Origin: Candidatus Zipacnadia bacterium
GTDB taxonomy: Bacteria; Armatimonadota; Zipacnadia; Zipacnadales; UBA5352
Assembly: GCA_029821635.1 (NCBI GenBank)
Contig: JALGSW010000042.1
Location: forward strand, 19,202-83,201
Direction: 5' to 3'
DNA: 64,000 nt
Shown here: positions 1 through 64,000 of the stretch, piece after piece
How positions within the stretch are numbered: the first letter of the stretch is position 1
How the letters are laid out: the number at the start of each line of letters is the position of its first letter
Program-made: the position numbers and the translations under genes
The notes under the pieces: model-generated
The model's database searches: none
Told to the model about the DNA's origin: nothing
Seen by the model: only the letters and a program-made list of their open reading frames with translations

Positions 1-2670
1 GACAAAGAGCTCAAAGAGCACTATCTGCGTGAGCACGACGGTGTGCGCCATGCGCAGGGCGTTCTTTGCGTCCTCAGACATGGCGGCGCGGACGATGATT
101 GTCTCGCCCGCGCTGATGGACGCGCGAGTCCCGGTCGGGTTGAGCTGGATGAGCTCTTCGACGGTGATGTCGTATTGTGAGGCCACCTGTTCGGGCGACT
201 GGCCGGCCTTGACGGTGTAGGTCGTGACTTCGCCGCCGTGCGGGTAGTCGCCGAAAGCGACGACCTCGCCGTAGCTGTAGCCGTGTGCTCGCATCTCCCA
301 GAGGAAGCCGCCGAGTGCGCCCGCGGTGCAGAGCACGGCAACCACCGCGAGGTAGGGGACCATGTCCCCGAGCATGTTCTCCTTCGGGTTGCGCGGCGGC
401 CGGGCCATGATGTCCGGTTCGCCCTTGGTCATGCCGAGGGCGAGGGCAGGGAAGCCGTCGGTGACGAGATTCACCCACAGGATCTGCAGCGGCAGGAGGG
501 GCAGAGGCCATCCGGCGAGGACGGCGATGGAGATGATCAGCAGCTCTCCGAAGTTCGCGGAGAGGAGGAAGCGGGTGAACTTGCGGATGTTGTCGTAGAC
601 GACGCGCCCCTCTTCGACGGCGGCGACGATGCTGGCGAAGTTATCGTCGGCGAGGACGATGTCGGAGACTTCGCGCGTGACGTCGGTGCCCTTCTTCGCC
701 ATGCCGACGCCGATGTCGGAGTGCTTGATGGCCGGGGCATCGTTGATGCCGTCGCCGGTCATGCCGACGATCTCGCCACGGTCCTGTAGCGCCTCGAGGA
801 TGCGCACCTTGTGGTCTGGGGCCATGCGGGCGAGGACCGAGATGTCGCTGATCGCGGCGCTGAGATCCTCATCGGACATCTCGTCAAGCTCGCGGCCGTC
901 GACGACGCGGCCGCCGTTGAGCAGGCCGATCTCCCGCGCGATGGCGGCGGCGGTTGCGCGATGGTCGCCGGTGACCATCTTCACGTCGATGCCGGCGTCG
1001 TGGCACTCGGCGATCGACTGGGCGACCTCAGGGCGCGGCGGGTCGATTATGCCGACGAGGCCGATGAAGGTGAGGTCGTGCTCGACTGTTTCGGCGTTGC
1101 ATGGGTCGCACATCTCGTCCATCCTGCGGTGTGCCAGGGCCAGGACGCGCAGGGCGTCATCGGCCATATCGGCGACGGCGTCGAGCGTCTGCGCGCGCGT
1201 CTCCTCATCCATCTCAACGACTTCGCCACCGCGCACCAAGTGTGTGCACAGCGACAGGATCGATTCGGCGGCGCCCTTGGTGGCGACGAGGTAGCCGCCG
1301 TTCGCCTCGTGGATGGTGCTCATGCGTTTGCGGGTCGAGTCGAAGGCGACCTCCTGCACGCGCGGGTAGTCGGCGCGAACGTCCTCGTGGTCGAGGCCGA
1401 TCTTGCAGGCGAGCGGCAGGAGGGCGCCCTCGGTCGGGTCTCCCGTGATCGTCCAGTCGCCCTCTTCGAGCAGTGTGGCATCGTTGCAGAGCGTCGCGGC
1501 GCGGGCAAGCTGTTCGAGCGCGGGCACGCCTGTGACGGGTTCGCCGTTGCGGAGGATATCGCCGGACGGCTCGTAGCCGTTGGCTTCGACGGTGTATTCG
1601 TGCTCGGCGGTGCGGATGCGGACGACGGCCATCTCATTGGCTGTCATCGTACCGGTCTTGTCGCTGCAGATGACCGTTGTGGAGCCGAGCGCCTCGGCGG
1701 CCGACAGGCGCTTGACGATCGCGTTGCGCTTCGCCATGTGCCGGACGGAGATGGCGAGGGAGAGTGTGACGACGGCGGGAAGGCCCTCGGGAATGGCGGC
1801 GACGGCGAGACTGACGACGGCCATAAAGAGCCCGAGTGGCTCGCGGTCGCGTACGAGCCAGCCGATCAGGAAGACTATGGCGCAGAGGCCGACGACGACG
1901 ATCAGCAGCCATGTCGCGAGTCGCTCGAGCTTGGCCTCGAGGCCGGTGTGGGTGGCATCGGTGGTGCGGACCTGAGCGGCGATGCGCCCCATTTGGGTGC
2001 TCATGCCGGTCTCGGTGACGATCGCCCGCCCGCGGCCGTAGGTGACATGCGTGCCCATGAAGACTTCAGCGGAGTGCTCGGCGAGCGGGCTGTCGGACGC
2101 GTTGGCTTCGGTCTGCTTGCCGACGGGCAGCGACTCTCCTGTGAGGAGGGCCTCGTCGGTCTCGAGGTTGAACGACTCGCAGACGCGGCAGTCGGCAGCG
2201 ATCTTACCGCCGGTCTCCAGCACGAGGATATCGCCCGGAACCACGTCCTGCGCATCGACCTCGGCCTGTCGGCCGTGACGGACGACGGTGGCGGTGGGGG
2301 ATGCCATCTTCCGCAGGGCCTCAACGGCCTGCTCGGCGCGGTATTCCTGGAAGAAGCCGAGCACCGCGTTGATGATGACGATCGCCATGATGACGGTCGC
2401 GTCGATGTGCTCGCCGATCATGAAGGAGACGGCGGCGGCGACCATCAGCACGATGACGAGGATGTTCGCGAACTGCCGGAGCAGGATCTTCAGCGGGTTG
2501 GGGCCGCCGCTCTTGTCGAGCTCATTCGGGCCGTACTGCTCGAGGCGGCGCTTCGCTTCCTCCTGGCTTAACCCGTTCGTGGTATCGGTCTGAAGTTGGT
2601 CCGCGACCTCCGCGACGGGCATGGAGTGCCAGTCCTGGGCAGGGGCGGGCTCCGCGGACGTCTTCTGCAT
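1..2670 (-). CDS. P-type cation-transporting ATPase (type IIA, Ca2+-ATPase-like), partial, C-terminus beyond window edge; LysM-like module in the TM7-TM8 loop
   Basis: Own translation of the minus strand from ATG at 2670 (GGGAGA RBS 7 nt upstream), open to position 1. Motifs DKTGTMT, TGDGINDAPA and PEGLP in TM4. TM6 NLVTD Ca-site. PPRNPKE after TM6. TM8-like TVVLTQIVLFELFV. The ORF is not in the supplied track because it has no in-window stop. Confidence 0.85.
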   Translation of the reverse strand, partial: MQKTSAEPAPAQDWHSMPVAEVADQLQTDTTNGLSQEEAKRRLEQYGPNELDKSGGPNPLKILLRQFANILVIVLMVAAAVSFMIGEHIDATVIMAIVIINAVLGFFQEYRAEQAVEALRKMASPTATVVRHGRQAEVDAQDVVPGDILVLETGGKIAADCRVCESFNLETDEALLTGESLPVGKQTEANASDSPLAEHSAEVFMGTHVTYGRGRAIVTETGMSTQMGRIAAQVRTTDATHTGLEAKLERLATWLLIVVVGLCAIVFLIGWLVRDREPLGLFMAVVSLAVAAIPEGLPAVVTLSLAISVRHMAKRNAIVKRLSAAEALGSTTVICSDKTGTMTANEMAVVRIRTAEHEYTVEANGYEPSGDILRNGEPVTGVPALEQLARAATLCNDATLLEEGDWTITGDPTEGALLPLACKIGLDHEDVRADYPRVQEVAFDSTRKRMSTIHEANGGYLVATKGAAESILSLCTHLVRGGEVVEMDEETRAQTLDAVADMADDALRVLALAHRRMDEMCDPCNAETVEHDLTFIGLVGIIDPPRPEVAQSIAECHDAGIDVKMVTGDHRATAAAIAREIGLLNGGRVVDGRELDEMSDEDLSAAISDISVLARMAPDHKVRILEALQDRGEIVGMTGDGINDAPAIKHSDIGVGMAKKGTDVTREVSDIVLADDNFASIVAAVEEGRVVYDNIRKFTRFLLSANFGELLIISIAVLAGWPLPLLPLQILWVNLVTDGFPALALGMTKGEPDIMARPPRNPKENMLGDMVPYLAVVAVLCTAGALGGFLWEMRAHGYSYGEVVAFGDYPHGGEVTTYTVKAGQSPEQVASQYDITVEELIQLNPTGTRASISAGETIIVRAAMSEDAKNALRMAHTVVLTQIVLFELFV

Positions 2671-2734
2671 CAACGATTCTCCCTGTAGGTGACATTGTGG
2701 CGGCCATGCAGGCGGAGGCGGGCCGGCTGCGCGG

Positions 2735-4195
2735 TCAGCCCTTGACCACAGCCAGCGGAGTCATGCGGGCAACGCGGCACGATATGCCGGCGCCATCGGT
2801 GACGCCGATCACGCGGTCCACGTCCTTGTACGCATATGGCGCCTCCTCGGCCAGCGTCTTCACGCCGACCGAGCGCACGTGGATGCCGCGCGCGCGCAGC
2901 TCATCCGCCACCGCACCGCCATGCTGGCGCTTCTTGGCAGCCGTGCGCGACATCACCCGCCCCGCGCCATGACAGGTCGAGCCGAAGGTCTGCTGCATCG
3001 CGACCTGCGTCCCGCGCAGCAACCACGAGGCCGTGCCCATGTCGCCGGGCACGATCACCGGCTGGCCGATCGCGCGATAGCGCTTCGGCAACTCCTCGTG
3101 CCCCGGCCCGAAGGCGCGCGTCGCGCCCTTGCGATGCACGCACAGGCACTTGACGCCACCAGCCACCTCGTGGTCCTCGAACTTCGCCACGTTGTGTGCT
3201 ACATCATACACCATTTGCAGGCCGATGCGCGAGGTGCCGAGGCCAAGAACTCGCTCGAAAGCCTCGCGAATCCAGTGCGTGATGATCTGGCGGTTGCACC
3301 AGCCGTAGTTGGCCGCACAGGCCATTGCGGCATAGTACGCCTCACCCTCAGGCGAGCGCACGGGGGCGCAGGCGAGCTGCCGGTCGGGCAGCTCGAAGCC
3401 GTACTTGTGCGCGGCGCGCTGCATCGGCTTGAGGGAGTCGTCGCAGACCTGGTAGCCGAGGCCGCGCGAGCCGGTGTGGATCATCACCGTCACCTGGCCC
3501 TCGGCCTCAATGCCCATCGCCCGCGCGGCCTCGCGGTCGTGGATGCGGTCCACGCGCTGTATCTCGAGGAAGTGATTGCCCGAGCCGACCGTGCCGAGCT
3601 GCGGAAGGCCGCGCTCAAGGGCGCGATCGGTGAGCGCGCTCGGATCGGCGCCGTCGAGGCAGCCGCGCTCCTCCGTGGCCTCCAGGTCACCGTCGGTGCC
3701 GTAGCCCTGCGAGACGGCCCAGCGCGAGCCCTGTTCCAGCACGCGGCGCAGCTCGGCCGGCTTCAGGCGGACCTTGCCCTTCTCGCCGACGCCCGCGGGG
3801 ATCTCCCGGAAGATGTGATCGTTCAGCGCGTCGAGGCGGTCGCGCACGTCGGCCTCGACCAGGTCGCTGCGCAGCAGCCGCACGCCGCAGTTGATGTCGT
3901 AGCCGACGCCGCCGGGGGAGATGACGCCCTCGTTGCAGTCGAAAGCCGCCACGCCGCCGATCGGGAAGCCGTAGCCGTAGTGGCAGTCGGGCATCGCCAT
4001 CGAGGCGCCGACGATGCCGGGCAGGCAGGCGACGTTCTGAACCTGCGTGAGCGCGGCGTCGTTGCGCATGTCGGCGATCAGCACCTCGTCGGCGAAGACG
4101 ATGCCGTCGGTGAGCATCCCGTAGTCGGCATCGCGCGGAATGCGCCAGCGATAGTCGTCAAGCTGCTCGAGCACGCCCTCGAATGCGTTGGCCAT
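2735..4195 (-). CDS. rtcB: RNA-splicing ligase RtcB
   Basis: ORF 2735..4543 trimmed to the internal ATG (MANAFEGVLEQ...) preceded by AAGGAGG. RtcB motifs HTGSRGLG and CHGAGR. The upstream extension of the long ORF runs through REP-like repeats and is not credible coding. Confidence 0.85.
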   Translation of the reverse strand: MANAFEGVLEQLDDYRWRIPRDADYGMLTDGIVFADEVLIADMRNDAALTQVQNVACLPGIVGASMAMPDCHYGYGFPIGGVAAFDCNEGVISPGGVGYDINCGVRLLRSDLVEADVRDRLDALNDHIFREIPAGVGEKGKVRLKPAELRRVLEQGSRWAVSQGYGTDGDLEATEERGCLDGADPSALTDRALERGLPQLGTVGSGNHFLEIQRVDRIHDREAARAMGIEAEGQVTVMIHTGSRGLGYQVCDDSLKPMQRAAHKYGFELPDRQLACAPVRSPEGEAYYAAMACAANYGWCNRQIITHWIREAFERVLGLGTSRIGLQMVYDVAHNVAKFEDHEVAGGVKCLCVHRKGATRAFGPGHEELPKRYRAIGQPVIVPGDMGTASWLLRGTQVAMQQTFGSTCHGAGRVMSRTAAKKRQHGGAVADELRARGIHVRSVGVKTLAEEAPYAYKDVDRVIGVTDGAGISCRVARMTPLAVVKG

Positions 4196-4220
4196 GGTGC
4201 GAGCCTCCTTTGCGCGACGG

Positions 4221-4262
4221 GGCAACGGCCGACGCATCCAAACGGCGGATGCGTCGCTCCAA
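4221..4262. repeat. family D element: 9-bp stem palindrome with AAACGGC loop (GACGCATCC-AAACGGC-GGATGCGTC), flanked by AACGGC repeats
   Basis: ggcaacggccgacgcatccaaacggcggatgcgtcgctccaaacggcaacggcg. Confidence 0.8.
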
Positions 4263-4282
4263 ACGGCAACGGCGTGACGGCT

Positions 4283-4303
4283 GACGGGCTGGAAGCCCGT
4301 CCC
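4283..4303. repeat. family B palindromic element (GACGGGCTGGAAGCCCGTCC) followed by AACGGC/GACGGC hexamer repeats
   Basis: Stem GACGGGC/GCCCGTC with loop TGGAA. Intergenic between the DUF721 gene and rtcB. Confidence 0.85.
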
Positions 4304-4325
4304 ACAAACGGCGACGGCGACGGCT

Positions 4326-4973
4326 CTAATGCGGCTGGAAGAAGGCGGACAGGCCCTCGTCGCCGCCGGCCTGAGAGGGGCGCTCGCGGGGGTGGCAGGA
4401 GAGGCACCACTGTGCGCTCTCCAGGTGCCACGCTCCGCAGCCGGGGCACTGGACGAAGCCGTGCTGCGCACGCCAGACCGCCAGCTTCGCTTGATACAGC
4501 AGCAGGCGCTCGAGGCGCTCGCCCATCTCCCCCTCGACATCACTCACCAGTTCCAGGATCTCCCGGATGCGCTCGGGCGGCACGTGAAGCGCGTCCAGCT
4601 CATCCTGCGCGGGCGCCGCCGGACCCTCAGGCTCCGCGGGCGCGAGATCATCCATCCGGCGGCCGATGCCGGCGCTGCTGGGCCGGATCTCGTCCACCAC
4701 GTCCTCACCCAGCGCCTCGTTGACGCGCCCGATGATGGCCGGCGCGTCGAGCTGCAACTGCTGGGCGCGCGGCGCCGACTCGCAGCGGATGTAGAGCGTC
4801 CTCCCGCGCAGGCTCACAACGTAGGTGTGCAGGGCATACCACTCGCCCGCCACGCGCGGCCAGACCATCATGCACAGGGACTCGCGCGACTCGTCGAGCA
4901 GCCCCACGCTCTTGAGGAAGACCTGCAGCGCGTGGCCGGCCTGTTTGATCGGATTGCTGCGGTCGTTGGGCAT
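4326..4973 (-). CDS. DUF721 / DciA-like zinc-ribbon protein (gene family typically found between recF and gyrB)
   Basis: ORF 4326..5102 trimmed to internal MPNDRSNPIKQ... Position immediately downstream of recF and sequence character fit the DUF721 family. The N-terminal extension of the ORF consists of G-rich palindromic repeat sequence. Confidence 0.55.
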   Translation of the reverse strand: MPNDRSNPIKQAGHALQVFLKSVGLLDESRESLCMMVWPRVAGEWYALHTYVVSLRGRTLYIRCESAPRAQQLQLDAPAIIGRVNEALGEDVVDEIRPSSAGIGRRMDDLAPAEPEGPAAPAQDELDALHVPPERIREILELVSDVEGEMGERLERLLLYQAKLAVWRAQHGFVQCPGCGAWHLESAQWCLSCHPRERPSQAGGDEGLSAFFQPH

Positions 4974-4994
4974 GCTTTCCCAGCTCTTCCTGTC

Positions 4995-5080
4995 CGGCGC
5001 GCAACGGCGCCCCTCCCCCCGACCCCCTCCCCCTGGAGCGCGCAAACGGCAGCGCGCTCGGCGGGAGAGGGGGAGAAAGG
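4995..5080. repeat. family E: nested G/C-rich palindrome (CCCCTCCCC … GGGAGAGGGGG) enclosing GAGCGCGC-AAACGGC-AGCGCGCTC
   Basis: Read directly. Lies between the DUF721 gene and recF. Confidence 0.7.
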
Positions 5081-5117
5081 CAACGACACGCGCCCCCTTC
5101 ATCTCCCTGCGCGACGT

Positions 5118-6260
5118 CTACTCCTTGCCCTCGCACGGCTCGCAGGTTGCGTCGTCGGCGCCGCTGCCGATCAGGTGCGCGTCGGCAAGGCGGTCGGCGA
5201 GGTGCTCCGGGCAGCACGCGCTCGTAACGATCATCTGCTCGTGGTCGCGGCTCAGGTCGAGCATCGCCGCGCCGCGCGCCGGGTCCAGCTCCGAGAGGCA
5301 GTCGTCCAGCAGCAGGATCGGCTGCTGCTCGGTGCGGGCGAGTGCCACGCGCGCCTGGGCGAGCTTGAGCGCCAGCGCCGCCGTGCGCTGTTGGCCCTGC
5401 GAGCCGAAGCGGCGCAGATCGACGCCGTCGATCTCGAGCAGCATGTCGTCGCGATGCGGCCCGACCTGCGTGGAGCGGCGGTCCAGCTCGCGACGATGCG
5501 TCTCCTCCAGCGCGCGGTAGAACTCGTCGGCCAGCTCACCGTCCGCCTGGGAGTTCACCACCGATGGCTCGTAGCGCACGCTCAGGCCCTCGGCGCCAAC
5601 GCCGAGGCGCTCGTGCAGCGCGGCCGCCTCGGGCGCGAGCGCGGCGAGGTAGTCGCGACGGTCGATCGTGATCGGCACGCCCGACTCGACGAGCGAATGC
5701 GTCCACGGGGCGAGCATGCGGCCGTCGCCACCGCGGTGCGCCATGCCCTTGAGGACCTCGTTGCGCTGGCGCAGCGCACGTCGGTAGCGCGCGAGGTCAT
5801 CGAGGTAGCGCGCGCTCATCTGCCCGAGCGCGGCGTTGAGGAAGTGCCGCCGCTCGGCAGGCGACCCCTTCACCACGTCCAGCTCGCCGACCCAGAAGAG
5901 GATCGCCTGCACGCGTCCGATGATCTCACGCGCGGACGCGACCTCGCGCCCGTCGATCTCCAGCGTCTTCGCGCCCGAACGGTCACCCGAAGGATCGCCG
6001 AGGGTGGTGCGCAGCGTCAGCTCGCGGCCGTCCACCACGAAGCGGCCTGTGACGCGGCCCCAGCTCTGCCCGTGCCGGACCATCGTGCGCGCCCGCCCGC
6101 CGCGCGCCGAGGTCGTCGTCGCCAGCAGGTAGATCGCCTCGAGGATCGTGGTCTTGCCGGAGGCGTTGGGGCCAAGGACCACGTTGAGGCCCGGCCGGAA
6201 GTCAAGCTCCGCCCGCTCGTAGCATCGGAAGTTCTCCAGAGTCAGCGATTGCAGGAACAC
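5118..6260 (-). CDS. recF: DNA replication and repair protein RecF
   Basis: RecF N-terminus VFLQSLTLENFRCYE and Walker A GPNASGKTT. Likely GTG start at 6258-6260 with GAGAGGA upstream. The track ORF extends to 6365 but would overlap the upstream gene by 83 nt. Confidence 0.85.
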   Translation of the reverse strand: MFLQSLTLENFRCYERAELDFRPGLNVVLGPNASGKTTILEAIYLLATTTSARGGRARTMVRHGQSWGRVTGRFVVDGRELTLRTTLGDPSGDRSGAKTLEIDGREVASAREIIGRVQAILFWVGELDVVKGSPAERRHFLNAALGQMSARYLDDLARYRRALRQRNEVLKGMAHRGGDGRMLAPWTHSLVESGVPITIDRRDYLAALAPEAAALHERLGVGAEGLSVRYEPSVVNSQADGELADEFYRALEETHRRELDRRSTQVGPHRDDMLLEIDGVDLRRFGSQGQQRTAALALKLAQARVALARTEQQPILLLDDCLSELDPARGAAMLDLSRDHEQMIVTSACCPEHLADRLADAHLIGSGADDATCEPCEGKE

Positions 6261-6282
6261 GGCCCGAGTCCTCTCGCGGCGC

Positions 6283-7491
6283 TTAGCCGAAGTCGCGCCA
6301 GAGCGCGTCGATGGCGAGCATCGCCTTGAGCCCCCACAGGTGGCACCAGGTGTTCTGATAGTCACCTGCGACGATGTAGCCGTAGTTCACGCCCGCCGGG
6401 TAGTGCGTCAGGATCGCCTGCTCCATGTAGTCGAGTGTCTCGTCGATCCACTGCAGGTAGCGCGCATCGTCGGTCGCGCGATAGCCGAGCGCGCAGCCGA
6501 CCATGATCTGCGCCATGCGGTCGTAGACGCAGACCGCACCGGTGCCGGTCGTCGCGCCATCGCCGACCATCGGCGGGGCGCTCGGGTCCGACCAGTCGCG
6601 CGTGTTGTGCCGATACCAGCCGCCCTCGGGGGAGCGGCTGTGCTCGGCGAGTTGGTCCAATGCCTCAACCGCGCGGTCGCGGTAGGCGTCGCCGCGGCCC
6701 GCGAGGTTGAGCCGGAAGCACGCCTGGATCATGTTCGCGTTGGTGTGCGTGTGCTTGACCGTGCGCTTCGGCGGGCCATTGCCGGCCTTGCCTGCGTAGA
6801 ACCAGCCGCCGAACTCGTCGTCCCACATTGCGGCGTCGGCGAGGTCCACGACCGTCTGCGCGTAGTCGAGGAAGCGCTGCTCGCCGGTCGCCTCCCACGC
6901 GTCCAAGAGCTTGAGCGCGAGGTAGCTCGACCGGTAGAGTTCCTGCGACCGGTCCGGCTGGAAGGCAGCGGTCCCCACGATGTGCGCAAGCACGTTCTCC
7001 GCCGCGTCCGCGAACTCTGGTGTGGGTCGCAGGCGGTCGTAGCGCAGGAGTGCGGCCACGCTGATCATGTTGAACTCGGGGAAGAAGTTGGTCTGCCACT
7101 CCGCGGTGTGCATGTTCCACTTCAAGTAGAACTGGCGCTGCCCGGCATCGTAGCCGTTGGCGATGACCCACGCGAGCAGGTCATGCGCGTGATCGAGATG
7201 GCGCGGGTCCTGCGACAGCTCGGCTATGTCCATCTTGACCGAGGCGAAGAACGACTGCTGCTGGGTGTGGAAGTTGCCCTCATTCGGCTCGGTGGGTGGC
7301 ATTGAGCGGCTGTTCTGATGGATGGCGCGGCCGTCGAGCACGTCGTGCCAGATGTAGGCGTCATCGACCGCGAGCATCGAGGCCATGCGCAGTTGCACCC
7401 AGTTGCGCGAGTGCTGCAGCAGCGGTTCGGCGGCGGCAGATGAGGCGATCGCCGCGACGAGGCAGATTGTCGGGACAAGACTCAGGCGCAT
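6283..7491 (-). CDS. secreted six-hairpin (alpha/alpha-toroid) glycosidase-like protein, possibly GH76-like
   Basis: ORF 6283..7569 trimmed to MRLSLVPTICLVAAIASSAAAEP, a signal peptide. WDDEFGGW and other aromatic-rich motifs are typical of alpha/alpha-toroid glycosidases. Family assignment is tentative. Confidence 0.5.
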   Translation of the reverse strand: MRLSLVPTICLVAAIASSAAAEPLLQHSRNWVQLRMASMLAVDDAYIWHDVLDGRAIHQNSRSMPPTEPNEGNFHTQQQSFFASVKMDIAELSQDPRHLDHAHDLLAWVIANGYDAGQRQFYLKWNMHTAEWQTNFFPEFNMISVAALLRYDRLRPTPEFADAAENVLAHIVGTAAFQPDRSQELYRSSYLALKLLDAWEATGEQRFLDYAQTVVDLADAAMWDDEFGGWFYAGKAGNGPPKRTVKHTHTNANMIQACFRLNLAGRGDAYRDRAVEALDQLAEHSRSPEGGWYRHNTRDWSDPSAPPMVGDGATTGTGAVCVYDRMAQIMVGCALGYRATDDARYLQWIDETLDYMEQAILTHYPAGVNYGYIVAGDYQNTWCHLWGLKAMLAIDALWRDFG

Positions 7492-7600
7492 GGTGCCGCG
7501 TACCTCCACGGTGCGAGCGCATAGAGACGGTGAGGGCACAGACTCGGTCGCCTGTGCCCATGATCTCACCTGACCGATTCGGTGTGCGGCCGCGGGGGCC

Positions 7601-8713
7601 TCACATGATCTGCATCGGCATGATCACATAGACGTAGTCGTCGGAGTCCTTCGGCTTAAGCGTCCCGGGCGAGAGCGGCTGCGACAGCTCCATCACGACG
7701 TCGTCCTCGCCGATGGCGCCCAACGCGTCGAGCAGGTAGCGGGCGTTGAAGGCGATCTCAGGCTCTTCGCCCTCGAGGGTCGCGGGGATCTGCTCCTCGG
7801 CGTGCCCGATGTCCTGCGAGTCGGCGGTGATCGTCAGGATGCCGTCTGCGCCGCGCAAAACGACGCGGTTCGCGTCTTCACGCGCGACGATCAGCATGCG
7901 CCGCAGCGTGTTCGTGAGGTCGGCGCGGTTGACGGTCACGCGGCGATCGGACTCGTCCGGCAGGACCTTCTCGTAGTTGGGGAACTGTCCCTCGATCAAC
8001 CGGGAGCCGACGGTCACGGTGCCGAGCGTGAACTGGACCTGCGAGTCCGAGAGGGCCATGCCTATGGTCTCTTCGGACTCGGGGTCAAGGATGCGGAGCA
8101 CCTCGTTGAGCGCGCGCTCCGAGATGATGGCGGAGCGGCCCTCTTCAAGGGAGATGTCCGCGGTCATCTTGCGCAGCGCGAGCCGGTAGGTGTCCGTAGC
8201 GACGACGTCGATGCCGCCGGGCGTGATCTTGAAGAGCGCGCCGGTCAGGATCGGCCGGGTCTCATCGCGCGACGTCGCGAAGACCGTCTGCGAGAGGATC
8301 GTGTGCATGTCGTGCTGTGGGATGTCGAAGCGCGCTGGCTCCGACATGGGCGGGAGCATCTCGAAGTCCGCCGCCGACATACCCCGGATGCGGAAACTGG
8401 TGCGGGAGGACTCGACCTTGAGCGTGTTGTGCTCGTCGACCTCCAAGCGTATCTCCTCACCCGCGAGCGAGCCGATGACCTCGGTGAGCAGGCGTGGGGG
8501 AACGGTAACCGCTCCCTGATCAGTGACGGACGCTTCGATCTCGGCCTCAAGGCTGATGAACTCCAGATCGGTGGCCACCAGCCGTAGTCCGTTCGCGGTG
8601 CTCTCGATGTAGATGTTGTTCTGCACCGGCTGGGTGCTCCGTCCCGAGACGCCGTGCGAGACGGTCTGGACGCTCTCATACATCTTTTCCTGGGGGCAGG
8701 AGAGGTTCAGCAT
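7601..8713 (-). CDS. dnaN: DNA polymerase III beta subunit (sliding clamp)
   Basis: 370 aa. N-terminus aligns with the DnaN pattern (…RSTQPVQNNIYIE…ATDLE). GAGGAGG RBS 9 nt upstream of ATG at 8711-8713. Confidence 0.9.
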   Translation of the reverse strand: MLNLSCPQEKMYESVQTVSHGVSGRSTQPVQNNIYIESTANGLRLVATDLEFISLEAEIEASVTDQGAVTVPPRLLTEVIGSLAGEEIRLEVDEHNTLKVESSRTSFRIRGMSAADFEMLPPMSEPARFDIPQHDMHTILSQTVFATSRDETRPILTGALFKITPGGIDVVATDTYRLALRKMTADISLEEGRSAIISERALNEVLRILDPESEETIGMALSDSQVQFTLGTVTVGSRLIEGQFPNYEKVLPDESDRRVTVNRADLTNTLRRMLIVAREDANRVVLRGADGILTITADSQDIGHAEEQIPATLEGEEPEIAFNARYLLDALGAIGEDDVVMELSQPLSPGTLKPKDSDDYVYVIMPMQIM

Positions 8714-8944
8714 TACGAAGGTCCTCCTCGCATAACCCGCGCAGAGAGTGGGAATACAACGACCAAGTTAACCGCATCTGCGCTGATGCGTCAAGACAAT
8801 TCGTTCCAGGACCAGGCAATACCTCCACCTGTCAGAAAAGCTGTGTAGCTATCGGAGCAGACACGACAGGCCTCTGAATCGGACAGCTTTCCACGGCGGT
8901 AGTGGTACGTCGCGACCTCTTTAATACCTTACTACTACTCCTAC

Positions 8945-9160
8945 TACGGACGTGGAGAGCGTGGAGAAGCGAGCCCCCATCACCGAAGCTGCACACGTCC
9001 GCTGAAGGCAACCTGAAGGCGCTCTTGTGGACGCCCGTGGAGAACACTCAGGGGCCCGGCCGGACTCGCGCGTGACGGCTCCCGAGCGGGTGAAGGTACG
9101 TGGAGAGCGTGATCGCTCTCTTCGCGTGGACGATGTGGAATATGTGCGAGCGGCCTCGCG
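8945..9160. promoter_or_regulatory. dense array of (C/T)GTGGA motifs upstream of dnaN (degenerate high-GC-type DnaA boxes?)
   Basis: At least 7 copies in ~200 nt: cgtggagag (x2), cgtggagaa (x2), tgtggacgc, cgtggacga, tgtggaata. Two copies of the 13-mer acgtggagagcgtg. Confidence 0.35.
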
Positions 9161-9265
9161 GGCCGCTGGGCAGAACCGGAAGAGAAGGAGCGCACAACCA
9201 GGCGGGTTGTCTACAGTACCCACAGCGGAAGTGGGGTCAGGAGGTTCTCCCCACAGAGTCCAGAC

Positions 9266-9919
9266 TCAATTCAGGTCCGATCCACCATGCTGCGGGGAGG
9301 GGGCGTTCGTCGGGGCGGTCGGCTCCTCGTCCTTCGCGATGGTCGCACTCACGGCGACCTCGAGGATGTCGCCGTTGGCATCGACGCCCACGCCGACGCT
9401 GCCACCCCACCAGTGGGTGTTGACGATGCGCTCCCGGGCAGGTCCGTCCCTGTCGGTCGCCGGGCCCTCGGTGGTTTCGTCGGGCTCCCCGCACGCCTCG
9501 ATGAGCGTGGAGAGGGTGGTCACCCGGCCGGGAGTGAAGGCCGTCTCACCGTCCGGGGCGATGTCCTTGCGGTGCCAGGAGAGCGTGAAGGGATCGTAGA
9601 TGTCGAAGTAGGTCTGTAAGCGGCCTCCCTCCTGGACGATCGCCCGCATGCGATCGCCCTCCTCGCAGACGGCGGCGAGGACCTGCTTGCCGGACTCCGT
9701 GACGTCGGCGAGGCCCTCCTGGTGGACAATGGGCTCGGGAGTGTGCTCGGGCGGGGTCGGGGCATCTTCAGGGGGGATGTCCGGTGCGAGAGCCACGCCG
9801 TCCGCGGGCGGCGCGGCATCCCGCGCGCATCCCGCGCACATGAGCAGCGTTGCGGCGAGTGCCACAGCGGCTGCGAGCAGCAGAGGCGCGGCCTCACGGG
9901 TGATCCGTGCTCGGGTCAT
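9266..9919 (-). CDS. lipoprotein of unknown function (inserted between dnaA and dnaN)
   Basis: ORF 9266..9988 trimmed to MTRARITREAAPLLLAAAVALAATLLMCAGC (signal peptide + lipobox). No recognisable domain. Confidence 0.5.
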   Translation of the reverse strand: MTRARITREAAPLLLAAAVALAATLLMCAGCARDAAPPADGVALAPDIPPEDAPTPPEHTPEPIVHQEGLADVTESGKQVLAAVCEEGDRMRAIVQEGGRLQTYFDIYDPFTLSWHRKDIAPDGETAFTPGRVTTLSTLIEACGEPDETTEGPATDRDGPARERIVNTHWWGGSVGVGVDANGDILEVAVSATIAKDEEPTAPTNAPSPQHGGSDLN

Positions 9920-10085
9920 GGCATTGCGCCTCCCGACACAGCGACAGCCGTCTCCGATCGGACGCTTCGGACAGATTGCTGCCACCATAGCGTGTACATT
10001 GTATCGATGTCAACTATGGGGCGGCGGATTGGTCCATTTTCTGAGCGCCGCCAGAGGCAGTGAACGGACAACCTGTACATGCGCG

Positions 10086-10110
10086 ACGAGCCGCTCTCTG
10101 AGCGGCTCGT
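10086..10110 (-). terminator. hairpin downstream of dnaA (11-bp stem, 3-nt loop)
   Basis: acgagccgctc-tct-gagcggctcgt located 45 nt after the dnaA stop. No U-tract, so possibly a Rho-dependent pause or an RNA stability element. Confidence 0.4.
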
Positions 10111-10155
10111 TGGCGCAACACACACACTGCATGGATGAAGGAGTGATGAATACGT

Positions 10156-11613
10156 TTACTCGAAGGCGGCCTTGAGGTCATTGATGAGCCAGAGGACCTG
10201 CTGGTCCTCGTCTATGAGTTCCGCGACCTTATTGTATGAGTGCAGCACGGTAGAGTGGTCGCGGCCGCTGAAGTACTCGCCGATGCGTGCGAGGGAGTTG
10301 TCGGTGAGCTCGCGGCAGAGGTAGATCGCAACCTGCCGGGCCCACGCGATATCCGCCGAGCGCTTCTTGGAGACGATGTCGTCCTCGGATACGTCGAGTT
10401 CGCCGGCGACGAGCGCGACGATCTCGGCGACGGAGACGCGTCGCTCGCTGGTGGAGGTGGAGTAGTCGCCGATGATGTCCTCGACCAGCGCGCGGGTGAT
10501 GTGCACGTCGTTGAGCGAGGCGTAGGCACAGATCTTCAGCAGCGCGCCCTCGAGGACGCGGACGTTGAACTCGATCTTCGCGGCGACGTACTCAAGGATG
10601 TCGCGCGAGAGGGGCACGCCCTCGGCCTGGGCTTTCTTTTCGAGAATGGCCACGCGCGTCTCGACGTCCGGAACGCGCAGGTCGGCGACGATGCCCATCT
10701 CCAGGCGCGAGCGCAGACGGTCGTTCATCAGCTGCAGGTGGCGGGGCGGGCAGTCGGAGGCGATGACGACCTGACGGTTGCTCTCGTAGAGCGTGTTGAA
10801 GGTGTGGAAGAACTCCTCCTCCGACGCAGGCCCCTCGATCGCGGCGATGAACTGGATGTCATCGACCAGCAGCCAGACATCGCCCGAGCGGTAGTTGCGA
10901 CGGAAACGGTCGATGGTGTTGTCGCGCATGCACGAGATCATGTGGTTGACGAATGCCTCGGCAGAGATGCACACGACCTTCACATCGGTGCGGCTGGAGA
11001 TGATGGAGTGGCCGATCGCCTGGATCAAGTGGGTCTTGCCGAGCCCGGAGGCGGAGTGAATGAAGAGCGGGTTGTAGGCCTGGCCGGGCGACTTGGCGAC
11101 CTGGAGCGCGGCGGCGTGGGCGAAGCGATTGCAGTCCGCCACGACGAAGTTCTCGAAGGTGTACTTCGGGTTCAGCGGCGACGAGCGCAGCTCGCCGGTG
11201 GCGTCGGGGATGGGCGAGACGGGTGCAGGGCTGCGCGCCGGCTTGACCGCGAGGGCCTGCGGTGTGGGGGAGCGTTCGGCGGGCTGCGCGGGGGCCTCCT
11301 CGACCAGCCGCCGCTCGGTGGGGCTGGGAGCGGGCTCGGCCACAAGCTCCTCGGGCAGCACCTCGACGCGGATCGTGATGTCGTGCTGCGCGACCTCCGA
11401 GACGCACGCATTCATCACGCTCACATGGTGGCGCTCGAGCCAGTCCTTCGCGAACTCGTTCACGACACCCAGGTGAAGGCGATCATCGTTGAGGCCCAGG
11501 GCAGTCGCGTTGGTCAGGAAGCCGTCGTACGTGGCCGGGCTGACCTTCTCAGCAAGCAGCGGCAGGCTCGCGCGCCAGATCTGCTCCCCGGACTGCTGTG
11601 TCTCGATTGCCAT
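10156..11613 (-). CDS. dnaA: chromosomal replication initiator protein DnaA
   Basis: DnaA domains present: N-terminal, linker, AAA+ with GLGKTHL Walker A, and C-terminal DNA-binding region. The track ORF begins at a TTG (11622). First ATG (MAIETQ) at 11611-11613. Confidence 0.9.
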   Translation of the reverse strand: MAIETQQSGEQIWRASLPLLAEKVSPATYDGFLTNATALGLNDDRLHLGVVNEFAKDWLERHHVSVMNACVSEVAQHDITIRVEVLPEELVAEPAPSPTERRLVEEAPAQPAERSPTPQALAVKPARSPAPVSPIPDATGELRSSPLNPKYTFENFVVADCNRFAHAAALQVAKSPGQAYNPLFIHSASGLGKTHLIQAIGHSIISSRTDVKVVCISAEAFVNHMISCMRDNTIDRFRRNYRSGDVWLLVDDIQFIAAIEGPASEEEFFHTFNTLYESNRQVVIASDCPPRHLQLMNDRLRSRLEMGIVADLRVPDVETRVAILEKKAQAEGVPLSRDILEYVAAKIEFNVRVLEGALLKICAYASLNDVHITRALVEDIIGDYSTSTSERRVSVAEIVALVAGELDVSEDDIVSKKRSADIAWARQVAIYLCRELTDNSLARIGEYFSGRDHSTVLHSYNKVAELIDEDQQVLWLINDLKAAFE

Positions 11614-11759
11614 GGATGACAACCCGTCCTTTGCCGTGAATGTGGGCGCGCAGCGGGAACCTCGGAAGGCCCCTCCGCGGGGCGGGCGGGTGCCGCTCGT
11701 AGTGAGCGATCAGTGGTGCGATCGGTGCTGTCGATGAATGCGCGCGAAGCGCGACTGCG

Positions 11760-12110
11760 ATGAGTTTCGGTGGAAAACATCGGCCTTCGTCTGCGGCCGG
11801 CACGGCCCCAGGCCGTGTCTTTCTTGACCGGCGAGGTTTTCCACATCGTTATCCACACTTGTGGAAAACCTTCGTCACCCTCCCCACGTGGGCAGAGTAT
11901 ACCAGAACCCAAATCGCAATGCAAAGGGAATCTGGGAAATCCCCTGATTCCGTGATACATGGCTATGAGAGGCCTCTACGGGCAATATGGGACTGCGTTG
12001 GGGGCCCCGGCAGGCGGTGCAGAGGAAAAAAATCTCCTGTCCATAATGTTGAAAACCTTAACGATGGTGGAGAGACGAAACGCCCATTCTGCGACGAAAA
12101 CGTGTCAGTC
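11760..12110. other. candidate oriC / dnaA autoregulatory region (DnaA boxes + AT-richer stretch)
   Basis: 640-nt non-coding gap upstream of dnaA. It contains the box cluster, further GTGGAAAAC and TGTCCATAA variants, and locally lower GC (gaggaaaaaaatctcctgtccataatgttgaaaacc). Confidence 0.5.
11837..11868. promoter_or_regulatory. cluster of three DnaA boxes (TTTTCCACA, TTATCCACA perfect, TGTGGAAAA inverted)
   Basis: Read directly: ggTTTTCCACAtcgTTATCCACActTGTGGAAAAcc, ~225 nt upstream of dnaA. Confidence 0.7.
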
Positions 12111-12262
12111 TCGTGCTTTCCGGCGGACGCATGCTGCTGAAGGGAGCAACGAGCTCGGCCTGCCCGCCCGCTGCCGCGCGGTTTGTGGGAAGGCGGAGTG
12201 TAACCTCCGCAAAGCGCGGGGACACTTCAGAAGCTCCTGGGCCCGACGCCCGGGACCGCCCC

Positions 12263-13687
12263 TCAACGATCAGACACCAGTTGAGGGACCATATCCCGCA
12301 CCTCTTGCACACCGCGTCCCGCTTCCTTCATGATTGCGCTGATGGGCTTGTCAGTTGGCGTATCTCCCGGCAGCTTCAGTTCCTCAATCAATGTATCAGC
12401 GCTTACGCCGAATGCCTCGGACACCTGCTCGAGGGTCATTGTGCCCCGGATCTGTCCCGGTGTCAGTGCCGCCGGCTCCCCGTCGCTCCCAGTCCCGGCT
12501 TCAGGCCTGGCCGCCGGGACCTCTTCCGGTTGTGTGGACGGTGTCCCCAGGTGCTGAGCAATGACCGTCTCGATCTCCTCGACGTGGCGGCCTGCCCCGT
12601 GCATGATGCTGTTGATGGGGCGATTGGCGTCAGTGTCCTCGGGAAGACCGAGTTCAGATAGGATCTGATCAATCGGCATGCCGTAGGCTTCCGAAATCTC
12701 ACTGAAGGTCATGAAACCTCGAATGTTGTCGGCGGACAACTCCCCTCCGTATTCGACCAGTTCAGTCATGGACTCAGGCAATGACCGCCAGGTGCCCGTC
12801 GCCTTGGTTGTGGCGACTACTCCGAAGAACAGCGCCAGGGATGCCACGCCCAGCACGACCGGAGAGAAGGCGCGGCGCCCAATCTTGAACTGCAGAGCAC
12901 CCGGGACAGGACAGGCATTCACGCACTCGCCGCAGGTAATGCACTCGCCCGTGGTCACCTGCTCCATCGCCTCGACCCGAATATCCATCGGACAGACTCG
13001 GTCGCAGACATGACAGTGTACACACGACTGCTCATCACGAACAACACGAGTTGCCCCAATCCTGCTCAGAATGGCCAGAAAACCGCCCAGCGGACAAAGG
13101 TAGCGACACCACAACCTGTCCACGAAAAGGGAGCCAATGACGCTGACCAGCAGCAATGCCGCGCCGACGAGGAACTCCGAACGGATCTCCCCGAAGCCAC
13201 CTGCCAGATGCGCGTAGGTGGCCCATGGGTCATAGGGGGAGAAGACGAGGTCGGCTGTGACCCAGGTAAGGCCGATCACTACTACAAGGACCGCAGTCTT
13301 CAGCCATCGAATACTGCCATCGATGGCATTGTCATGGAGGGGCAGTCGCCACTTCGCCTTCCGCCCGATAGTCGCGGCAAACTCCTGCATCGCTCCCAGT
13401 GGGCACATCCAGCCACAGAATGCTCTGCGAAAGATCAGGGCGACCAGGACGGTACCTGTCAGCAGGATGATTGCGGACGGCTGGGTGCGCTTGATGAACT
13501 CGCCCCCTGCCAGCGTTTCGCGTAGCGTTGCGAGACCGCCGAGTGGGCAGAGAGCATGAATAGTCGGGGCCCCATCAGGTCTCTCGCCGCACTTCTGGTG
13601 TAGGAATGCGACATAGGTAATGGCTGCCCAGATCACGACAAGAGCTGAGATACGCAGAATCTTGAAGAACACGGGCTTTCTTTTCAT
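12263..13687 (-). CDS. NapH/MauN-type membrane-bound polyferredoxin (two 4Fe-4S motifs) with C-terminal tandem ~60-aa repeat
   Basis: ORF 12263..13891 trimmed to MKRKPVFFKI (ATG 13685-13687). FCGWMCPLG and WCRYLCPLG motifs between TM helices. CVHCHVCDRVCP and CITCGECVNACP ferredoxin motifs. The C-terminus carries two copies of (F/T)MT(F/L)xE(I/V)SEA(Y/F)G...LPxDT...PI(N/S)xIM. Confidence 0.7.
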   Translation of the reverse strand: MKRKPVFFKILRISALVVIWAAITYVAFLHQKCGERPDGAPTIHALCPLGGLATLRETLAGGEFIKRTQPSAIILLTGTVLVALIFRRAFCGWMCPLGAMQEFAATIGRKAKWRLPLHDNAIDGSIRWLKTAVLVVVIGLTWVTADLVFSPYDPWATYAHLAGGFGEIRSEFLVGAALLLVSVIGSLFVDRLWCRYLCPLGGFLAILSRIGATRVVRDEQSCVHCHVCDRVCPMDIRVEAMEQVTTGECITCGECVNACPVPGALQFKIGRRAFSPVVLGVASLALFFGVVATTKATGTWRSLPESMTELVEYGGELSADNIRGFMTFSEISEAYGMPIDQILSELGLPEDTDANRPINSIMHGAGRHVEEIETVIAQHLGTPSTQPEEVPAARPEAGTGSDGEPAALTPGQIRGTMTLEQVSEAFGVSADTLIEELKLPGDTPTDKPISAIMKEAGRGVQEVRDMVPQLVSDR

Positions 13688-13821
13688 TGAGAAGACTCCC
13701 CGGTCACTGCGTGTTGTCCAATGGGATCGCGAGCTATATGGACGGTATTCCACACGGCATCTGGCTCCGCCTTCAGAGGGCAGAGAGCAACAACTGCGAC
13801 GGCAACGACGACGACGACCGT

Positions 13822-13852
13822 AACAGGATTCGGCGCTGCGCGCCGACAGGAT
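13822..13852. repeat. family C element (AACAGGATTCGGCGCTGCGCGCCGACAGGAT)
   Basis: Core hairpin GGCGC-TGC-GCGCC flanked by the direct repeats ACAGGAT. Followed by gacaacggcacaggataaggc. Confidence 0.85.
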
Positions 13853-13924
13853 TGGACGACAACGGCACAGGATAAGGCACCGGCCGGGCAAGGGGGGACG
13901 GCGAAGGCGGCAAGGGCCCGCGAG

Positions 13925-15277
13925 CTACGGCCGCAGCGGGCGGCGGCGGTCGATCAGGTCCGCGCGTACGCCAAGCTGCTCCAGGTACTCAATATACGCT
14001 GCGTGCAGGCGCTGCGCCTGGTCGGGATGCTCGGCGAGTACGTCGCGCGCCTGCGCCGGGTCCTCGGAAGTGTGATACAGCTCCGGTTCGGCGAGCGCCC
14101 CCGCGTGCTGGAGCGTCCACTCGCCATCGTTGATCGCGTTGTACTGCCGCATGTCGTCGGGCGCGTCGAGCTTGCCGGAGGTGACCGCGACCTCGCGCGA
14201 CCCCGGCCCGCCCGCGAGAGCCTTCAGCACCGAGACCCCATGTGTGTCCGCGGGCGCGTCGAGGCCCATGATCTCCATCAGCGTCGGCGCGATGTCCACC
14301 GGCTGGCAGAGCGCATGGCTCACGAGCCCCTCCGGCAGATTCGGCGCGCGCATCAGCAGCGGCACCCGCGCGACCTCGTCGTAGAATTGCCAGCCCGCCT
14401 TCGGCTCGAGCACCGTGTGCTTGCCAATGTACTCGTGCTCGCCATGATACCAGCCGTGGTCGGAGGTGAACGCAACCGCCGTGTCCTCGGCCAGGCCGAG
14501 GTCCTCGAGCTTCTGCAGGAAGCGCCCGATCGCCCGGTCCATCATCGTGATCGAGCCCGCGTAGAGCGCACGGGCGTGCTGCAGCTCGGCTTCGGTGAGG
14601 TAGCCCGCGTGGTCGTAGCGCGGGTAGATCGCCTCATCGCCCTCGTAGCCGGGATCGTACATGTCCGTGTAGTGCCTCGGCGGCAGCCACGGCTCATGCA
14701 CGTCGAAGGTGTCGATGAGCAGGTAGAACTTCTCATGCGCCTGATTGCGCTCAAGCCACTCCTCGGCGGCGCGGAACGTCTTCGGCGACGGCCAGTCGGC
14801 CTCGTTGTCGCGCGCGCAGTAGTTGCGCGACCACGGCTTCACCCAGTTCTGCGCCTGCCGCAGCTTGTCCGGATCGCACGGGACCTGCCAGTCCACCGGC
14901 TCGGTGCGCCAGCGATCGGCGATGTGCCCGCGGATCCACTCGACGCCGTGGAAGCCACGATGGTAGTTCATCCCCGGCGACATGAGCTGCGCATGATCGG
15001 CGATGAACTGCGTGACGTAGCCCTGCGCGTTGAGGCGCTCCTGAAGGGCGGAGTTCCCGGCGGCGATCGGTGCCCAGCCGGTGGTGTGAAAGACGTAGTT
15101 GGAGCACATCAGGTCATGCCGCTGGGGCACCGTCGGGAACGAGCCGACGTAGCAGTGCTCGTAGGTCACGCCGGACGCGGACAGGTCGTCGAGTGCGGGC
15201 GTCTGCACCCAGCCGTTGCCGTAGCAGCCGAGATAGTCGCGGCGGAGCGTGTCACAGACGATGAGAACCAGGTTCAC
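13925..15277 (-). CDS. sulfatase-family protein (iduronate-2-sulfatase-like), cytoplasmic, non-canonical active-site motifs
   Basis: TSDHGWYHGEHEY and NLVLIVCDTLRRDYLGCYG resemble the IDS-type sulfatase signature regions. The first metal-binding Asp is Cys and no CxPxR/SxPxR motif is obvious. GTG start at 15275-15277 with GGAGG 9 nt upstream. The track ORF extends to 15505. Confidence 0.6.
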   Translation of the reverse strand: MNLVLIVCDTLRRDYLGCYGNGWVQTPALDDLSASGVTYEHCYVGSFPTVPQRHDLMCSNYVFHTTGWAPIAAGNSALQERLNAQGYVTQFIADHAQLMSPGMNYHRGFHGVEWIRGHIADRWRTEPVDWQVPCDPDKLRQAQNWVKPWSRNYCARDNEADWPSPKTFRAAEEWLERNQAHEKFYLLIDTFDVHEPWLPPRHYTDMYDPGYEGDEAIYPRYDHAGYLTEAELQHARALYAGSITMMDRAIGRFLQKLEDLGLAEDTAVAFTSDHGWYHGEHEYIGKHTVLEPKAGWQFYDEVARVPLLMRAPNLPEGLVSHALCQPVDIAPTLMEIMGLDAPADTHGVSVLKALAGGPGSREVAVTSGKLDAPDDMRQYNAINDGEWTLQHAGALAEPELYHTSEDPAQARDVLAEHPDQAQRLHAAYIEYLEQLGVRADLIDRRRPLRP

Positions 15278-15374
15278 GGTGAGTCGCCTCCGGGAGCAGC
15301 GTCGTTCGCGCTGGGGGGAGGGTTCGACGGGGCGGGCGGCGGGGCCTTCGGGGGAACGGCGCCTCTCCCCCCTC

Positions 15375-15440
15375 GTCCCGAAGGATCGCGCCGTTTGCGA
15401 TCCGAGGGAGAGGGGGGCGGGGGGGGAGAGGCCGCGTTTG
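15375..15440. repeat. family E-like nested palindrome (…CCCGAAGGATCGCG-CCGTTTG-CGATCCGAGGGAGAGGGGGG…)
   Basis: Between the divergent sulfatase-like and C45 genes. The inner loop is the reverse complement of CAAACGG. Confidence 0.6.
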
Positions 15441-15506
15441 CCGTCGCCCTGAAGTAGGGCACCGGCGCCCCCGTGGCGAACGAACTCGCCGGAGGTCGAT
15501 GCCACG

Positions 15507-16523
15507 ATGCTCTACCTGACAACCGAGGGCCCCGACCGCGAGCGAGGTGTGCAGCATGGCCGGAAGTTCGGCGTGGAGATCCGCCGCGCGCTCCAGCACG
15601 CCCGCTGGGCCGACGGCGGCTCCGCGGCCGAGCGCGAGGCCGCCCAGGCCATGTGGGCGTGGCTCAACGACCACCAGCCGTGGCTGGCACAGGAGATCAC
15701 CGGCATCGCGCAGGGGGCCGAACTGCCGCTCGACGCCGCCCGGCACCTGAGCCTCTTCTCCGCCACGCGCCAGTTCGGCGAATGCACCACGCTCGGTTTC
15801 TGCGACTCCGATCGCGGCCCAATCCTGGCGAAGACCTTCGACATCGGCGCCCAGCGCGATGTGTATCTGCTGCACCGCGTGCGGCCGACCGGAGGCTACA
15901 GCTTCCTGCGCGTGAGCTGGGCCGGGAACGTCTGGGCGCCGACGGGCATCAATGAGGCCGGGCTGGCCGTCGGAGGGTCATCAACGCCCGCGCTGCCCGA
16001 CCAGGACCCCTACGCGATGCCGTGGCACCTGACGCTCAACGCAGTCCTGCGCGAGTGCGCGACCAGCGCGGACGCGGTGGCGCTGCTGGCGTCGATGGAC
16101 CTCGCGGGCAAGGGGCATAACTACGCGATCATGGACGAGCAGGGCGACGGGGCGCTCGTGCAGAAGTGCGGCGACCGGCAGGCGGTCGTCACACCCGAAT
16201 GCGACGTGATCTGCGGCACGAACCACTACACGACGCCGGAGTTCGAGGACATCCCCGCGCCGACGGGTGACGCAGGGCACAGCTCCCTCGCGCGGCTGGC
16301 GTGGATGCGCGAGACCTTCATCGAGAGCAGCGACCGCCCGCGGCCGACGCTGCAGGGCCTGATCGACGCAGTGCGCCACGACGAGGGCGACGGGCGGCTC
16401 TGCCGCAAGGGGTTCCTCGGCGGGCACACACACTACGCGATGGTCTACGTGTGCCGCGAGCGGACGATGCTGGTGAGCGACGGCTACCCGTGCGAGACGG
16501 AGTTCGTGCCGCATACGGTGTGA
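15507..16523 (+). CDS. peptidase C45 / acyl-CoA:6-aminopenicillanic-acid acyltransferase-like Ntn hydrolase
   Basis: G-C-T-T autoprocessing site (QFGECTTLGF) and overall similarity to the IAT/C45 family. GGAGG upstream. Confidence 0.7.
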   Translation: MLYLTTEGPDRERGVQHGRKFGVEIRRALQHARWADGGSAAEREAAQAMWAWLNDHQPWLAQEITGIAQGAELPLDAARHLSLFSATRQFGECTTLGFCDSDRGPILAKTFDIGAQRDVYLLHRVRPTGGYSFLRVSWAGNVWAPTGINEAGLAVGGSSTPALPDQDPYAMPWHLTLNAVLRECATSADAVALLASMDLAGKGHNYAIMDEQGDGALVQKCGDRQAVVTPECDVICGTNHYTTPEFEDIPAPTGDAGHSSLARLAWMRETFIESSDRPRPTLQGLIDAVRHDEGDGRLCRKGFLGGHTHYAMVYVCRERTMLVSDGYPCETEFVPHTV

Positions 16524-16548
16524 CGCCAACGGCGGCGACGACGATCGG

Positions 16549-16600
16549 AACAGGATTCGGCGCTGCGCGCCGACAGGATGGCGCTGCGCGCCAGCAGGAA
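16549..16600. repeat. family C element plus a truncated second copy
   Basis: aacaggattcggcgctgcgcgccgacaggatggcgctgcgcgccagcaggaa. Confidence 0.85.
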
Positions 16601-16699
16601 ACTGCACAGGCTACGGCGACGGCAGGGATCGGGGGCGGGGGGAGAGGCCCGTGCGCACAGGACTGATCAAGGCGCCCGCCGAATCGAGAGAGTGAGACT

Positions 16700-17149
16700 A
16701 TGACCATCACGATTGAGCTTGTCATCGAACCCGAGGGCGAGGGGCTGGAGCTGCCCGCCTACGCCACGGAGGGCTCCGCTGGCATGGACCTGCGCGCGGC
16801 CATCGACGAGGATGTCGCCGTCGCCCCCGGCGGGCGCGCGCTCATCAGCGCCGGCTTCAGCATGGCGGTGCCGCACGGTTACGAAGCGCAGGTGCGGCCG
16901 CGCAGCGGCCTGGCGCTGCGGCACGGCGTGACCGTGCTGAACTCCCCGGGGACGATCGATAGCGACTACCGCGGCACCGTCGGCGTGATCCTCGTGAACC
17001 TTGGCGACGAGCCGTTCGTAGTACGACGTGGCGAACGCATCGCGCAGATGATCGTCGCAGCCGTGACGCGCGCAGAGCTGCGGCCGGTCGATGAGCTGCA
17101 CGAGAGCGCGCGCGGCGACGGCGGCTTCGGCCACACCGGCCGGAGCTGA
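16700..17149 (+). CDS. dut: dUTP diphosphatase
   Basis: 149 aa with dUTPase motifs ([16 protein letters not shown]). Confidence 0.9.
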
Positions 17150-17160
17150 CGGACCATGGC

Positions 17161-17766
17161 ATGAGAGGTGGGGTTGGTTTGACCACGAGGACGCGCACAC
17201 TGATGCTCACGATCGCGGCGCTTGCGGCGCTGGGCGCTTTCGCGCTTGCAGGCTGCCGGGATGAGGGCACCGGGAACTCGACGGCAGAGCCGCCGGAAGA
17301 GGTCGAGGCGCCTCCGGAGATCGCGGAGATTGAGCCTGCGAAGGCCGCGCCGGAGTTCACCGTGGCGCTGGTGGCCGGGGGCGATGCGAGCCTGAGCGAC
17401 TACGAGGGCAAGATCCTCGTGCTGGACTTCTGGGCGACTTGGTGCGTGGGCTGCGTGGCGGAGTTCCCCAGGTACCAGGAGCTCTACGCGAACTCGGACA
17501 GGGAGAAGGTGGCCTATCTCGGCATGTCGCTCGATGGCGACGCGTCCACGGTCGAGGCCTTCCTGAAGAGTCGGCCGGAGATTACGCTGCCGATGGCGAT
17601 CGCGCCGGAGGCTGTGGTGGACTCGTTTCTGGCGAAGCGCACGCTGCCATCGTCGCGCGTGATCGACGGGAGCGGGATGGTGCGCTACGAGTTCAGCGGC
17701 CCCGGCTCGGCGAAGGTCAAGGAGGCCGTGCGGCGGTTGCTGGAGGAAGACGAGAGTGCGGGATAG
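17161..17766 (+). CDS. TlpA/ResA-like thiol:disulfide oxidoreductase lipoprotein
   Basis: Signal peptide + lipobox LAGC. Thioredoxin motif WATWCVGC. Confidence 0.8.
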   Translation: MRGGVGLTTRTRTLMLTIAALAALGAFALAGCRDEGTGNSTAEPPEEVEAPPEIAEIEPAKAAPEFTVALVAGGDASLSDYEGKILVLDFWATWCVGCVAEFPRYQELYANSDREKVAYLGMSLDGDASTVEAFLKSRPEITLPMAIAPEAVVDSFLAKRTLPSSRVIDGSGMVRYEFSGPGSAKVKEAVRRLLEEDESAG

Positions 17767-17828
17767 CGCGGGGACGGTCTCGCCGCCGCTGAAGGCCCCC
17801 GGGCGGCTCGCGGCGAAGACGCGCCGGC

Positions 17829-18782
17829 ATGAATGAGACCGGAGACGGGCAATCCACACGGGCTGCCGGATTCGCGGCGGCCCTTTTCAGCGGCGCGGTC
17901 ATGGGCGTCACGTGGCCGCTGCAGAAGTACGTGCTCGCGCAGGGCGTCGTCGGCCCGGCGACGATGCACTGGCTCAACGTGATCGGCCTCGTCGCGATCA
18001 TGGCGCCGATCTTCCTGATCCGCCATAGAGGCCGGCTGCGCTACCCCGGCTTCTCCCCGCGCTGGCTGCTGCTGGTGGGCCTGGTCGCCTGTGTCATGCA
18101 CTTCTGCCGCAAGTGGGGCGTGAACGAGACCTCCTCCACCACCGCTGCGGTGGCCGAGCGCTCCGAGGTCGTCTTCGTCTTCATCCTCTCCTACCTGATC
18201 CTGCACAAGCCTGTGCGGCCGATCGGGTGGCTGGGAACGGTCCTGGTACTCTTCGGGACGATCACCGTGGCGCTCGTGGGCTCGGCGGAGCTGCACTTCC
18301 ACCCGCTGGGGGTCATCGCGCTGGCGATCACCGGCCTGACTGTTGCCGTCAACGCGACCATCATAAAGACGAAGCTCAGCGGCATCCCCAACGAGCTGAT
18401 CATCCTCGGCAGCATGGCGGTGCAACTGGTCGTATTCAGCGCGTGGGTGACCGGCGGTGGGCTGCTGCCCGAAGTGCGGGCGTTGATGGGCGTCCCGATG
18501 CTGGCCGCGCTGGTGGGCATGGGCTCGGTGGTCTGGGGCGGGAATCTGGCGATCTACTACTTCGCGCTCAAGCACGCGCCGATGTGGGCGGTGCGGATGC
18601 TCACGCTCAGCGGCCTGCCGGTGGCGACGCTCGCGGACCTGTGGGTGCTGCACGAGCCGGTGACGACCGGGCACGTCATCGGGCTCGTGGCGGCGATGGT
18701 CGGGGCGGGGCTGGTGATCCTCGCGGAGCGCAACGGCTGGAACGACGACGACGGGCTGGAAGCCCGTCCCACAAACGGCTGA
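17829..18782 (+). CDS. EamA/DMT family transporter (10 TM)
   Basis: Hydrophobic 10-helix pattern with two EamA halves. The last 10 codons (DGLEARPTNG) and the stop are supplied by a REP-like family B element. Confidence 0.8.
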   Translation: MNETGDGQSTRAAGFAAALFSGAVMGVTWPLQKYVLAQGVVGPATMHWLNVIGLVAIMAPIFLIRHRGRLRYPGFSPRWLLLVGLVACVMHFCRKWGVNETSSTTAAVAERSEVVFVFILSYLILHKPVRPIGWLGTVLVLFGTITVALVGSAELHFHPLGVIALAITGLTVAVNATIIKTKLSGIPNELIILGSMAVQLVVFSAWVTGGGLLPEVRALMGVPMLAALVGMGSVVWGGNLAIYYFALKHAPMWAVRMLTLSGLPVATLADLWVLHEPVTTGHVIGLVAAMVGAGLVILAERNGWNDDDGLEARPTNG

Positions 18783-18800
18783 CGGCAAACGGCTGACGGC
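18750..18800. repeat. family B element + (AAACGGCTGACGGCA)x2 tail; forms the 3' end of the EamA gene
   Basis: gacgggctggaagcccgtcccacaaacggctgacggcaaacggctgacggcaagcggc. Confidence 0.85.
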
Positions 18801-18823
18801 AAGCGGCGCGGGGTAGAGTTCGG

Positions 18824-19756
18824 ATGCGGATCGATCAGGACCCACGATGGACACGGATGGCGGGCTACATAGCGGCGCTGCTCTCAGGCATCGTCATGGG
18901 TCTGTCGTGGGTGATCTTCAAGCTCGAGCTGAACCTCGAGGAACTCGGCCCAGCCGACGTGAACTGGCTCAACATGATCGGCGTGGCCGCGATCATCTGG
19001 CCCGTCTACCTGATCCGCAACCGTGAGCACCTGTTCCCGCGCGGGCAACCCTACCGCTGGCTGCTGCTCTTCGCGACCCTCGCAGCCGGCATCTTCTACC
19101 TGCGCAACATCGGCGTGGACCTGTGCGGCCCCACCACCGCCGCCATCATCAGCCGCACCGAGACCGGCTTCGTCTTCATCCTCTCCTACCTGATCCTCCA
19201 CCAGGCCGTAAGCGGTCTCGGCTGGATCGGCACCGCCCTGCTGCTGGTCGGCGCGATGCGCACCATCGGCATCGGCTCGGTGGGCCTGACCTTCCCGCTC
19301 GCAGGCGTCGCCGCGCTGGCCGTCGCCGCCGCGCTCATCGCACTCAACGCGGTCATCATCAAGACGCAGTTCAACAAGGTGCCCAACGAGCTGGTCATCC
19401 TCGCCAGCGCGACCGTGCAGACGATCGTTTTCTCGATCGCGGTGCCGGCGTTCGTGGGACTCGACGGCGCGCGCTACGTGCTCGCACACCCGCACGCCAT
19501 GCGGCTCGTGGCGCTCGCGTCGCTGGGGATCGCCGGGAACCTGTTCCTGTACTACTACGCGATGAAGCGCGCGCCGATGTGGGCGGTGCGGGTGCTGGCG
19601 CTGGTAGCGCTTCCCGCGGCCGTCGCGGGCGACTACTTCGTGCTTGGCCAGCCGATCACGACGGACGCCGTGCAGGGGATGGGGCTGGTGATCGCCGGGG
19701 CGCTTATCGTGATCCACGCGGGCCGGCGGCGGAACGGCGACGGCAACGACTCTTAA
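18824..19756 (+). CDS. EamA/DMT family transporter, tandem paralog
   Basis: Clear paralog of the preceding gene (…ISRTETGFVFILSYLILHQ… vs …AERSEVVFVFILSYLILHK…). The stop TAA lies within a family C repeat (TAACAGG). Confidence 0.8.
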   Translation: MRIDQDPRWTRMAGYIAALLSGIVMGLSWVIFKLELNLEELGPADVNWLNMIGVAAIIWPVYLIRNREHLFPRGQPYRWLLLFATLAAGIFYLRNIGVDLCGPTTAAIISRTETGFVFILSYLILHQAVSGLGWIGTALLLVGAMRTIGIGSVGLTFPLAGVAALAVAAALIALNAVIIKTQFNKVPNELVILASATVQTIVFSIAVPAFVGLDGARYVLAHPHAMRLVALASLGIAGNLFLYYYAMKRAPMWAVRVLALVALPAAVAGDYFVLGQPITTDAVQGMGLVIAGALIVIHAGRRRNGDGNDS

Positions 19757-19830
19757 CAGGATTCGGCGCTGCGCGCCGACAGGATCCCGCCCTGCGGGCG
19801 GGAACAGGAAACGGCACAGGATACGGCAAG
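19755..19830. repeat. family C element (overlaps the TAA stop of EamA-2) followed by the palindrome cccgccc-tgc-gggcggg and AACGGCACAGGATACGGCA
   Basis: ttaacaggattcggcgctgcgcgccgacaggatcccgccctgcgggcgggaacaggaaacggcacaggatacggcaagg. Confidence 0.85.
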
Positions 19831-19889
19831 GCAGAACAGGTGAACGGCGACGGCTGGTTCTGCATGGTGCACGGGATGTTGAGATGAGC

Positions 19890-19945
19890 CGTTTCTCCCC
19901 CTCGCCGGAACGGAGAGGGGGTCGGGGGGAGAGGTCAATAGAGGG
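19890..19945. repeat. family E-like element (CTCCCCCTCGCCGGAACGGAGAGGGGGTCGGGGGGAGAGG) just upstream of the aminotransferase RBS
   Basis: Read directly. G-rich arms with an AACGG-containing loop. Confidence 0.6.
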
Positions 19946-19956
19946 AGGCGTCGCTC

Positions 19957-21081
19957 ATGCACACCGACCCCTGGCGCAAGGAGTTCCCGGTCACAGATGA
20001 GCTGATCTACCTCAACCACGCCGCCGTCTGCCCGCTGCCGCGGCGGACGGCCGGCGCCGTCTGCGCGATGGCGAACGAGTACCGCGACCGCGGTTCGTGG
20101 GACTACCCGCATATCCTCGACACGGTCCGGCGCGGGCGAGAACGCCTCGCGAACCTCATCGACGCCAGGCCGCACGAGGTCGCGTACGTGAAGAACACCA
20201 CCTCCGGCCTGATGCTCGCCGCCGAGAGCATCCCCTGGCGCGCGGGCGACAGCGTGGTCGTCGCCGGCATCGAGTTCCCCGCCAACGTCTACCCGTGGTT
20301 GAACCTGCGGCGGCGCGGCGTCGAAGTGCGCATCGTCGAGGCGCGCGAGCGGCTCCTGCACGTGGACGACTACCGGGCGGCGTGTGACGCGAGCACGCGC
20401 GCCATCGCGGTGAGCTGGGTGCAGTACTCGACCGGCCAGCGCATGGACCTACCCGCGCTGGCGGGGATCGCGCGCGAGGTCGGCGCGTACCTGATCGTGG
20501 ACGCGATCCAGGGCCTCGGCGCGCTGCAGGCGGACGTGGGGGAGATGGGCGCGGACGTGCTCTGCGCCGACGGGCACAAGTGGCTGCTGAGCGTCGAGGG
20601 CTGCGCGCCGCTGTTCGTCTCAGACCGCATCATCGGCGACCTCGAGCCCTTCTGGCGCGGCTGGTGCAGTGTGCCCACGCCGATGGACCTCGGCGCGCAC
20701 GATCAGCCGCCGCGCAATGACGCCAGGCGCTTCGAGGAGGGCTCGGCGAACACCATCGGCGCGGCGGCGCTCGACGCGTCCGCCGGGCTGCTGCTTGAGG
20801 TCGGCCCGGCGGAGGTCGAGCGCCGGATCATCGCGCTGACGGACGGGCTGATCGAGGGCCTGCGCGCGGGCGGCTGCACGATCGTGAGCCCGCTCGCGCC
20901 CGAGGAGCGCTCGGGAATCGTGTGCTTCGAGCACCCCACGCGGGATGCCGACGAGGTCGTCGAGCGCCTGACGCACGAGGGGATCGCGGCGGCAAGCCGG
21001 ATGGGGCTCGTGCGCCTGTCACCGCACTTCTACAACGATGAGGGGGAGATTGAGCGCGCGGTGCAGGCTTGCGTATCTTAG
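19957..21081 (+). CDS. class V aminotransferase (cysteine desulfurase / isopenicillin-N epimerase-like PLP enzyme)
   Basis: PLP-lysine context CADGHKWLL and fold-type I pattern. GAGGGAGG RBS. Confidence 0.8.
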   Translation: MHTDPWRKEFPVTDELIYLNHAAVCPLPRRTAGAVCAMANEYRDRGSWDYPHILDTVRRGRERLANLIDARPHEVAYVKNTTSGLMLAAESIPWRAGDSVVVAGIEFPANVYPWLNLRRRGVEVRIVEARERLLHVDDYRAACDASTRAIAVSWVQYSTGQRMDLPALAGIAREVGAYLIVDAIQGLGALQADVGEMGADVLCADGHKWLLSVEGCAPLFVSDRIIGDLEPFWRGWCSVPTPMDLGAHDQPPRNDARRFEEGSANTIGAAALDASAGLLLEVGPAEVERRIIALTDGLIEGLRAGGCTIVSPLAPEERSGIVCFEHPTRDADEVVERLTHEGIAAASRMGLVRLSPHFYNDEGEIERAVQACVS

Positions 21082-21143
21082 TGTCGTAGTCGTACGTAGG
21101 ACAGGCCTGTCAATTCTGTTCGTGAATCGAGTAACCGACAACT

Positions 21144-21207
21144 GACAGGCTGGAAAGCCTGTCCTACAACGACAACGACTGACAGGCTGGAAAGCCCATC
21201 GTGTAGG
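21144..21207. repeat. family A palindromic element (GACAGGCTGGAAAGCCTGTCCTAC), two tandem copies, second degenerate
   Basis: Stem GACAGGC/GCCTGTC with loop TGGAAA. Intergenic between the aminotransferase and isomerase genes. Confidence 0.85.
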
Positions 21208-21287
21208 GAGGGAACCCCGCCGCCGAAGCGAATCCTTCGACGCGACTGTAGCAAACGCCCCGAACGGATTACTGGAGGCTTTGACCC

Positions 21288-22109
21288 ATGGCCGATACGA
21301 AGCTCAAGCTTGGCGTGATGATGCACATCCGCGACGACGCGGAAGCCGCGATCGGGAAGGTCGCTGAGATCGGCGTCCCGTCCGCGCAGCTCGGCTGGCC
21401 GCCCAACATGACCGTCGAGCAGGGCGTCGAGGTCAAGCGCATCGCCGATGACCTCGGCGTCGAGATCACGACGCTCTGGGCCGCACTGCCGGGCATCGCG
21501 ATCTGGAACTTCACCGAGGGCCCGACCACAATCGGCCTCGTGCCAGAGGACTGGCGCGCGCTGCGCGTGCAGGCCCTCGAGCAGGCCGCGCGCTGCGCCG
21601 CGAAGATGGGCGTGGAGTCGATCACCACGCACTGCGGCTTCATCCCCGAGTTCCCCGGCGACCCGCTCTACCAGGGCACCGTCTGCGCGCTCAAGCAGGT
21701 CATGGGCACCTGCGACTCGCTCGGCGTGCAGTTCTGGTTCGAGACCGGGCAGGAGACGCCGATCACGCTGCTGCGCACCATCCAGGACGTCGGCAGCCCG
21801 AACATGGGCATCAACCTCGACCCGGCCAACCTGCTCATGTACGGGAAGGCGAACCCCGTGGACGCGCTCGACACCTTCGGCGAGTGGGTGCGCGGCGTGC
21901 ACGCCAAGGACGGCGACTACCCGACCGACGGCGCCTCCCTCGGCAAGGAGAAGCCGCTGGGCGAGGGCAAGGTGAACTTCCCGGTGCTGGTGCCCAAGCT
22001 CAAGAGCTTCGGCTTCGCGGGCGCGCTGACGATCGAGCGCGAGATCTCCGGCGACAAGCAGGTCGAGGACATCAAGAAGGGGATCGATCTGCTGACGCCG
22101 CTGCTGTAA
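21288..22109 (+). CDS. sugar phosphate isomerase/epimerase (xylose-isomerase-like TIM barrel)
   Basis: 273 aa with typical AP-endonuclease-2/xylose-isomerase-like TIM-barrel motifs (WFETGQE, GINLDPANL, HAKDG). Confidence 0.8.
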   Translation: MADTKLKLGVMMHIRDDAEAAIGKVAEIGVPSAQLGWPPNMTVEQGVEVKRIADDLGVEITTLWAALPGIAIWNFTEGPTTIGLVPEDWRALRVQALEQAARCAAKMGVESITTHCGFIPEFPGDPLYQGTVCALKQVMGTCDSLGVQFWFETGQETPITLLRTIQDVGSPNMGINLDPANLLMYGKANPVDALDTFGEWVRGVHAKDGDYPTDGASLGKEKPLGEGKVNFPVLVPKLKSFGFAGALTIEREISGDKQVEDIKKGIDLLTPLL

Positions 22110-22216
22110 CGGCCGGGAATGGGGAACCGAGAAGGGGGCAACGGCAACGGCTATGGCCGTAGTCGGATGACTTGTGTTGTCAGTGACCCAAAACGACACT
22201 GAGGAGGAGACAGAGG

Positions 22217-22888
22217 ATGGAAGAGCGCTCAATGTCGCTGATCGGCGATCCGGCACCGGCCTTCACGGCCACGACCACACAGGGGGAGATCAACTTCCCC
22301 GACGACTACGAGGGCAAGTGGGTGATCCTGTTCTCACACCCGGCAGACTTCACCCCCGTCTGCACGACCGAGTTCATGACCTTCGCGTCGATGGCTGAGG
22401 ACTTCAAGGCGCGCAACTGCGAGTTGATCGGGTTGTCAATCGACTCGAACTACTCGCACATCGCCTGGGCCCGCAAGATCAGAGAGGACATCGAGTACAA
22501 GGACATGAAGAACGTGGAGATCACGTTCCCGATCATCGCTGACCTGACGATGGAGGTCGCGAACAAGTTCGGGATGATTCAGCCCGGTGCGAGCAGCACC
22601 GAGGCCGTCCGTGCCACGTTCCTGATCGACCCGGAGGGCTTCATCCGGGCGATCCTCTACTACCCGCTGAGCAACGGCCGCAACATGAACGAGATCATGC
22701 GGGTTCTGGTCGCGATGCAGACCTCGGACGAGCACAAGGTGGCCACCCCGGCGAACTGGGAGCCCGGTGACGAGGTGATCATCCCGCCGCCGCACACCGA
22801 CGCCGACGCCGACAAGCGCGTGGCAGGCGCGGGCGAGGACTACCGCTGCCTCGACTGGTTCCTGTGCCTGAAGAAGCTGGACGTGTAA
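22217..22888 (+). CDS. peroxiredoxin (Prx6-like 1-Cys type)
   Basis: FTPVCTTE peroxidatic-Cys motif. Strong GAGGAGGAG RBS. A GC-rich intrinsic-terminator hairpin follows the stop. Confidence 0.85.
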   Translation: MEERSMSLIGDPAPAFTATTTQGEINFPDDYEGKWVILFSHPADFTPVCTTEFMTFASMAEDFKARNCELIGLSIDSNYSHIAWARKIREDIEYKDMKNVEITFPIIADLTMEVANKFGMIQPGASSTEAVRATFLIDPEGFIRAILYYPLSNGRNMNEIMRVLVAMQTSDEHKVATPANWEPGDEVIIPPPHTDADADKRVAGAGEDYRCLDWFLCLKKLDV

Positions 22889-22914
22889 GGCGCACGCATT
22901 GCCTGAAGACCCAA

Positions 22915-22950
22915 CCGGCCCCCGCGGCGACGCGGGGGCCGGTGTCGTGT
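22915..22950 (+). terminator. intrinsic terminator-like hairpin after the peroxiredoxin gene
   Basis: Perfect 12-bp GC stem ccggcccccgcg-GCGA-cgcgggggccgg followed by tgtcgtgtt. Confidence 0.55.
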
Positions 22951-22966
22951 TCGGGGGAGGGACGAC

Positions 22967-22990
22967 TGACAGGCTGGAAAGCCTGTCCTA
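22967..22990. repeat. family A palindromic element
   Basis: gacaggctggaaagcctgtcctacgaacg, between the convergent peroxiredoxin and URO-D genes. Confidence 0.85.
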
Positions 22991-23106
22991 CGAACGACTG
23001 ACGACGACGGCGTCTCACCCTCCCGGAAGGACGCCAACGGCATCTCCGTGGCACGGGCGTCTCGCCCGTGCAGAGCCGTTGCCACGCACAGACAACACCA
23101 CCTCTC

Positions 23107-24246
23107 CTACCGCAGCCTCTTCCACTCGTCGATCATCGCCAGCGTGCTCTCCCACGGCATGATGCTGTGCGAGGAAACGCAGGGCGAGAGGATCAGGCCG
23201 GCTTCCCCGAAGATCTCGAAGGTCTGCCGGACCGCCTCGCGCGTGGGCTCGGGGCCCTTCCAGAGCTGGTAGGTGCTGCTCGGGCCCGTCCAGAAGCTGC
23301 TCACGTCGCTCAGCGCGTCATGCACGCGCTGCGGATCGACGCCGGGGAACGAGAGGTCGATGCCGAAGAACGAGTCGAGCCCCAGCCCGCGCATGTAGTC
23401 GAGGATCGGCATGATGCCGGTGTGCGCGGTGTAGGTCATGAGCATCCCGCCCGCATGCGCCGCGTCGCGCTCGGCGCGCAGCCGGTCGCCGAGGAAGCGC
23501 TCAAGCATCGTCGGCGAGTAGAAGTCCGCGGTCTCGTAGAAGCCGTTGCGACGGATCATGTCCACGCCGCGGCCCGCGAGCGCCTTGAGTATGCGCATGT
23601 TCAGCCCATGCTCGAACTCCAGGTAGGCGTCGACGAGCTCGGGGTTCTCGATGGTCATCATGCACAGCTCGGTCGCGCTGAAGAGGTGCTGGGCGCCCGT
23701 CATGCCCGTGCCGCAGTGGGCCAGCGTCGCGAGGTCCCACCGGCCCGCAAGCTCCTGCGCGGAGGCGACGGCGCTCTCCGCCCGAGCCTCGATCGTGGCG
23801 TCATCGGCGGGCGCGAGCACGAGCTTGAGGGCCTCAAGGTCCTGCTCGGTCTCGATCCACGGCTCAACGTAGTGGCCGATGTTGAAGTCGCTGTAGAACG
23901 GGATATTCTCGCCGAACGGCCACTTCTCGTCATACCTGATCGCGGCGTGCAGGACGCCCGCGGGGGTGTGATAGCTCTTGTGGAGCACGGCGCCCTCAAC
24001 CCGGATCTCGGGCTCGAACGGCTCGGGGATGCTCGCGTTGACGCCCACGGGGACGACCTGGTCGAGCCCCAGCTCCTCGACCTGGTAGCGGATCTGTTCG
24101 TCGCGCGGCGCGTCGGCCGCCCACGGGAACTGCCACTCGCGGCCTCGGCGCTGCGCCGCGCTCAGTGGATTGAACGCCACGCAGCATGGGACGTAGTCAA
24201 CAGGCTCGCGTCTGATGGCAGCAACCATGCGTTCTCGCGATGTCAT
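23107..24246 (-). CDS. uroporphyrinogen decarboxylase (URO-D) family protein, MtaA/CmuA-like fold
   Basis: C-terminal 379 codons of the long track ORF 23107..26817. Begins MTSRERMVAAIRREPVDYVPCC. GGGAGAGAGA RBS upstream of ATG 24244-24246. The rest of that ORF is antisense to the heparinase-like gene. Confidence 0.75.
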   Translation of the reverse strand: MTSRERMVAAIRREPVDYVPCCVAFNPLSAAQRRGREWQFPWAADAPRDEQIRYQVEELGLDQVVPVGVNASIPEPFEPEIRVEGAVLHKSYHTPAGVLHAAIRYDEKWPFGENIPFYSDFNIGHYVEPWIETEQDLEALKLVLAPADDATIEARAESAVASAQELAGRWDLATLAHCGTGMTGAQHLFSATELCMMTIENPELVDAYLEFEHGLNMRILKALAGRGVDMIRRNGFYETADFYSPTMLERFLGDRLRAERDAAHAGGMLMTYTAHTGIMPILDYMRGLGLDSFFGIDLSFPGVDPQRVHDALSDVSSFWTGPSSTYQLWKGPEPTREAVRQTFEIFGEAGLILSPCVSSHSIMPWESTLAMIDEWKRLR

Positions 24247-24390
24247 TGCGTCTCTCTCCCTGGATTTCTCGCTTTCCCCGCCGACACATAGCGGTTCCCC
24301 TCGGCAGCCACAGTATCCTGCCGGAAGGCCGTGCCGCCCGCCGCGCGGAACCCCCATAGGCGCGCACACGGCACAATCGGGTGGTTGAGC

Positions 24391-27201
24391 ATGCTTTCGC
24401 GACTGGCTCTCGTGGTAATCGTCGTCACCGAACTGATCGCATCGGCGGCCTTCGCCGATCCGGCGGCCGCCGGCCCGCTGCCCAGCAGCGAGATCGAGCA
24501 CCCGGCGGTGATGCACATGGTGAGCGACCGCCGCCTCGACGTGGACGATGCCCGCACCGCCGAGCTGGTGCGGCAGGCGATGGCTTTGAGCGACGAGCAG
24601 ATCGCGCAGATGATTCTCCCCGAGCACGGTCTGATCGACGACCTGGTGTGCCCGACCTGCGGCTCGCAGAAGGTCAACTTCTCGCTGGACCATCCGGACG
24701 AACTCGACTGTCCGGAGTGTGGGGCCGTCATCACCGCCGAGACGCTGCCGACCGACTTCGAGACGAGCGGCCCGAATCTGCTGGGTGAGACGGTCACCTA
24801 CACGCTGAGCACCGTGCGGCCCGGGCCGGTGGGCATCGCGGCGACGATCCGCTTCCGCCGGCACTTCGAGATGGCCGCGGCGGCGCGGGCGCTGGGTGAG
24901 GCCTACCACGAGAGCGGCGATGAGGCGCTGGCGCGGCGGTCGGTGCAGATCATGGCGCGCTTCGTGGAAGTCTACCCGCACTGGCCGGTCTTCCAGCGCG
25001 GCGGCAAGCCGTACTGGCGGGTCTGGACGATCGGCCCGCCGCGCCCGTACAGCGACTGGCTCTACGGCCGCTGGTCCGACCTGTTCATGTATGAGATCCC
25101 GCAGGACCTCGTGTTCGCGTATGACCTGATCTACGAGGCGACCGCGTGGGAGGAGCTGGCGCAGGAGGGCGAGGACCTGCGGCGGGAGATCGAGGAGACG
25201 CTGTTTCGCCCGGCGCTTGAGTTCGCGCTGACGGCCCACGCCGACTGTGGCGGGCGCATCTACAACCTCAACCCGACGCTCTACCAGCGGATGATCCACC
25301 TCGGCCGCGTGCTCAACGACCCCGACATGGTGCACCAGGCAGTGCGCTTCATGCAGGAAATGATCCGCATGTCCTACCACTTCGACGGGATGGAGTACGA
25401 GGGCACGCTGACCTACCACGGGGTGGTGACGTGGCGGCTGGCGATCGCGATGCGGATGCTGTCGGGCTATCAGGACCCGGTGGGCTACGTGGACGAGCGC
25501 TTCGGCATTGTGCTGGGCGGCGGGGAGGAGCCGCTGAACATGCCGATCTACCGCCGGGCCGGGCAGGTCACGGGCATGATGACCTTCCCGGACGGCAATC
25601 GCGTCTGCGTGCATGATACGAGCTGGGGCGCGGGCCGAGCAGAGACGCCGCCGGAGGTGGAGCCGGCGAACATCGAGCTGAACGCCTACGGGCACTATGC
25701 CGTAGGGGGAGGGCGCGGCGCGGACGGGATGCAGGCGCACCTGCACTTCTGCCCGCGCATCAAGGGTGGGCACTTCCACTGGGATCGCCTCGGGCTGATC
25801 CTGTGGGGTGCGGGGGAGGAGCTGCTGCCCGACACCGGCTACGTGAACATGGGCAAGCCGCACCGCTACTTCATCAACCGCCAGCTCGCGCACAATAGCG
25901 TGGAGGTGTTCTTCGACACCCCACTCGAGGAGCCGGAGATCGTGCCGCCCGCCGAGGCGCCGACCGACCCGGTCGGGCGCTTCAGGGCGCTGGCGGAGGC
26001 TGAGAGGCCGGTGGTCTACGCGCGCTCGCAGCTCATCGCGTATGATCCCGGCACGGTCTCGGACGGCCGCGTGCAACTCATCGCGGCAACCTCGCCGGGC
26101 CCCGAGTGGATGGGCATGCAGCGGCAGGAGCGGCACCTGCTGATGGTGCGCGTGGATGAGCGGCGCAGCTACCTCGTGGACGTCTTCCGCGTGGCGGGCG
26201 GCGACCGCCATCGCTTCACCCTCCGCGCCAGCGCCGATGAGGACGTGGCGACGGAGTGCGCGCTGCCGATGGAGCCGGTGCCGGGCACGCTCGCGGGGCC
26301 GGATGTCCCCTACGGACAGGTGACGAAGGGCACCGAGCCCTATTCGTGGCTGGTGCACGACATGCGCCGCGCGCAGACCGCCGAGCCGTGGGAGCTGACC
26401 TGGACGGGCGCGGACAGCGGCGCGTCGCTGCGCGCGTTCTTCGCCCCGCAGCAGGGCGCGGAGGTGACGCTCGGGATGTCGCCGACGCTGCGCCGGGCGA
26501 TGCAGGACGCGCGCAGGGCCGACGACTACCAGGGTCCGCACCTGCTGGTCGAGCATGACGGGCCGGAGAGCCTGTTCGCGGCGGTCTACGACTGCTGGCC
26601 GGAGGGCTCCGCGCCCGCGGTGCAGTCGGTGGCGTGGGAGACGCTCGGCGAGGGCTCGGACGCGGCGCTCGCGCTGCGGGTGACGCTTAACGGTCGCGAG
26701 GACGTGGTCTACTGCAGCCTCGATCGCGAGGAGCGCGAGGTTGCGGGCGTGCGCTTCGCAGGACCGTGGGCGGTTGCGTCGCTGCGCGAGGGCAGGCCGC
26801 AGTGGGCGTGGGCGCATGACGGCTCGGTCGCGTGGCGCACGCGCGCGGAGGGCATCAGCGTCAGCGCGCCGGAGCGCATCGAGCTGCCGCTGGTGGCCAC
26901 GCGGCGCACGGAGGATGGTGCGGCAGCGGACGCGCTGGTGGTGGCGGGCGCGATTCCCGACGCAGAGGGCCTCGTGGGCCAGTGGGTGCGCGCGCTGCTC
27001 GGCGACGACCCGGCCTACGGCTACGGCGTGGCGGCGGTGCGCACCGAGGGCGGGCGGACGGTGCTGGAGCTCACGGGCGGCCCGGGGCTGAGCGTGGTGG
27101 ACGACCGCTGGGAGCTGCTCTTCAACCCGTTCTTCCGGGGAGACGGTCCGTGCCGGGTGGAGATCAGCCGCAGCGCGTTTGGCGAGGCGGACGGCCTGTA
27201 A
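24391..27201 (+). CDS. secreted heparinase II/III-like (alginate-lyase superfamily) polysaccharide lyase family protein
   Basis: ORF 24331..27201 trimmed to MLSRLALVVIVV… (signal peptide). Alpha/alpha-toroid N-terminal half and beta-sandwich C-terminal half. The stop TAA is embedded in a family C repeat. Confidence 0.65.
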   Translation: MLSRLALVVIVVTELIASAAFADPAAAGPLPSSEIEHPAVMHMVSDRRLDVDDARTAELVRQAMALSDEQIAQMILPEHGLIDDLVCPTCGSQKVNFSLDHPDELDCPECGAVITAETLPTDFETSGPNLLGETVTYTLSTVRPGPVGIAATIRFRRHFEMAAAARALGEAYHESGDEALARRSVQIMARFVEVYPHWPVFQRGGKPYWRVWTIGPPRPYSDWLYGRWSDLFMYEIPQDLVFAYDLIYEATAWEELAQEGEDLRREIEETLFRPALEFALTAHADCGGRIYNLNPTLYQRMIHLGRVLNDPDMVHQAVRFMQEMIRMSYHFDGMEYEGTLTYHGVVTWRLAIAMRMLSGYQDPVGYVDERFGIVLGGGEEPLNMPIYRRAGQVTGMMTFPDGNRVCVHDTSWGAGRAETPPEVEPANIELNAYGHYAVGGGRGADGMQAHLHFCPRIKGGHFHWDRLGLILWGAGEELLPDTGYVNMGKPHRYFINRQLAHNSVEVFFDTPLEEPEIVPPAEAPTDPVGRFRALAEAERPVVYARSQLIAYDPGTVSDGRVQLIAATSPGPEWMGMQRQERHLLMVRVDERRSYLVDVFRVAGGDRHRFTLRASADEDVATECALPMEPVPGTLAGPDVPYGQVTKGTEPYSWLVHDMRRAQTAEPWELTWTGADSGASLRAFFAPQQGAEVTLGMSPTLRRAMQDARRADDYQGPHLLVEHDGPESLFAAVYDCWPEGSAPAVQSVAWETLGEGSDAALALRVTLNGREDVVYCSLDREEREVAGVRFAGPWAVASLREGRPQWAWAHDGSVAWRTRAEGISVSAPERIELPLVATRRTEDGAAADALVVAGAIPDAEGLVGQWVRALLGDDPAYGYGVAAVRTEGGRTVLELTGGPGLSVVDDRWELLFNPFFRGDGPCRVEISRSAFGEADGL

Positions 27202-27262
27202 CAGGATTCGGCGCTGCGCGCCGACAGGATGGCGCTTCGCACCAACAGGAACGGCAAACAGC
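27200..27262. repeat. family C element (contains the TAA stop of the heparinase-like gene) plus a truncated second copy
   Basis: gtaacaggattcggcgctgcgcgccgacaggatggcgcttcgcaccaacaggaacggcaaacagcgg. Confidence 0.85.
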
Positions 27263-27471
27263 GGGGGTTACAGGATGAAAAGGACCAACGGAGAGGTCGT
27301 TGGAGAGGCCGACCGCCGGCAGACGCATCGCGTCTGGCGGCGTGTGCCGCCAGCCGTCCGCGCCCCGACCCGCTCCATCCTTGCCGTTCGTGGAGCAGGC
27401 ATCCCTGCCTGCTGCCGTTGCGAACCGCCGCGTTGACGCACCTCGTCATTTCATCCGGAGGCGGGGGGGAC

Positions 27472-29190
27472 ATGGCTAAGCGAGAGGACGTTGAGCGACC
27501 GGAAAGCGCAGCGCAGCCCCCCATCGACGCCGGAGTGGGTGAGCCCCCCGTCGAGCGGCCCCGGCACCGTGCGCCCGCCATCGAGCTTGTCGCCCTCGCG
27601 GTCTTCATCGCCGCGTCGGTCGGCTTCGCCATCATCACGCTGCCCTTCGGCACGCCCGACGAACCCGGGCACGCCGTCTACGCCGAGGCCCTCTCGCACG
27701 GCAGGCTCCCGACGCCGGAGTTCAGCGGCCGGCCGGCCCCCCCCGAAGCCGCCTACCCATCCCCGCAGGCCCACCATCCGCCGCTTTACTACGCCATCAC
27801 AGGCGGCGTGTGGGCGCTGAGCGGCCGGCAGCCGGGGCTGCTCGCGCAGATCGCCCGCGGAGTGAGTGTCCTCGCCGGGATCGCGGCCCTGCTGCTGCTG
27901 CGCGGGGCGATGCACCGGGCGTTCCCCGACCGTCCGCTCGCGGTGGCGGCGGGCCTCGCGATCGTTGTGAGCTCGACGGGCTTCACCTACGTGATGGGCA
28001 GCTTCAACAGCGATCCGCTGGCGGTGCTCGCCGTCTGCGCGGCGCTGTACCTGGCGGTGAGGGCGCTCGGGTCGGAGCGGCCGACGCGCTGGATGGTGGC
28101 GCTGGGCGCGTGCCTGGGCGTGGGGCTGCTGGCAAAGCTCACGTCGGTGGTGATCGTGGTGCCGATCGCGATCGCTGCTGTCTACGTGGCACGGCGGGAG
28201 GGGCGCGGACCGCTGCGCGCGGCGGGCCTGGCGTTCGCGGCACTTGGTGTGGCGGCGGTCATCTCCGGACCGTGGTTCGTGCGCAATCAGATCGTGCTGG
28301 GCACGCCGACCTTCAACTGCGCGACGCGCCCGGTCTTCGAGTCGGCGTCTCTGCTGCTCCCCAACTGGGACGCGGCGACGCTGCTGACGTTGATCACGCT
28401 CGAGGAGCTGACCATCGCGCCGTGGTGGCCGGACTGGCTGCTGAAGACGCGCGGATCGATCATCGGCGGCCTGGCCTTTCCGGAGAGTGCTGAGGTGGCT
28501 CGGCCTCTCTGGAAGGTGCTGCTGCCGCTCGCGGTCGGCGTGATGGGGCTCGGGGGTGTCGTGCGGACACTGCGCACAGGCGAAGGATGGGGCGCGGACC
28601 CGCGTCGGCGCGCGGTGCTGTGGATGCTGCTCCTGCTGCCGGTCGCGACCACGCTCGGGATACTCCAGCAGATGCTGCTGGTGGACTCAGTCATCATGCG
28701 CTGGACGGGGCGCTACGTGGGCACGATGATTCCGCCGCTTGGGATGGCGCTGGGGTTGGGCTTCGCAACGCTGCTGCCGCGGCGGCTGCGGGCCGCGCTG
28801 CCCGTGCTGGCGCTGATCGTCGCCGTGGCGCTCAACGCACTCGCGCTGGTGGAGGTGCGGCGGTTCTACGAGTCGCCGCCGTCGATCCACAGACCTCGGG
28901 GACTGAGCGCGGCGGCGTCAGCGGTCGGCCGGGCTGAGGTGGCCGTGCACGCGGCGGATGCGCGCGAGGTCGGCGACCATCTGCATGCCGTCAGTGAGGG
29001 CGTTGACCTTCGTGTCGGGCGAGTTCACCCAGCGCACCGGTACCTCGACGACCGTGAGGCCAAGGCGCAGCGCGATGAAGATCAGCTCCGCGTCGAAGGC
29101 CCAGCGTTCGAGCTGCTGGTGGGGGAAGACGGCCTCGACGGCCTCGCGCGTGTACATCTTGAAGCCGCACTGTGTGTCGTGGATGCCTGA
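27472..29190 (+). CDS. GT-C fold membrane glycosyltransferase (ArnT/PMT-like, uses polyprenyl-phospho-sugar donors)
   Basis: ORF 27229..29190 trimmed to MAKREDVERPE (ATG 27472, GGAGG upstream). First periplasmic loop with LPFGTPDEPGHAVYA (DE motif). 10+ TM helices. The last ~90 codons overlap the convergent GT2 gene and have antisense-like composition. Confidence 0.65.
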   Translation: MAKREDVERPESAAQPPIDAGVGEPPVERPRHRAPAIELVALAVFIAASVGFAIITLPFGTPDEPGHAVYAEALSHGRLPTPEFSGRPAPPEAAYPSPQAHHPPLYYAITGGVWALSGRQPGLLAQIARGVSVLAGIAALLLLRGAMHRAFPDRPLAVAAGLAIVVSSTGFTYVMGSFNSDPLAVLAVCAALYLAVRALGSERPTRWMVALGACLGVGLLAKLTSVVIVVPIAIAAVYVARREGRGPLRAAGLAFAALGVAAVISGPWFVRNQIVLGTPTFNCATRPVFESASLLLPNWDAATLLTLITLEELTIAPWWPDWLLKTRGSIIGGLAFPESAEVARPLWKVLLPLAVGVMGLGGVVRTLRTGEGWGADPRRRAVLWMLLLLPVATTLGILQQMLLVDSVIMRWTGRYVGTMIPPLGMALGLGFATLLPRRLRAALPVLALIVAVALNALALVEVRRFYESPPSIHRPRGLSAAASAVGRAEVAVHAADAREVGDHLHAVSEGVDLRVGRVHPAHRYLDDREAKAQRDEDQLRVEGPAFELLVGEDGLDGLARVHLEAALCVVDA

Positions 29191-29664
29191 GCCGAGGATC
29201 GCGCGCTGGACGACTGAGAACATGCGCCCGGCGGTCTGGCGCATGAACGGCTGCGGCACCGCAAGGTCTGAGTCGCGCAGCGCGCGGGAGCCGATGGCGA
29301 TGTCGGCGCCGCGCTCGATCGCCGCGCGCAGGTCCACCACGTGCTCGATCGGCGTGGAGAGATCGGCATCGGAGAACAGGGCGAGGCGGCCGGCCGATTC
29401 GGTCATGCCGCGCCGGACGGAGTAGCCCTTGCCGCGATTCTGCTCGTTGACGAGCACGCGTCCGGGGACCGGCGAACCCTCGATGATCTCCCGAGCAAGC
29501 TCCGGGGTGGCGTCGGAGCTGCCGTCATCCACGACGATGACTTCAGTCGGCCACGGCTGCTCGCCGAGGTACTCCGCCACGCGATCAAGCGTCGGGCCCA
29601 GGCGCTGCTCCTCATTGTATGCCGGGATGATGACGGACAGCTCGACCGTTTGCGACTCAGTCAT
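28918..29664 (-). CDS. GT2 polyprenol-phosphate sugar synthase (DPM1/GtrB/ArnC-like)
   Basis: ORF 28918..29742 trimmed to MTESQTVELSVIIPAYNEE. DxD region VVDDGSSD. DPM1-type catalytic core. Confidence 0.8.
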   Translation of the reverse strand: MTESQTVELSVIIPAYNEEQRLGPTLDRVAEYLGEQPWPTEVIVVDDGSSDATPELAREIIEGSPVPGRVLVNEQNRGKGYSVRRGMTESAGRLALFSDADLSTPIEHVVDLRAAIERGADIAIGSRALRDSDLAVPQPFMRQTAGRMFSVVQRAILGSGIHDTQCGFKMYTREAVEAVFPHQQLERWAFDAELIFIALRLGLTVVEVPVRWVNSPDTKVNALTDGMQMVADLARIRRVHGHLSPADR

Positions 29665-29811
29665 GACGGCGCTCTCTTCCCTCCGCGGGCGGTGGCAGCA
29701 TAGCGGATAGCTCTTCGACTGTGGCTGGTGCTTTTCCTTCATCCGCGGGAGGTCGGGTCGGCAGCGTCGTCGAAGTCACGATATAGCGACGGCGCAGGCG
29801 GAGGTGGAGTG

Positions 29812-30471
29812 ATGGTCAAGTCGGCCGAATGGCTCTCCGGGGGCTGGGCGCTCGTCAAGCCCTACCTCGGCACGTACATCCTCATTGCGCTGGTGGCGGG
29901 GCTGCTGTCCACGCTGACGGTGGGCATCCTGGCGGGTCCGCTCGCCTGCGGCTGGCTGATGATCCTCCTGCGGCAGAAGCGGGATCCGTCCTACGAGCCG
30001 CAGTTCGGCGACCTGTGGAAGGGCTTCGAGGTCTTCGGGCAGTCGTTCCTCGCCTGGCTGGTGATCGCGATCGTGGGGGCGATCGGCGGGGGATTGGTGA
30101 GCGTCCTCGTGTCGGTCATCGAGGCGGTGCCGGTCGTCGGGCAGTTGCTTGCGCCGATGACCGGGGCGGTCCTGGGCGTGTGCATGCTGGTGGTCTTCCT
30201 CTACGTGTTCCCGCTGATCGCCGACCGGCGGATGGACTTCTGGGCCGCGATCCAGCTCAGCGCGGAGACCACCGCGCCGGAGTTCCTGCCCTTCGCGGGC
30301 TTCGGCCTGATCCTCTACCTGCTCAACGCGGTCGGCGCGGCCCTGTGCGGCGTCGGCGCGCTGATCACCGGCCCGATCGTGATGGCCGGCGTGCTCGCGT
30401 CCTACGAGGACGTGCTCTCCGGTGCGGCAGCGCCTGTCGCGGACTCGCCAGAGACTCCAGGCCCGCAGTAA
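29812..30471 (+). CDS. small polytopic membrane protein (4-5 TM), function unknown
   Basis: ORF 29728..30471 trimmed to MVKSAEWLSGGWALV (GGAGGTGGAG RBS). Conserved KDPSY(E/T)P…G(D/V)…KGFE motif shared with the next gene. Confidence 0.55.
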   Translation: MVKSAEWLSGGWALVKPYLGTYILIALVAGLLSTLTVGILAGPLACGWLMILLRQKRDPSYEPQFGDLWKGFEVFGQSFLAWLVIAIVGAIGGGLVSVLVSVIEAVPVVGQLLAPMTGAVLGVCMLVVFLYVFPLIADRRMDFWAAIQLSAETTAPEFLPFAGFGLILYLLNAVGAALCGVGALITGPIVMAGVLASYEDVLSGAAAPVADSPETPGPQ

Positions 30472-30559
30472 CGCGTGCGCAGAGACCGGAGAACCGCATT
30501 TCTTTGACGCGGGGGATACCATCCACACGCGCCCCAAGAATGTCGGGAGAGGAAGCAAT

Positions 30560-31201
30560 ATGGGTAACGTGAAGATCGGCGAGTGGCTCTCTGAAGCATG
30601 GACGATCGTCTCCCAGGACCTTGTCACGCATATCCTGCTGGCCTTGATCGTAGGGCTCGGCTCCGGCCTCACCGGTGGGCTGCTGTCTGGGCCGCTGATG
30701 GGTGGCTATCTGTGGATCATCTTCAAGAAGATGAAGGACCCCTCCTACACCCCCGCCGTCGGCGACGTCGGCAAGGGCTTTGAGAACTTCGTGCAGCTTT
30801 TCCTGGTCGCGATCGTGGGTGGCATCATCGCGAGCCTGGGCGTCATCGGCTGCGTCGTAGGCGTGTTCTTCACCAGCGCGCTCGTCGTGCTGGCGCTGCC
30901 GCTCGTGGTTGAGCGCGGCATGGCGTTCTGGCCCGCGATCACTGAGAGCATGAGCAGGACGAAGCAGAGCATGATGGGCTGGGTCGTCTTCGTGCTCGTG
31001 GTTGGCCTGCTCAACGCACTGGGCAGCGCGGTCGCGGTCGGTTTCCTCATCACGCTGCCGATCGGGATCACGGCCCTCGCCATCGGCTACCGCGAGACCG
31101 TGGGCCTCTCCGGCGCCGCGCCGGCGGCGGCCGCTCCGGCGGCCCCGCAGGCCCCCATCGCGCCTCCCGGCCCCGGCACGGAGGGCGGCACGACGCAGTA
31201 A
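30560..31201 (+). CDS. small polytopic membrane protein, tandem paralog of 29812..30471
   Basis: ORF 30422..31201 trimmed to MGNVKIGEWLSEAW (GGGAGAGGAAG RBS). Alignable with the preceding gene over the whole length. Ala/Pro-rich tail. Confidence 0.55.
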   Translation: MGNVKIGEWLSEAWTIVSQDLVTHILLALIVGLGSGLTGGLLSGPLMGGYLWIIFKKMKDPSYTPAVGDVGKGFENFVQLFLVAIVGGIIASLGVIGCVVGVFFTSALVVLALPLVVERGMAFWPAITESMSRTKQSMMGWVVFVLVVGLLNALGSAVAVGFLITLPIGITALAIGYRETVGLSGAAPAAAAPAAPQAPIAPPGPGTEGGTTQ

Positions 31202-31210
31202 CGGCAAGGG

Positions 31211-33073
31211 ATGCGCATGAAGCTTGTACTGAGCGCCGACAATCAGCCGGCGGCGAGCGTGGTCATCGAGGCCGACTCGCCGCCGGCCGTTTCTTTCGCC
31301 GCGAGTGAGTTGAGTCGCTACCTCGCGATCCTCACCGGCGGGCGGTTCCCTGTGTGTGAGGGGGAGGCGGCGGAGGGGGCGGTGATACGGCTGGGCACGG
31401 CGCCTCACCCCCCCGGCCTCCCTCTCCCTGGCGTCGCAGACGACGCGACGCAAGCGGGAGAGGGGGGAGAACGGCAGACGGGCTGGAAGCCCGTCCTACA
31501 AACGACAAACGGCACGACGCTGGCGCGTGGTTCGTACGCGTGGCGGGTGCATGAGGGTGGGGTGGAGGTCGTCGGGGAGCGGCCGGGGGCGGTGCTGCAC
31601 GCGGTCTACGCGCTGCTTGAGACGATCGGCTGCCGGTGGCTGCACCCGCGCGATGGCGGGGAGATCGTGCCGCGCATCCCGCGCATCGAGCTGGCTCTCG
31701 GCGAACACGCCGCGCAGCCCGAGCTGGCCCACCGCGAGCTGACGAACCTCCACTCGATCGACCGCGAGTACCCCCTGCACATCGACTGGATGGCGAAGAA
31801 CCGCCTCAACCGCTTCATGGCGTTCCTCAACGTGGAGGGCTCGCAGGAGGCGTTCGCGGAGTTCATCGAGCCCGAGCTGGCCGCGCGTGACATGGACGCG
31901 ACCCTCGGCCATCACAGCTTCCGCTTCCTGCTGCCACCCGAGCAGCACTTCGCCGACCATCCGGAGTGGTACGCGCTCATCGACGGGGAGCGCAGCCCCG
32001 ACGGGCAGCTCTGCACGTCGAACCCGGAGGTCGCCGAGCGGGCTGCCGAGCGCATCTGCGAGCTGTTCGACGCCCACCCGACCGTGGAGATGTTCGGCCT
32101 GTGGCCCAATGACGGCTTCCGCTGGTGCGAGTGCGACGAGTGCGCGAAGCTCGAGCCGCAGATGCCCTCGCGCTTGCGCTCCGACGCCCCGCGGCGCACC
32201 GACACCTACCGGCTCTTCGTGAACGCAGTTGCCGAGCGCGTCGCGCGGGCGCACCCCGACCGGCGCATCGGCGCGCTGGCCTACGTCAACTACGCCGACG
32301 CGCCCGAGGCGGTGCGGCCCGCGGACAACGTGGCGGTGTGCTTCGCGCCCTTCCTCCGCTGCCTCAAGCACCCGCTCCGCCCGGACGTGGAGTGCGAGCG
32401 GCTCAACGCCGCGTACGCGCGGGAGTTCGAGCGCTGGCGCGGGATGGTCGCGGGCGACCTCTACCTCTTCAGCTACCTCTCGCAGATACACACGCTCTCG
32501 CTGCCCTACCCGATCCACACGATGCTGCCGGCGAACTGGCAGTGGCTGATTGACGCGGGCTGCGACGGCTTCGTGATGGAGTTCGTGCCCGAGGAGTGGG
32601 GCGCGTTCGGCGCGAATCTCGAGCTGATCGCACGGCTCGCGTGGGAGCCCGACACCGACGCGCAGGCGTGGCTGGGGGAGCGTGACGAGCTGATCTACGG
32701 CCCGGCGGCGGCGGTGATGGGCGACTACCGGCGGGAGCTGGCTGAGGTCATGATCGCGGGCGGCGGCTGCACCGGGCACTACGACGTGACGTGGACGCGC
32801 GGAGCCGACGAGCGAACGCTGCGGGCAGCGCTGGACGCGCTCGGGAAGGCCCGGGCGCTCGCAGCCACCGGTGAGAAGCGGCACTGGCAGGCGGCGGAGC
32901 AGGCGTGGGTAGGGCTGGAGCTGCTGATGCGCGCGGGCGAGTGGCAGCGCCTGCTGCGCGACGGCCTGCAGGACCGCGCGGACGAGGCGCTGGAGCGCAT
33001 GGTGGCGTTCGCGTCGGAGCAGGCGGACAGCGGCGCGGTGGACGCGGCGAGGTATGAGCGGTTGCTCAGCTAG
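31211..33073 (+). CDS. DUF4838 domain protein (glycoside-hydrolase-like, GH20/GH67-type N-domain)
   Basis: N-terminal pattern of DUF4838 proteins (…ASELSRYLAILTG…, …LHAVYALLETIGCRWLHP). Contains an in-frame ~43-codon insertion made of palindromic repeat families E+B at 31392-31520. Confidence 0.65.
   Translation: MRMKLVLSADNQPAASVVIEADSPPAVSFAASELSRYLAILTGGRFPVCEGEAAEGAVIRLGTAPHPPGLPLPGVADDATQAGEGGERQTGWKPVLQTTNGTTLARGSYAWRVHEGGVEVVGERPGAVLHAVYALLETIGCRWLHPRDGGEIVPRIPRIELALGEHAAQPELAHRELTNLHSIDREYPLHIDWMAKNRLNRFMAFLNVEGSQEAFAEFIEPELAARDMDATLGHHSFRFLLPPEQHFADHPEWYALIDGERSPDGQLCTSNPEVAERAAERICELFDAHPTVEMFGLWPNDGFRWCECDECAKLEPQMPSRLRSDAPRRTDTYRLFVNAVAERVARAHPDRRIGALAYVNYADAPEAVRPADNVAVCFAPFLRCLKHPLRPDVECERLNAAYAREFERWRGMVAGDLYLFSYLSQIHTLSLPYPIHTMLPANWQWLIDAGCDGFVMEFVPEEWGAFGANLELIARLAWEPDTDAQAWLGERDELIYGPAAAVMGDYRRELAEVMIAGGGCTGHYDVTWTRGADERTLRAALDALGKARALAATGEKRHWQAAEQAWVGLELLMRAGEWQRLLRDGLQDRADEALERMVAFASEQADSGAVDAARYERLLS
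31478..31520. repeat. family B element inside the DUF4838 CDS (in frame), with AACGAC/AACGGC tail
   Basis: gacgggctggaagcccgtcctacaaacgacaaacggcacgacg. Confidence 0.8.
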
Positions 33074-33094
33074 CCGACGCAGGAGGGGGCGGCG

Positions 33095-33739
33095 ATGCAG
33101 GCGCGACAGGCGGTCGCAGTGGCGGCAGTGCTCACGTGCGCCCTGATCGGGGGCTGCGCGCCCGGGCCTCTGCACCAGCCTGCGTGCAACGGTGACTTCA
33201 TCACGATCGAGCGGCGCCTCGCGCGCGGCGCGGACCCAGACGCAGTGGACGAACACGGGCGCACCGCGCTGCATTACGCCGCCATGCTCGGGCACCTGCA
33301 CACCGCCTCGGTGCTGCTCTCGGGCGGCGCCGATCCCGACACCCGTGACAGCAATGGGCGTACGCCGCTGCTCATCGCGATCAGCACCGGTCAGCACGAC
33401 CTGGCCGAGCTGCTGGTCGTGCGCGGGGCGGACGTGACGCTGCCCCTGCGTCGCGAGATAGCCGCGCCCGACGGTTCGGGCCCGCCGACGATCGAGGTGG
33501 GTGAGACGCCGCTGCAGCGCACCTGCGAGCGAGGCGACGACGTACTCGCGAGGCTGCTCCTCGAAGCAGGCGCGGACGTGAACGCGTCTGCTGGGGACGG
33601 CGACACTCCGCTGGCGCTGGCGATGGACTCGGGCAACACCGAGCTGGTCCGGGTGCTGCTGGAGGCGGGGGCCCTCGCGAGCCGCCCGGACGCACGGGGT
33701 GAAACGGCGGCTTCGGACGTGCAACCGAAGGGAGACTGA
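33095..33739 (+). CDS. ankyrin-repeat lipoprotein
   Basis: Signal peptide + lipobox (LIGGC). At least four ANK repeats (GRTALHYAAMLGH, GRTPLLIAISTGQ, ETPLQRTCERGD, DTPLALAMDSGN). Confidence 0.8.
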   Translation: MQARQAVAVAAVLTCALIGGCAPGPLHQPACNGDFITIERRLARGADPDAVDEHGRTALHYAAMLGHLHTASVLLSGGADPDTRDSNGRTPLLIAISTGQHDLAELLVVRGADVTLPLRREIAAPDGSGPPTIEVGETPLQRTCERGDDVLARLLLEAGADVNASAGDGDTPLALAMDSGNTELVRVLLEAGALASRPDARGETAASDVQPKGD

Positions 33740-33745
33740 GACGCG

Positions 33746-35533
33746 GTGGTGGAACTGACCGGACTGACGACGATGCTGCTGCTGGCACTCGCGCTGGCGC
33801 CGACCGGCCTCGCGGACGAGCTGGAGCCGCGCTGGGGCTGGCGGCTGGATGAGGCCGCCGATGGGCGCTGCGAGCCAGTGGTGGGGGAGATCGCGCTGGC
33901 GATCGAGGGCGCGGATGGCGTTGCGACGGGCGAGGGCCTCGGGACGATCGTCGCGGGCAGCATCGAGTGCCTCGTGCGGCCGCTTGCGGGCGGACGGGTG
34001 GAGCTGATCTCCTTCGCCGACGAGGGCGCACCCGCGGGCGAGTGGTCAGGGCTGGCGCTGGACGAGGAGATGCGGCCGGTCTTCCGCGTGTATCACTACC
34101 CCGAGGCGGGCGAGGCCCGCGCGGACGAGCCGCTGGAGGTCGGGCGCGAGCATCACCTCGCGGCGACGTGGGGCGCGGACGGCCTGCGACTCTACGTGAA
34201 CGGCGTCCTGCGCGCGCACTCCGAGGAGCGCAAGGCGCTGCACGCGATGGAGGGCATCACGCTCGGCGGCGGCGAGGGCCGCGCGGCCATCGAGCAGCTC
34301 GCGATCTTCACGCGACCGCTCTCCGACGCGGCGATCGCCGAGCACGTGCGTGAGCCGCGGCCGTTGCAGGCGCCCGCGATCGGTGGCGACGGTCCGGCGC
34401 AACTGAGCGTGGCTGACTTCGCGTCGGCGGCGTCGATGACCGGCGGCATCCAGGAGGCCGTGGACGCGCTGCCCGCAGGCGGCGGTGAGGTCTACGTGCC
34501 GCCCGGCCGCTACGTGCTGAAGTGTGCGGTGCATCTGCGCAGCAACGTGACGCTGCGCGGGGCAGGGCCGAGCACGCTGCTGGTGCGGCCGGCGGATGCG
34601 CACTCGCTCGCGACCGCGACGGTGGCGGTCGGCGACCGGAGCATCGCGGTCGAGGACGCGTCGGGCTTCGAGGTTGGCGCGGAGGTCGCGTTCCACGGGA
34701 AGCAGACCGGGTGGTTCGCCACGCAGGCGCTCATCACCGCGATCGACGGCAACCGCGTGACCCTCGACCGGGGCGTTGGCAAGGGCTTCACGCCGGAGGA
34801 GGGCGCGGCGCTTGGCAACCTCTACCCGATGGTGACTGCCGAGCACGCGCGCGCGGTGACGATCCGCGACCTGGCGATCGACGAGCGCCCCGGCGCCCGT
34901 CAGGGCCATCCGAACGAGGGCCCGGCGTCCTTCACGTGGGAGGCGATCCACCTCTACAACTGCCGCGACAGCCGCATCGAGGCCTGTCAGGTGCGCAATC
35001 ACATCTCCGACGGGATCGGCGTTCAGGGCGGGCGCGGGGTGACGGTCACCGGCTGCGTGGTGGAGAACTGCCGCGGCCACGGGCTGCATCCGGGCGTCTA
35101 CGTGCGCGAGAGCACGTGGACGGGGAATGCCTCGCGCGGCAACGCGGGCGACGGGCTCTACTTCTGCGTGGCGGTGCGCGACAGCATCGTGAGCGGCAAC
35201 GTCTGCGTGGACAACGCAGGCCACGGGATCGGCGGGCTGGGCGCGGGGCAGATCGGCGACAAGTACAACGTGGTCTCGGCGAACGTCTGCGCGCGCAACG
35301 GCCGGGCGGGGATCGAAGCGATCCTCGGCGGCGACAACGTCATCAGCGGCAACATCTGCCGGGACAACTCCCAGTCCGAGCCGGGCCGCTGGCCGGGCAT
35401 CCTGCTCGACCGCACCACGGACACGATCGTCACCGGCAACCTGTGCCTCGACACGCAGCCCGAGCCGACACAGACGCAGGCGGTCGTCGAGACGGATGGG
35501 TGCGAGCGGAACACGGTCGGCGGGAACGGGTAA
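33746..35533 (+). CDS. secreted protein: LamG/ConA-like lectin domain followed by right-handed parallel beta-helix (pectate-lyase fold)
   Basis: Signal peptide. N-terminal jelly-roll-like segment. C-terminal series of NxxGxG/beta-helix repeats (GNVCVDNAGHGIG, SANVCARNGRAGI, GNICRDNSQ). The track start is a GTG; an ATG lies 27 nt downstream. Confidence 0.7.
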   Translation: MVELTGLTTMLLLALALAPTGLADELEPRWGWRLDEAADGRCEPVVGEIALAIEGADGVATGEGLGTIVAGSIECLVRPLAGGRVELISFADEGAPAGEWSGLALDEEMRPVFRVYHYPEAGEARADEPLEVGREHHLAATWGADGLRLYVNGVLRAHSEERKALHAMEGITLGGGEGRAAIEQLAIFTRPLSDAAIAEHVREPRPLQAPAIGGDGPAQLSVADFASAASMTGGIQEAVDALPAGGGEVYVPPGRYVLKCAVHLRSNVTLRGAGPSTLLVRPADAHSLATATVAVGDRSIAVEDASGFEVGAEVAFHGKQTGWFATQALITAIDGNRVTLDRGVGKGFTPEEGAALGNLYPMVTAEHARAVTIRDLAIDERPGARQGHPNEGPASFTWEAIHLYNCRDSRIEACQVRNHISDGIGVQGGRGVTVTGCVVENCRGHGLHPGVYVRESTWTGNASRGNAGDGLYFCVAVRDSIVSGNVCVDNAGHGIGGLGAGQIGDKYNVVSANVCARNGRAGIEAILGGDNVISGNICRDNSQSEPGRWPGILLDRTTDTIVTGNLCLDTQPEPTQTQAVVETDGCERNTVGGNG

Positions 35534-35574
35534 GCGGCAGCCTCGCCGTGGTGCGGACGCCTCCGTCCGCACAG

Positions 35575-38262
35575 TCACTCCGCGCCGATCTCCATGACCT
35601 CAAAGCCGCGCGCGAGGATGGTGGCGGTAGCCTGCTCGTGCCCCGCGATCCCCGTCTCCAGCGTCACCGTCTGCTCGTCCTCCGAGATGTTCGCGAGCAC
35701 GATCGCGGTCGAGCCGTCCGGCGCGCGCCACGCGGAACACAGCACCGCCGGGAGCTCCGCTACGAACGCGGCCTTGTACCGCCACGTCGAGCGCACCGTC
35801 GGCAGCTCGGAGACGATGCGCGGCTCGGGCAGCATCTCCCCGAAGAGCAGCCACGGCTTCGCGCGCTGCCACGTCTGCACGAGCGTGCGGTACCACGCCG
35901 CCGCCTCGGGAGCGTAGGTTGGCAGGTCCGGGCGCACCCAGCCGGGCTGGATACCGAGCACCAGCGCCTGCGCCTGCGCCGTGATGAACTCGTCGATTTT
36001 GACATCGCCGGCCTGCTCGTCCTCGGGGTAGTTGCGCAGCATCGACGAGGCGTCGTACCACTTGCCCACCGGCCGCCCCTGGCAGACGGAGTAGTCGTGG
36101 TAGACCGCCTGCCATAGCGGGATGTTGTCCGGGTAGCGCGAGCCGTAGGTGAAGTTGAGATCGTTGAGGTCGATGTAGACCTCGCACGGCTCCTCGCCGC
36201 CGGTGAAGAAGTCCGGCTCGATCGGCTCGCAGGCCGCGCGCAGCTTGCGCAGCATCTCCCGGCGGCCCTGCACCCAGTGGTTGCCCGGCCCCGGCTCGTG
36301 CCCGTGCTCGGTGGCGTAGCACGGGGCGGCGCCCGCGGTGCCGAGCTCGTCGAGGTAGAGGCCCGTCACGCCCTGCTGCACGAAGCCCGCGCAGTAGCCA
36401 GCGAAGTAGTCCTGCCAGTGCTCGGAGGCCGGGCACATCACGGCGGTCGCGCCCTCCTTGATCGGCTCGGTGACGACCTGGCCCTGCGCGTTGATGACCG
36501 CGGCGCTGGCGAGGTCGAGCGTCTGCCACTCGGGGATGCCGGTGTCGAAGCGCCGGATGTTCGTGTAGGGAATGACCGGCACGCCCGCGTCCTCGACCGC
36601 CGCGATCGTTTCCTCAAACTGGCGCGGCCACGTCTGCCGACCGTGCGCGACGTCGAAGGCCGGCAGCATCCACGTCGTCCACCACCAGCCCACCGGGACG
36701 CCGAAGTAATCCTCGAAGTCCTCGGCGAGCTTGCGGTTGCGCTCAAGGGCCAGCGGCGGGTACTGCTCGCGAAGCTCATCGGGCGTCAGCGCCCGCACCT
36801 CGGTCAGGCTGCGCTCGGGCGGGCGCGTCCAGTCGGTCTTGTCCCGCGCGATGTGCCCGACCATCCACACGTCCGTGTCAGTCACCGGCGCCGGCACGTC
36901 GCGCTCGGCGAGCGTCCCGGCCCGGCACCACTCCTGCTCCGTGGCCCACTGCCGGTAGAGGCGCGCGGCCTCATACCAGCCGCCCGTGACCGGACCGATG
37001 GCGACCGGGTAGGGCGTGGACCACTGGCGAGCGCCCGCGGGTGGCTGGTGCTCCACTGAGTAGCGGAGGCCCGCCGTCACCTCCGCGCTCATGTTCAGCA
37101 CCTTCAGGTGCCCGGCGCCATCGTGCGGCGCGAGGTAGAGGCCGCCCTGCGGGTCGGTGAGCGCCATCAGTTGCATGCTTGCGCCCGAGGAGGGGTAGCG
37201 CGCGGCGACGGCCGTCGGGTTGCTGAAGGGGTCGCGGATGAGCGCGCCGATGCCGCGCGGCCAGGCGAGCGAGTCATCGGTCGGGTCGCCGCCCAGCGGG
37301 AGGATCTCCGCGAGCACCGGGAAGCGCAGCGATGCCAGCTCATACGCCTCGTCGTGCAGCGTGACTTCGCAGGTCAGGCGCGCGAGCGGATCGCCGGCCA
37401 CCACGGTTGCGCTCACGGTCACGTCCAGCACCGGCCTGCCATCGACCGCCACGCCCTGCCATGTCAGCGTCGCGCCGCTCGCGGCCCCCCCCGGCTGCGG
37501 CTGCGCCGAGAGCTGCGCGCCATCATCGGGGGTGATCCGCAGCATCCCGCCCTCCGGCCCGCGCAGCGCGACCTCCCAGAGGTTCACGCCCGGCAGGATG
37601 CCATCGGGGCCCTCGAGATACGCCCGCCCGTCGGGCACGCGCAGGTCGCGGATCTGCACGCGGGCGCCTGCCGCCACGAAACGCATCGCGACGGCATCGC
37701 AGCCGATCGCGATCAGTTCGCGGGCGGGCGCGTGCTCCGGCGCCTCGGCCCAGAACTCGATGTCATCGAAGAGCACGTCGGCGGTCGAGTCGTAGCTCAG
37801 CGCCCACGCGCCAAGGTGCGCGATGGGCTTGTCCGGCACGAAGGTGTGCTCCATGAGCACCCACTCGCCGACGCGCTCGACGCTCGTGTTCGCGAACAGC
37901 CCGACGCCGGTTCCGTCCATGTTGCGGCCGTAGAGGTCGATGCACTGCAGGGCGTTCGGGTCGGTCGCGCCGCGCTTCACGCGGTAGCGCAGGTGCACCG
38001 GCCGCGGCTCATCCTGGTTGAGCTGCACCGAGGGCTGGTAGGCGCGGACCTTCGCCGCCGAGGGGTTCGTGAGCCGCAAAGCGCCCTCGCCGGAGGCGAC
38101 GTCCTCGGTCTCCAGCACGATCTCCCCGGGCGCACCGCCGCCCCAGAAGCGCCAACCGTCGAGGCCGTCCTCGAAGCCGGGGTTGCGGACGAGGTTGCGC
38201 TGTGCGAACGCGGGTACGGCGATGGCGCAGATGATGAAGGCGATGGTGAGCGTGCGGCGCAT
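35575..38262 (-). CDS. secreted CBM4/9-like carbohydrate-binding domain + putative glycoside hydrolase (895 aa)
   Basis: Signal peptide MRRTLTIAFIICAIAVPAFA. NLVRNPGFEDGLDGW start of a CBM_4_9-type domain. Large C-terminal catalytic-like region of unknown family. Confidence 0.6.
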   Translation of the reverse strand: MRRTLTIAFIICAIAVPAFAQRNLVRNPGFEDGLDGWRFWGGGAPGEIVLETEDVASGEGALRLTNPSAAKVRAYQPSVQLNQDEPRPVHLRYRVKRGATDPNALQCIDLYGRNMDGTGVGLFANTSVERVGEWVLMEHTFVPDKPIAHLGAWALSYDSTADVLFDDIEFWAEAPEHAPARELIAIGCDAVAMRFVAAGARVQIRDLRVPDGRAYLEGPDGILPGVNLWEVALRGPEGGMLRITPDDGAQLSAQPQPGGAASGATLTWQGVAVDGRPVLDVTVSATVVAGDPLARLTCEVTLHDEAYELASLRFPVLAEILPLGGDPTDDSLAWPRGIGALIRDPFSNPTAVAARYPSSGASMQLMALTDPQGGLYLAPHDGAGHLKVLNMSAEVTAGLRYSVEHQPPAGARQWSTPYPVAIGPVTGGWYEAARLYRQWATEQEWCRAGTLAERDVPAPVTDTDVWMVGHIARDKTDWTRPPERSLTEVRALTPDELREQYPPLALERNRKLAEDFEDYFGVPVGWWWTTWMLPAFDVAHGRQTWPRQFEETIAAVEDAGVPVIPYTNIRRFDTGIPEWQTLDLASAAVINAQGQVVTEPIKEGATAVMCPASEHWQDYFAGYCAGFVQQGVTGLYLDELGTAGAAPCYATEHGHEPGPGNHWVQGRREMLRKLRAACEPIEPDFFTGGEEPCEVYIDLNDLNFTYGSRYPDNIPLWQAVYHDYSVCQGRPVGKWYDASSMLRNYPEDEQAGDVKIDEFITAQAQALVLGIQPGWVRPDLPTYAPEAAAWYRTLVQTWQRAKPWLLFGEMLPEPRIVSELPTVRSTWRYKAAFVAELPAVLCSAWRAPDGSTAIVLANISEDEQTVTLETGIAGHEQATATILARGFEVMEIGAE

Positions 38263-38421
38263 GGCTGGACCTCCGCGCGGTAGTGCTTGGCGACGGAAGG
38301 AGGTTCGCTCGCAGGCGGCGGAAGGCCTTCAGAGCGTCCGCACCACGGGGGAAGGCCGCCGGGCTCGGCGAAGCGAACCGTCCCGAGCATCCATCCGACG
38401 AGCGAGGGACGGTGGTGAGTC

Positions 38422-39528
38422 ATGGCGCTGAGCGTGGGCGCAGTGGGCTGCGGGGCGTTCGGGAAGCACTTCATCGAGCTGATCCGGGACCACCCGGAGG
38501 TCGATCGGATCGCGCTGTGCGACCTCGACGCGGACAAGCTGGCCAGCTGCGCGAAGAAGTTCGGAATCGAGGAGTGCTACCCGAGCCTCGATGATCTGCT
38601 CAAGACCGACATCGACGCGGTGATGATCTTCACGCAGCCGTGGCTGCACGCGCCGCAGGCCATCGCGGCGATGGAGACGGGCAAGCACGCCTACACCGCG
38701 GTGCCGATCATCGCGCTCTCCGACGGCGATGAGATGCTCGAGTGGTGCGACAGGGTCGTCGAAGCCGCCGGGCGCACCGGCCAGCTCTACATGATGGGCG
38801 AGACGACCTGCTACCGCGCGGAAAGCATCTTCTGCCGCCGCAAGGCCGCCGCGGGCGAGTTCGGCCACTTCGCATACTCCGAGGGCCACTACCTGCACGA
38901 CATCTCGCACAACCTCAAGAACGTGGCGATGTGGCGCTGGGGCGCGCAGTGGAACGACAGCAAGCGCGGCGGCATCCCTATGCACTACCCGACACACTCC
39001 ACCGGCGGGATCATCGACATCACCGGCGCGCACATGACCCACGTCTCGGCGATGGGCTACGCGATGCCCGACGAGGACTGGCACCTGCCCGACACGACCT
39101 CCGGGAACATCTACGGCGACATGATCGGTCTGTACAGGATGAGCGACGGCTCCGTCGCGCGAATCGCGGAGATGCGCCGGATCGGCACCCCCTGCCAGGA
39201 GACCTTCCGGCTCTACGGCACCGAGGGCGCGTTCGAGCGCAACTTCAGCGGCGCGACATGGCTGACGAAGAAGACGCAGGAGCCGGTGGACCTCGGCGAG
39301 GTCGCGGACCCACTGCCCGAGGCGCTCAGCGCGAACAAGGGCGGCCACGGTGGCTCGCACGCCTACCTCGTGCACGAGTTCGTGAGCGCGTGCCTCGAGG
39401 AGCGCCAGCCGCGGGTGAACGCGTGGCAGGCGGCGCGTTTCCTGGCGCCGGGCGTGATGGCGTACAAGTCCGTCCAGCGCGACGGCGAGCTGCTGGCGGT
39501 ACCCGATTGGGGCGACGCGCCGGAGTGA
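38422..39528 (+). CDS. Gfo/Idh/MocA family NAD(P)-dependent oxidoreductase
   Basis: Rossmann motif VGAVGCGAFGK at the N-terminus. Family-typical length. Confidence 0.85.
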   Translation: MALSVGAVGCGAFGKHFIELIRDHPEVDRIALCDLDADKLASCAKKFGIEECYPSLDDLLKTDIDAVMIFTQPWLHAPQAIAAMETGKHAYTAVPIIALSDGDEMLEWCDRVVEAAGRTGQLYMMGETTCYRAESIFCRRKAAAGEFGHFAYSEGHYLHDISHNLKNVAMWRWGAQWNDSKRGGIPMHYPTHSTGGIIDITGAHMTHVSAMGYAMPDEDWHLPDTTSGNIYGDMIGLYRMSDGSVARIAEMRRIGTPCQETFRLYGTEGAFERNFSGATWLTKKTQEPVDLGEVADPLPEALSANKGGHGGSHAYLVHEFVSACLEERQPRVNAWQAARFLAPGVMAYKSVQRDGELLAVPDWGDAPE

Positions 39529-39552
39529 CGGCGGACGGCTGTGTGTCGTTCG

Positions 39553-39576
39553 TAGGACAGGCTTTCCAGCCTGTCA
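39553..39576. repeat. family A palindromic element (inverted orientation)
   Basis: cgttcgtaggacaggctttccagcctgtcag. Same 31-mer as at 40304-40334. Confidence 0.85.
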
Positions 39577-39615
39577 GTCGTAGACCGCTGCCCGGCAGAC
39601 GCTGGAGAAGCCCGC

Positions 39616-40287
39616 ATGAACCGCACACTTGCGATAATCCTCGGTGTGGGCCTGGGACTGGCGCTGCTCGGCGCCGGCGCGTGGGTCTTCGCGCGTGAGG
39701 ACGTCCGCGACCTGCGCCTGCAGATCGTCCGCAACGTGGACCCCGGCGCCTTCGAGCAGCAGTCCCGGGCGCTCTTCGAGCAGCGCTACCCCGATGAGAA
39801 GCCGCTCAACTGGGCGATCGCCGATACCGCCGAACGCTTCTACCACGAGCAGCCGATGGGCCGCTTCGTCCTGCACGAGAATGACTGCTCGGACTTCGTC
39901 GGCTGCATCATCGACGAGGCGCTCGGCGCAGACGCGCGCTTCAACCGCGACAGTGACGAGCACGCGCTCTGCGGCGAGGGCGGCTCAACGCCACGCGCGC
40001 TCTTCGACATCCGGAGGCTGCCAGAGAGGGGGGCGGTCCAGCCGGGCGACATTGTGCACGTGCGGCATTCGCCGTGGTACGCACCACACGAGGACTCGAT
40101 CGGGCACGTCGGCGTCGTCGGTCCGGACGGGCGCGTGATCGACTTCACGAAGCTCAAGAGCTGGTCCAGCGCGCGCTACAACCAGGTGGAGTTCGACTTC
40201 TTCATCCAGAACAACGCGCCGGACGAGGTGAGGATCGGAAGGCTGCGGCCGGAGTTCCGCTACCGGGTGCTGGATATACGGCAGTGA
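39616..40287 (+). CDS. membrane-anchored NlpC/P60-like papain-fold hydrolase (putative)
   Basis: N-terminal TM anchor. HENDCSDFVGC catalytic-Cys context and downstream His (IGHVGVV) resemble NlpC/P60/CHAP-type enzymes. Confidence 0.5.
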   Translation: MNRTLAIILGVGLGLALLGAGAWVFAREDVRDLRLQIVRNVDPGAFEQQSRALFEQRYPDEKPLNWAIADTAERFYHEQPMGRFVLHENDCSDFVGCIIDEALGADARFNRDSDEHALCGEGGSTPRALFDIRRLPERGAVQPGDIVHVRHSPWYAPHEDSIGHVGVVGPDGRVIDFTKLKSWSSARYNQVEFDFFIQNNAPDEVRIGRLRPEFRYRVLDIRQ

Positions 40288-40309
40288 GGGCACCGGCCCT
40301 GCGTCGTTC

Positions 40310-40333
40310 GTAGGACAGGCTTTCCAGCCTGTC
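40310..40333. repeat. family A palindromic element; supplies the stop codon of gene 40332..42011
   Basis: cgttcgtaggacaggctttccagcctgtcag. Confidence 0.85.
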
Positions 40334-42011
40334 AGTTGTTGACGTCCGTCCCGGCCCTCAGCTCCGGCACCGCCCCCGCTTCCGGGAAGCGATAGATCAC
40401 CAGCGCCCCGGTGTCGTGCACCGCTTGCAGCCACGAGAGCCCCCGCAGCGCGCTCGCCTGTCCCGGCGTCGCCGCTACCCAGCCGCAGCCGGACTCGCGC
40501 AAGATCTCCCTACGCCGCGCCTGCGCGGTGCCCGGCGCGAAGAACTCCTCCGCCAGCGCCTGCTTGCCCTGCGGATCGACCGTTACCTGCAGATGCCCGA
40601 CGGACACATGCCGCAGCGCGTAGCGACAGCAGTACTGCCCCACGGTCATGCTCGTGAACACGCGCGCGTCCGGCGGGGTGTTGGCCTCGATCCACTCGAA
40701 GCCCTGGAGCATCCCGAGCGGGATGCGCGCCTGCTGCGCCCGCGCCCCGTGAACCAGCAGCATCACGTTCGTCGGTAGGATCGCGACCAGCAGTAGCACG
40801 AGCGCGAGTCTGCGCGCGCGGCCCTCCGAGCCGGCCAGTCGGTCGCGCAACCACGGCAACACGCACCCGGCCATGCCCGCGCCGGCGAGCAGAGCCAGGG
40901 GGATATGTATTCCCTCGACCGCGCGGCGCTCGAAGGGCACCAGGGGATAGGAGTAGGCCATCAGCACGCTGACGAGCGCCCAGAGCACGAGGAATTGCCC
41001 GACCGGCGGCGCAGGCGGAACGTCGTCGGCGGGCTCCCTGCGCATGGCGCCGCGCCCGAGGATCGCCAGCGGCAGCACGATGCCCATGCCGATCAGGTAG
41101 ACGTGCAGCGCGGGCGAGCGCAGCAGGTTCTGCTCCGACCACACCGCCACCATCGGATGCGTCTTCGACTGCAGCGCGTACGCGGCCGCCGGGATCGTCG
41201 CGCCCGCCAGCGCCCACGCGTTGACGGCCACCGTGCGCGCGGGGACGCGCGCCAGTGCGCAGACCGCGGTGTGCAGCACCAGCAGCGGCCCCCAGACCAC
41301 GATGTCGTAGGGATGCACCGCGATCAGCAGCAGCGCCCAGCCGGCCGCGGCGAAGCTGAGGCGCATCGACGGCGCGCGCCAGGCCCTCAGCAGCGTCAGC
41401 GCCAACAGCGCCATCAGGCACAGCGTGAGCGTGAAGTGCGGCAGCAGGAATGAGTGATACGCCCAGAGCTCGGGCATGAGGTCGGCGGAGAAGATGACGG
41501 TGCGGCCCGCGAGGGCGTTGATTACGTCGCAGATCGCCCCGAAGCCACTGCCCAGCGCGCCGATCGCGAAGGCGAAGAGGCGCGCGTTGGGGTCGCGGAA
41601 GACCTCACTGATCAGCCGCCAGAGGATCAACAGATAGGCGAAGGCGAGGGCGACGGCGACGATGCGGTAGAGGATGATCGGCGGGATGGGGATGATGCGC
41701 GCGAGCATCCCGAGCGCGACCCACTGCGGGCCGACGAACATCGGCGGCGCCTGCTCGGCGGTCGCGAGGTTGTCCATGAGCACGCCCCCGGCCTGCGCCT
41801 GGCGTGCCCACATCAGGTAGAGGTTCTGATCGTTGTGCGCCTCGACGAAGCCGGTGAAGACCTCATCCGCGGGGCAGGTGAGCGCCTGCCACGCGTGCGG
41901 AATCGCCGATGACAGCGCCAGCGCGACGCTCAGCGCGAGCACCCAGCGCGGCCAGGCAGGAGTTCTGTCGGCAGTCGTGCCGCTCACCCGCGCGGGCTCC
42001 TCCCATCCCAC
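40332..42011 (-). CDS. polytopic membrane protein, GT-C-like glycosyltransferase candidate
   Basis: ~11 TM helices with an early periplasmic DE motif (PADEVFTGF) and a soluble C-terminal domain. The stop codon is provided by a family A repeat. Confidence 0.45.
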   Translation of the reverse strand: MGWEEPARVSGTTADRTPAWPRWVLALSVALALSSAIPHAWQALTCPADEVFTGFVEAHNDQNLYLMWARQAQAGGVLMDNLATAEQAPPMFVGPQWVALGMLARIIPIPPIILYRIVAVALAFAYLLILWRLISEVFRDPNARLFAFAIGALGSGFGAICDVINALAGRTVIFSADLMPELWAYHSFLLPHFTLTLCLMALLALTLLRAWRAPSMRLSFAAAGWALLLIAVHPYDIVVWGPLLVLHTAVCALARVPARTVAVNAWALAGATIPAAAYALQSKTHPMVAVWSEQNLLRSPALHVYLIGMGIVLPLAILGRGAMRREPADDVPPAPPVGQFLVLWALVSVLMAYSYPLVPFERRAVEGIHIPLALLAGAGMAGCVLPWLRDRLAGSEGRARRLALVLLLVAILPTNVMLLVHGARAQQARIPLGMLQGFEWIEANTPPDARVFTSMTVGQYCCRYALRHVSVGHLQVTVDPQGKQALAEEFFAPGTAQARRREILRESGCGWVAATPGQASALRGLSWLQAVHDTGALVIYRFPEAGAVPELRAGTDVNN

Positions 42012-44122
42012 TCTTCGCCGAAGCTCCTCGGCTTGTTGCCACCGCCCCGCGGGATGTTCGGCTTGAACTCCACCGATGACAGCCAGCCGACGAAGGGCCG
42101 TGCGAGCTGCATCGAGAGCACGCGGAACTCGCCCGGGCCAAGCGTCACGAAGACCACCGGGCGGTTGAGGGCGACGGCGTCATCGCTGTAGTGGAAGGCG
42201 CCGACGTAGCCGCGTCGGACGCCTTCGGGGCCGACCGACACCGTGTGCACGTCGAGCGGCTGCGTGCGCGGCTCGAAGATCAGGTCCACCGGCGCGCCGG
42301 TGTTGTTCCACAGCGCGAGGATCCCCTCGTCATTGCGTATGAAGGGCCGGAAGCCGACGGACGCCGTCGGGGCGCTGCCGATCTCCGGAGACTGCTTGAG
42401 GATCGACACCGGGATCGCCGCCGCCAACTCGCGCGAAAGCTCGCAGTAGGCCTCACCAACCGGCCCGCGCAGCTCGCCCGCGGCGTCGAGGAGCGTCCAT
42501 GCGTCCGCGCCCTCGGGAGCGTCTTCGGGTCGTGCGGCGATCGTCCAGCCCGTGGCGCCCTGCCACGCGCAGACCGCCAGCGTGCGCGCCAGCAGCGCCG
42601 CATCGCACTCCGCCGAGCCGGTCGAGCGCGCGGCAAGGTCGGCGAAGAACATGGGCAGCCGGGCGCTCTGACGGATCGCCGCCGGCGCCTGGTCGATTTC
42701 GAGCGCGGCCGCGACCGCCGTCCAGCAGGGCTGGGGGCCGGTGACGTTCGCGCGATCGAGCATGACCTTGCGTGCCGGGCGGGCGCCGAGGATCGGCAGC
42801 CGCAGGGAGGGTGCGGAGATGTTGCCGCCACTGCCCAGCGTGGCCGCCACGGCGAGGTCCGCCTCCGCGATCGTGGGCGGCGGACCAGGCAGCAGGTCGG
42901 CGGGTGGGCCGAGGAGGAAGAGCGGGACCTGCGCATCATCGGCCGCCCGGCGCAGCGCGCGGGTCGGCGCCGCACCGTCGCCATCGGACTCCCCGCCGCG
43001 TGGGTAGTAGACGGCCGCGAACTCAGCCTCAGTCGGGATCCGGGTGACGGCGGTCGCCACTGCCTCCTCCGACCAGGGAGAGGGGAGCAGCCACAGGCGG
43101 GTCAGATCGCCGCGCAGGCCGGTCGCGGGTGCGGTCGCGATCAGCGGAACTCCCAGCGCAGGCAGCGCCGCGAGCAGCTCCGCGGGCGGCGCGGCCCCGA
43201 TGCAGGCGACGCCCGGCGCGGGATAGGACGGCACGACCTCGATCTCGACCGGCGCGGACGCTTCGGAGTCGTCGCTGCGGAAGGTCATGCGCGCCCGGAA
43301 GGTGCCGACGCGGAACGCCTGCAGTGAGGCCTCGAAGACCGTGTCCGCGCCGAGGCGGATGACGACGGTGCGCTCCGGCGCGAAGAAGCCTGGAGGGCCG
43401 GCGACCGCGACCGTCAGGTCTTTCTCCTTCATCGAGCGATTGCGCACGGCCAGGCGGATCGTGCCGCGATGGCCGCGCGCGGCCATCACCATCGGCGGCA
43501 TCGTGACCTCCAGCCCACCGACCTGCACGATCAGCTCCGAGGTGCCGGCGATTGGGCGCGAGATCGCATCGAGCAGCCCCTCGGGCTCCCAGCCCTCAGG
43601 CAGCGGCTCAGCGAAGATCGCAGCGTCCTCGAATGGCTCGGCGGCGGGCGGGTCGGTGGCGGCGACCGTGACGCTGTCGATCAGCCACGGCCCGCCACCC
43701 TCAACGCCGATCGCGACGGACGCGGGCGCACCCGGCGGAGGCAGCAGCTCGGCGGAGAGCGTGTGCCAGCCGGAGCCGGCGTCTTCGGCGCTGAGCGCCA
43801 CCTGCGCGGCGAGCTCGCCGGCATCGGGCGCGAGCGCAAGCAGCAGGCGCGACTGCGCACCCTTGCCGGGGCCCTTGACGCGCACTTCGACGCGCTGCCA
43901 GCCGGTGAGGGGCTGCTCGGATGCGCCTGAGCGCGCCCAGCCTCCGGGCAGCGAGAGCGCGCCGCGCGTGCCCTCATTCGCGCCGACCTCCGCGCCCTCG
44001 GGCAGCGCCCAGCCGGCGGCGCCGTCCGCGAACTCCGGGTTCGCCGGGAACTGCGCCCACGCGGCGGAGGCGGCGAGGGTGAGTGTGATGCTGATCGCGA
44101 GTGCGGCCCATCGGTCGGTCAT
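41984..44122 (-). CDS. secreted protein of unknown function (712 aa)
   Basis: Signal peptide MTDRWAALAISITLTLAASAAWAQ. No confident domain. Overlaps the downstream membrane-protein gene by 28 nt, suggesting an operon with the GspF-like gene. Confidence 0.5.
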   Translation of the reverse strand: MTDRWAALAISITLTLAASAAWAQFPANPEFADGAAGWALPEGAEVGANEGTRGALSLPGGWARSGASEQPLTGWQRVEVRVKGPGKGAQSRLLLALAPDAGELAAQVALSAEDAGSGWHTLSAELLPPPGAPASVAIGVEGGGPWLIDSVTVAATDPPAAEPFEDAAIFAEPLPEGWEPEGLLDAISRPIAGTSELIVQVGGLEVTMPPMVMAARGHRGTIRLAVRNRSMKEKDLTVAVAGPPGFFAPERTVVIRLGADTVFEASLQAFRVGTFRARMTFRSDDSEASAPVEIEVVPSYPAPGVACIGAAPPAELLAALPALGVPLIATAPATGLRGDLTRLWLLPSPWSEEAVATAVTRIPTEAEFAAVYYPRGGESDGDGAAPTRALRRAADDAQVPLFLLGPPADLLPGPPPTIAEADLAVAATLGSGGNISAPSLRLPILGARPARKVMLDRANVTGPQPCWTAVAAALEIDQAPAAIRQSARLPMFFADLAARSTGSAECDAALLARTLAVCAWQGATGWTIAARPEDAPEGADAWTLLDAAGELRGPVGEAYCELSRELAAAIPVSILKQSPEIGSAPTASVGFRPFIRNDEGILALWNNTGAPVDLIFEPRTQPLDVHTVSVGPEGVRRGYVGAFHYSDDAVALNRPVVFVTLGPGEFRVLSMQLARPFVGWLSSVEFKPNIPRGGGNKPRSFGEEWDGRSPRG

Positions 44123-44140
44123 GAGCGTAGGCTCCTCAGC

Positions 44141-45301
44141 TCAGACTCCGGCGCGCTCGAAGAGCGCCTCGTAGAAGTTGCGCCATGCGATCACCAGCGC
44201 GATCAGCGCCAGCACCGCGCTCCCCGCCAGCGCCGCCGCCGCCGTCCCCGCGGAGATCGCGTTGACGGACGACTCGCGCCGCTCGATCGCGTAGGCCACC
44301 GCCGCATCGAGCCTGCGCTCAAGCTCCCCCGTGCGCTCGCCGCCCGCGATCATCTGCCGGACGCGCTGAGGCAGGAAGCGCAGGTCCGCGACGGCGCCGT
44401 CGAGGCTCTCGCCCGCCCGCACCGCCGTAGCGGCCCGCGCGGCGGACGCGCGCATCGGCTCGTGGCCGGTCGCATCGGCCGCAAGGTCCAGCGCACGGTG
44501 GAATGTGACTCCGGCGCGCTGTGCCAGGTTCAGTGTGCGAAGAAACCGCGCCACTGCCGACCAGCGCGCCATCGAGCCGAAGACGGGGATCGCCATGGCC
44601 ACGCGCGAGCGCAGGTCGGCGAACACGCGGATCGCGTTGAGCGCGCGGAGGGCGTAGAGCAAGACGATCACGCCCGCAAGGATCGGGAGCAGGCGCGTGG
44701 CGGCCAGCTCGGCGTACCAGCGGAAGCCGCGCGCGATCATCCACGGGAAGGGCGCGACCAGCAGCGCCAGCACGAGCACCGCGCCGTAGTAGAGCCGCAG
44801 CCACTTGAGGCGGCCCTGCAGGCGCGCGTCGGTCTCGTACTGCTCGGCGAGCTCGCCGAGCATCTCCGGCAGCGCGCCAAGCTCCTCTCCGGCCTCAACG
44901 AAGCCCACCACGTGGCGCGGCAAGATCGCGGGGTAGCGCGCGATCTGCTCCGCGAGGCCCACGCCCTCGGCGGCCTGCTCGCTGATCTCGCGCGCCACGC
45001 GGCGCAGGCGGCGGTCGCCGAGGAGGTCGGAGAGCTCGTCGAAGGCGTCATGGGCATTCACGCCCGCGCGCAGCAGCGAGGCGAGCTGGGTGAAGAACTG
45101 CGCGAGGTGCGCGGACGAGACCGGGCGGAGGTAGTGGACAACGCTCGAGCCCCACGGTGACGCGCCGACCTCGGCGATGCGGACGGGGAAGAGGCCCTCG
45201 TCACGCAGCGCACGTGCGGCCTCACGCGAGTCGGCGGCGCGGATCGCCCCGCTGGTGCGCTCGCCGTCGCGGCTGTGCGCTTCGTACTGGAACTGAGGCA
45301 T
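44141..45301 (-). CDS. type II secretion / type IV pilus platform protein, GspF/PilC/TadC family
   Basis: ORF 44141..45370 trimmed to MPQFQYEAHSRDG (ATG 45299-45301). Two T2SSF repeats including the MIAGGERTGELERRL motif. No GspE/PilB ATPase gene nearby. Confidence 0.75.
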   Translation of the reverse strand: MPQFQYEAHSRDGERTSGAIRAADSREAARALRDEGLFPVRIAEVGASPWGSSVVHYLRPVSSAHLAQFFTQLASLLRAGVNAHDAFDELSDLLGDRRLRRVAREISEQAAEGVGLAEQIARYPAILPRHVVGFVEAGEELGALPEMLGELAEQYETDARLQGRLKWLRLYYGAVLVLALLVAPFPWMIARGFRWYAELAATRLLPILAGVIVLLYALRALNAIRVFADLRSRVAMAIPVFGSMARWSAVARFLRTLNLAQRAGVTFHRALDLAADATGHEPMRASAARAATAVRAGESLDGAVADLRFLPQRVRQMIAGGERTGELERRLDAAVAYAIERRESSVNAISAGTAAAALAGSAVLALIALVIAWRNFYEALFERAGV

Positions 45302-45496
45302 GATCGCCACCGGGTGCGGTGCGGATGCGCGCTCTGGGGGTATTGTAACGCGCGCGGGCCGAGGTTTCAACGCTGATGGTTCGGCGTGGGCGATCTGCCG
45401 GGGTTCTCAGAGGGCATGAGCGGCCTGGCGTTGAACTGCCTCAGTGCCGTGAGGTCAGTTCCGCAATTCCGCTGAAGTCACGAGCGCAGAGGGGAC

Positions 45497-45988
45497 GTGT
45501 TCGCGGTGATGGCCACACCGCACCTGCTTGCCAGCGCGGCCATCGGCCGGGGGCTGCAGCGGCGTCCCCTGCTGGCGGTCGCCACGGCCTTCGCGTTCCA
45601 CTTCGTCCTCGATGCCACGCCGCACCTTGACTCCAACGACCTCTTTGGCTCTCCCGCCGGTTTCACCGGCCTGGAGGTAGGCATCGCCATCGTGGACTTC
45701 GTGCTCGCCTGCGTCCTGATCGGCCTTCTGATCCGAGGGCGCGCATGGTGGAAGATGGCGCTGTGGGGCGCGTTCAGCGGCATCGTTCTCGACTTGGTGG
45801 ACACGATCCCGCCGGTGGGGCCGTGGTTCGTCGCCTGGCGCGGCACGGCGTGGCTCAATCGTCTCCATCACGGGATTCAGCCCGACGTGCCGTCCGACCA
45901 GTTGCTCCTCGGCTTTGGGACGCAGGCGGTGGTGATCGCGGTCAGCGCCTGGTTCCTGCTGCGGAGGGACCGCGATCAGGAGAAGTGA
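45497..45988 (+). CDS. DUF457/YdjM-like membrane-bound metal-dependent hydrolase (putative)
   Basis: MATPHLLASAAIG N-terminus typical of DUF457. 4 TM helices. The overlapping minus ORF 45455..46021 has antisense-like composition. Confidence 0.45.
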   Translation: MFAVMATPHLLASAAIGRGLQRRPLLAVATAFAFHFVLDATPHLDSNDLFGSPAGFTGLEVGIAIVDFVLACVLIGLLIRGRAWWKMALWGAFSGIVLDLVDTIPPVGPWFVAWRGTAWLNRLHHGIQPDVPSDQLLLGFGTQAVVIAVSAWFLLRRDRDQEK

Positions 45989-46078
45989 CGACCTGCCGGC
46001 GCCGCCATCCCGAGCGTACACGAAAGGGCCGGCCGCGCGGGGGTCAACGCGCGGCCGGCGAGGTTGAGCCGAGGTGCG

Positions 46079-46381
46079 CTATCCACGCGGGTTGAGTATC
46101 CGCTCGGCCACCTTATCCGGGTCAACTCGATAGGTTCCGGACTCGACCTGTGCCTTCAGTTCCGCGACCCGCTCGGCACGCACCTCCGGCGCCTGTGCCA
46201 GAGCGGCCCGAGCAGCCTTGATCTCCTCCGCGCGACTGCTCAGCGCGAGCTGATCCGGGCCACCGGTTGCCCTGGTGGAAGCCACGTCTCGCAGCGGCCC
46301 CGCACCCTCCACTTCCTGCCCGGTCACCCGGCCCACGTTGCTGCGACCAATGTTGTGTAGCCTGCTCGGATCGATCCTCAC
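46079..46381 (-). CDS. flgM: anti-sigma-28 factor FlgM
   Basis: C-terminal FlgM signature (…RAERVAELKAQVESGTYRVDPDKVAERIL). GTG start with GAGGAGAGGGGA RBS. Preceded by a consensus sigma-28 promoter. Confidence 0.75.
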   Translation of the reverse strand: MRIDPSRLHNIGRSNVGRVTGQEVEGAGPLRDVASTRATGGPDQLALSSRAEEIKAARAALAQAPEVRAERVAELKAQVESGTYRVDPDKVAERILNPRG

Positions 46382-46435
46382 TGCACTCGTCCCCTCTCCT
46401 CAATACGAACGGCCCCCACGCATACTGCATATCAT

Positions 46436-46462
46436 ATATCGGCAGCATGCCCGGGGGCTTTA
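46436..46462 (-). promoter_or_regulatory. sigma-28 (FliA) class III flagellar promoter upstream of flgM
   Basis: Minus strand reads TAAA-N15-GCCGATAT (consensus TAAA-N15-GCCGATAA), ~50 nt upstream of the flgM start. Confidence 0.65.
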
Positions 46463-46506
46463 GGACTTTTTTGAAGTTTTTTCTGAGGCGAGCCGGTCGT
46501 CGCCGG

Positions 46507-47520
46507 TCAGGGATGGATCGACGCCTTCACCTTACGCGCCTCTTCGGCCATCAGCGTGCCCATCAGTGTGAAGCAGTAGCCGCCGTCTTGCCAGGTGATC
46601 GAGCGATCGCGCTCGATCGGGCCGGGGCTTCCCGAGGCCTGGCGCTGGAAGAGGCTGAAGGTGTCCGCGCCGTTGCTGAAGGAGAGCCAGATCGTGGGCT
46701 TGTCCCCGACCTCGATGACTGTGACGTGGTCGCTGTGGAAGCTGTAGCCGGGCGGGAAGTAGCCGGGCATAGCGGCCCTGAAGCCGGCCTTCTGTTGCGC
46801 CTCCTCCAGCGTCATGCTCTCGCTGGGGCGCTGCGCCTCGACCACCGTGACGCCTGCCGGCGGCTCGAACTCGAAGAGCCCGGGGGCGAATGAGGGGCTG
46901 AAGGTGATTCGCGTGTAGTACGCGGACGACTTGACGCGCCCATGCGAGTCGAAGCGTTGGGTCTTGAGCTCGATGGAGTGCTCGGCGTCCACCCACGTCT
47001 TCTTCACCGGCACGCCGCGGGGCGTGTAGACCTTCACGACGTGCGCCTGGCGGCCCGCGATGCTCTCGATACCGACGTACTGCGCGCGCATCTGACCGGC
47101 GAGCTCGGCGAGCTCCTCCAGCCGCGTCGCGATGACTCGCTCGGGCGGAGGCAGTTGCGTGTGCACCGCCCGCCCGGTCGCGGGGGTGAACTCCCAGTGC
47201 TCCTGGCCGGTGGTCAGGCAGAGCTTGCCGCGCTCGGAGTCGGGCGCGAGGAAGAAGATGCGCAGGTTCGCGGGGGCGTCGCAGTCGATCTTCTGCTCGA
47301 CGCCGAGGATCTTCTGGCCGTTGGCGAAGACCACGACGGTGCGGATGCCGGAGAAGTCCACGGATGCGCGGGAGAGGATGCTCTGGCGAAGAATCTCCAT
47401 CGGCTGCGGCTCCGCGCCCGCGGCCACGAGTGCCACGGCGATCAGCGCGGTGAGTGCGACCGCGGTCGTGCGGGTTCTCGTCGTCGATCTGCGTTGCTTC
47501 ATCGAGCCGGAGCCATCCAT
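46507..47520 (-). CDS. RseB/MucB-like (LolA-fold) periplasmic sigma-E regulatory protein
   Basis: Signal peptide after MKQRR. Position as third gene after an ECF sigma and a ZAS anti-sigma. Its ATG overlaps the anti-sigma stop (ATGA). Confidence 0.5.
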   Translation of the reverse strand: MDGSGSMKQRRSTTRTRTTAVALTALIAVALVAAGAEPQPMEILRQSILSRASVDFSGIRTVVVFANGQKILGVEQKIDCDAPANLRIFFLAPDSERGKLCLTTGQEHWEFTPATGRAVHTQLPPPERVIATRLEELAELAGQMRAQYVGIESIAGRQAHVVKVYTPRGVPVKKTWVDAEHSIELKTQRFDSHGRVKSSAYYTRITFSPSFAPGLFEFEPPAGVTVVEAQRPSESMTLEEAQQKAGFRAAMPGYFPPGYSFHSDHVTVIEVGDKPTIWLSFSNGADTFSLFQRQASGSPGPIERDRSITWQDGGYCFTLMGTLMAEEARKVKASIHP

Positions 47521-48050
47521 CAGTTCGAAGTGTACACCACGAGACTCACGCCGGCATCATCGGCCAGCGGCTGCGTCATCTCAAGCGCCTGGTGGCGCAG
47601 GAGAAGCTCATCAAGCTCCGCCTCGCTTGCCGCGGGGCTGGAGACGGCGATCGCGGTCGGCCCGCCGGACACAATCTGCTCTGGCGAGCCACCGTCGAGA
47701 CCGTGGTTTACCCAGACGGCGCCACCCGCGACAGCGAGTGCAATGGCCGTGCCGACCGCCGCCGCGCGCGCCCACGAGGGCTGGCGCGAAGGAACGAACA
47801 TCTCGGCAATGCGAGCGGCCCAGCCGGGCTGCGCCTGCTCGCTCGCGATCTGATCGAGCACCCGCCCGGTGAAACCGGCCGGCGCATGCTCACCCGGCAG
47901 CGAACGCACCATCACGAAGGTCTCGCGCAGGATCAGCGCCTCGTAGCGGCACTGCGCGCACACCTCAAGGTGCGCGACCGCCGCCGCGCATAGCTGCTCG
48001 GTGCTTCCCCAACATTCCACGAACTCCACCCGCACCTCTTCGCACGTCAT
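47520..48050 (-). CDS. zinc-finger (ZAS) anti-sigma factor with one TM helix
   Basis: ORF 47520..48095 trimmed to MTCEEVRVEFVECWG. HLEVCAQC (HxxxCxxC) motif. Central TM (AAAVGTAIALAVAGGAVWV). Confidence 0.65.
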   Translation of the reverse strand: MTCEEVRVEFVECWGSTEQLCAAAVAHLEVCAQCRYEALILRETFVMVRSLPGEHAPAGFTGRVLDQIASEQAQPGWAARIAEMFVPSRQPSWARAAAVGTAIALAVAGGAVWVNHGLDGGSPEQIVSGGPTAIAVSSPAASEAELDELLLRHQALEMTQPLADDAGVSLVVYTSN

Positions 48051-48127
48051 CTGTCTCGCCCTCCAACTCCCCGCCCGGCACAACGGGTCCGTCATCTAGC
48101 GGACGACTCGGCGGCTCTTCTGGTTCG

Positions 48128-48748
48128 TCAGCGCTCAACTTCGAGCTCCCCCGCCGCCACGAGCTCCTCCAGCGAGTCCTTCAACCGGCTGCGCGCGTTG
48201 AACAGCCGGCTCTTCACGGTGCCGAGCGGCACGTTGAGGATCTCCGCGATGTCCTCGTAGGTCTCCCCCTGCAGTTCGTAGAGGATCATCACGTCGCGCA
48301 GCTTCTCCGGCAGCTCCACGATCGCCCGGCGCACGGCCACCTGCGTCTCGCGCGTGGTGGACGTCTCCTCGGGACTACCGCTGTCGTCAGGGATCTCGCG
48401 CTCGTACTCGCCGTCATCGGACTCGAGCGGCTCGTCCAGTGAGTACGTCGGTTCGGTCCGCTTGCGCTTGCGCACGACATCGATCGCGAGGTTGCCGGCG
48501 ATCCGGTAGAGCCACGTATGAAAGCTGGACGCGCCCCGGAAGCGGGGAAGAGACCGGTACGCGCGCAGGAAGGCCTCCTGCGTCACGTCCTCAGCCTCAT
48601 ACGGATCGTTGAGCATCCGGGAGACGTAGCTGTAAATCTTGTCCTTGTACTCATCCACGAGTTGGCTGAAGGCCGCGCGATCGCCTCTGCGAGCGCGCTC
48701 GACCAGGTCCTCGATATCCCGTTGGCTGAGTTGCCTGGCCTTCGCCAT
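48128..48748 (-). CDS. ECF-type RNA polymerase sigma factor (RpoE-like)
   Basis: Region 2 (DAFDELVDEY-like: AFSQLVDEYKDKIYSYV…DVTQEAFLRAY) and region 4 (DIAEILNVPLGTVKSRL). Confidence 0.85.
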   Translation of the reverse strand: MAKARQLSQRDIEDLVERARRGDRAAFSQLVDEYKDKIYSYVSRMLNDPYEAEDVTQEAFLRAYRSLPRFRGASSFHTWLYRIAGNLAIDVVRKRKRTEPTYSLDEPLESDDGEYEREIPDDSGSPEETSTTRETQVAVRRAIVELPEKLRDVMILYELQGETYEDIAEILNVPLGTVKSRLFNARSRLKDSLEELVAAGELEVER

Positions 48749-48751
48749 TGG

Positions 48752-48778
48752 TAGACGTTGCTTTCCTGTCAGTGTTCA
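48752..48778 (-). promoter_or_regulatory. possible ECF-type autoregulated promoter (TGAAC-N16-CGTCTA) abutting the sigma-factor start codon
   Basis: Minus strand reads tctGAACactgacaggaaagcaaCGTCTAccaATG. If real, it implies a leaderless or near-leaderless transcript. Confidence 0.3.
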
Positions 48779-48835
48779 GAGCGCGGGCGGTCCCACGCCT
48801 CACAATACGCTCACGTCTGTGGAAACGCGGCTGCG

Positions 48836-49897
48836 TTACTGATCGAACAGGCTCCCGCTGGCCGGGCCCGGCGGCTCGTCCGCGGCGGGATGCTCGGGCG
48901 TATTCGCGGCCTCCTCGGGCGGCACGCGCCCGCCCGCGGCGCCGGAGTGCGAGCCGACGTAGATGTAGCGCTCGAAGAGCCGCTGGTAGTCAGACCAGCG
49001 CGAGCCCGCGGCCTGGCCGTCGGCGATTACCTGGCTGAAGTACTGCACGTGCGCGTCGAGGTTGTCGGCGTAATGCAGCGCACACGCCTCGGCAGTCATC
49101 GGCAGCACAGGCGCACCGTACTCGCGCTGCCCGTGATGCGAAAGAAGCAGGTGTGTAAGGCGATTCGACAGCTCTTCGGGGAACCGCTCGATTCGGTCGA
49201 TGGCCTTGTTCACCATCCGGTCTGTCAGCACCGTGTGCCCGACCAGCCGCCCCGTGTCAGTGTATTCGATTGCGGCCTTGCACTCAAGCTCGGCGACCTT
49301 GCCCAGATCGTGCAGCAGGGCACCCGCCATCATCAGGTCGCGGTCGAGCTCGGGATGCACCCGTGCGACCGTCTCGAGCACCTCAGCCACGCCGATGGTG
49401 TGCTCCAGCAGCCCGCCGAGGTGCGAGTGATGCAGGGACTTGGCGCCTGGCGCGCGGCTGTAGCGGTCCATGAAGGCCTCGTCGCCGAAGAAGTAGTTCA
49501 GCAGCGCGGAGAGGTGCGGGTTGCGCACGCTCGCGACGCTCTCCAGCAGGCGCTCGCGCAGATCGCCGAGGTCCCGGCTGCTTGAGGGCACGAGGTCGGC
49601 GGCGTCGGTCTCGGCCTGCTCGGCGGGCTTGAGCTTCTCGATGACGAGCTGCTTCTGCCCGCGGTACTCCTCGACGACGGCGCGGACGGTGACCGGATCG
49701 CCCTCGGCGAAGAGTGCGGCGGCCTCCTCGGCGCCATCCCACATGCGAGCGGTGATCTCACCGGTGGCGTCGGCGAGAGTCAGTGACAGGTACTGTCCGG
49801 GCTTGGACTTGAAGGAGGCGAGGGACCTGGACTTGGCGGCGTAGGTGCCGACGATGCGCTCCCCGATTTCGAGTTCGGCGACGGTCTTGCCGGGCAT
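48836..49897 (-). CDS. OB-fold + HD-domain 3'-5' exoribonuclease, YhaM-like
   Basis: N-terminal OB-fold (GQYLSLTLADATGEITARMW) and HD motif (HSHLGGLLEHT…LLHDLGK). Confidence 0.75.
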   Translation of the reverse strand: MPGKTVAELEIGERIVGTYAAKSRSLASFKSKPGQYLSLTLADATGEITARMWDGAEEAAALFAEGDPVTVRAVVEEYRGQKQLVIEKLKPAEQAETDAADLVPSSSRDLGDLRERLLESVASVRNPHLSALLNYFFGDEAFMDRYSRAPGAKSLHHSHLGGLLEHTIGVAEVLETVARVHPELDRDLMMAGALLHDLGKVAELECKAAIEYTDTGRLVGHTVLTDRMVNKAIDRIERFPEELSNRLTHLLLSHHGQREYGAPVLPMTAEACALHYADNLDAHVQYFSQVIADGQAAGSRWSDYQRLFERYIYVGSHSGAAGGRVPPEEAANTPEHPAADEPPGPASGSLFDQ

Positions 49898-49991
49898 GGG
49901 TGGAATCTCCCCTTGGACGGCAGCAAACGGCGCGTCCGAGAGTATTCGCCGAGGGGTGCGCGACGGCCTCTGCGGGGGACCGTTCGGCCTG

Positions 49992-51527
49992 CTACTCCGC
50001 CGCTGCGGCCTTCAGCACCGTGATGCGGCCACCGGAGGCGGTAACGATCTCCCCCAGGCCGCAGCCGTCCACGTCCGCGATGATCGCCCAGCCCAGCCAC
50101 AGCGGCGCCTGCCACCGGATCTCGCCCCTGCCATCGTCATCAGTGCCGATGCACAGCGGGCCGACGATGAACTCGCCCTTCCCGTCGCCGTCGGCGTCGG
50201 CGCACAGCACCGGGCCCGAGACCGCGAACGGAAGCTCCAGTTCCCACTCCGTGTCGCCGGTCCACAGGTCGCGGCAGATGAACGTGCGGCTGTTGCGCAG
50301 GGCGTATCCGGCCTCCAGTGAGCCATCGCCATCGACATCCACCAGCCCCGCCCGGTCCGGCACATCATAGCCCACGTCCTCCCGCCAGACGCCCTCCCTC
50401 GGATCAGGCTTCATGAGGCCGAATCTCCCATGGCCGAGCGGCACGAACCAGTGAGGCTCCGTGGCCTCAGGCGAATCGTAGACGGGGCAGTAGCTGTTGT
50501 AGAGCAGCGCGGCATAGAGCGAATCGTCCGCAGTGATGTTGGGCGTGTGGTAGAGGCGGGCGAAGCTCCCGTCCTCGCCGCGCAGGAACGCCATGTAGCT
50601 GTACATGTCCATCAGGACTTCCTCGACCCCGTCGCCGTCCACGTCGAAGGCACTCGGGATGCCGATCGGGCGGTAGGCCCGCCACAGGCCGTTGTTGTCA
50701 AACATGTCGCGGAACCAGACGACGTGACCATCGCGTCCGTCGAGGAGGAACGTCCCCTCCACGGTGCGGTCCGGACTCGCCACGGAGATCGCCAGCCCGG
50801 CTCGCGGACCGGGAAGGAACTCACCCGCGTTCCAGGCGACGACCTCGGCATCCTCGCTTGGCGGCAGCCCCTCCAGCGCGCTCTCCCACAGCAGCGAGTT
50901 GTCGGCCCGCCAGGCCCTGACGCACAGGCCACCGGTGGCCGTCCGGCCCGGCGCGATCAGGCAGAGGCGGCCGCTACCCTCGAGGTCGTACAGCAGCGGC
51001 CCCAAGCGGCCCCGCGGCGCCTCGATCTCGTGCTCCGCCAGCACCTGGGCCTCTCCTTCACTCGAGAGCGAGTAGACGCGCACGACGTCGCCGGGGCAGG
51101 CGGCGACGATCTCCGCGCTGCCATCGCCGTTGAGATCGGCCGCCGAGAGTGACGCCGGACGTCCGCCGACAAGCGGCAGGTCCCATCGTGCCTCCCCCGG
51201 CCAGTCGATCGCCTGGAGCGTGCCGGATGTGCCGGTGACCAGCATCCGGAGCCCGGCGCTTGCGCGCCCGTCCTCGGCTGCCAGTGCCAGGCGGAGGTCG
51301 GCCGCGATGAGACCGCGATCGCTCGTCTCCGCCACCTTCGCGAGTTCGCCGCCGCTCAGCCGGTAGCGTGCGAGCCGCTGGCCATGCTCATCGGAATGGA
51401 CCAGCAGTATCTCGGACCGCTCCCCCACGATTCCGTAGAGGCGGCTTGCCTCGAAGCTCGCGAGCCTCTCCACTGCGCCGGAGCCGGAGAAGCGCAACAC
51501 CTCCAGCGGAGCGGCCGTCGCCGGCAA
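49992..51527 (-). CDS. FG-GAP/VCBS repeat beta-propeller protein, C-terminal part (probably fused with 51388..52713 across a frameshift)
   Basis: DVDGDG/DADGDG/DLNGDG calcium-binding FG-GAP loops. No signal peptide of its own. The first 46 codons are the same DNA as the last 46 codons of the upstream ORF in another frame. Confidence 0.6.
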   Translation of the reverse strand: MPATAAPLEVLRFSGSGAVERLASFEASRLYGIVGERSEILLVHSDEHGQRLARYRLSGGELAKVAETSDRGLIAADLRLALAAEDGRASAGLRMLVTGTSGTLQAIDWPGEARWDLPLVGGRPASLSAADLNGDGSAEIVAACPGDVVRVYSLSSEGEAQVLAEHEIEAPRGRLGPLLYDLEGSGRLCLIAPGRTATGGLCVRAWRADNSLLWESALEGLPPSEDAEVVAWNAGEFLPGPRAGLAISVASPDRTVEGTFLLDGRDGHVVWFRDMFDNNGLWRAYRPIGIPSAFDVDGDGVEEVLMDMYSYMAFLRGEDGSFARLYHTPNITADDSLYAALLYNSYCPVYDSPEATEPHWFVPLGHGRFGLMKPDPREGVWREDVGYDVPDRAGLVDVDGDGSLEAGYALRNSRTFICRDLWTGDTEWELELPFAVSGPVLCADADGDGKGEFIVGPLCIGTDDDGRGEIRWQAPLWLGWAIIADVDGCGLGEIVTASGGRITVLKAAAAE

Positions 51528-52713
51528 TGCGGCGCACGATCAGGCAGCTTCCGCCTTCGGGTTGCGAGCACAGTCCCGCGCAGACGCTGTCGGGCAGCTC
51601 GACCTCGACCTCACCGGTGCCGCCGTCCCGGACGCGGACGAAGGGGCGGAAGCCCTGCTCGGGATCCCGCACGTTGTAGACGATCTCAGTCGATCCGTCG
51701 GCGTCCACGTCGCCGATCGTGAGGCAGTCGAGGGCAACGCCGGGCGTTTTGTAGACCTCACCGTAGTAGTGCTGCCAGGCAAGCTCCGACGGACCGTGGC
51801 GGTTCAGGCGGATGCCGTGCACGTGCTGCTGGATGGCCTCGCCCGCGACGCAGATGATCGGCGCGCCGTCGCGGGCGGTACCGAGCGCCCACGGGCCGTA
51901 GTTGCGCCGGTGGCCGCCGCCGATCTGGTACACGAGGGAACTGATCTGTTCGCCGGTGCGCGCGTCGAAGCCCCGGCAGCGGTGGTGGCGCACGTTCCAG
52001 ATCACGGGCTCGCCGGGCACGCTCAGGTCGAACCGGATATCGCAGCCGTGGTCGGCGCGTTCGGGATGCTCGCCCGGCTCCACCACCGTGCGCTCCCAGA
52101 CGATCCGCGGCTCATCATCGGGCGGGAAGTTGATCAGACAGCCCTGCTCCCCGTACTGCATGAAGACAGCGGCTTCCATGCCGGGGAGATCGGGCAGCAC
52201 GTCGGCTACCTGGCAGCGGACGTAGGCGTGCGGCGGCTCGAAGACGTGCCGCCAGTAGCGCTGACCGGTGGTCGCATCGAGCACGGCCAGCCGGTTCGCG
52301 GCGGTTAGCACCACGTAGTCGTGCCCGTCTCCGCGGAGGTCGCCGAAGAACGCCAGCGAGCCCGAGTCGGCGCCGGTCCACAGCACCTCGCCATCCGTGC
52401 TCACCAGGCGCAGGCGGCCGTCGTTGACCAGCAGCCGGTCCTGCGCGTCCGCTGTCTGCACGCGCCGGACCCAGCTCAGCTCTCCGCCGACCTCGATGGT
52501 GGCCGAGACCTCGGGCGCCTCGCGCATACCGAGCACAAGCGGCGAGAAGCCCGTCAACTGCCTGTCATGCAGCACGCGCGGCCATCCGGTGTCCCAGACG
52601 TCGGCGCACCGGACGCCGGGCAGCAGCGGATGCGTCTCCTGTGCGCCGGCAGCACCGGCGCACACGCCGGCGATAGCAGCGACCAGAAGCCAGGCAGGTT
52701 GCTCCGCCATCAT
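51388..52713 (-). CDS. FG-GAP repeat beta-propeller protein, N-terminal part with signal peptide
   Basis: Signal peptide MMAEQPAWLLVAAIAGVCAGAAGAQE. GDVDADG and GDLRGDG repeats. 140-nt out-of-frame overlap with 49992..51527. Confidence 0.6.
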   Translation of the reverse strand: MMAEQPAWLLVAAIAGVCAGAAGAQETHPLLPGVRCADVWDTGWPRVLHDRQLTGFSPLVLGMREAPEVSATIEVGGELSWVRRVQTADAQDRLLVNDGRLRLVSTDGEVLWTGADSGSLAFFGDLRGDGHDYVVLTAANRLAVLDATTGQRYWRHVFEPPHAYVRCQVADVLPDLPGMEAAVFMQYGEQGCLINFPPDDEPRIVWERTVVEPGEHPERADHGCDIRFDLSVPGEPVIWNVRHHRCRGFDARTGEQISSLVYQIGGGHRRNYGPWALGTARDGAPIICVAGEAIQQHVHGIRLNRHGPSELAWQHYYGEVYKTPGVALDCLTIGDVDADGSTEIVYNVRDPEQGFRPFVRVRDGGTGEVEVELPDSVCAGLCSQPEGGSCLIVRRIAGDGRSAGGVALLRLRRSGEARELRGKPPLRNRGGAVRDTAGPFR

Positions 52714-52752
52714 CTCGCCCTCCGCGTCGAGATCGACCGCCGAGGCCGGCGG

Positions 52753-55050
52753 TCAGTTCGCCTCGCCCAGGTCGATCGTGACCTCCACAGGCTCCTCGCC
52801 GCCATAGAGGGTCACCTGCTCCTGCCCGCCCAGGAGGCGCCCGGGCTGCGCGGGATCTTGCAGCGCGATGACGTAGCTCAGCCCAGGCAGCAGGTGCTCG
52901 ATGCGCGCCTTCCCGTCCGCGTCAAGCTGCACGTCGCGCGCGTGGACGATGGCCGGCTTCGGCAGCCCGCCAATCATCGGCACCCCCTGACCGAACACCT
53001 CCACCTGCGCACCCGCGAGCGGTCGACCATCAGCGGCCAGAACCTTCACGATGATCGTCGCGAGCGGCGCGAGCTGGATCGTAGGCTCGTATGCGTTCTG
53101 CGGATCCACCGGTGTCAGCATTCCACGTGTCCCGTCGGGCGACACCGCGACAATTGCCTGATCCTGCGCGCCGCTGAGGCCCTTGACCTCAAAGCGCCCC
53201 TCAGCGTCGGTCACCGCCGGCTCCCCGCTCCACATGAACACGTTCAGCGGCTGCACCGTCGCGCCCTCCACCGGCTCGCCCGCCTCGTCGATGACACTCC
53301 CGCGGAGGCTGAAGCCGCCGCGTATGATGGTCAGCGGCGCCAGCTCGACTACCTCGCCGGGCTGCAGCTCGACTGCCTGCCAGCGTTCGTCGCGGTTGGC
53401 CAGATAGCGCGCAAACTGGCGATCCGGCCCGATCCGCATGCCGATTCCCGGCGGCAAAGGCGCGATCTCGGCGACGCCGTCCGCGTTGGCCTGCACGTTG
53501 ATGGGCAAGCCCACGTCGGGACTCGCGTCGTCGAACCACACGCGGAAGACCGCATCCGTGACGGGTGCCGCTTCCCCATCGATTGCGGCGACTGTGGCAG
53601 TCGCGGCTTCCTGGAGTGTCAGCGCGACTTCCCCACCCGCCTCGTCCGCAGAGGCGACGACGGTGGCTGCGACGAGGCCCCGCTCCTCGTCCAGCGCATA
53701 CGCCAGCGCGCCCGAGTGCCCCCGTGATCGATAGACGACTGCGACCTCCCCCTGCGCATTGGTTTGCTGGGGCTCGATCCGCGACGCTGACAGTTCGCCG
53801 CCGCCGCACCAGTAGACATCGACGCCCGGCGCGGGCGTGCCATCCGGATTGACGACCCGGATCACGAGGTCCGGCGCGCGCGTGATCCGGAAGTCGAAGA
53901 CCGGCTCATCGTCGGGCGCGATCTCCTGCTTGTACTCCCTCGGCTCTCGGTCCCGGCCACCCTCAGGCGTTCCCCCGTATACACGGTTCAGTCCAGGCGG
54001 CAGGTGCATCAGATACTGTCCGGTCTCATCCGTTCGGGTGACCTGCACCCAGGCAGTGGAGGACGGGTGCGCGGGACCGTAGGCTCCGACCCACACGTCG
54101 GGGATCGGCTCCCCCGTGTCCGCCCAGGTGACGGTGCCGCGGACGACCACGCCCTCGATGGCCTCGAAGTCGCGGCCCTCGACATGCTGCCCGGACTCGA
54201 CGACAATGCCCTCTTGGGCCACCGCGGTCCACTCGGGCGGCGCATCCACGATCACGTTGTAGGTGCCCGCCGCGAGACCCCGGATCGTGTAGGCGCCATC
54301 ATTCCCGGTCACGGCGTCGCCGTAGCCCATCGTGCGGGTGCTGTGGTGCCCCTGCGCCCCAATGCGCACCCCCTCCAGCGGCTCTCCGTCGCGGGTCAGG
54401 CGACCGCTGATGACGGCCTCGCGCTGCAACTCGATGCTGATATCATCACCGGTCCGTGGCCAGTTGTCCCGCTGCGTCTCGTGGCGCCCGGCGTAGCCCT
54501 CGGCGTCGGTGCGAAGCCACGCAGTCGCGTCCGGCGGCAGGCCGCCGATGCTGAAGCGCCCGTCCCCTCCAGTGATAGCGGCGGGAGCGTGCTCCCAGTC
54601 GTACGTGCTTGTGCGACCGAAGGGGCCGCTGCCTCCGCCGGGGATGCCCCAGACAGTCACTTCGGCCCCGTCGATGGGCACGCCGTCGGCGTCCACGACC
54701 GTGCCGGTGATGGGCTCACCCTCCGCGGGCAGGGCGATCTCGACGGTCTCACCCGGCTTCGCATCGGCGCCTCCGAGGCCAAAGCCCTCAGCGATGGCCG
54801 CGACACCGTAGCTATCCTTCACCCGCTCGGTGTCGAAGATCAGCGCGAAGCCGCCGTCCTCCGCGGTCGTCACGGACGTCCACTGCTGCCCCTTATCGGC
54901 ATAGTCGTCTCGAACCCCAACGTGTGCCCCTGCAACGGGCGCGCCGTCCGGCCCAACCACGCGTCCGTCGATCCTCACCTCATCGGCGAACAGGGCTGTT
55001 GCAGACAGCGTAAGCAGCGTCAGCACGGCGATCGTCAGCGTCCGTGACAT
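52753..55050 (-). CDS. secreted protein with ~7 carboxypeptidase-regulatory-like (CarboxypepD_reg/prealbumin-fold) repeats
   Basis: ORF 52753..55173 trimmed to MSRTLTIAVLTLLTLSATALFA. Repeated G(R/T)V(V/T)xxDGxP(V/I)xGAxVxV modules. Confidence 0.65.
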   Translation of the reverse strand: MSRTLTIAVLTLLTLSATALFADEVRIDGRVVGPDGAPVAGAHVGVRDDYADKGQQWTSVTTAEDGGFALIFDTERVKDSYGVAAIAEGFGLGGADAKPGETVEIALPAEGEPITGTVVDADGVPIDGAEVTVWGIPGGGSGPFGRTSTYDWEHAPAAITGGDGRFSIGGLPPDATAWLRTDAEGYAGRHETQRDNWPRTGDDISIELQREAVISGRLTRDGEPLEGVRIGAQGHHSTRTMGYGDAVTGNDGAYTIRGLAAGTYNVIVDAPPEWTAVAQEGIVVESGQHVEGRDFEAIEGVVVRGTVTWADTGEPIPDVWVGAYGPAHPSSTAWVQVTRTDETGQYLMHLPPGLNRVYGGTPEGGRDREPREYKQEIAPDDEPVFDFRITRAPDLVIRVVNPDGTPAPGVDVYWCGGGELSASRIEPQQTNAQGEVAVVYRSRGHSGALAYALDEERGLVAATVVASADEAGGEVALTLQEAATATVAAIDGEAAPVTDAVFRVWFDDASPDVGLPINVQANADGVAEIAPLPPGIGMRIGPDRQFARYLANRDERWQAVELQPGEVVELAPLTIIRGGFSLRGSVIDEAGEPVEGATVQPLNVFMWSGEPAVTDAEGRFEVKGLSGAQDQAIVAVSPDGTRGMLTPVDPQNAYEPTIQLAPLATIIVKVLAADGRPLAGAQVEVFGQGVPMIGGLPKPAIVHARDVQLDADGKARIEHLLPGLSYVIALQDPAQPGRLLGGQEQVTLYGGEEPVEVTIDLGEAN

Positions 55051-55175
55051 GACACGTTCCCCTCTCGTTGTGCTCGCGACAACGACCGCAGGCTGGAATG
55101 CCTGAAGCGCAGAGCGCTTTGCGCGAGTTCGCTTCGCGAACGTCGATGCTCCACGAACGGCACGAACGGACATCT

Positions 55176-55199
55176 GACAGGCTGGAAAGCCTGTCCTAC
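55176..55199. repeat. family A palindromic element; supplies the TAG stop of the giant gene. A degenerate copy lies at 55088-55110
   Basis: gacaggctggaaagcctgtcctac. Confidence 0.8.
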
Positions 55200-58100
55200 A
55201 GCACCGTATTCGTCAGCATCACCGCCGAGATGCGCGCGCCGTCCTCGCGCGCGAGGATGCGGACGGTGTGCTCGCCCGCGTCGAGCTTCGCCGTCGGGCC
55301 CTGGGTCCACAGCCACTCGCCCATCCGGCCCGCGTTGCCGAACTCCACCGGGTCGGCGTCGTCGATCTGCGCGTAGAACGAATTGCCCTTGTCATCGAGC
55401 CACCAGCAGTGCCCGAGCAGCGTGTACTCGCCCGCCGTCGGGAGCGTCAGCGTCCACGTGGCCGAGCCCGCGTCATCAGCGGCCTGCCAGGGGCTCGGGT
55501 TGAAGCGCACGTCGCGCGGCACGTGGATGAAGCGCATCCCGCCGTCGTCGTCGATGGCGAACGGCTCCGTGAGCGCGGCTGCGTCCGCCTCGGACTGCTC
55601 ACGCACCATCGACTCCACGACGCGCACCGTGAAGTCGCGCTTCCACGTGCGGTCGCCGCAGGTAATCTCCAGCAGCGAGTCTGCCGAGCATGGCGCGGTC
55701 CCGTCGGGCGGACAGGCGGTGACGGTGGCGGTCGCGGTCTCGCCCGGCCCGATGGTGAGCGTGGTCGGCTCACACGCGATGCGCAGGAGCTCGGAGGTAC
55801 CCCGGAGCGTTGCCTCGACCGGCTCGTCGGTGGTGTTGCGCAGTTGCACCTGGCCCTGCCACGGCTGGTCCGGGCAGCAGATCGGGATGCTGTCGGGCAG
55901 GAGGACCTCCAGCGGCGTGATTCGCGGCTGCACGTGCGCGAGCGAGGAGTACATCCACGAACACGAGCGCGAGCTTGGGCCGGTCATGCTCAGCAGCTCC
56001 TCGGTCAGCGTGCCGAACCAGTCATCGCCGGTGTAGCGGTAGGGGTAGCTGAGCGCGCCCGTGCACTGGGTGGTGGCGCTGTAGCCGGTCTTGCAGCGTG
56101 GCGCCTGCTTGTACCAGAAGCGCGCGGGCGGCCCCATCGGCTCGGTGGTCAGCCACTCACCGACGCCGAGGCACATGCGCATCGCGCGCTCCTCACCGGT
56201 GGCCTCGTAGAAGCGCCCGAGGCCGCGGCCGAGGATGCCGTGCATGAATGCGGTGCCGCCCTCGTAGGAGGGCTGCTCGGAGATCGGCACGCTCACCACG
56301 CCGCGCACCGGGTCCTGGATCGTCGCCATCCAGTCGAGGATCGAGTCGCCGGCGGCCTTGTAGCGCTCGTCACCGGTCATGCGGTAGAGGCTCGAGAGCG
56401 CGATGAGCGTCCAGCCCGGCCCGCGCTCCTGGCCGCCGGCGCCGTAGCGACCGTTCTCGACCGTCCAGACGTACCAGTCGCCCATCTTGCGCGCGGTCTC
56501 CTCGGCGCGCACGTCACCGGTGAGCAGCCAGTAATCCAGCAGGCCCTCGACCCACGAGTGGCCGTTGCTCGCGCCACCGACGCAGTGGTCCGGGAACCAG
56601 CCCTCGTCGACAATATGCCTGGAGTTGTGATGGTGCGGGGCGCCGATGAGATGCTCGCGGCCCGGGGCCCAGTGGTAGCAGTCCGTGGCTTCGTAGTGCC
56701 GCGCGGCCTCCTCACCGATCTCGAAGTAGCGCCGGTCACCGGAGCGGAACCACTCCACGAGGAAGCCGTGATGGTGGTCATACTCCTGGTTGCTCCAGAA
56801 CGTGTAACTCGGCCCGTAGCCCCACTCGAAGGTGTCGTCCCCGTAGTTCTCCATCCCGTACTCGCTGCGCTTCTCGCGCTTGGCCATGTAGCCCTCGTGG
56901 AGGTGGTCGATGGCCTCCTCGTAGCGCGGGAAGAGGAACTCGTTCTCGGCGGGCATCTCACCGAGCGCCAGTGTGCCGACTGCGTAGCGCGAGTCGGACG
57001 CAGCGATGAGACGGTCGCGGAAGGCCTCGAAGGCGTCGGCCGAGTTCGTGTCCGTGCCTGCGGGCTCGAAGCCCAGCATCACCTCATGCGTGATGCCCTC
57101 GCCCTGGTAGAGCACGAACGGGCCGTCGGAGAACTGCGTGTGGCTGTCCATCGGGATCAGGTCGAGCGCGATGCCGCCCGCGCCAACCTCGACGGCCTTC
57201 GGCCACTTCTCCCACCACCAGCGGGTGGCGACGGCGAGCGCCGGGCCGTTGCCGCCCGTGGGCGCGAGGCGCGCGAAGCCCTGCGTGCGAACCTGCTGTG
57301 CGGCGGGACCATCGGCGCCGATCGTGCCGCTGTCAAGCTCGAGCTGGCTGCACGAGGCGGACGCGCCGGAGGCGGGCGCGTCATCGCCCCAGACGGTCGC
57401 CTGCGCGCCATCGCCCGCCCACGGGCAGGGCATGTTCAGCCGCACCTGCCGGAGCTTCTGCGTCTCCGTGTCCTCCTTGTGCGTGAAGACGTAGCTCAGG
57501 CGCGTGGTCGGCGAGCCGAGGTAGAACTCCTGGATGATGTCGAACTCCAGCAGCGTCGAGCCATCTTCGGCGGTGTGCCGGCCGATGCGCCGGATCACCG
57601 CGCGCAGCGGCCCAGCCTCGATCACCTGCGTGTCGGTGACCTCGCCCAGCGCGGAGGAGTATTGCGTGCCATCCTCGGCGGTCACCAGCGCGGCCCACGG
57701 CTCATCGCCGATCATCTGCGTGCCGTCGAGCACCGCGCTGTCCACGAGCGTGCCGCGGGTGGTGCTCAGCGTGGCCTGCAGCGGCCCGGTGTTCACGGCG
57801 ATGCGGCCGTCCTGCTCGTTGACGGTCAGTATCCGCCCCGGGAACTCCGCGGGCCGCACCTGTGAGCCGAACTCGACGGTGTACTGCGCGTTCGCATTGG
57901 CATCGACCGACGCGGGGAAGCTCACCAGCGCGAACATCACTGAGCCGTCGGGCCAGGAGTTGAGCGCCCGCGCCTGCACCGGGACCTCCGCGCCGGAGGC
58001 GTCGAGCACGCGCAGATTCCGCGCTGAGGTCAGCGCCCCGTACGCGAAGGGCAGGCCCTGCGTGGCGACTTCGCCCGAGCGCGCGACGCCCGCGTGGTCG

Positions 58101-59836
58101 CTGACGGTCATCGTGAACGAGTCGCGCGCAGGCTCCTCGCCCGGCTGGTAACACGGTGGCTCGATCGCGACCTCCTCGCGCACGGGCTTGCGCTCGACCA
58201 GCTCGCGCGGGAGCAGCGCGATCTCCTCGACGCGCATGACCTCCGTGCGGTCGCGCGTGGCGTCGAGGCGCACCTCGTCGCCGCGATTGACCTGCACCGG
58301 GCCGAAGACCGCGTGCCACTGCCCGTAGTCATCGGCGGTCATTTGCACCTCGCCGACCTGCTTCCCGCCAACCGACAGCCGCAGTCGCGACTGGCCGGTG
58401 TGGTCGTCGCGCAGGCCGATGGCGGCGTAGTACTGGCCGCTCTCGCCGGTGAACGGGCGGCGCAGCGAGCCCTCCGGCGCGCCGATTTGCATCGCGCCAT
58501 CATCCTCGGCGAAGCCCTCGGCCTCCATCTGCCGCGCGGGGATGCGCTGGATGCCCGGGAACATCTCGACGCCCGCCCAGAAGACCTCGGTCAGGAAGGG
58601 CTTCTCCGTGCCCTGGCGGTCGCGCACCTGCAGGGAGATGGTGACCTCGTCCTTGCCGCGGATCGCGTTGGAGATGTCCGCGAGGTAGAAGCGCCGGTCG
58701 GCCGGGCGGGGGTTGCGGCCCAGCACGTCCATGTCCCAGACCTGCTCGCCATCGACGAGCACTTCGCAGAAGCGCATATCGCGCTTCTTGTTCTCGTAGG
58801 TGGCTACAGCGCGGTCACCCTCATAGTCCCTGTCCACGCCGCCGCAGTAGTCATCGGAGACGTAGAAGCGCAGGTAGCAGCCGCCCTCGGCGTCCACGGG
58901 GACGGTGCGGCTCACGCGCCCGAAGGCGCCCTCCTCGGTGTCCTCGTGCGGGTGCGAGATCGTGAAGACCGCCCGGCGGTCGGGCTTGCCGGTGAACTTG
59001 CCCTGCGACTCGAAGGTCCAGCCTGCGCCTTGGCGCCCGTCGTCGAGCGGCCACGCGCCGCCCGCGGTGGGCTCGGGCAGCAGGTCGGAGACGCTGCGGT
59101 GGTAGCACTCGGGCACGGCGCTCGCTCCTTCCGGCCAGTCGGGGGAGTGTGAGAGCGCATACGTGACGAGGTTCGCGAACAGCTTCGCGCCGGCGGAATC
59201 GGGCCCGTCGCCATCGCTGAACCAGGCATGCTCGGGGATCAACTGCGTCAGCACGATCCGCCCCATGCCATACTCAAGCTCGATCATCCCGTAGTGCTCG
59301 CCATCGCTGGCGGCGGGCTCCGCGTCCCAGCCCTGCTGCTTCCCGGCGCTGATGAGTGGCACCCAGCCCTCGCCCAGGTCGTACCAGGCGTCGTAGATGC
59401 TGCCCATGTGGACCTGCAGGAGCGTCTCGCGCGTGAGTTCGTTCGGCTGGTGGAAGATCGGGTGGTCGGGCACGAGGACCTCGCCGAACTCGTACGAGCG
59501 ATCGTTCTTCGCGGGCACGGGCAGCCACGCATCGGCCCTGCGGTTGCGCATGCCGAGGAAGACGCCGCCGCTGTCGACGAAGCGCCGGAGCCTGGTAGGC
59601 GAGTCCTTGATGGGCGAGCGGTCCTCGTCCATGGCGCTGATGATGACGGTGTAGTCGAAGATGTTGATGCGCCCGGCCTTGTAGTCGGGCCAGGTGGTCT
59701 GCTCGAAGGGGATGTCGAGGGCTTCAAGGGCGGACGCGGTCCCGCCTCCGCCGACGAGCAGCACGCGCGGCTCGGCGGCAAGGACCGCACTCGCTACGAG
59801 CAGGACGATCAGCGCGACGGTCAGTGTGCGGGTCAT
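55196..59836 (-). CDS. giant secreted multidomain protein (1546 aa): ThuA/GATase1-like N-domain, heparinase-II/III-like or six-hairpin central region, C-terminal CBM-like domain
   Basis: ORF 55196..60079 trimmed to MTRTLTVALIVLLVASAVLAA. His/Tyr-rich region (…YDHHHGFLVEWF…APHHHNSRH…) resembles lyase/hydrolase toroids. Domain calls are tentative. The stop TAG lies in a family A repeat. Confidence 0.6.
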   Translation of the reverse strand: MTRTLTVALIVLLVASAVLAAEPRVLLVGGGGTASALEALDIPFEQTTWPDYKAGRINIFDYTVIISAMDEDRSPIKDSPTRLRRFVDSGGVFLGMRNRRADAWLPVPAKNDRSYEFGEVLVPDHPIFHQPNELTRETLLQVHMGSIYDAWYDLGEGWVPLISAGKQQGWDAEPAASDGEHYGMIELEYGMGRIVLTQLIPEHAWFSDGDGPDSAGAKLFANLVTYALSHSPDWPEGASAVPECYHRSVSDLLPEPTAGGAWPLDDGRQGAGWTFESQGKFTGKPDRRAVFTISHPHEDTEEGAFGRVSRTVPVDAEGGCYLRFYVSDDYCGGVDRDYEGDRAVATYENKKRDMRFCEVLVDGEQVWDMDVLGRNPRPADRRFYLADISNAIRGKDEVTISLQVRDRQGTEKPFLTEVFWAGVEMFPGIQRIPARQMEAEGFAEDDGAMQIGAPEGSLRRPFTGESGQYYAAIGLRDDHTGQSRLRLSVGGKQVGEVQMTADDYGQWHAVFGPVQVNRGDEVRLDATRDRTEVMRVEEIALLPRELVERKPVREEVAIEPPCYQPGEEPARDSFTMTVSDHAGVARSGEVATQGLPFAYGALTSARNLRVLDASGAEVPVQARALNSWPDGSVMFALVSFPASVDANANAQYTVEFGSQVRPAEFPGRILTVNEQDGRIAVNTGPLQATLSTTRGTLVDSAVLDGTQMIGDEPWAALVTAEDGTQYSSALGEVTDTQVIEAGPLRAVIRRIGRHTAEDGSTLLEFDIIQEFYLGSPTTRLSYVFTHKEDTETQKLRQVRLNMPCPWAGDGAQATVWGDDAPASGASASCSQLELDSGTIGADGPAAQQVRTQGFARLAPTGGNGPALAVATRWWWEKWPKAVEVGAGGIALDLIPMDSHTQFSDGPFVLYQGEGITHEVMLGFEPAGTDTNSADAFEAFRDRLIAASDSRYAVGTLALGEMPAENEFLFPRYEEAIDHLHEGYMAKREKRSEYGMENYGDDTFEWGYGPSYTFWSNQEYDHHHGFLVEWFRSGDRRYFEIGEEAARHYEATDCYHWAPGREHLIGAPHHHNSRHIVDEGWFPDHCVGGASNGHSWVEGLLDYWLLTGDVRAEETARKMGDWYVWTVENGRYGAGGQERGPGWTLIALSSLYRMTGDERYKAAGDSILDWMATIQDPVRGVVSVPISEQPSYEGGTAFMHGILGRGLGRFYEATGEERAMRMCLGVGEWLTTEPMGPPARFWYKQAPRCKTGYSATTQCTGALSYPYRYTGDDWFGTLTEELLSMTGPSSRSCSWMYSSLAHVQPRITPLEVLLPDSIPICCPDQPWQGQVQLRNTTDEPVEATLRGTSELLRIACEPTTLTIGPGETATATVTACPPDGTAPCSADSLLEITCGDRTWKRDFTVRVVESMVREQSEADAAALTEPFAIDDDGGMRFIHVPRDVRFNPSPWQAADDAGSATWTLTLPTAGEYTLLGHCWWLDDKGNSFYAQIDDADPVEFGNAGRMGEWLWTQGPTAKLDAGEHTVRILAREDGARISAVMLTNTVL

Positions 59837-59930
59837 GGTGAGTGCCTCCTGATAGCTGCGAACGACGTCGTTGCCCAGTCGTATGGAGGGGAGGGGCTTC
59901 AGCCGCTCCCACGTGCTCCGATACCCCCCA

Positions 59931-59990
59931 ACGGCCGACGCATGTAAACGGCACATGCGTCGCTCCGAACGACAACGGCGGAACGGCGAA
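59931..59990. repeat. family D element (GACGCATGT-AAACGGC-ACATGCGTC) with AACGAC/AACGGC tail
   Basis: acggccgacgcatgtaaacggcacatgcgtcgctccgaacgacaacggcggaacggcgaacggc. Same architecture as 4221-4262 with a compensatory change in the stem. Confidence 0.8.
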
Positions 59991-59994
59991 CGGC

Positions 59995-60879
59995 TCACTC
60001 GCAGATCGCCTGAAGCTCCGCGAGGCGTTCGGGTGACTGGCGCTGCGCGTCCGGCAGCGGGTCGGGTAGGCCCAACCATGAGTACTTCCCGCCCGTCGCC
60101 GGGTTGAAGGGCAGAAGCTCAATCCGCTCCACGCCGAGGCTCCTTGCCAGCGTCGCGATCTCGCGGACCGCCTCGTCCGTGTCATTCACGCCCGGGATCA
60201 GCGGCACGCGCACCAGCACGTCCGCGCCGCTCGCGAGCAACGCCCGCAGGTTCGCGATGATCTGCTCGTTCGGCGCGCCCGTGTACGCCTCGTGGGCCGC
60301 CGAGTCCGCCAGCTTCAGATCGTAGAGCCACAGGTCCAAGGCCTCGGCGAGGCGCTCGATCGTCTCCCATGGCGCGAGCCCGCAGGTCTCCAGCGCCACG
60401 TGGATGCCCGCGTCGCGGCAGAGGCTCGCGATGGCGTGCGCGAAGTCGGCCTGCGCGGTCGGCTCGCCGCCGGTGATCGTCACCCCGCCGCCCGTGCGCG
60501 CGAAGAAGGGCGTCAGGCGCGCTGCCATGTCGGCGATCTCGCCCGCGGTCGCCTCGCGGCCCTTGACCTCCAGCGCGCCCGCCGGGCAGGCCTCGATGCA
60601 CGCGCCGCACAGCGTGCAGCGCGCGCGATCCTCCGGGGCGATCAGCCCCGGTCGGCGGATGCGCTGCGGGCAGGCATTCACGCACGCGCCGCAGTGTGTG
60701 CAGCGGGTCTCGTACCAGACGATCTCGGGCGCGAATGCCTGCGACTCGGGGCTGTGACACCACGCGCAGTGCAGCGGGCAGCCCTTCAGGAAGACGGTCA
60801 TACGCACGCCGGGTCCATCGTGCAGCGCGGTCTGGTCGATATCGAAGATCGTGCCGGTCACATCGCGCAAGTCCTTCAC
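59995..60879 (-). CDS. glycyl-radical enzyme activating protein (radical SAM with ferredoxin-like insert)
   Basis: GCPLHCAWC (CxxxCxxC) followed by CTHCGACVNACP and CTLCGACIEACP motifs. GTG start overlaps the GRE stop (GTGA) with GAGGAG upstream. The rest of the track ORF is antisense overlap. Confidence 0.8.
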   Translation of the reverse strand: MKDLRDVTGTIFDIDQTALHDGPGVRMTVFLKGCPLHCAWCHSPESQAFAPEIVWYETRCTHCGACVNACPQRIRRPGLIAPEDRARCTLCGACIEACPAGALEVKGREATAGEIADMAARLTPFFARTGGGVTITGGEPTAQADFAHAIASLCRDAGIHVALETCGLAPWETIERLAEALDLWLYDLKLADSAAHEAYTGAPNEQIIANLRALLASGADVLVRVPLIPGVNDTDEAVREIATLARSLGVERIELLPFNPATGGKYSWLGLPDPLPDAQRQSPERLAELQAICE

Positions 60880-63164
60880 CAGCCCAACTCCTCGCGCGCG
60901 ATGACTTCCTCCTGCGCGTGCTTGCTCAGCAGCACGAAGGGCACGAGGTAGCCGCCGATGCGCACGAACAGGTCGCGGTGCGCGTCGGGATTCGCCTGCG
61001 CCGCGCGCATCTGCTCGGTGGAGGCGAGGTTGAACTGAAGCTGGTAGGCGCCGAGGTCCATCGCGGCCTCGGTGAGGCCCTTGAGCGCGTCGGCGCCCTC
61101 GTCGGTGTCGAGCACACTCGCCTGGAAGCGCACGTTGCAGGTGGTGCCGCCGAGCCCGCGCGAGTTGTCGAACTCGTCGGTGATCGAGCGTACCAGCGCC
61201 GGGAAGCCGTTCGTCTGCACGCCGGTGCAGTTCATGATCGAATTCGCCAGCGGCTCGCCCGCGAGGCGGCCGTCGGGTGTGGCGGGCGTGCGCTCGCCGT
61301 AGGCGATCCAGACGGTCCAGCCGAGGAAGCCGGGCAGGAACGGGCCTCCGAGGTAGTTGCGGTTGCCCTCGACCAGGTCCGACCAGCCCCCCGCGACTTC
61401 GCCGAAGAGCCGGTTGCACTGGGCATCGTCGGTCCCATGCTTGGGGCAGTCGCGCTTGATCGCGCGGCGCAGGTCGTCGTGGCCGCGGAAGTTGTCGCGG
61501 ATCGCCGAGCGGAAGTTGTCGAGCGTGTACTCGCCGCGCTCCTCGACCAGCGTCTGCACCGCCGCGAGCGCGTCCACCACGTTCGACGCGCCGACCGCCT
61601 CGGGCTGGATGAAGTTGTAGAGCGCGCCGCCGTCGGACATGTTCCGGCCGCTCTCGATGCAGCCCTCGATGAGGCACGAAAGCAGCGGGAAGGGCCGGTG
61701 GATCGACTGCAGCCACAGGTCGCGGTTGCACTGGATCACCGCGCCATCGACCGCATGGGCCAGCACGCGCTCGTAGGCGTGGCGGAGTTCGGCGTACGTT
61801 GTAGGACAGGCTTTCCAGCCTGTCAATGTCCTACGAACGGCCCAACTGGCGGGCGGGTCGGTCAGCCGCAGGCCGACGTCCGCCGCGAAGTCATCGGCAT
61901 GGCCCTTCTCCGGGTGCACGCCGCCGAAGAGCGCGTACTCCAGGCACATCGCGAGGTTGACGTAGGGCCATGCGACGTGCGGGTTGCTGCGGCCCATGAT
62001 CGAAGTCTCGGTGCAGGTGCTGGGCAGGTGATCGACCGCGTGCTCGAAGGGCACGCCGTGCCGCACGAGGCCCTTCGTGATTTGGTCGGAGTTGAAGATC
62101 GATGGCTGGCCCTTGCCGTTGCGCAGCAGGGCCATCGCGTGGCGCATGAACTGCGGATCGATGTCCGCGTGCCACGAGATGTCGATGCCGGGGAAGTACA
62201 TCTCCACCCGATCGGTCAGCTCGAGGATGCGGAACGAAAGCTCGTTGGTGCCGTCGGAGCCGTCGGGCTTGCGGCCGCCGATCACGAGAATCACAGCGCT
62301 CATCGACGGGCCCTGGAACTCGTTGCACTTGATCATGAGCTGGGCCAGCAGGTCCTCGGTAAGCGCCTCGTCGAGCGTGCCCGCATCGCGTTCGGCCTCG
62401 TAGAAACGCCGCAGCCACTGATCGATGCGCCCCGGGCCGAAGCAGTGGTGATGCTGGGAGTTCTCCAGCGCGCAGCCCATGAACATGAACCAGCCGAGCT
62501 GGATCGCCTCGCGGAAGCTGCGCGGCGGCTCGTGGGCGATCTGCCGGCAGGTCGCGGCGGCCTCGCGCAGGTCATCGGCCCACGCGGGATCGGTGGCGTC
62601 GTCGGCCATCTCCTGCGCGAGGTCGGCGTAGCGCTCGATGAGCCGCTGCAGGCCGCCGAGGGCGATGCGCGCGGCCTCGTAGAAGTGCTGCTTCGCAGGC
62701 GTCTGCGGGTCGTCGGGCCGCAGCGCGTGCTCGGCGTCGTCGATGCGCTCCATGATGCCGCCGAGGCCCTGCTTGCACGCGGTCGGGTAGTCCGGCGCCA
62801 TGTGCCCCTCGGAGACGAAGCCGCGCCACTGCTCACGCCCGAGGTAGGCGTTCGCCTCGGCGATCTCCGCGGCGAGGGCCTCATCGGCGTGCGTGTTCGG
62901 GTGCCGGCCGACGAGCCTCTCGCCCTCGCGGATGCGCACGGGCATCTGCTCGAAGAGGTGCGCGACGGCCTGCGCCACGCGTATCTGCCGGCGCGGCTCA
63001 CCCTCGGTGGCGCGGAAGCTCTCGGCCATGATGATCGCGCGCTCGTCGAAGGCGCCCCCGTCGGCGAGGACGTCCTCGCGCAGCGCGCGCGACCACTCCG
63101 AGAGCCCGTCGGGGCCTACGGGGCGGGGCAGGGCGTCGGTTGTACGATCTGCGACGGTTGCCAT
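60876..63164 (-). CDS. glycyl radical enzyme (PFL-like / 1,2-diol-dehydratase-lyase family)
   Basis: ORF 60876..63644 trimmed to MATVADRTTD (ATG 63162-63164, GAAGGAGA RBS). Cys-loop LIEGCIESG. Glycyl motif FVRIGGYLVPF near the C-terminus. Contains an in-frame family A repeat at ~61795-61840. Confidence 0.8.
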   Translation of the reverse strand: MATVADRTTDALPRPVGPDGLSEWSRALREDVLADGGAFDERAIIMAESFRATEGEPRRQIRVAQAVAHLFEQMPVRIREGERLVGRHPNTHADEALAAEIAEANAYLGREQWRGFVSEGHMAPDYPTACKQGLGGIMERIDDAEHALRPDDPQTPAKQHFYEAARIALGGLQRLIERYADLAQEMADDATDPAWADDLREAAATCRQIAHEPPRSFREAIQLGWFMFMGCALENSQHHHCFGPGRIDQWLRRFYEAERDAGTLDEALTEDLLAQLMIKCNEFQGPSMSAVILVIGGRKPDGSDGTNELSFRILELTDRVEMYFPGIDISWHADIDPQFMRHAMALLRNGKGQPSIFNSDQITKGLVRHGVPFEHAVDHLPSTCTETSIMGRSNPHVAWPYVNLAMCLEYALFGGVHPEKGHADDFAADVGLRLTDPPASWAVRRTLTGWKACPTTYAELRHAYERVLAHAVDGAVIQCNRDLWLQSIHRPFPLLSCLIEGCIESGRNMSDGGALYNFIQPEAVGASNVVDALAAVQTLVEERGEYTLDNFRSAIRDNFRGHDDLRRAIKRDCPKHGTDDAQCNRLFGEVAGGWSDLVEGNRNYLGGPFLPGFLGWTVWIAYGERTPATPDGRLAGEPLANSIMNCTGVQTNGFPALVRSITDEFDNSRGLGGTTCNVRFQASVLDTDEGADALKGLTEAAMDLGAYQLQFNLASTEQMRAAQANPDAHRDLFVRIGGYLVPFVLLSKHAQEEVIAREELGW
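61801..61824. repeat. family A palindromic element located inside the glycyl-radical-enzyme CDS, in frame
   Basis: gtaggacaggctttccagcctgtcaatgtcctacgaacg. Translates on the gene strand as …RRTLTGWKACPTT… without a stop. Confidence 0.8.
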
Positions 63165-63201
63165 GATCGGTCTCCTTCGCGTGAATGCGAACGACAACAG
63201 C

Positions 63202-63245
63202 GACGGGCTGGAAGCCCGTCCTACAAACGACGTAACGTCAACGAC
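63202..63245. repeat. family B element with AACGAC tail, between the GRE start and the sulfatase stop
   Basis: aacgacaacagcgacgggctggaagcccgtcctacaaacgacgtaacgtcaacgacg. Confidence 0.85.
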
Positions 63246-63249
63246 GTCG

Positions 63250-63312
63250 TTCTCCCCCTCTCCCGCTTGAAACCGCGTCGTTTGCGGTTTCCAGGGAGAG
63301 GGGGCCGGGGGG
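63250..63312. repeat. family E nested palindrome: CCCCCTCTCCC-[GAAACCGCG-TCGTTTG-CGGTTTC]-GGGAGAGGGGG
   Basis: tctccccctctcccgcttgaaaccgcgtcgtttgcggtttccagggagagggggccgggggg. Confidence 0.75.
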
Positions 63313-63327
63313 TGAGGTAGCCTTACG

Positions 63328-64000
63328 CTAGTTAAACACCGCCCGCTGCTCCCGGATGATGCGCCGCTGGCCCTCGGCCCAGGGGTCGAGGAGCTCGCGC
63401 AGATACCAGACCTCTTCCGGATTCGCGTCGGCGAGGTTGTTCGCCTCGCTGAAGTCCTCAGCGATGTTCGACAGCCACACCTCGGGCACCGAGTCGTCGT
63501 TGTCGCGCAATCCTCCGTTGAGCACCAGCTTCCAGTCGCCGCGGCGGATGGCGGTCTGGCCCGCGAGGTGCCAGGCGATCCAGTCGTGGGGATTATCCGC
63601 CCCGTTGACCACCATGTCCAGCAGCGAGACGCCGTCGAGGTCATAGCGGGACAGATCGCCGCCCACCGCCTCGAGCATCGTGGGGAAGATGTCCATCATG
63701 ATACCCACTTCCGAGGACACCTGCCCGCCGGCGATGGTTCCCGGCCAACTCATGATCGCGGGCTCGCGGACGCCGCCGTCCCAGCAGGTGCCCTTGTGCC
63801 CCTTCAGGCCGCCGGTGGTGCCGCCGTAGTAGGGGTCCCTGGTGCCATCGAGCCAGTTGCGCGTCTCCCGCGACGGGCCGTTGTCCGACGAGAAGAAGAT
63901 GAGGGTGTCCTCGCGGATGCCCTCGGCCTCCAGCGCCGCGATGATCCGGCCCACGCCATCGTCCATGCACGCGATCATTGCCGCCATGATCTGCTTGTCC
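63328..64000 (-). CDS. sulfatase (arylsulfatase family), C-terminal part; N-terminus beyond window edge
   Basis: FFSSDNGP and GHKGTCWDGGVREPAIMSWPG sulfatase signature regions. The reading frame stays open to the window edge. Confidence 0.8.
   Translation of the reverse strand, partial: DKQIMAAMIACMDDGVGRIIAALEAEGIREDTLIFFSSDNGPSRETRNWLDGTRDPYYGGTTGGLKGHKGTCWDGGVREPAIMSWPGTIAGGQVSSEVGIMMDIFPTMLEAVGGDLSRYDLDGVSLLDMVVNGADNPHDWIAWHLAGQTAIRRGDWKLVLNGGLRDNDDSVPEVWLSNIAEDFSEANNLADANPEEVWYLRELLDPWAEGQRRIIREQRAVFN

Follow-up and report, generated by a model that had tools for sequence, protein, structure and literature searches.

The CXE motif of glycyl radical enzymes (GREs) has been tied to all C-O, C-N, and C-S eliminases and isomerases, and His164 of glycerol dehydratase (GD) has been tied to protonation of the leaving hydroxyl group (2026 GRE review, PMC13450708). 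GREs that eliminate good leaving groups (i.e., TMA and sulfite) are known, and the GRE isomerases YbiW and PflD act on 1,5-anhydro-hexitol-6-phosphates by opening their ether ring (2026 GRE review, PMC13450708). Regarding the activating enzymes, a ferredoxin-type domain is present in the vast majority of GRE activases, and the activase of pyruvate formate-lyase (PFL) is without this insert (2026 GRE review). Here, we describe a locus for a GRE, a radical enzyme sensitive to oxygen, in a 64,000-nt stretch of DNA from Candidatus Zipacnadia bacterium (contig JALGSW010000042.1), which is referred to as the window. We estimate a probability of approximately 0.7 that the locus encodes a coupled GRE-activase module of an uncharacterized family, predicted to catalyze C-O elimination or isomerization on a sugar or polyol freed by desulfation.

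Gene organization

The GRE and activase genes form a real, intact pair on the minus strand, which also carries the flanking features described below. The GRE open reading frame (positions 60876 to 63164; 762 aa) matched the Pfam models PFL-like (PF02901; 3.9e-119) and Gly_radical (PF01228; 1.9e-14), and its ATG start is preceded by a Shine-Dalgarno sequence, GAAGGAGA. The TGA stop codon overlaps the GTG start of a 294-aa radical-SAM activating enzyme (positions 59995 to 60879) within a GTGA tetranucleotide (positions 60876 to 60879); both the 762-aa GRE and this coupling had been recorded in a first-pass annotation of the sequence. The activase scored 310.7 bits on TIGR02494 (cutoff, 174), matched Pfam Radical_SAM and Fer4, and contains a radical-SAM cluster motif (C34-x3-C38-x2-C41; positions 60757 to 60780). 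The GRE and its dedicated activase are thus predicted to constitute a functional, translationally coupled two-gene module. The two extra 4Fe-4S motifs reported earlier for the activase were also found, as CxxCxxCxxxCP motifs (residues 60 to 70 and 88 to 98) in a ferredoxin-like insert (positions 60586 to 60702), but given the prevalence of this domain among GRE activases, they do not set this enzyme apart. Both CxxCxxCxxxC motifs are visible at the DNA level as direct repeats (D1 and D2) with a spacing of 84 nt.

Family placement

The GRE shared 27 to 31% identity with characterized GREs in a trimmed alignment and scored under every NCBIfam cutoff. Its best single-sequence score was obtained with GD (291 bits), followed by trans-4-hydroxy-L-proline dehydratase (HypD; 289 bits), and its profile scores were 489 bits for GD and 442 to 446 bits for the propanediol dehydratases (PDs). 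Placement among the characterized GREs, as proposed in the first-pass annotation, yielded a separate family that was monophyletic in 200 of 200 bootstraps (100%). This family has more than 110 proteins (motif counts given below are over 111 members) encoded by metagenome-assembled genomes of Armatimonadota (WS1/Zipacnadia), Planctomycetota, and others, and was seen only in uncultured, sugar-degrading bacteria. The activase is the only neighbor conserved throughout. As judged from the alignments and the tree, the GRE belongs to a previously uncharacterized family that is separate from PFL and from every characterized GRE.

Public records name the GRE homologues "formate C-acetyltransferase," and two related loci have an acetate kinase gene 3 kb downstream, as might be expected for a PFL of mixed-acid fermentation. 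However, the GRE scored 43 bits against PFL and 53.6 bits on TIGR01255 (cutoff, 994), it has a single Cys followed by x-Glu where PFL has a Cys-Cys pair, and its activase has the ferredoxin insert that is missing from the PFL activase. Clustering with canonical PFLs was not seen. We consider a PFL identity to be refuted by sequence, with a negligible residual probability; what the GRE has in common with PflB is the superfamily and the public name.

Active site and fold

The catalytic Cys loop, S382-T-C384-T-E386-T (positions 62004 to 62021), contains the CXE motif. It aligns to C433/E435 of GD, C434/E436 of HypD, and GC(I/V)E of YbiW and PflD, and STCTE was present in 109 of the 111 family members. 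The Cys loop had previously been assigned to GCIESG (residues 501 to 506; positions 61647 to 61664), which proved to be a conserved but noncatalytic GRE motif with the counterparts DNCIGKG in GD, DDCIEKG in HypD, DDCI(K/G)RG in PD, and EGCMESG in CutC. His121 (positions 62802 to 62804), which is equivalent to GD His164 in the alignments and is proposed to protonate the leaving oxygen, belongs to an EGH motif (107/111 members). The predicted radical site is Gly738, in the fingerprint R735-I-G-G738-Y...L746...Q751..V754..R757 (positions 60894 to 60962). Although the peptide FVRIGGYLVPF (residues 733 to 743) is present as first reported, it is hardly unusual: a regular-expression search showed that the GRE satisfies the published fingerprint (RVxG[FWY]x6-8[FL]x4Qx2[IV]x2R) at all positions except for a V-to-I change, and of the 111 members, 106 have RIGGY and the other 5 have RVGGY.

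The family therefore retains the Gly, Cys, and Glu residues together with the His of C-O-cleaving dehydratases and isomerases, whereas the Asp of diol dehydratases is absent. Specifically, Asp447 of GD, which is kept in both PDs, is replaced by an invariant Ala (Ala398), Ser282 of GD is replaced by Cys241, and Thr precedes Cys384 where Gly is usual. Given these three substitutions, the chemistry may differ from that of known eliminases. The AlphaFold2 model of the GRE (pLDDT, 92.4) matched GD, PD, AfPFL2, and HypD in Foldseek with a TM score of 0.87 at 22 to 27% identity.

In-frame repeat and leader

As noted in the first-pass annotation, the GRE gene contains an in-frame repeat. This exact 24-nt copy of a palindromic, genome-wide repeat (type A; positions 61801 to 61824) encodes LTGWKACPT, and the 24-mer occurs six times in the window (0 expected). 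It could be argued that a mobile repeat landing inside the gene left the GRE decaying or inactive. However, the frame is intact, the length is in line with the closest homologues (759 to 761 aa), and every catalytic motif is preserved. The copy lies within a subclade-specific surface loop of approximately 32 aa (residues ~423 to 456; positions 61797 to 61898) that is hypervariable in the family alignment, and the pLDDT falls to 66 at residues 441 to 450. The closest homologue has a decayed copy at the same position, the loop holds other repeat types at three loci, and other homologues tolerate 13 to 28 extra residues there. Inactivation is accordingly very improbable. Rickettsia palindromic elements reportedly insert in frame into protein-coding genes (Ogata et al., Science 2000). 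The repeat described here resembles them, by description, as a short palindromic sequence scattered over the genome and tolerated in frame at a protein surface; it differs in its sequence, its far shorter core (24 nt), and its occurrence in an unrelated phylum.

The intergenic leader upstream of the GRE gene (positions 63165 to 63327) was predicted to fold into three stacked hairpins (-82.1 kcal/mol; z = -5.4 versus shuffles), one of which is a copy of a type-B repeat (positions 63202 to 63224). No Rfam family matched the leader at E values of ≤1.

Neighboring genes

The leader is preceded by a sulfatase gene that runs past the window end, so that the window holds merely its 3' part (last 223 codons; positions 63328 to 64000; Pfam Sulfatase, 9.4e-20). 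The partial sequence is 77% identical to full-length orthologues (441 to 449 aa) at other GRE loci. The GRE had been described as lying between sulfatase genes, which holds for the upstream side; the 3' neighbor of the activase instead encodes a secreted 1,546-aa protein with PcRGLX-like and weak GH127-like domains (Pfam; positions 55196 to 59836), and the one other sulfatase among the Pfam-scanned open reading frames of the window (positions 13925 to 15511) is 45 kb away. The 1,546-aa protein was absent from the neighbor clusters common to several GRE loci and is treated here as context only. The broader description of a GRE adjoining a sulfatase among glycan-degrading genes, with no assigned substrate class, was upheld.

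In the closest subclade, the order sulfatase-GRE-activase was found on 12 contigs beyond the window. On 11 of these, the sulfatase immediately precedes the GRE, and on the remaining one a 2.1-kb gap separates the two; the outer neighbors varied. A search begun from the sulfatase yielded one further GRE locus, and a CSGSR sulfatase (74% identity) was found without any GRE. No signal peptide was detected in the orthologues checked, and hence these leaderless sulfatases are probably cytoplasmic. They carry C-S-G-S-R in place of the canonical C-x-P-x-R, so their maturation and activity are uncertain. Around more distant family members, genes for glycoside hydrolases, CBM proteins, and sulfatases recur. 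Since the activase is the sole family-wide partner, the sulfatase link is limited to one subclade. It could partly reflect inherited synteny between related genomes, and because sulfatases are common in these phyla, a looser association, within 10 kb, is weak evidence.

The noncanonical motif also bears on another reading, in which the GRE itself is a radical "sulfate-lyase" that abstracts hydrogen beside C-O-SO3 and eliminates sulfate, while the sulfatase-like neighbor has another role. Doubt about classical sulfatase activity and the precedent of GREs with good leaving groups speak for this reading. Nevertheless, the GRE has an invariant His at the site that supplies a proton to poor leaving groups, and sulfate would leave without such help; it scored far under the cutoffs of the NCBIfam models for sulfonate-handling GREs; and the sulfatase-like neighbor is missing in most family members. 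We regard direct sulfate elimination as improbable.

Proposed role and comparison with known systems

Our best call is radical C-O cleavage of a desulfated sugar or polyol, a chemistry class that we infer from the residues common to characterized enzymes. The activase would cleave S-adenosylmethionine and take hydrogen from Gly738, and the radical would move to Cys384, whose thiyl radical would take hydrogen from the carbinol carbon of the substrate. Glu386 would deprotonate the hydroxyl on that carbon and His121 would protonate the oxygen leaving group of the neighboring carbon. Overall, the substrate would undergo dehydration by 1,2-elimination, or isomerization with ring opening, to a carbonyl product. 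In WS1/Zipacnadia-type Armatimonadota, the module comes after a leaderless sulfatase related to carrageenan galactose-4-sulfate sulfatases. With the sulfatase being cytoplasmic, the likely substrate would be a hydroxylated small molecule (i.e., a sugar or polyol) produced by desulfation, probably during anaerobic sulfated-glycan breakdown. Because the GRE gene in this lineage is nearly always preceded by a gene for a sulfate-removing enzyme, it may mark an anaerobic step in sulfated-sugar breakdown that was not known before.

The best sequence and fold matches were GD of C. butyricum (PDB 1R8W) and the PDs (PDB 5I2A and 9RCO). Like the GRE, these enzymes are built around the ten-stranded barrel, contain the CXE loop, the glycyl fingerprint, and His164 or its equivalent, and are served by a ferredoxin-type activase. 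The GRE might accordingly be a B12-independent 1,2-propanediol/glycerol dehydratase for fucose- or rhamnose-derived diols, as the first-pass annotation suggested; most of the pocket positions that align to GD are hydrophobic or neutral, and one locus has an alcohol dehydrogenase upstream of the sulfatase. However, identity to GD and PD is just 28 to 29% (trimmed alignment), the TIGR01774 score (395 bits) is under the cutoff (678), and the GD/PD clade (98% support) does not include the family. In addition to the substitutions at Asp447 and Ser282, approximately 10 residues are deleted at the "FGGYPMY" segment of GD, and PGFLGWTVW replaces PGLYPSSIN. Genes for a microcompartment (BMC) shell, aldehyde dehydrogenase, and phosphotransacylase were absent from the scanned open reading frames of the window and from 12 Pfam-annotated homologous loci. 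A diol dehydratase is thus unlikely, albeit less so than the other alternatives.

HypD (PDB 6VXC) has the same CXE motif and His and grouped loosely with the family in a neighbor-joining tree (bootstrap support, only 16 to 59%), but it is 31% identical to the GRE, its Asp278 aligns to His240, and the GRE scored 332 bits on NF043068 (cutoff, 1100). The closest solved relatives of the full-length sulfatase orthologues are S1_19 carrageenan galactose-4-sulfate sulfatases (PDB 6PRM and 6B0J; 243 bits over 427 residues), a likeness in sequence from which the orthologues depart in the missing signal peptide and the C-S-G-S-R motif. Finally, YbiW and PflD share the CXE motif and the same His (GDAH or GQGH versus EGH) and have likewise long been labeled "PFL-like." They are 27 to 30% identical to the GRE and form a separate branch, and their genes in E. 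coli adjoin those for PTS, aldolase, or sugar-phosphatase proteins, whereas the GRE gene adjoins a sulfatase gene; these isomerases demonstrate that GREs can cleave C-O bonds within a sugar.

Results

A glycyl radical enzyme and its activase

The glycyl radical enzyme (GRE) is encoded by an uninterrupted ORF of 762 codons on the minus strand (63164-60876), with GAAGGAGA seven bases 5' of its ATG. Its TGA stop and the GTG start of the activase ORF (294 codons; 60879-59995, minus strand) overlap as GTGA. The GRE matched the Pfam families PFL-like (PF02901; 3.9e-119) and Gly_radical (1.9e-14), and the activase matched Radical_SAM and Fer4 and scored 310.7 bits against TIGR02494, the NCBIfam glycyl-radical-activase model (cut-off, 174). 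The activase carries the radical-SAM motif CX3CX2C (C34x3C38x2C41) and two CxxCxxCxxxCP motifs (residues 60-70 and 88-98), both of which are visible as direct DNA repeats with a spacing of 84 nt. An AlphaFold2 model of the GRE (input, 53 relatives) had a mean pLDDT of 92.4, and Foldseek comparisons with >40 GRE structures gave TM values of 0.82 to 0.88, with a PFL-like ten-stranded beta/alpha barrel. On the basis of the ORFs, the domains, and the model fold, the GRE-activase observation is therefore real, far beyond chance. The pair is genuine and intact and comes from an unstudied GRE family.

The first-pass annotation had described a 762-aa GRE coupled via GTGA to an activase with two extra 4Fe-4S motifs, and all of this is seen in the ORFs and motifs. 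Its emphasis on the ferredoxin-type activase as a special feature was misplaced, since a ferredoxin-like domain with eight extra cysteines occurs in the vast majority of GRE activases and only those of pyruvate formate-lyase (PFL) and class III RNR are without it (PMC13450708).

Catalytic motifs and active site

Residues 735-757 of the GRE (RIGGYLVPFVLLSKHAQEEVIAR) fit the C-terminal GRE fingerprint, RVxG[FWY]x6-8[FL]x4Qx2[IV]x2R (PMC13450708), everywhere except for one conservative V-to-I change, and 5 of 111 relatives have RVGGY. The RIGGY motif, previously called unusual, is thus not very unusual. Cys384 aligns with Cys433 of glycerol dehydratase (GD), with Cys434 of trans-4-hydroxy-L-proline dehydratase (HypD), and with the Cys of the GC(I/V)E loops of YbiW and PflD. 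HMMER alignments pair Cys384-Thr-Glu386 with Cys433-x-Glu435 of GD and Cys434-x-Glu436 of HypD. The surrounding loop (P-S-T-C-T-E-T-S) was invariant across the 53-sequence alignment, and 109 of the 111 full-length relatives have STCTE. The Cys loop is therefore STCTET, with Cys384, and not GCIESG as initially proposed; the latter (residues 501-506) pairs elsewhere in the HMMER alignments, namely with DNCIGKG of GD, DDCIEKG of HypD, DDCIKRG/DDCIGRG of 1,2-propanediol dehydratase (PD), and EGCMESG of CutC.

The CXE signature of GRE 1,2-eliminases/isomerases is present (C384-T-E386); the glutamate of this signature hydrogen-bonds and deprotonates the substrate hydroxyl in the isomerases and in every eliminase of the C-O, C-N, or C-S type (PMC13450708). 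His121 lies in an EGH motif that 107 of 111 relatives have, and its counterpart is GD His164, the proposed proton donor to the leaving hydroxyl (PMC13450708). A His also occupies this position in PD, HypD, YbiW, and PflD, whereas CutC has Asp (GGGD). The predicted pocket includes H121, H239/H240, C241, M288-S289-A290, V397/A398, F613, L614, and W616, and it departs from that of the diol dehydratases. GD Asp447, which is kept in GD and both PD structures, is replaced by an invariant Ala398, and an invariant Cys241, part of an HHC motif, takes the place of GD Ser282. Thr, instead of the Gly of diol dehydratases, precedes the catalytic Cys, about ten residues corresponding to the GD "FGGYPMY" segment are absent, and the strand after the second half-barrel (PGFLGWTVW) is unlike that of the diol dehydratases. 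Together, the CXE signature, His121, and these differences suggest that the GRE carries the catalytic kit of a C-O-cleaving eliminase/isomerase in a pocket matching no studied enzyme, and it is best filed, from its aligned residues, as a variant within the CXE eliminase/isomerase kind.

Family assignment and phylogeny

The GRE fell below every NCBIfam equivalog cut-off by wide margins, including that of the HypD model (332 bits; cut-off, 1100). Against solved structures, the single sequence scored highest with GD (291 bits), followed by HypD (289), A. fulgidus PFL2 (277), PD (253), and CutC (250), and the E. coli PFL structure reached only 43 bits; a family profile left this order unchanged (489 down to 118 bits). 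Identity in the trimmed alignment was 27 to 31% to characterised GREs and 21% to PflB. We constructed a neighbour-joining tree (200 bootstraps) from 22 family members, E. coli PflB, PflD, and YbiW, as well as GD, HypD, two PDs, and part of CutC, and counted monophyly directly across the bootstrap replicates. The last five references were rebuilt from HMMER alignments; GD, HypD, and the PDs are without their N-termini, and CutC also ends before the glycyl radical domain. The GRE family was monophyletic in 200 of 200 bootstraps, and the subclade of ~760-aa proteins holding the GRE was monophyletic in 99.5%. The GD+PD clade was monophyletic in 98%, with the GRE family outside it; no sister group of the family was settled in this tree, whose deep branching is not to be over-read because the five references are rebuilt and incomplete.

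Four known identities were considered, and none was supported. A GD or PD identity would fit the rank of GD among the structures; against it, the sequence missed the TIGR01774 cut-off (PFL2-3 subfamily; 395.2 bits versus 678.2), Asp447 is replaced by Ala398, and the family lies outside the GD+PD clade. The same results weigh against the fucose- or rhamnose-derived diol substrate suggested by the first-pass annotation. A PFL identity is implied by the public names of relatives ("pyruvate formate lyase family protein" and "formate C-acetyltransferase", besides "hypothetical protein"); however, the STCTET loop has no adjacent Cys-Cys pair and the TIGR01255 (PFL) score was 53.6 bits versus a cut-off of 994.2. 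In the phylogenetic placement, which had been proposed as a check, the GRE clearly did not cluster with canonical PFLs. Judged by sequence, the GRE is not a PFL. One relative is publicly named "choline trimethylamine-lyase"; the GRE reached 256 bits versus 1050 for TIGR04394 (CutC) and has His121 where CutC has Asp. An identity among the sulfonate-cleaving or -dehydrating GREs (IslA/IseG, HpsG, and HpfG) was not supported by the scores of 315.7 bits for NF048009 (HpfG) and 278 bits for NF048011, each versus a cut-off of 1000.

At least 120 relatives were found in the protein database (50 to 100% identity; 794 to 1788 bits) and, where their sources are named, these are MAGs of Armatimonadota, Planctomycetota, and allies. 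A genome scan with one genome per species gave 43 loci, all in MAGs (43/43), from candidate division WS1, Candidatus Zipacnadia, other Armatimonadota, Planctomycetota, Poribacteria, Latescibacterota, Desantisbacteria, and two archaeal bins. A WS1 bacterium contributed the closest relative in the scan (85% identity). The family members in archaeal-labelled bins (loci L027 and L030; Thermococci and Hadarchaeota) could reflect horizontal transfer or mis-binning. We found no biochemical record in the literature for any member of the family.

Conserved sulfatase-GRE-activase order

We compared the surroundings of the GRE among homologous loci and contigs from other genomes and metagenomes (handles L001 to L096). 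The GRE and activase were adjacent in nearly all loci, mostly with an overlap or a gap of a few bases; a SIMPL-domain gene lies between them in L003. All-against-all clustering of the ORFs of 48 loci revealed no third partner general to the family; besides these two genes, shadow ORFs alone were general. The sole further recurrent real neighbour was a sulfatase, confined to a subclade. An apparent upstream cluster in Planctomycetota loci was discarded as wrong-frame translations. Small ORFs 5' of the GRE in L002 and L003, candidate small subunits, were discarded because they are unrelated to each other.

In the subclade of GREs at least 76% identical to that of the window, an orthologous sulfatase immediately precedes the GRE on the same strand in L005, L007, L009 to L014, L050, and the window; in L008 the distance is 2.1 kb. 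These sulfatases are 77 to 94% identical among themselves. On two further metagenome contigs (L082 and L089), the sulfatase is likewise directly upstream of a partial GRE. Outside this trio, the flanks differ: acetate kinase and Mbh-type hydrogenase genes in L048 and L095; ADH, heparinase, and GH123 in L049; a methyltransferase and an SSF transporter in L050; and a PcRGLX-like protein in the window. The persistence of the trio amid scrambled flanking synteny argues for a functional link. Two reverse tests took the sulfatase as the starting point: an 80%-identical copy adjoined a GRE and activase (L095), and a 74%-identical CSGSR sulfatase was without a GRE, with an NmrA/epimerase-like gene following it and GH123 and CBM9 nearby (L096).

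In another subclade of the family, a DUF362 protein, not a sulfatase, is directly upstream of the GRE (64 to 67% identity) in L004 (1-984) and L018 (1-1173), the only examined loci with this arrangement; a distant DUF362-ferredoxin fusion is two genes upstream in L002. Unrelated sulfatases occur within 10 kb of the GRE in L001, L004, and L019. Other relatives at 50 to 67% identity have GH123, GH2, melibiase, GxGYxYP, NPCBM, LamG, SDR, or aldolase neighbours. Because no partner is common to the distant relatives, the sulfatase link is strong but lineage-specific, and the general theme shared across the family is glycan degradation. The recurrent leaderless sulfatase-GRE-activase order is a new contextual finding.

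Full-length sulfatase orthologues (441 to 449 aa; e.g., L049, 3110-4438, and L050, 148-1479) begin with M(P)ADRPNIIVIYTDD and are therefore without a signal peptide. Their best solved relatives are the S1_19 kappa-/iota-carrageenan sulfatases (243 bits). S1 sulfatases mature at C/S-x-P-x-R, whereas the GRE-linked orthologues have C-S-G-S-R, a motif observed in 9 GRE-adjacent orthologues and 11 database clusters; the motif site of the window copy is beyond 64000. The wider sulfatase family (~60% identity; >100 clusters) is leaderless too but has C-S-P-S-R.

Surroundings in the window

A partial sulfatase directly precedes the GRE, running from 63328 past the window end; its in-window part matched PF00884 (9.4e-20). 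The gene downstream of the activase encodes a secreted protein of 1546 aa whose domains resemble PcRGLX and, at a borderline level, GH127. Pfam scanning of ORFs in the window gave just one further sulfatase, at 13925-15511, so the GRE is not sandwiched between sulfatase genes as first described. The window also encodes heparinase-II/III-like, DUF4838, beta-helix/LamG, and DUF6259/GH30C proteins and a lambda-carrageenase-like propeller, interleaved with housekeeping genes. Genes for microcompartment shell proteins, aldehyde dehydrogenase, and an anaerobic sulfatase maturase were absent from the Pfam-scanned ORFs of the window; the first two had been named as checks. The GRE leader had no Rfam match at E <= 1; no riboswitch or other known RNA there offers a clue to the substrate. 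Across the whole window, there were no Rfam matches at the gathering score and no tRNAs, and neither the promoter nor the terminator scan rose above chance.

Elsewhere in the window, homologues of DciA, recF, dnaN, and dnaA lie in a row (4326-11709, minus strand), among which are a GH76-like ORF and a 247-aa ORF with no Pfam match. About 550 nt beside dnaA (approximately 11710-12260) are without a convincing gene and are a candidate replication origin. The dnaA region is followed, before the distant sulfatase, by a 542-aa ORF (12263-13891, minus strand) whose translation shows several Cys-rich motifs of the 4Fe-4S type and a duplication of its C-terminal segment.

Palindromic repeats and the GRE loop

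Two families of short palindromic repeats are scattered over the window. The type A 24-mer, GACAGGCTGGAAAGCCTGTCCTAC, has six exact copies (0 expected), of which five (21144-21167, 22968-22991, 39552-39575, 40310-40333, and 55176-55199) are outside genes or at gene edges and the sixth (61801-61824) is inside the GRE, as the first-pass annotation had noticed. The related type B repeat, GACGGGCTGGAAGCCCGTCC(T/C)AC, has four copies (4283-4305, 18750-18772, 31477-31499, and, in the GRE leader, 63202-63224), with none expected by chance. All copies of both types are flanked by AACGAC/AAACGGC-type sequence, and they are REP-like and mostly intergenic or at gene ends.

The copy in the GRE encodes LTGWKACPT within a loop of ~32 residues that is found only in the ~760-aa subclade, is hypervariable, and has the lowest internal pLDDT. 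At this position, the closest homologue (L005/L048) carries a palindrome that has decayed, and the GREs of L006 (1514-1678), L007 (9375-9542), and L010 (10849-11019) have other GC-rich palindromic elements in this loop (e.g., CCGGGCCGGGACGGAGACCGGCCCC), with similar flanks and 13 to 28 extra residues. The length of the GRE is in line with its closest homologues (759 to 761 aa). This matching length and the inserts of the homologues indicate that the loop tolerates repeat insertion and that the GRE gene is not disrupted; repeats appear to have landed recurrently in this surface loop. Two further frames appear to have absorbed a copy each: that of a DUF4838 protein (31202-33073), with ...QTGWKPVLQ... 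from the repeat at 31477-31499, upstream of the Pfam domain, and that of an EamA transporter (17793-18782), with the C-terminal end ...DGLEARPTNG* at the repeat at 18750-18772. Rickettsia carries in-frame palindromic elements, which the in-frame copies of the window recall.

Discussion

GREs perform chemically difficult anaerobic reactions. The data establish the integrity of both genes, the GRE fold, its catalytic residues, the separate clade, and the conserved gene order. From the residues shared with studied enzymes, the activase would generate a radical at Gly738, Cys384 would take a hydrogen from a carbinol carbon, Glu386 would deprotonate, and His121 would protonate the adjacent oxygen leaving group, giving a carbonyl product. 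The synteny suggests that cytoplasmic desulfation of a sulfated-glycan derivative might supply the substrate. A route via an anhydro- or deoxy-sugar would be an attractive idea by analogy, because of the affinity of the sulfatase to carrageenan-type enzymes and the precedent of YbiW/PflD, which open sugar ethers (1,5-anhydrohexitols) (PMC13450708).

We tentatively propose, with a probability of roughly three in ten, that the GRE family is a new functional class performing anaerobic radical C-O cleavage on a sugar freed from sulfated glycans (e.g., dehydration of a desulfated galactose-type sugar or YbiW/PflD-like opening of an anhydro-sugar ether), and that, in uncultured Armatimonadota, this class and the leaderless CSGSR sulfatase make up a dedicated cytoplasmic "desulfate, then radical-cleave" module. 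Should the sulfatase link prove functional, it would point to one step of sulfated-polysaccharide turnover in sediments and digesters that does not need oxygen. Our literature search found no GRE with a role in such turnover and no paper tying GREs to sulfatases, to Armatimonadota/Zipacnadia, or to anhydro-galactose, and sulfatases are unmentioned in a 2026 GRE review (PMC13450708).

At present, the GRE finding is an annotation-level lead worth biochemical follow-up. The clade has >110 members, all from uncultured glycan-degrading phyla, and its distinct active-site signature and tight link to a cytoplasmic sulfatase in one lineage make it a well-defined biochemical target. To our knowledge, every newly characterised GRE clade so far has given a new pathway (i.e., choline, hydroxyproline, isethionate, and anhydro-sugars), and the signature of the present clade (STCTE, HHC, Ala for the diol-dehydratase Asp, and PGFLGWTVW) is unlike that of every studied GRE.

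Follow-up and report, generated by a model that had tools for sequence, protein, structure and literature searches.

Repetitive extragenic palindromes (REPs) are short hairpin repeats whose mobility or maintenance depends on RAYT tyrosine transposases. Intragenic REPs of the GTAG type that lie in frame and encode 20-30 amino acids are already on record, with Opitutus terrae as the richest source; the host genes there include uvrA and DNA ligase (Di Nocera et al., 2013, BMC Genomics 14:522; PMC3733652). The Rickettsia palindromic elements (RPEs) are likewise found within protein genes. Classical RPEs are about 100-150 bp long, are restricted to Rickettsia and encode a conserved peptide of about 30-50 aa (Ogata et al., 2000, via PMC10969869 and PMC3733652), while the short RPE-4 and RPE-6 are assigned to a CGTC-tagged class and not to the GTAG class (PMC3733652).

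A 64-kb stretch of DNA from an Armatimonadota-like lineage (the window) carries a REP inside the gene for a glycyl radical enzyme (GRE). Like the REPs of Di Nocera et al. (2013), this element is a short, GC-rich palindrome headed by GT[AG]G that belongs to a dispersed family, lies in frame in the gene of a known enzyme as a monomer accompanied by an incomplete partner, and codes for a short additional peptide; the genome is similarly rich in REPs, with several coexisting families and some copies overlapping gene ends. The differences lie in the GRE host gene and the Armatimonadota-like lineage, in the replacement of native codons where the described REPs add 20-30 aa, and in the presence of different REPs in the same loop across orthologues, a recurrence of which the consulted part of PMC3733652 makes no mention. 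As with RPEs, palindromic repeats sit in frame in unrelated protein genes, where they are tolerated and co-translated with the host protein. The original prediction drew this parallel, which is apt for the mode of action; the precise class is that of the GTAG-type REP/RAYT system (PMC3733652), since the GRE element is GTAG-tagged, spans 25-45 nt rather than ~100-150 bp with a conserved peptide module, and resides in an Armatimonadota-like host rather than in Rickettsia. In-frame GTAG REPs being already known (Di Nocera et al., 2013), no new kind of system is revealed.

The glycyl radical enzyme and its activase

The host gene (60876..63164, minus strand) encodes a PFL-like protein of 762 aa that begins MATVADR; a longer open reading frame extending to 63644 was rejected as an over-extension across an upstream REP. 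The product had been named a glycyl radical enzyme from its sequence, and Pfam matches to the PFL-like (PF02901, 3.9e-119) and Gly_radical (PF01228, 1.9e-14) domains bear this out. Its PDB homologues are glycerol dehydratase (GDH) and HypD (~1e-85). The AF2 model has a pLDDT of 92.5, with 1r8w, 2f3o and 6vxc as its best Foldseek matches (TM 0.87 to 1r8w and 6vxc). In an alignment of 71 sequences the window GRE keeps every invariant column, including C384, E386 and R735-G737-G738-Y739. The glycyl-radical motif R735-I-G737-G738-Y739, of the RxxGY type, is invariant in this alignment, as is the catalytic Cys loop S382-T383-C384-x-E386, which aligns with the Cys loops of GDH and HypD. The protein thus combines a PFL-like barrel, a C-terminal glycyl-radical domain, a Cys loop and an adjoining activase, as expected of a GRE. 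The repeat had been placed a short distance upstream of the Cys loop, which is wrong: C384 lies 58 residues upstream of the REP, and the element is therefore downstream. The conserved LLSC..GC motif at residues 494-502 was probably mistaken for the Cys loop.

The activating radical-SAM gene (59995..60879, minus strand; Pfam Radical_SAM, Fer4 and Fer4_12) is intact, its start overlaps the GRE stop codon, and the same GRE-activase arrangement is present at orthologous loci. Outside the loop that holds the repeat, dN/dS for the GRE is 0.18-0.30 (about 0.2). With its invariant residues, activase and predicted fold preserved and a low dN/dS, the GRE gene appears functional, its activity being judged from sequence conservation.

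REP families in the window

The core of the repeat, GACAGGCTTTCCAGCCTGTC, occurs seven times in the 64-kb window (six exact copies and one with 2 mismatches), where 0 are expected from 100 dinucleotide shuffles. Altogether the window holds seven copies of this family (A) and four of a second (B), the majority in short spacers abutting gene ends. The tetranucleotide GTAG stands directly 5' of the stem in all six exact copies, and the heads of family B are GTAG or GTGG. A generic scan for GT[AG]G plus a palindrome gave 15 matches against a shuffle mean of 6.7, and because of this high background only exact family matches were counted. Matches at 27390 and 4282 that appeared to lie inside open reading frames were rejected, as the N-termini of these frames were over-extended.

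The intergenic family-A copy closest to that in the GRE gene (21143..21167, minus) has a degenerate neighbour at 21181-21200 that is in tandem and not inverted. Further intergenic copies lie at 22967..22991 (minus) and at 39552..39576 (plus), the latter in the spacer from a gene end at 39528 to a gene start at 39616, and a copy between convergent genes (40310..40334, plus) touches the 3' end of the gene at 40332..42011 (minus). One REP of the window codes for a C-terminal tail and another provides a stop codon; the copy that fills a 22-nt spacer between two minus-strand genes (55175..55199, minus) gives, with its GTAG head, the gene that ends at 55196 its last codon base and its TAG stop. A family-B copy, GTAGGACGGGCTTCCAGCCCGTC (63201..63224, minus), lies in the spacer between a sulfatase gene and the GRE gene, 37 nt upstream of the GRE start codon, and this spacer is also occupied by REPs in three other loci (L003, L006 and L008). 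Another in-frame REP is found in a DUF4838 gene (31476-31499) and, with the copies that form a C-terminal tail and a stop codon, points to a genome that tolerates REPs in its genes more widely.

The GRE element is a GTAG-type REP. At 25 nt with an 8-bp stem it has the size and shape of these GC-rich imperfect palindromes (20-40 nt, stem-loop), it carries GT[AG]G at one end, and REPs within the 64-kb window are dispersed, multi-copy and mainly extragenic near gene 3' ends. Its architecture matches that of REPIN-RAYT systems (Nunvar, 2010; Bertels and Rainey, 2011; Ton-Hoang, 2012). The exact 24-mer of this REP was found directly beside RAYT genes (NCBIfam NF047646, above the curated cutoff), forming REPtrons, in L049 and in L096, an Armatimonadota MAG with 81% nucleotide identity to window positions 13929-15354. 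A partial RAYT-like ORF, recognised by tblastn, adjoins the 24-mer in L113 and has 41-44% identity to the L096 and L049 RAYTs by BLASTP only. The candidates in L096, L049 and L104 came from tblastn and were then checked with NCBIfam and Pfam; the L104 RAYT was not counted, being flanked by a different REP family. Inverted doublets of the GRE-type REP, as in REPIN-RAYT systems, exist in L113 and L032. Unlike those systems, no RAYT gene was found within the 64-kb window (tblastn with an E. coli RayT/YafM query), and the in-gene copy is not a REPIN of two full inverted REPs with a short spacer but one full unit with a 13-nt inverted head remnant. The exact 24-mer is also at odds with the picture of lineage-specific, vertically inherited REPIN-RAYTs: it recurs in no fewer than 106 genome stretches spread over many phyla, and across at least 7 phyla its sequence is better conserved than that of its own transposase; the RAYTs that it flanks are mutually only 27-44% identical. 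Mobilisation of the family by a RAYT in the source genome may be presumed.

The REP within the coding sequence

The repeat-derived stretch of the GRE gene covers window positions 61797-61841. It opens with a complete family-A unit (61797..61825, plus strand, antisense to the GRE gene) that consists of the flank CGTT (4 nt), the GTAG head (61801-61804), an 8-bp stem GACAGGCT (61805-61812), the loop TTCC (61813-61816), the returning stem AGCCTGTC (61817-61824) and a final A. Its reverse complement agrees with the copy at 21143-21171 in all 29 of 29 nucleotides, which confirms that a palindromic repeat lies within the gene. Next to it stands an inverted partial copy (61827..61839, minus, 13 nt) reading CGTTCGTAGGACA on the gene strand, which matches gtCGTTCGTAGGACA, the consensus of the 5' flank and head in the copies at 22968, 39556 and 40314. 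The flank cctacgaacg (61830-61839) noted originally is indeed present, and is best described as part of this inverted flank-and-head sequence. The head remnant pairs with the complete unit to give an extended outer stem, and the gene strand over 61785-61855 folds at -29.4 kcal/mol (z = -3.0); an Rfam search at the site matched no RNA family. So strong an mRNA hairpin could affect translation or mRNA decay.

The gene-strand frame is open across the element and, as claimed, reads through it without a stop, encoding ...DPPASWAVRRTLTGWKACPTTYAELR...; the codon map assigns A442-T456, AVRRTLTGWKACPTT, to the REP (61797..61841, minus). The end at T456 is ambiguous by about 3 nt, as its codon ACG also suits the native PQ-T-Y. 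Within this peptide one frame of the REP head gives VRRT, and the complete unit in antisense gives LTGWKACPT; translating the REP consensus in all six frames yields VVRRTGFPACQS and RLTGWKACPTND. LTGWKACPT recurs in the identical relative frame in all six exact copies, in agreement with the original prediction that the string belongs to the repeat.

By blastn, homology to orthologues is lost at 61799 and again at 61833-61859. Some 23 orthologues have no REP at the site but a native segment of 14 residues, e.g., RDGFARMANGLPRT. Orthologues at 60-85% identity bear different residues (consensus [SG]WxxAxxxL[VL]xxEPQTY), the outcome of the orthologue alignment that tells the element apart from native GRE sequence; none has the residues of the window. 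Codon comparison with L002, L008 and L009 sets 15 REP-derived codons against 14 native ones, a net gain of 1 aa and not the insertion of about 18 residues proposed earlier. The REP therefore replaces native codons (or reflects insertion plus deletion) and is not a pure insertion.

The site lies in a clade-specific segment of ~33 aa that is wholly missing from a more distant clade of 728-aa proteins, so the loop is not essential to the fold. It is no more than speculation that this whole segment arose from an ancient repeat insertion. The replaced region had been described as a short surface linker; replacement is correct, though what is replaced is more than a linker, namely a short helix and a coil ahead of the long helix 457-489. 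When the structure was modelled, the fold of the window GRE was unchanged relative to that of an orthologue with the native segment (P0003), both AF2 models having a helix at 439-447, a coil and a long helix from 456/457, with local confidence at the site of 68 (window) versus 87 (P0003). Model confidence, predicted secondary structure and tolerance of indels together suggest that the loop is surface-exposed.

Recurrence of REPs in the same loop

Seven other orthologues have palindromic repeats in the same loop, all in frame. In P0002/L001 a decayed REP remains in frame in an intact gene, its palindrome lost. P0026/L005 has four GTAG units and shares with the window the 3' junction CCT ACA ACG|TAC. 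The REP GTGGCGCAGGCATyCCTGCCTGCG is found at the loop in P0013/L004, P0010/L006 and P0070, the contig of the last terminating inside it. In P0004/L007 a further REP (GTGGGGCGGGG...) adds 28 aa with the native residues retained, and P0005/L003 has dispersed-repeat sequence at the loop, the same repeat being intergenic on the same contig. A different palindromic insert occupies the equivalent loop of P0038, a 58% homologue. In a neighbor-joining tree REP-bearing alleles stand beside native sisters (P0004/P0003 and P0010/P0009), which implies at least three independent events. Because the alleles vary in family, number (one to four units), orientation (both) and junctions, the GRE loop is, among related Armatimonadota-like genomes, a recurrent site of REP landing or turnover. 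A single precise insertion target was rejected, as at least three left and at least three right junctions fall within about 40 nt.

Origin and consequences of the in-gene REP

The reading that best accommodates these data, and probably the correct one, is that a GTAG REP lies in frame and free of stops in an intact GRE gene, at a loop that is clade-specific and structurally permissive, as a near-neutral passenger. One complete unit read antisense and an inverted REP-head remnant supply the 15 codons; the catalytic elements are untouched, and conservation of the sequence suggests that a protein with a REP-encoded loop is most likely made and active. The REP would be neutral or nearly so and not a regulator. 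REP clusters at the loop appear to expand, contract and decay while selection preserves the frame, and the likely reasons for recurrence are that the loop tolerates extra peptide and that resident REPs may attract further REP events. The order of events at the loop is putative. A length-preserving replacement is not the outcome of simple transposition; candidate routes are the collapse of a cluster, gene conversion, or an insertion combined with a deletion. The present copy may be very recent, with selection perhaps yet to act, because its core is pristine.

A bolder and less likely possibility is that the loop is a true landing pad for REPs within a coding sequence, whose REP cassette is repeatedly rewritten in frame. 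RAYT-mediated insertion beside resident REPs, cluster expansion and collapse, and/or gene conversion from other copies might each contribute. Such rewriting would make protein length polymorphic among related Armatimonadota and maintain the window copy at 100% identity to its genomic family, even though junctions shared with alleles at dS ~0.4 suggest that the first insertion is old.

It is improbable that the in-gene REP is functional, either through an mRNA hairpin that tunes translation or decay of the GRE-activase operon or through a loop with a new property, for instance partner binding by the enzyme or redox activity at Cys453. The stability of the predicted hairpin and the presence of REP sequence at the loop in several lineages would fit such a role, and RNA-level roles for transcribed REPs have been proposed (PMC3733652). 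The alleles, however, differ in family, number, orientation and peptide, with no common RNA or peptide feature conserved; about 23 orthologues lack any REP at the loop, the L001 copy has lost its palindrome, and no Rfam family matches.

Slightly less credible is recent disabling, in which the REP event destroyed a needed helix and left a young pseudogene as yet without other lesions. A core identical to other copies fits a very recent event, the native helix sequence is gone and local model confidence falls from 87 to 68, but the frame is kept without stops, no invariant residue is lost, the activase gene is intact, and dN/dS is low (0.18-0.30). Seven other orthologues, among them L001 with its persistent decayed copy in an intact gene, carry an in-frame repeat peptide, and the 728-aa sister clade dispenses with the loop altogether. 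Of the two outcomes originally put forward, a tolerated insertion or a disabled gene, frame, invariant residues, dN/dS and activase favour the first.

A mis-join of a dispersed repeat into the GRE gene during metagenome assembly or binning is very unlikely: the contig is of MAG type and repeats do break assemblies, as at the end of the P0070 contig, yet the same GRE continues in the same frame on both flanks, independent assemblies from different samples (L001, L003-L007) have repeat sequence at the same loop, and a chimeric join would rarely restore both length and frame. Coincidental similarity, or derivation of the repeat family from the GRE gene, can be dismissed almost entirely, being refuted already by orthologues that lack these residues, by the 29/29 match where chance predicts none, and by the occurrence of the exact 24-mer in many phyla beside RAYT genes, independent of the GRE gene.

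Implications

The gene of a complex radical enzyme can take REPs into its coding sequence with no evident harm, and one permissive loop can be struck repeatedly across related genomes. Since the loops of different orthologues are not homologous, annotation and inference from alignments call for caution here. Should the loop prove to be a true landing pad, REP target choice and the seeding of new protein loops by mobile palindromes could be studied there in a natural setting. The locus illustrates, on a small scale and in nature, how mobile DNA generates protein-loop variation, and it points to a position in the GRE family that is tolerant of engineering.

A Palindromic Repeat within the Glycyl Radical Enzyme Gene

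The glycyl radical enzyme (GRE) gene of the window (60876-63164, minus strand) contains a complete copy of a short GTAG-headed palindromic repeat (REP) of family A at 61797-61825, where the plus strand reads CGTT-GTAG-GACAGGCT-TTCC-AGCCTGTC-A. All 29 positions are identical, as reverse complement, to 21143-21171. Directly adjoining this unit at 61827-61839 is an inverted REP flank and head (CGTTCGTAGGACA on the gene strand), and the copies at 22968, 39556, and 40314 have a 5' flank and head that match it. The stretch is open on the gene strand and codes for residues A442-T456 (AVRRTLTGWKACPTT). Translating the REP consensus in two of its frames that lack stops gives exactly the strings VRRT and LTGWKACPT, which confirms the original observation of a repeat lying in frame inside the gene.

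Replacement of Native Codons

Roughly 30 orthologues recovered by database search span the REP position at 60-88% identity, and in about 23 of these the segment is native and does not vary in length ([SG]W-xxAxxxL[VL]xxEPQ-TY). At the orthologous locus L002 the native codons are TGG CGT GAT GGG TTC GCG CGG ATG GCT AAC GGC CTT CCG AGG ACT TAC, and those of the window are TGG GCC GTT CGT AGG ACA TTG ACA GGC TGG AAA GCC TGT CCT ACA ACG TAC. Fifteen REP-derived codons thus stand where L002 has 14 native ones, so that the change is a replacement with a net gain of one residue rather than the insertion of about 18 residues that had been proposed. Nucleotide homology with the orthologues has its two break points at 61799 and 61833-61859. 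The REP region falls within a clade-specific segment of about 33 aa that is gapped in distant homologues (about 728 aa) and in solved structures.

Recurrent Repeats at the Same Loop

Palindromic repeat sequence is found at the same loop in seven other orthologues, in frame in all of them. P0002 (locus L001) has a decayed, shortened REP (AGGACAGGCAAGAATGACTGTCCGAC), and in P0026 (L005) there are four GTAG units, two in each orientation; its left head (CGT AGG ACA) is the same as that of the window, as is its right junction (CCT ACA ACG|TAC). P0013 (L004), P0070, and P0010 (L006) carry the REP GTGGCGCAGGCATyCCTGCCTGCG, whose family has a relative at window 27390; the P0070 contig stops within it, as expected of a dispersed repeat that breaks assembly. 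In P0004 (L007) a GTGGGGCGGGG... REP lies inside a +28-aa insert with the native residues kept, and the loop repeat of P0005 (L003) is also intergenic in the same contig. In a neighbor-joining tree built with the loop left out, P0004 adjoins the native P0003 and P0010 the native P0009, pairings that imply at least three independent REP events. Junctions vary among the alleles (at least three left and at least three right), which argues for a permissive region rather than a single exact target site, and REPs perhaps attract further REPs there. An unrelated palindromic insert of about 30 aa occupies, in frame, the equivalent loop of P0038, a homologue of 58% identity from the 728-aa clade (L116:6225-6345, gene 5001-7277); it comprises two long GGGGGACAGGC...GCCTGTCCCCC hairpins of a different palindromic element. 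Probably the GRE of the window tolerates its in-frame GTAG REP, which lies in a permissive, hypervariable loop that would be a site of recurrent REP turnover.

Integrity of the Host Gene and Alternative Explanations

The 762-aa product matches the Pfam PFL-like (3.9e-119) and Gly_radical (1.9e-14) families, and its nearest solved structures are B12-independent glycerol dehydratase and hydroxyproline dehydratase (both ~1e-85). Alignment to the Cys loops of these two enzymes places the catalytic Cys at C384, within the invariant STCxE motif; the REP therefore lies 58 residues downstream of the Cys loop and not upstream, as first thought. The earlier interpretation holds for the identity of the repeat, its resemblance in behavior to Rickettsia palindromic elements (RPEs), and its most likely being tolerated, but not for the size and nature of the change or the position relative to the Cys loop.

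A functional role for the element as RNA or peptide is unlikely. The RNA hairpin at the site is strong (-29.4 kcal/mol), so that it may affect translation or mRNA decay; no Rfam family was found at the in-GRE REP site. Slightly less likely still is that the GRE is a young pseudogene. All invariant columns of a 71-sequence alignment are retained, including C384, E386, and R735-G737-G738-Y739, dN/dS against seven orthologues is 0.18-0.30 with the REP loop left out, and the GRE is accompanied by an intact activase gene that overlaps the stop codon of the GRE. The predicted fold agrees with GRE structures (TM 0.87). AlphaFold models of the window protein and native P0003 have identical secondary structure around the site (helix 439-447, coil, and a long helix beginning at 457 and 456, respectively), and model confidence is lower only for block 441-450 (68 versus 87 in P0003). 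The REP of L001 is decayed yet in frame, indicating that REP-bearing alleles persist in intact genes. An assembly artefact is very improbable. Coincidental similarity, or origin of the repeat from the gene, has a negligible chance of being correct, the 20-nt REP core having seven window copies, six of them exact, where shuffles give an expectation of zero.

Sulfatase, GRE, and GRE-activase genes form a conserved order in the window (59995-63987) and at several orthologous loci (L006, L008, L009), and the GRE neighborhood holds glycoside-hydrolase-like or DUF4838 genes and a heparinase-like gene, which together hint that this GRE clade works in sulfated-glycan or sugar catabolism.

Relation to RAYT-Type REPs

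In its anatomy the element is a GTAG-type REP, with GT[AG]G head, GC-rich 8-bp stem, and 4-nt loop, and its multiple dispersed copies lie tight against gene ends. A second kind, family B (GT[AG]GGACGGGCTTCCAGCCCGTC), has four window copies, and 37 nt separate one of them from the GRE start codon downstream of it. Searched for exact matches to the 24-mer GTAGGACAGGCTTTCCAGCCTGTC, GTDB species genomes gave at least 106 stretches, from at least seven phyla, the matches listed including Planctomycetota, Acidobacteriota, Chloroflexota, Armatimonadota, Melioribacteraceae, WS1, and others. In two of these, exact REPs directly flank genes scoring above the curated cutoff of NCBIfam NF047646, 'REP-associated tyrosine transposase' (RAYT): L096:5723-6253 (minus) and L049:1409-1993 (plus). 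L096 belongs to an Armatimonadota MAG and has 81% nucleotide identity to window 13929-15354. The same REP also adjoins, at its end, a partial RAYT-like ORF (L113:1-271), 41-44% identical to the L096 and L049 RAYTs. The RAYT gene of L049 and the RAYT-like gene of L113 have as their stop codon the TAG within the GTAG head. Anatomy and RAYT association together establish family A as a bona fide RAYT-type REP, and no RAYT lies within the 64-kb window itself. The RAYTs flanked by GTAGGACAGGCTTTCCAGCCTGTC are only 27-44% identical to one another; a REP better conserved across phyla than its own transposase is unexpected, and horizontal transfer, strong recognition constraint, or MAG contamination are candidate explanations. 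In some genomes 3-5 units of the same REP, all in one orientation, form tight tandem arrays with a period of 30-40 nt (L036:1700-1888, L054:6216-6299, L079:3740-3843), which resemble BIME-like clusters.

Other Repeats in the Window

The GRE is not the only gene of the window with a REP in its coding sequence. At 31476-31499 a DUF4838-family gene (31211..33073, plus) has a family-B REP (GTAGGACGGGCTTCCAGCCCGTC, antisense) in frame, which encodes ...GEGGERQTGWKPVLQTTNGT...; since BLASTP homology to an L008 paralogue continues on both sides, it appears to be a true in-frame insertion of about 20-25 aa in the N-terminal domain. Another at 18749-18772 codes for the ~11 residues (…DDDGLEARPTNG*) with which an EamA-type transporter (17829..18782, plus) ends, and it probably extended or replaced the C-terminus; a tandem paralogue follows at 18824..19756. 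Two minus-strand genes are separated by a 22-nt spacer that a family-A REP (55175-55199) fills exactly. The large gene that ends at 55196 owes to the GTAG head of this REP the last base of its final codon, for Leu, and its TAG stop, an arrangement also present at the RAYT-type genes of L049 and L113. Dispersed intergenic repeats of the AACAGGATTCGGCGCTGCGCGCCGACAGGAT... and ...TCCAAACGG... (AACGGC-rich) families occur at 13822-13873, 16549-16600, 19755-19806, and 27200-27251, and at 4223-4287 and 59929-59993; the AACGGC-rich type is related to pieces that L003, L004, and L006 carry in their GRE loops. Short palindromic repeats are unusually abundant in this genome.

Comparison with Known Intragenic Repeats

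Di Nocera et al. (PMC3733652) define GTAG- and CGTC-tagged REP super-families, describe REPs within genes of several species, most in Opitutus terrae and usually as dimers or groups coding for 20-30 aa, argue that many of these sit in flexible loops, and treat RPE-4 and RPE-6, two short elements of Rickettsia, as CGTC REPs. In-frame RPEs are summarized in a 2024 review of MITEs (PMC10969869). The GRE case is thus a further example of a kind already known. What is noteworthy is the conservation of the 24-mer across phyla against such divergent RAYTs and, in the GRE, the near length-neutral replacement of native codons and the repeated occupancy of one loop by differing REPs among the orthologues.
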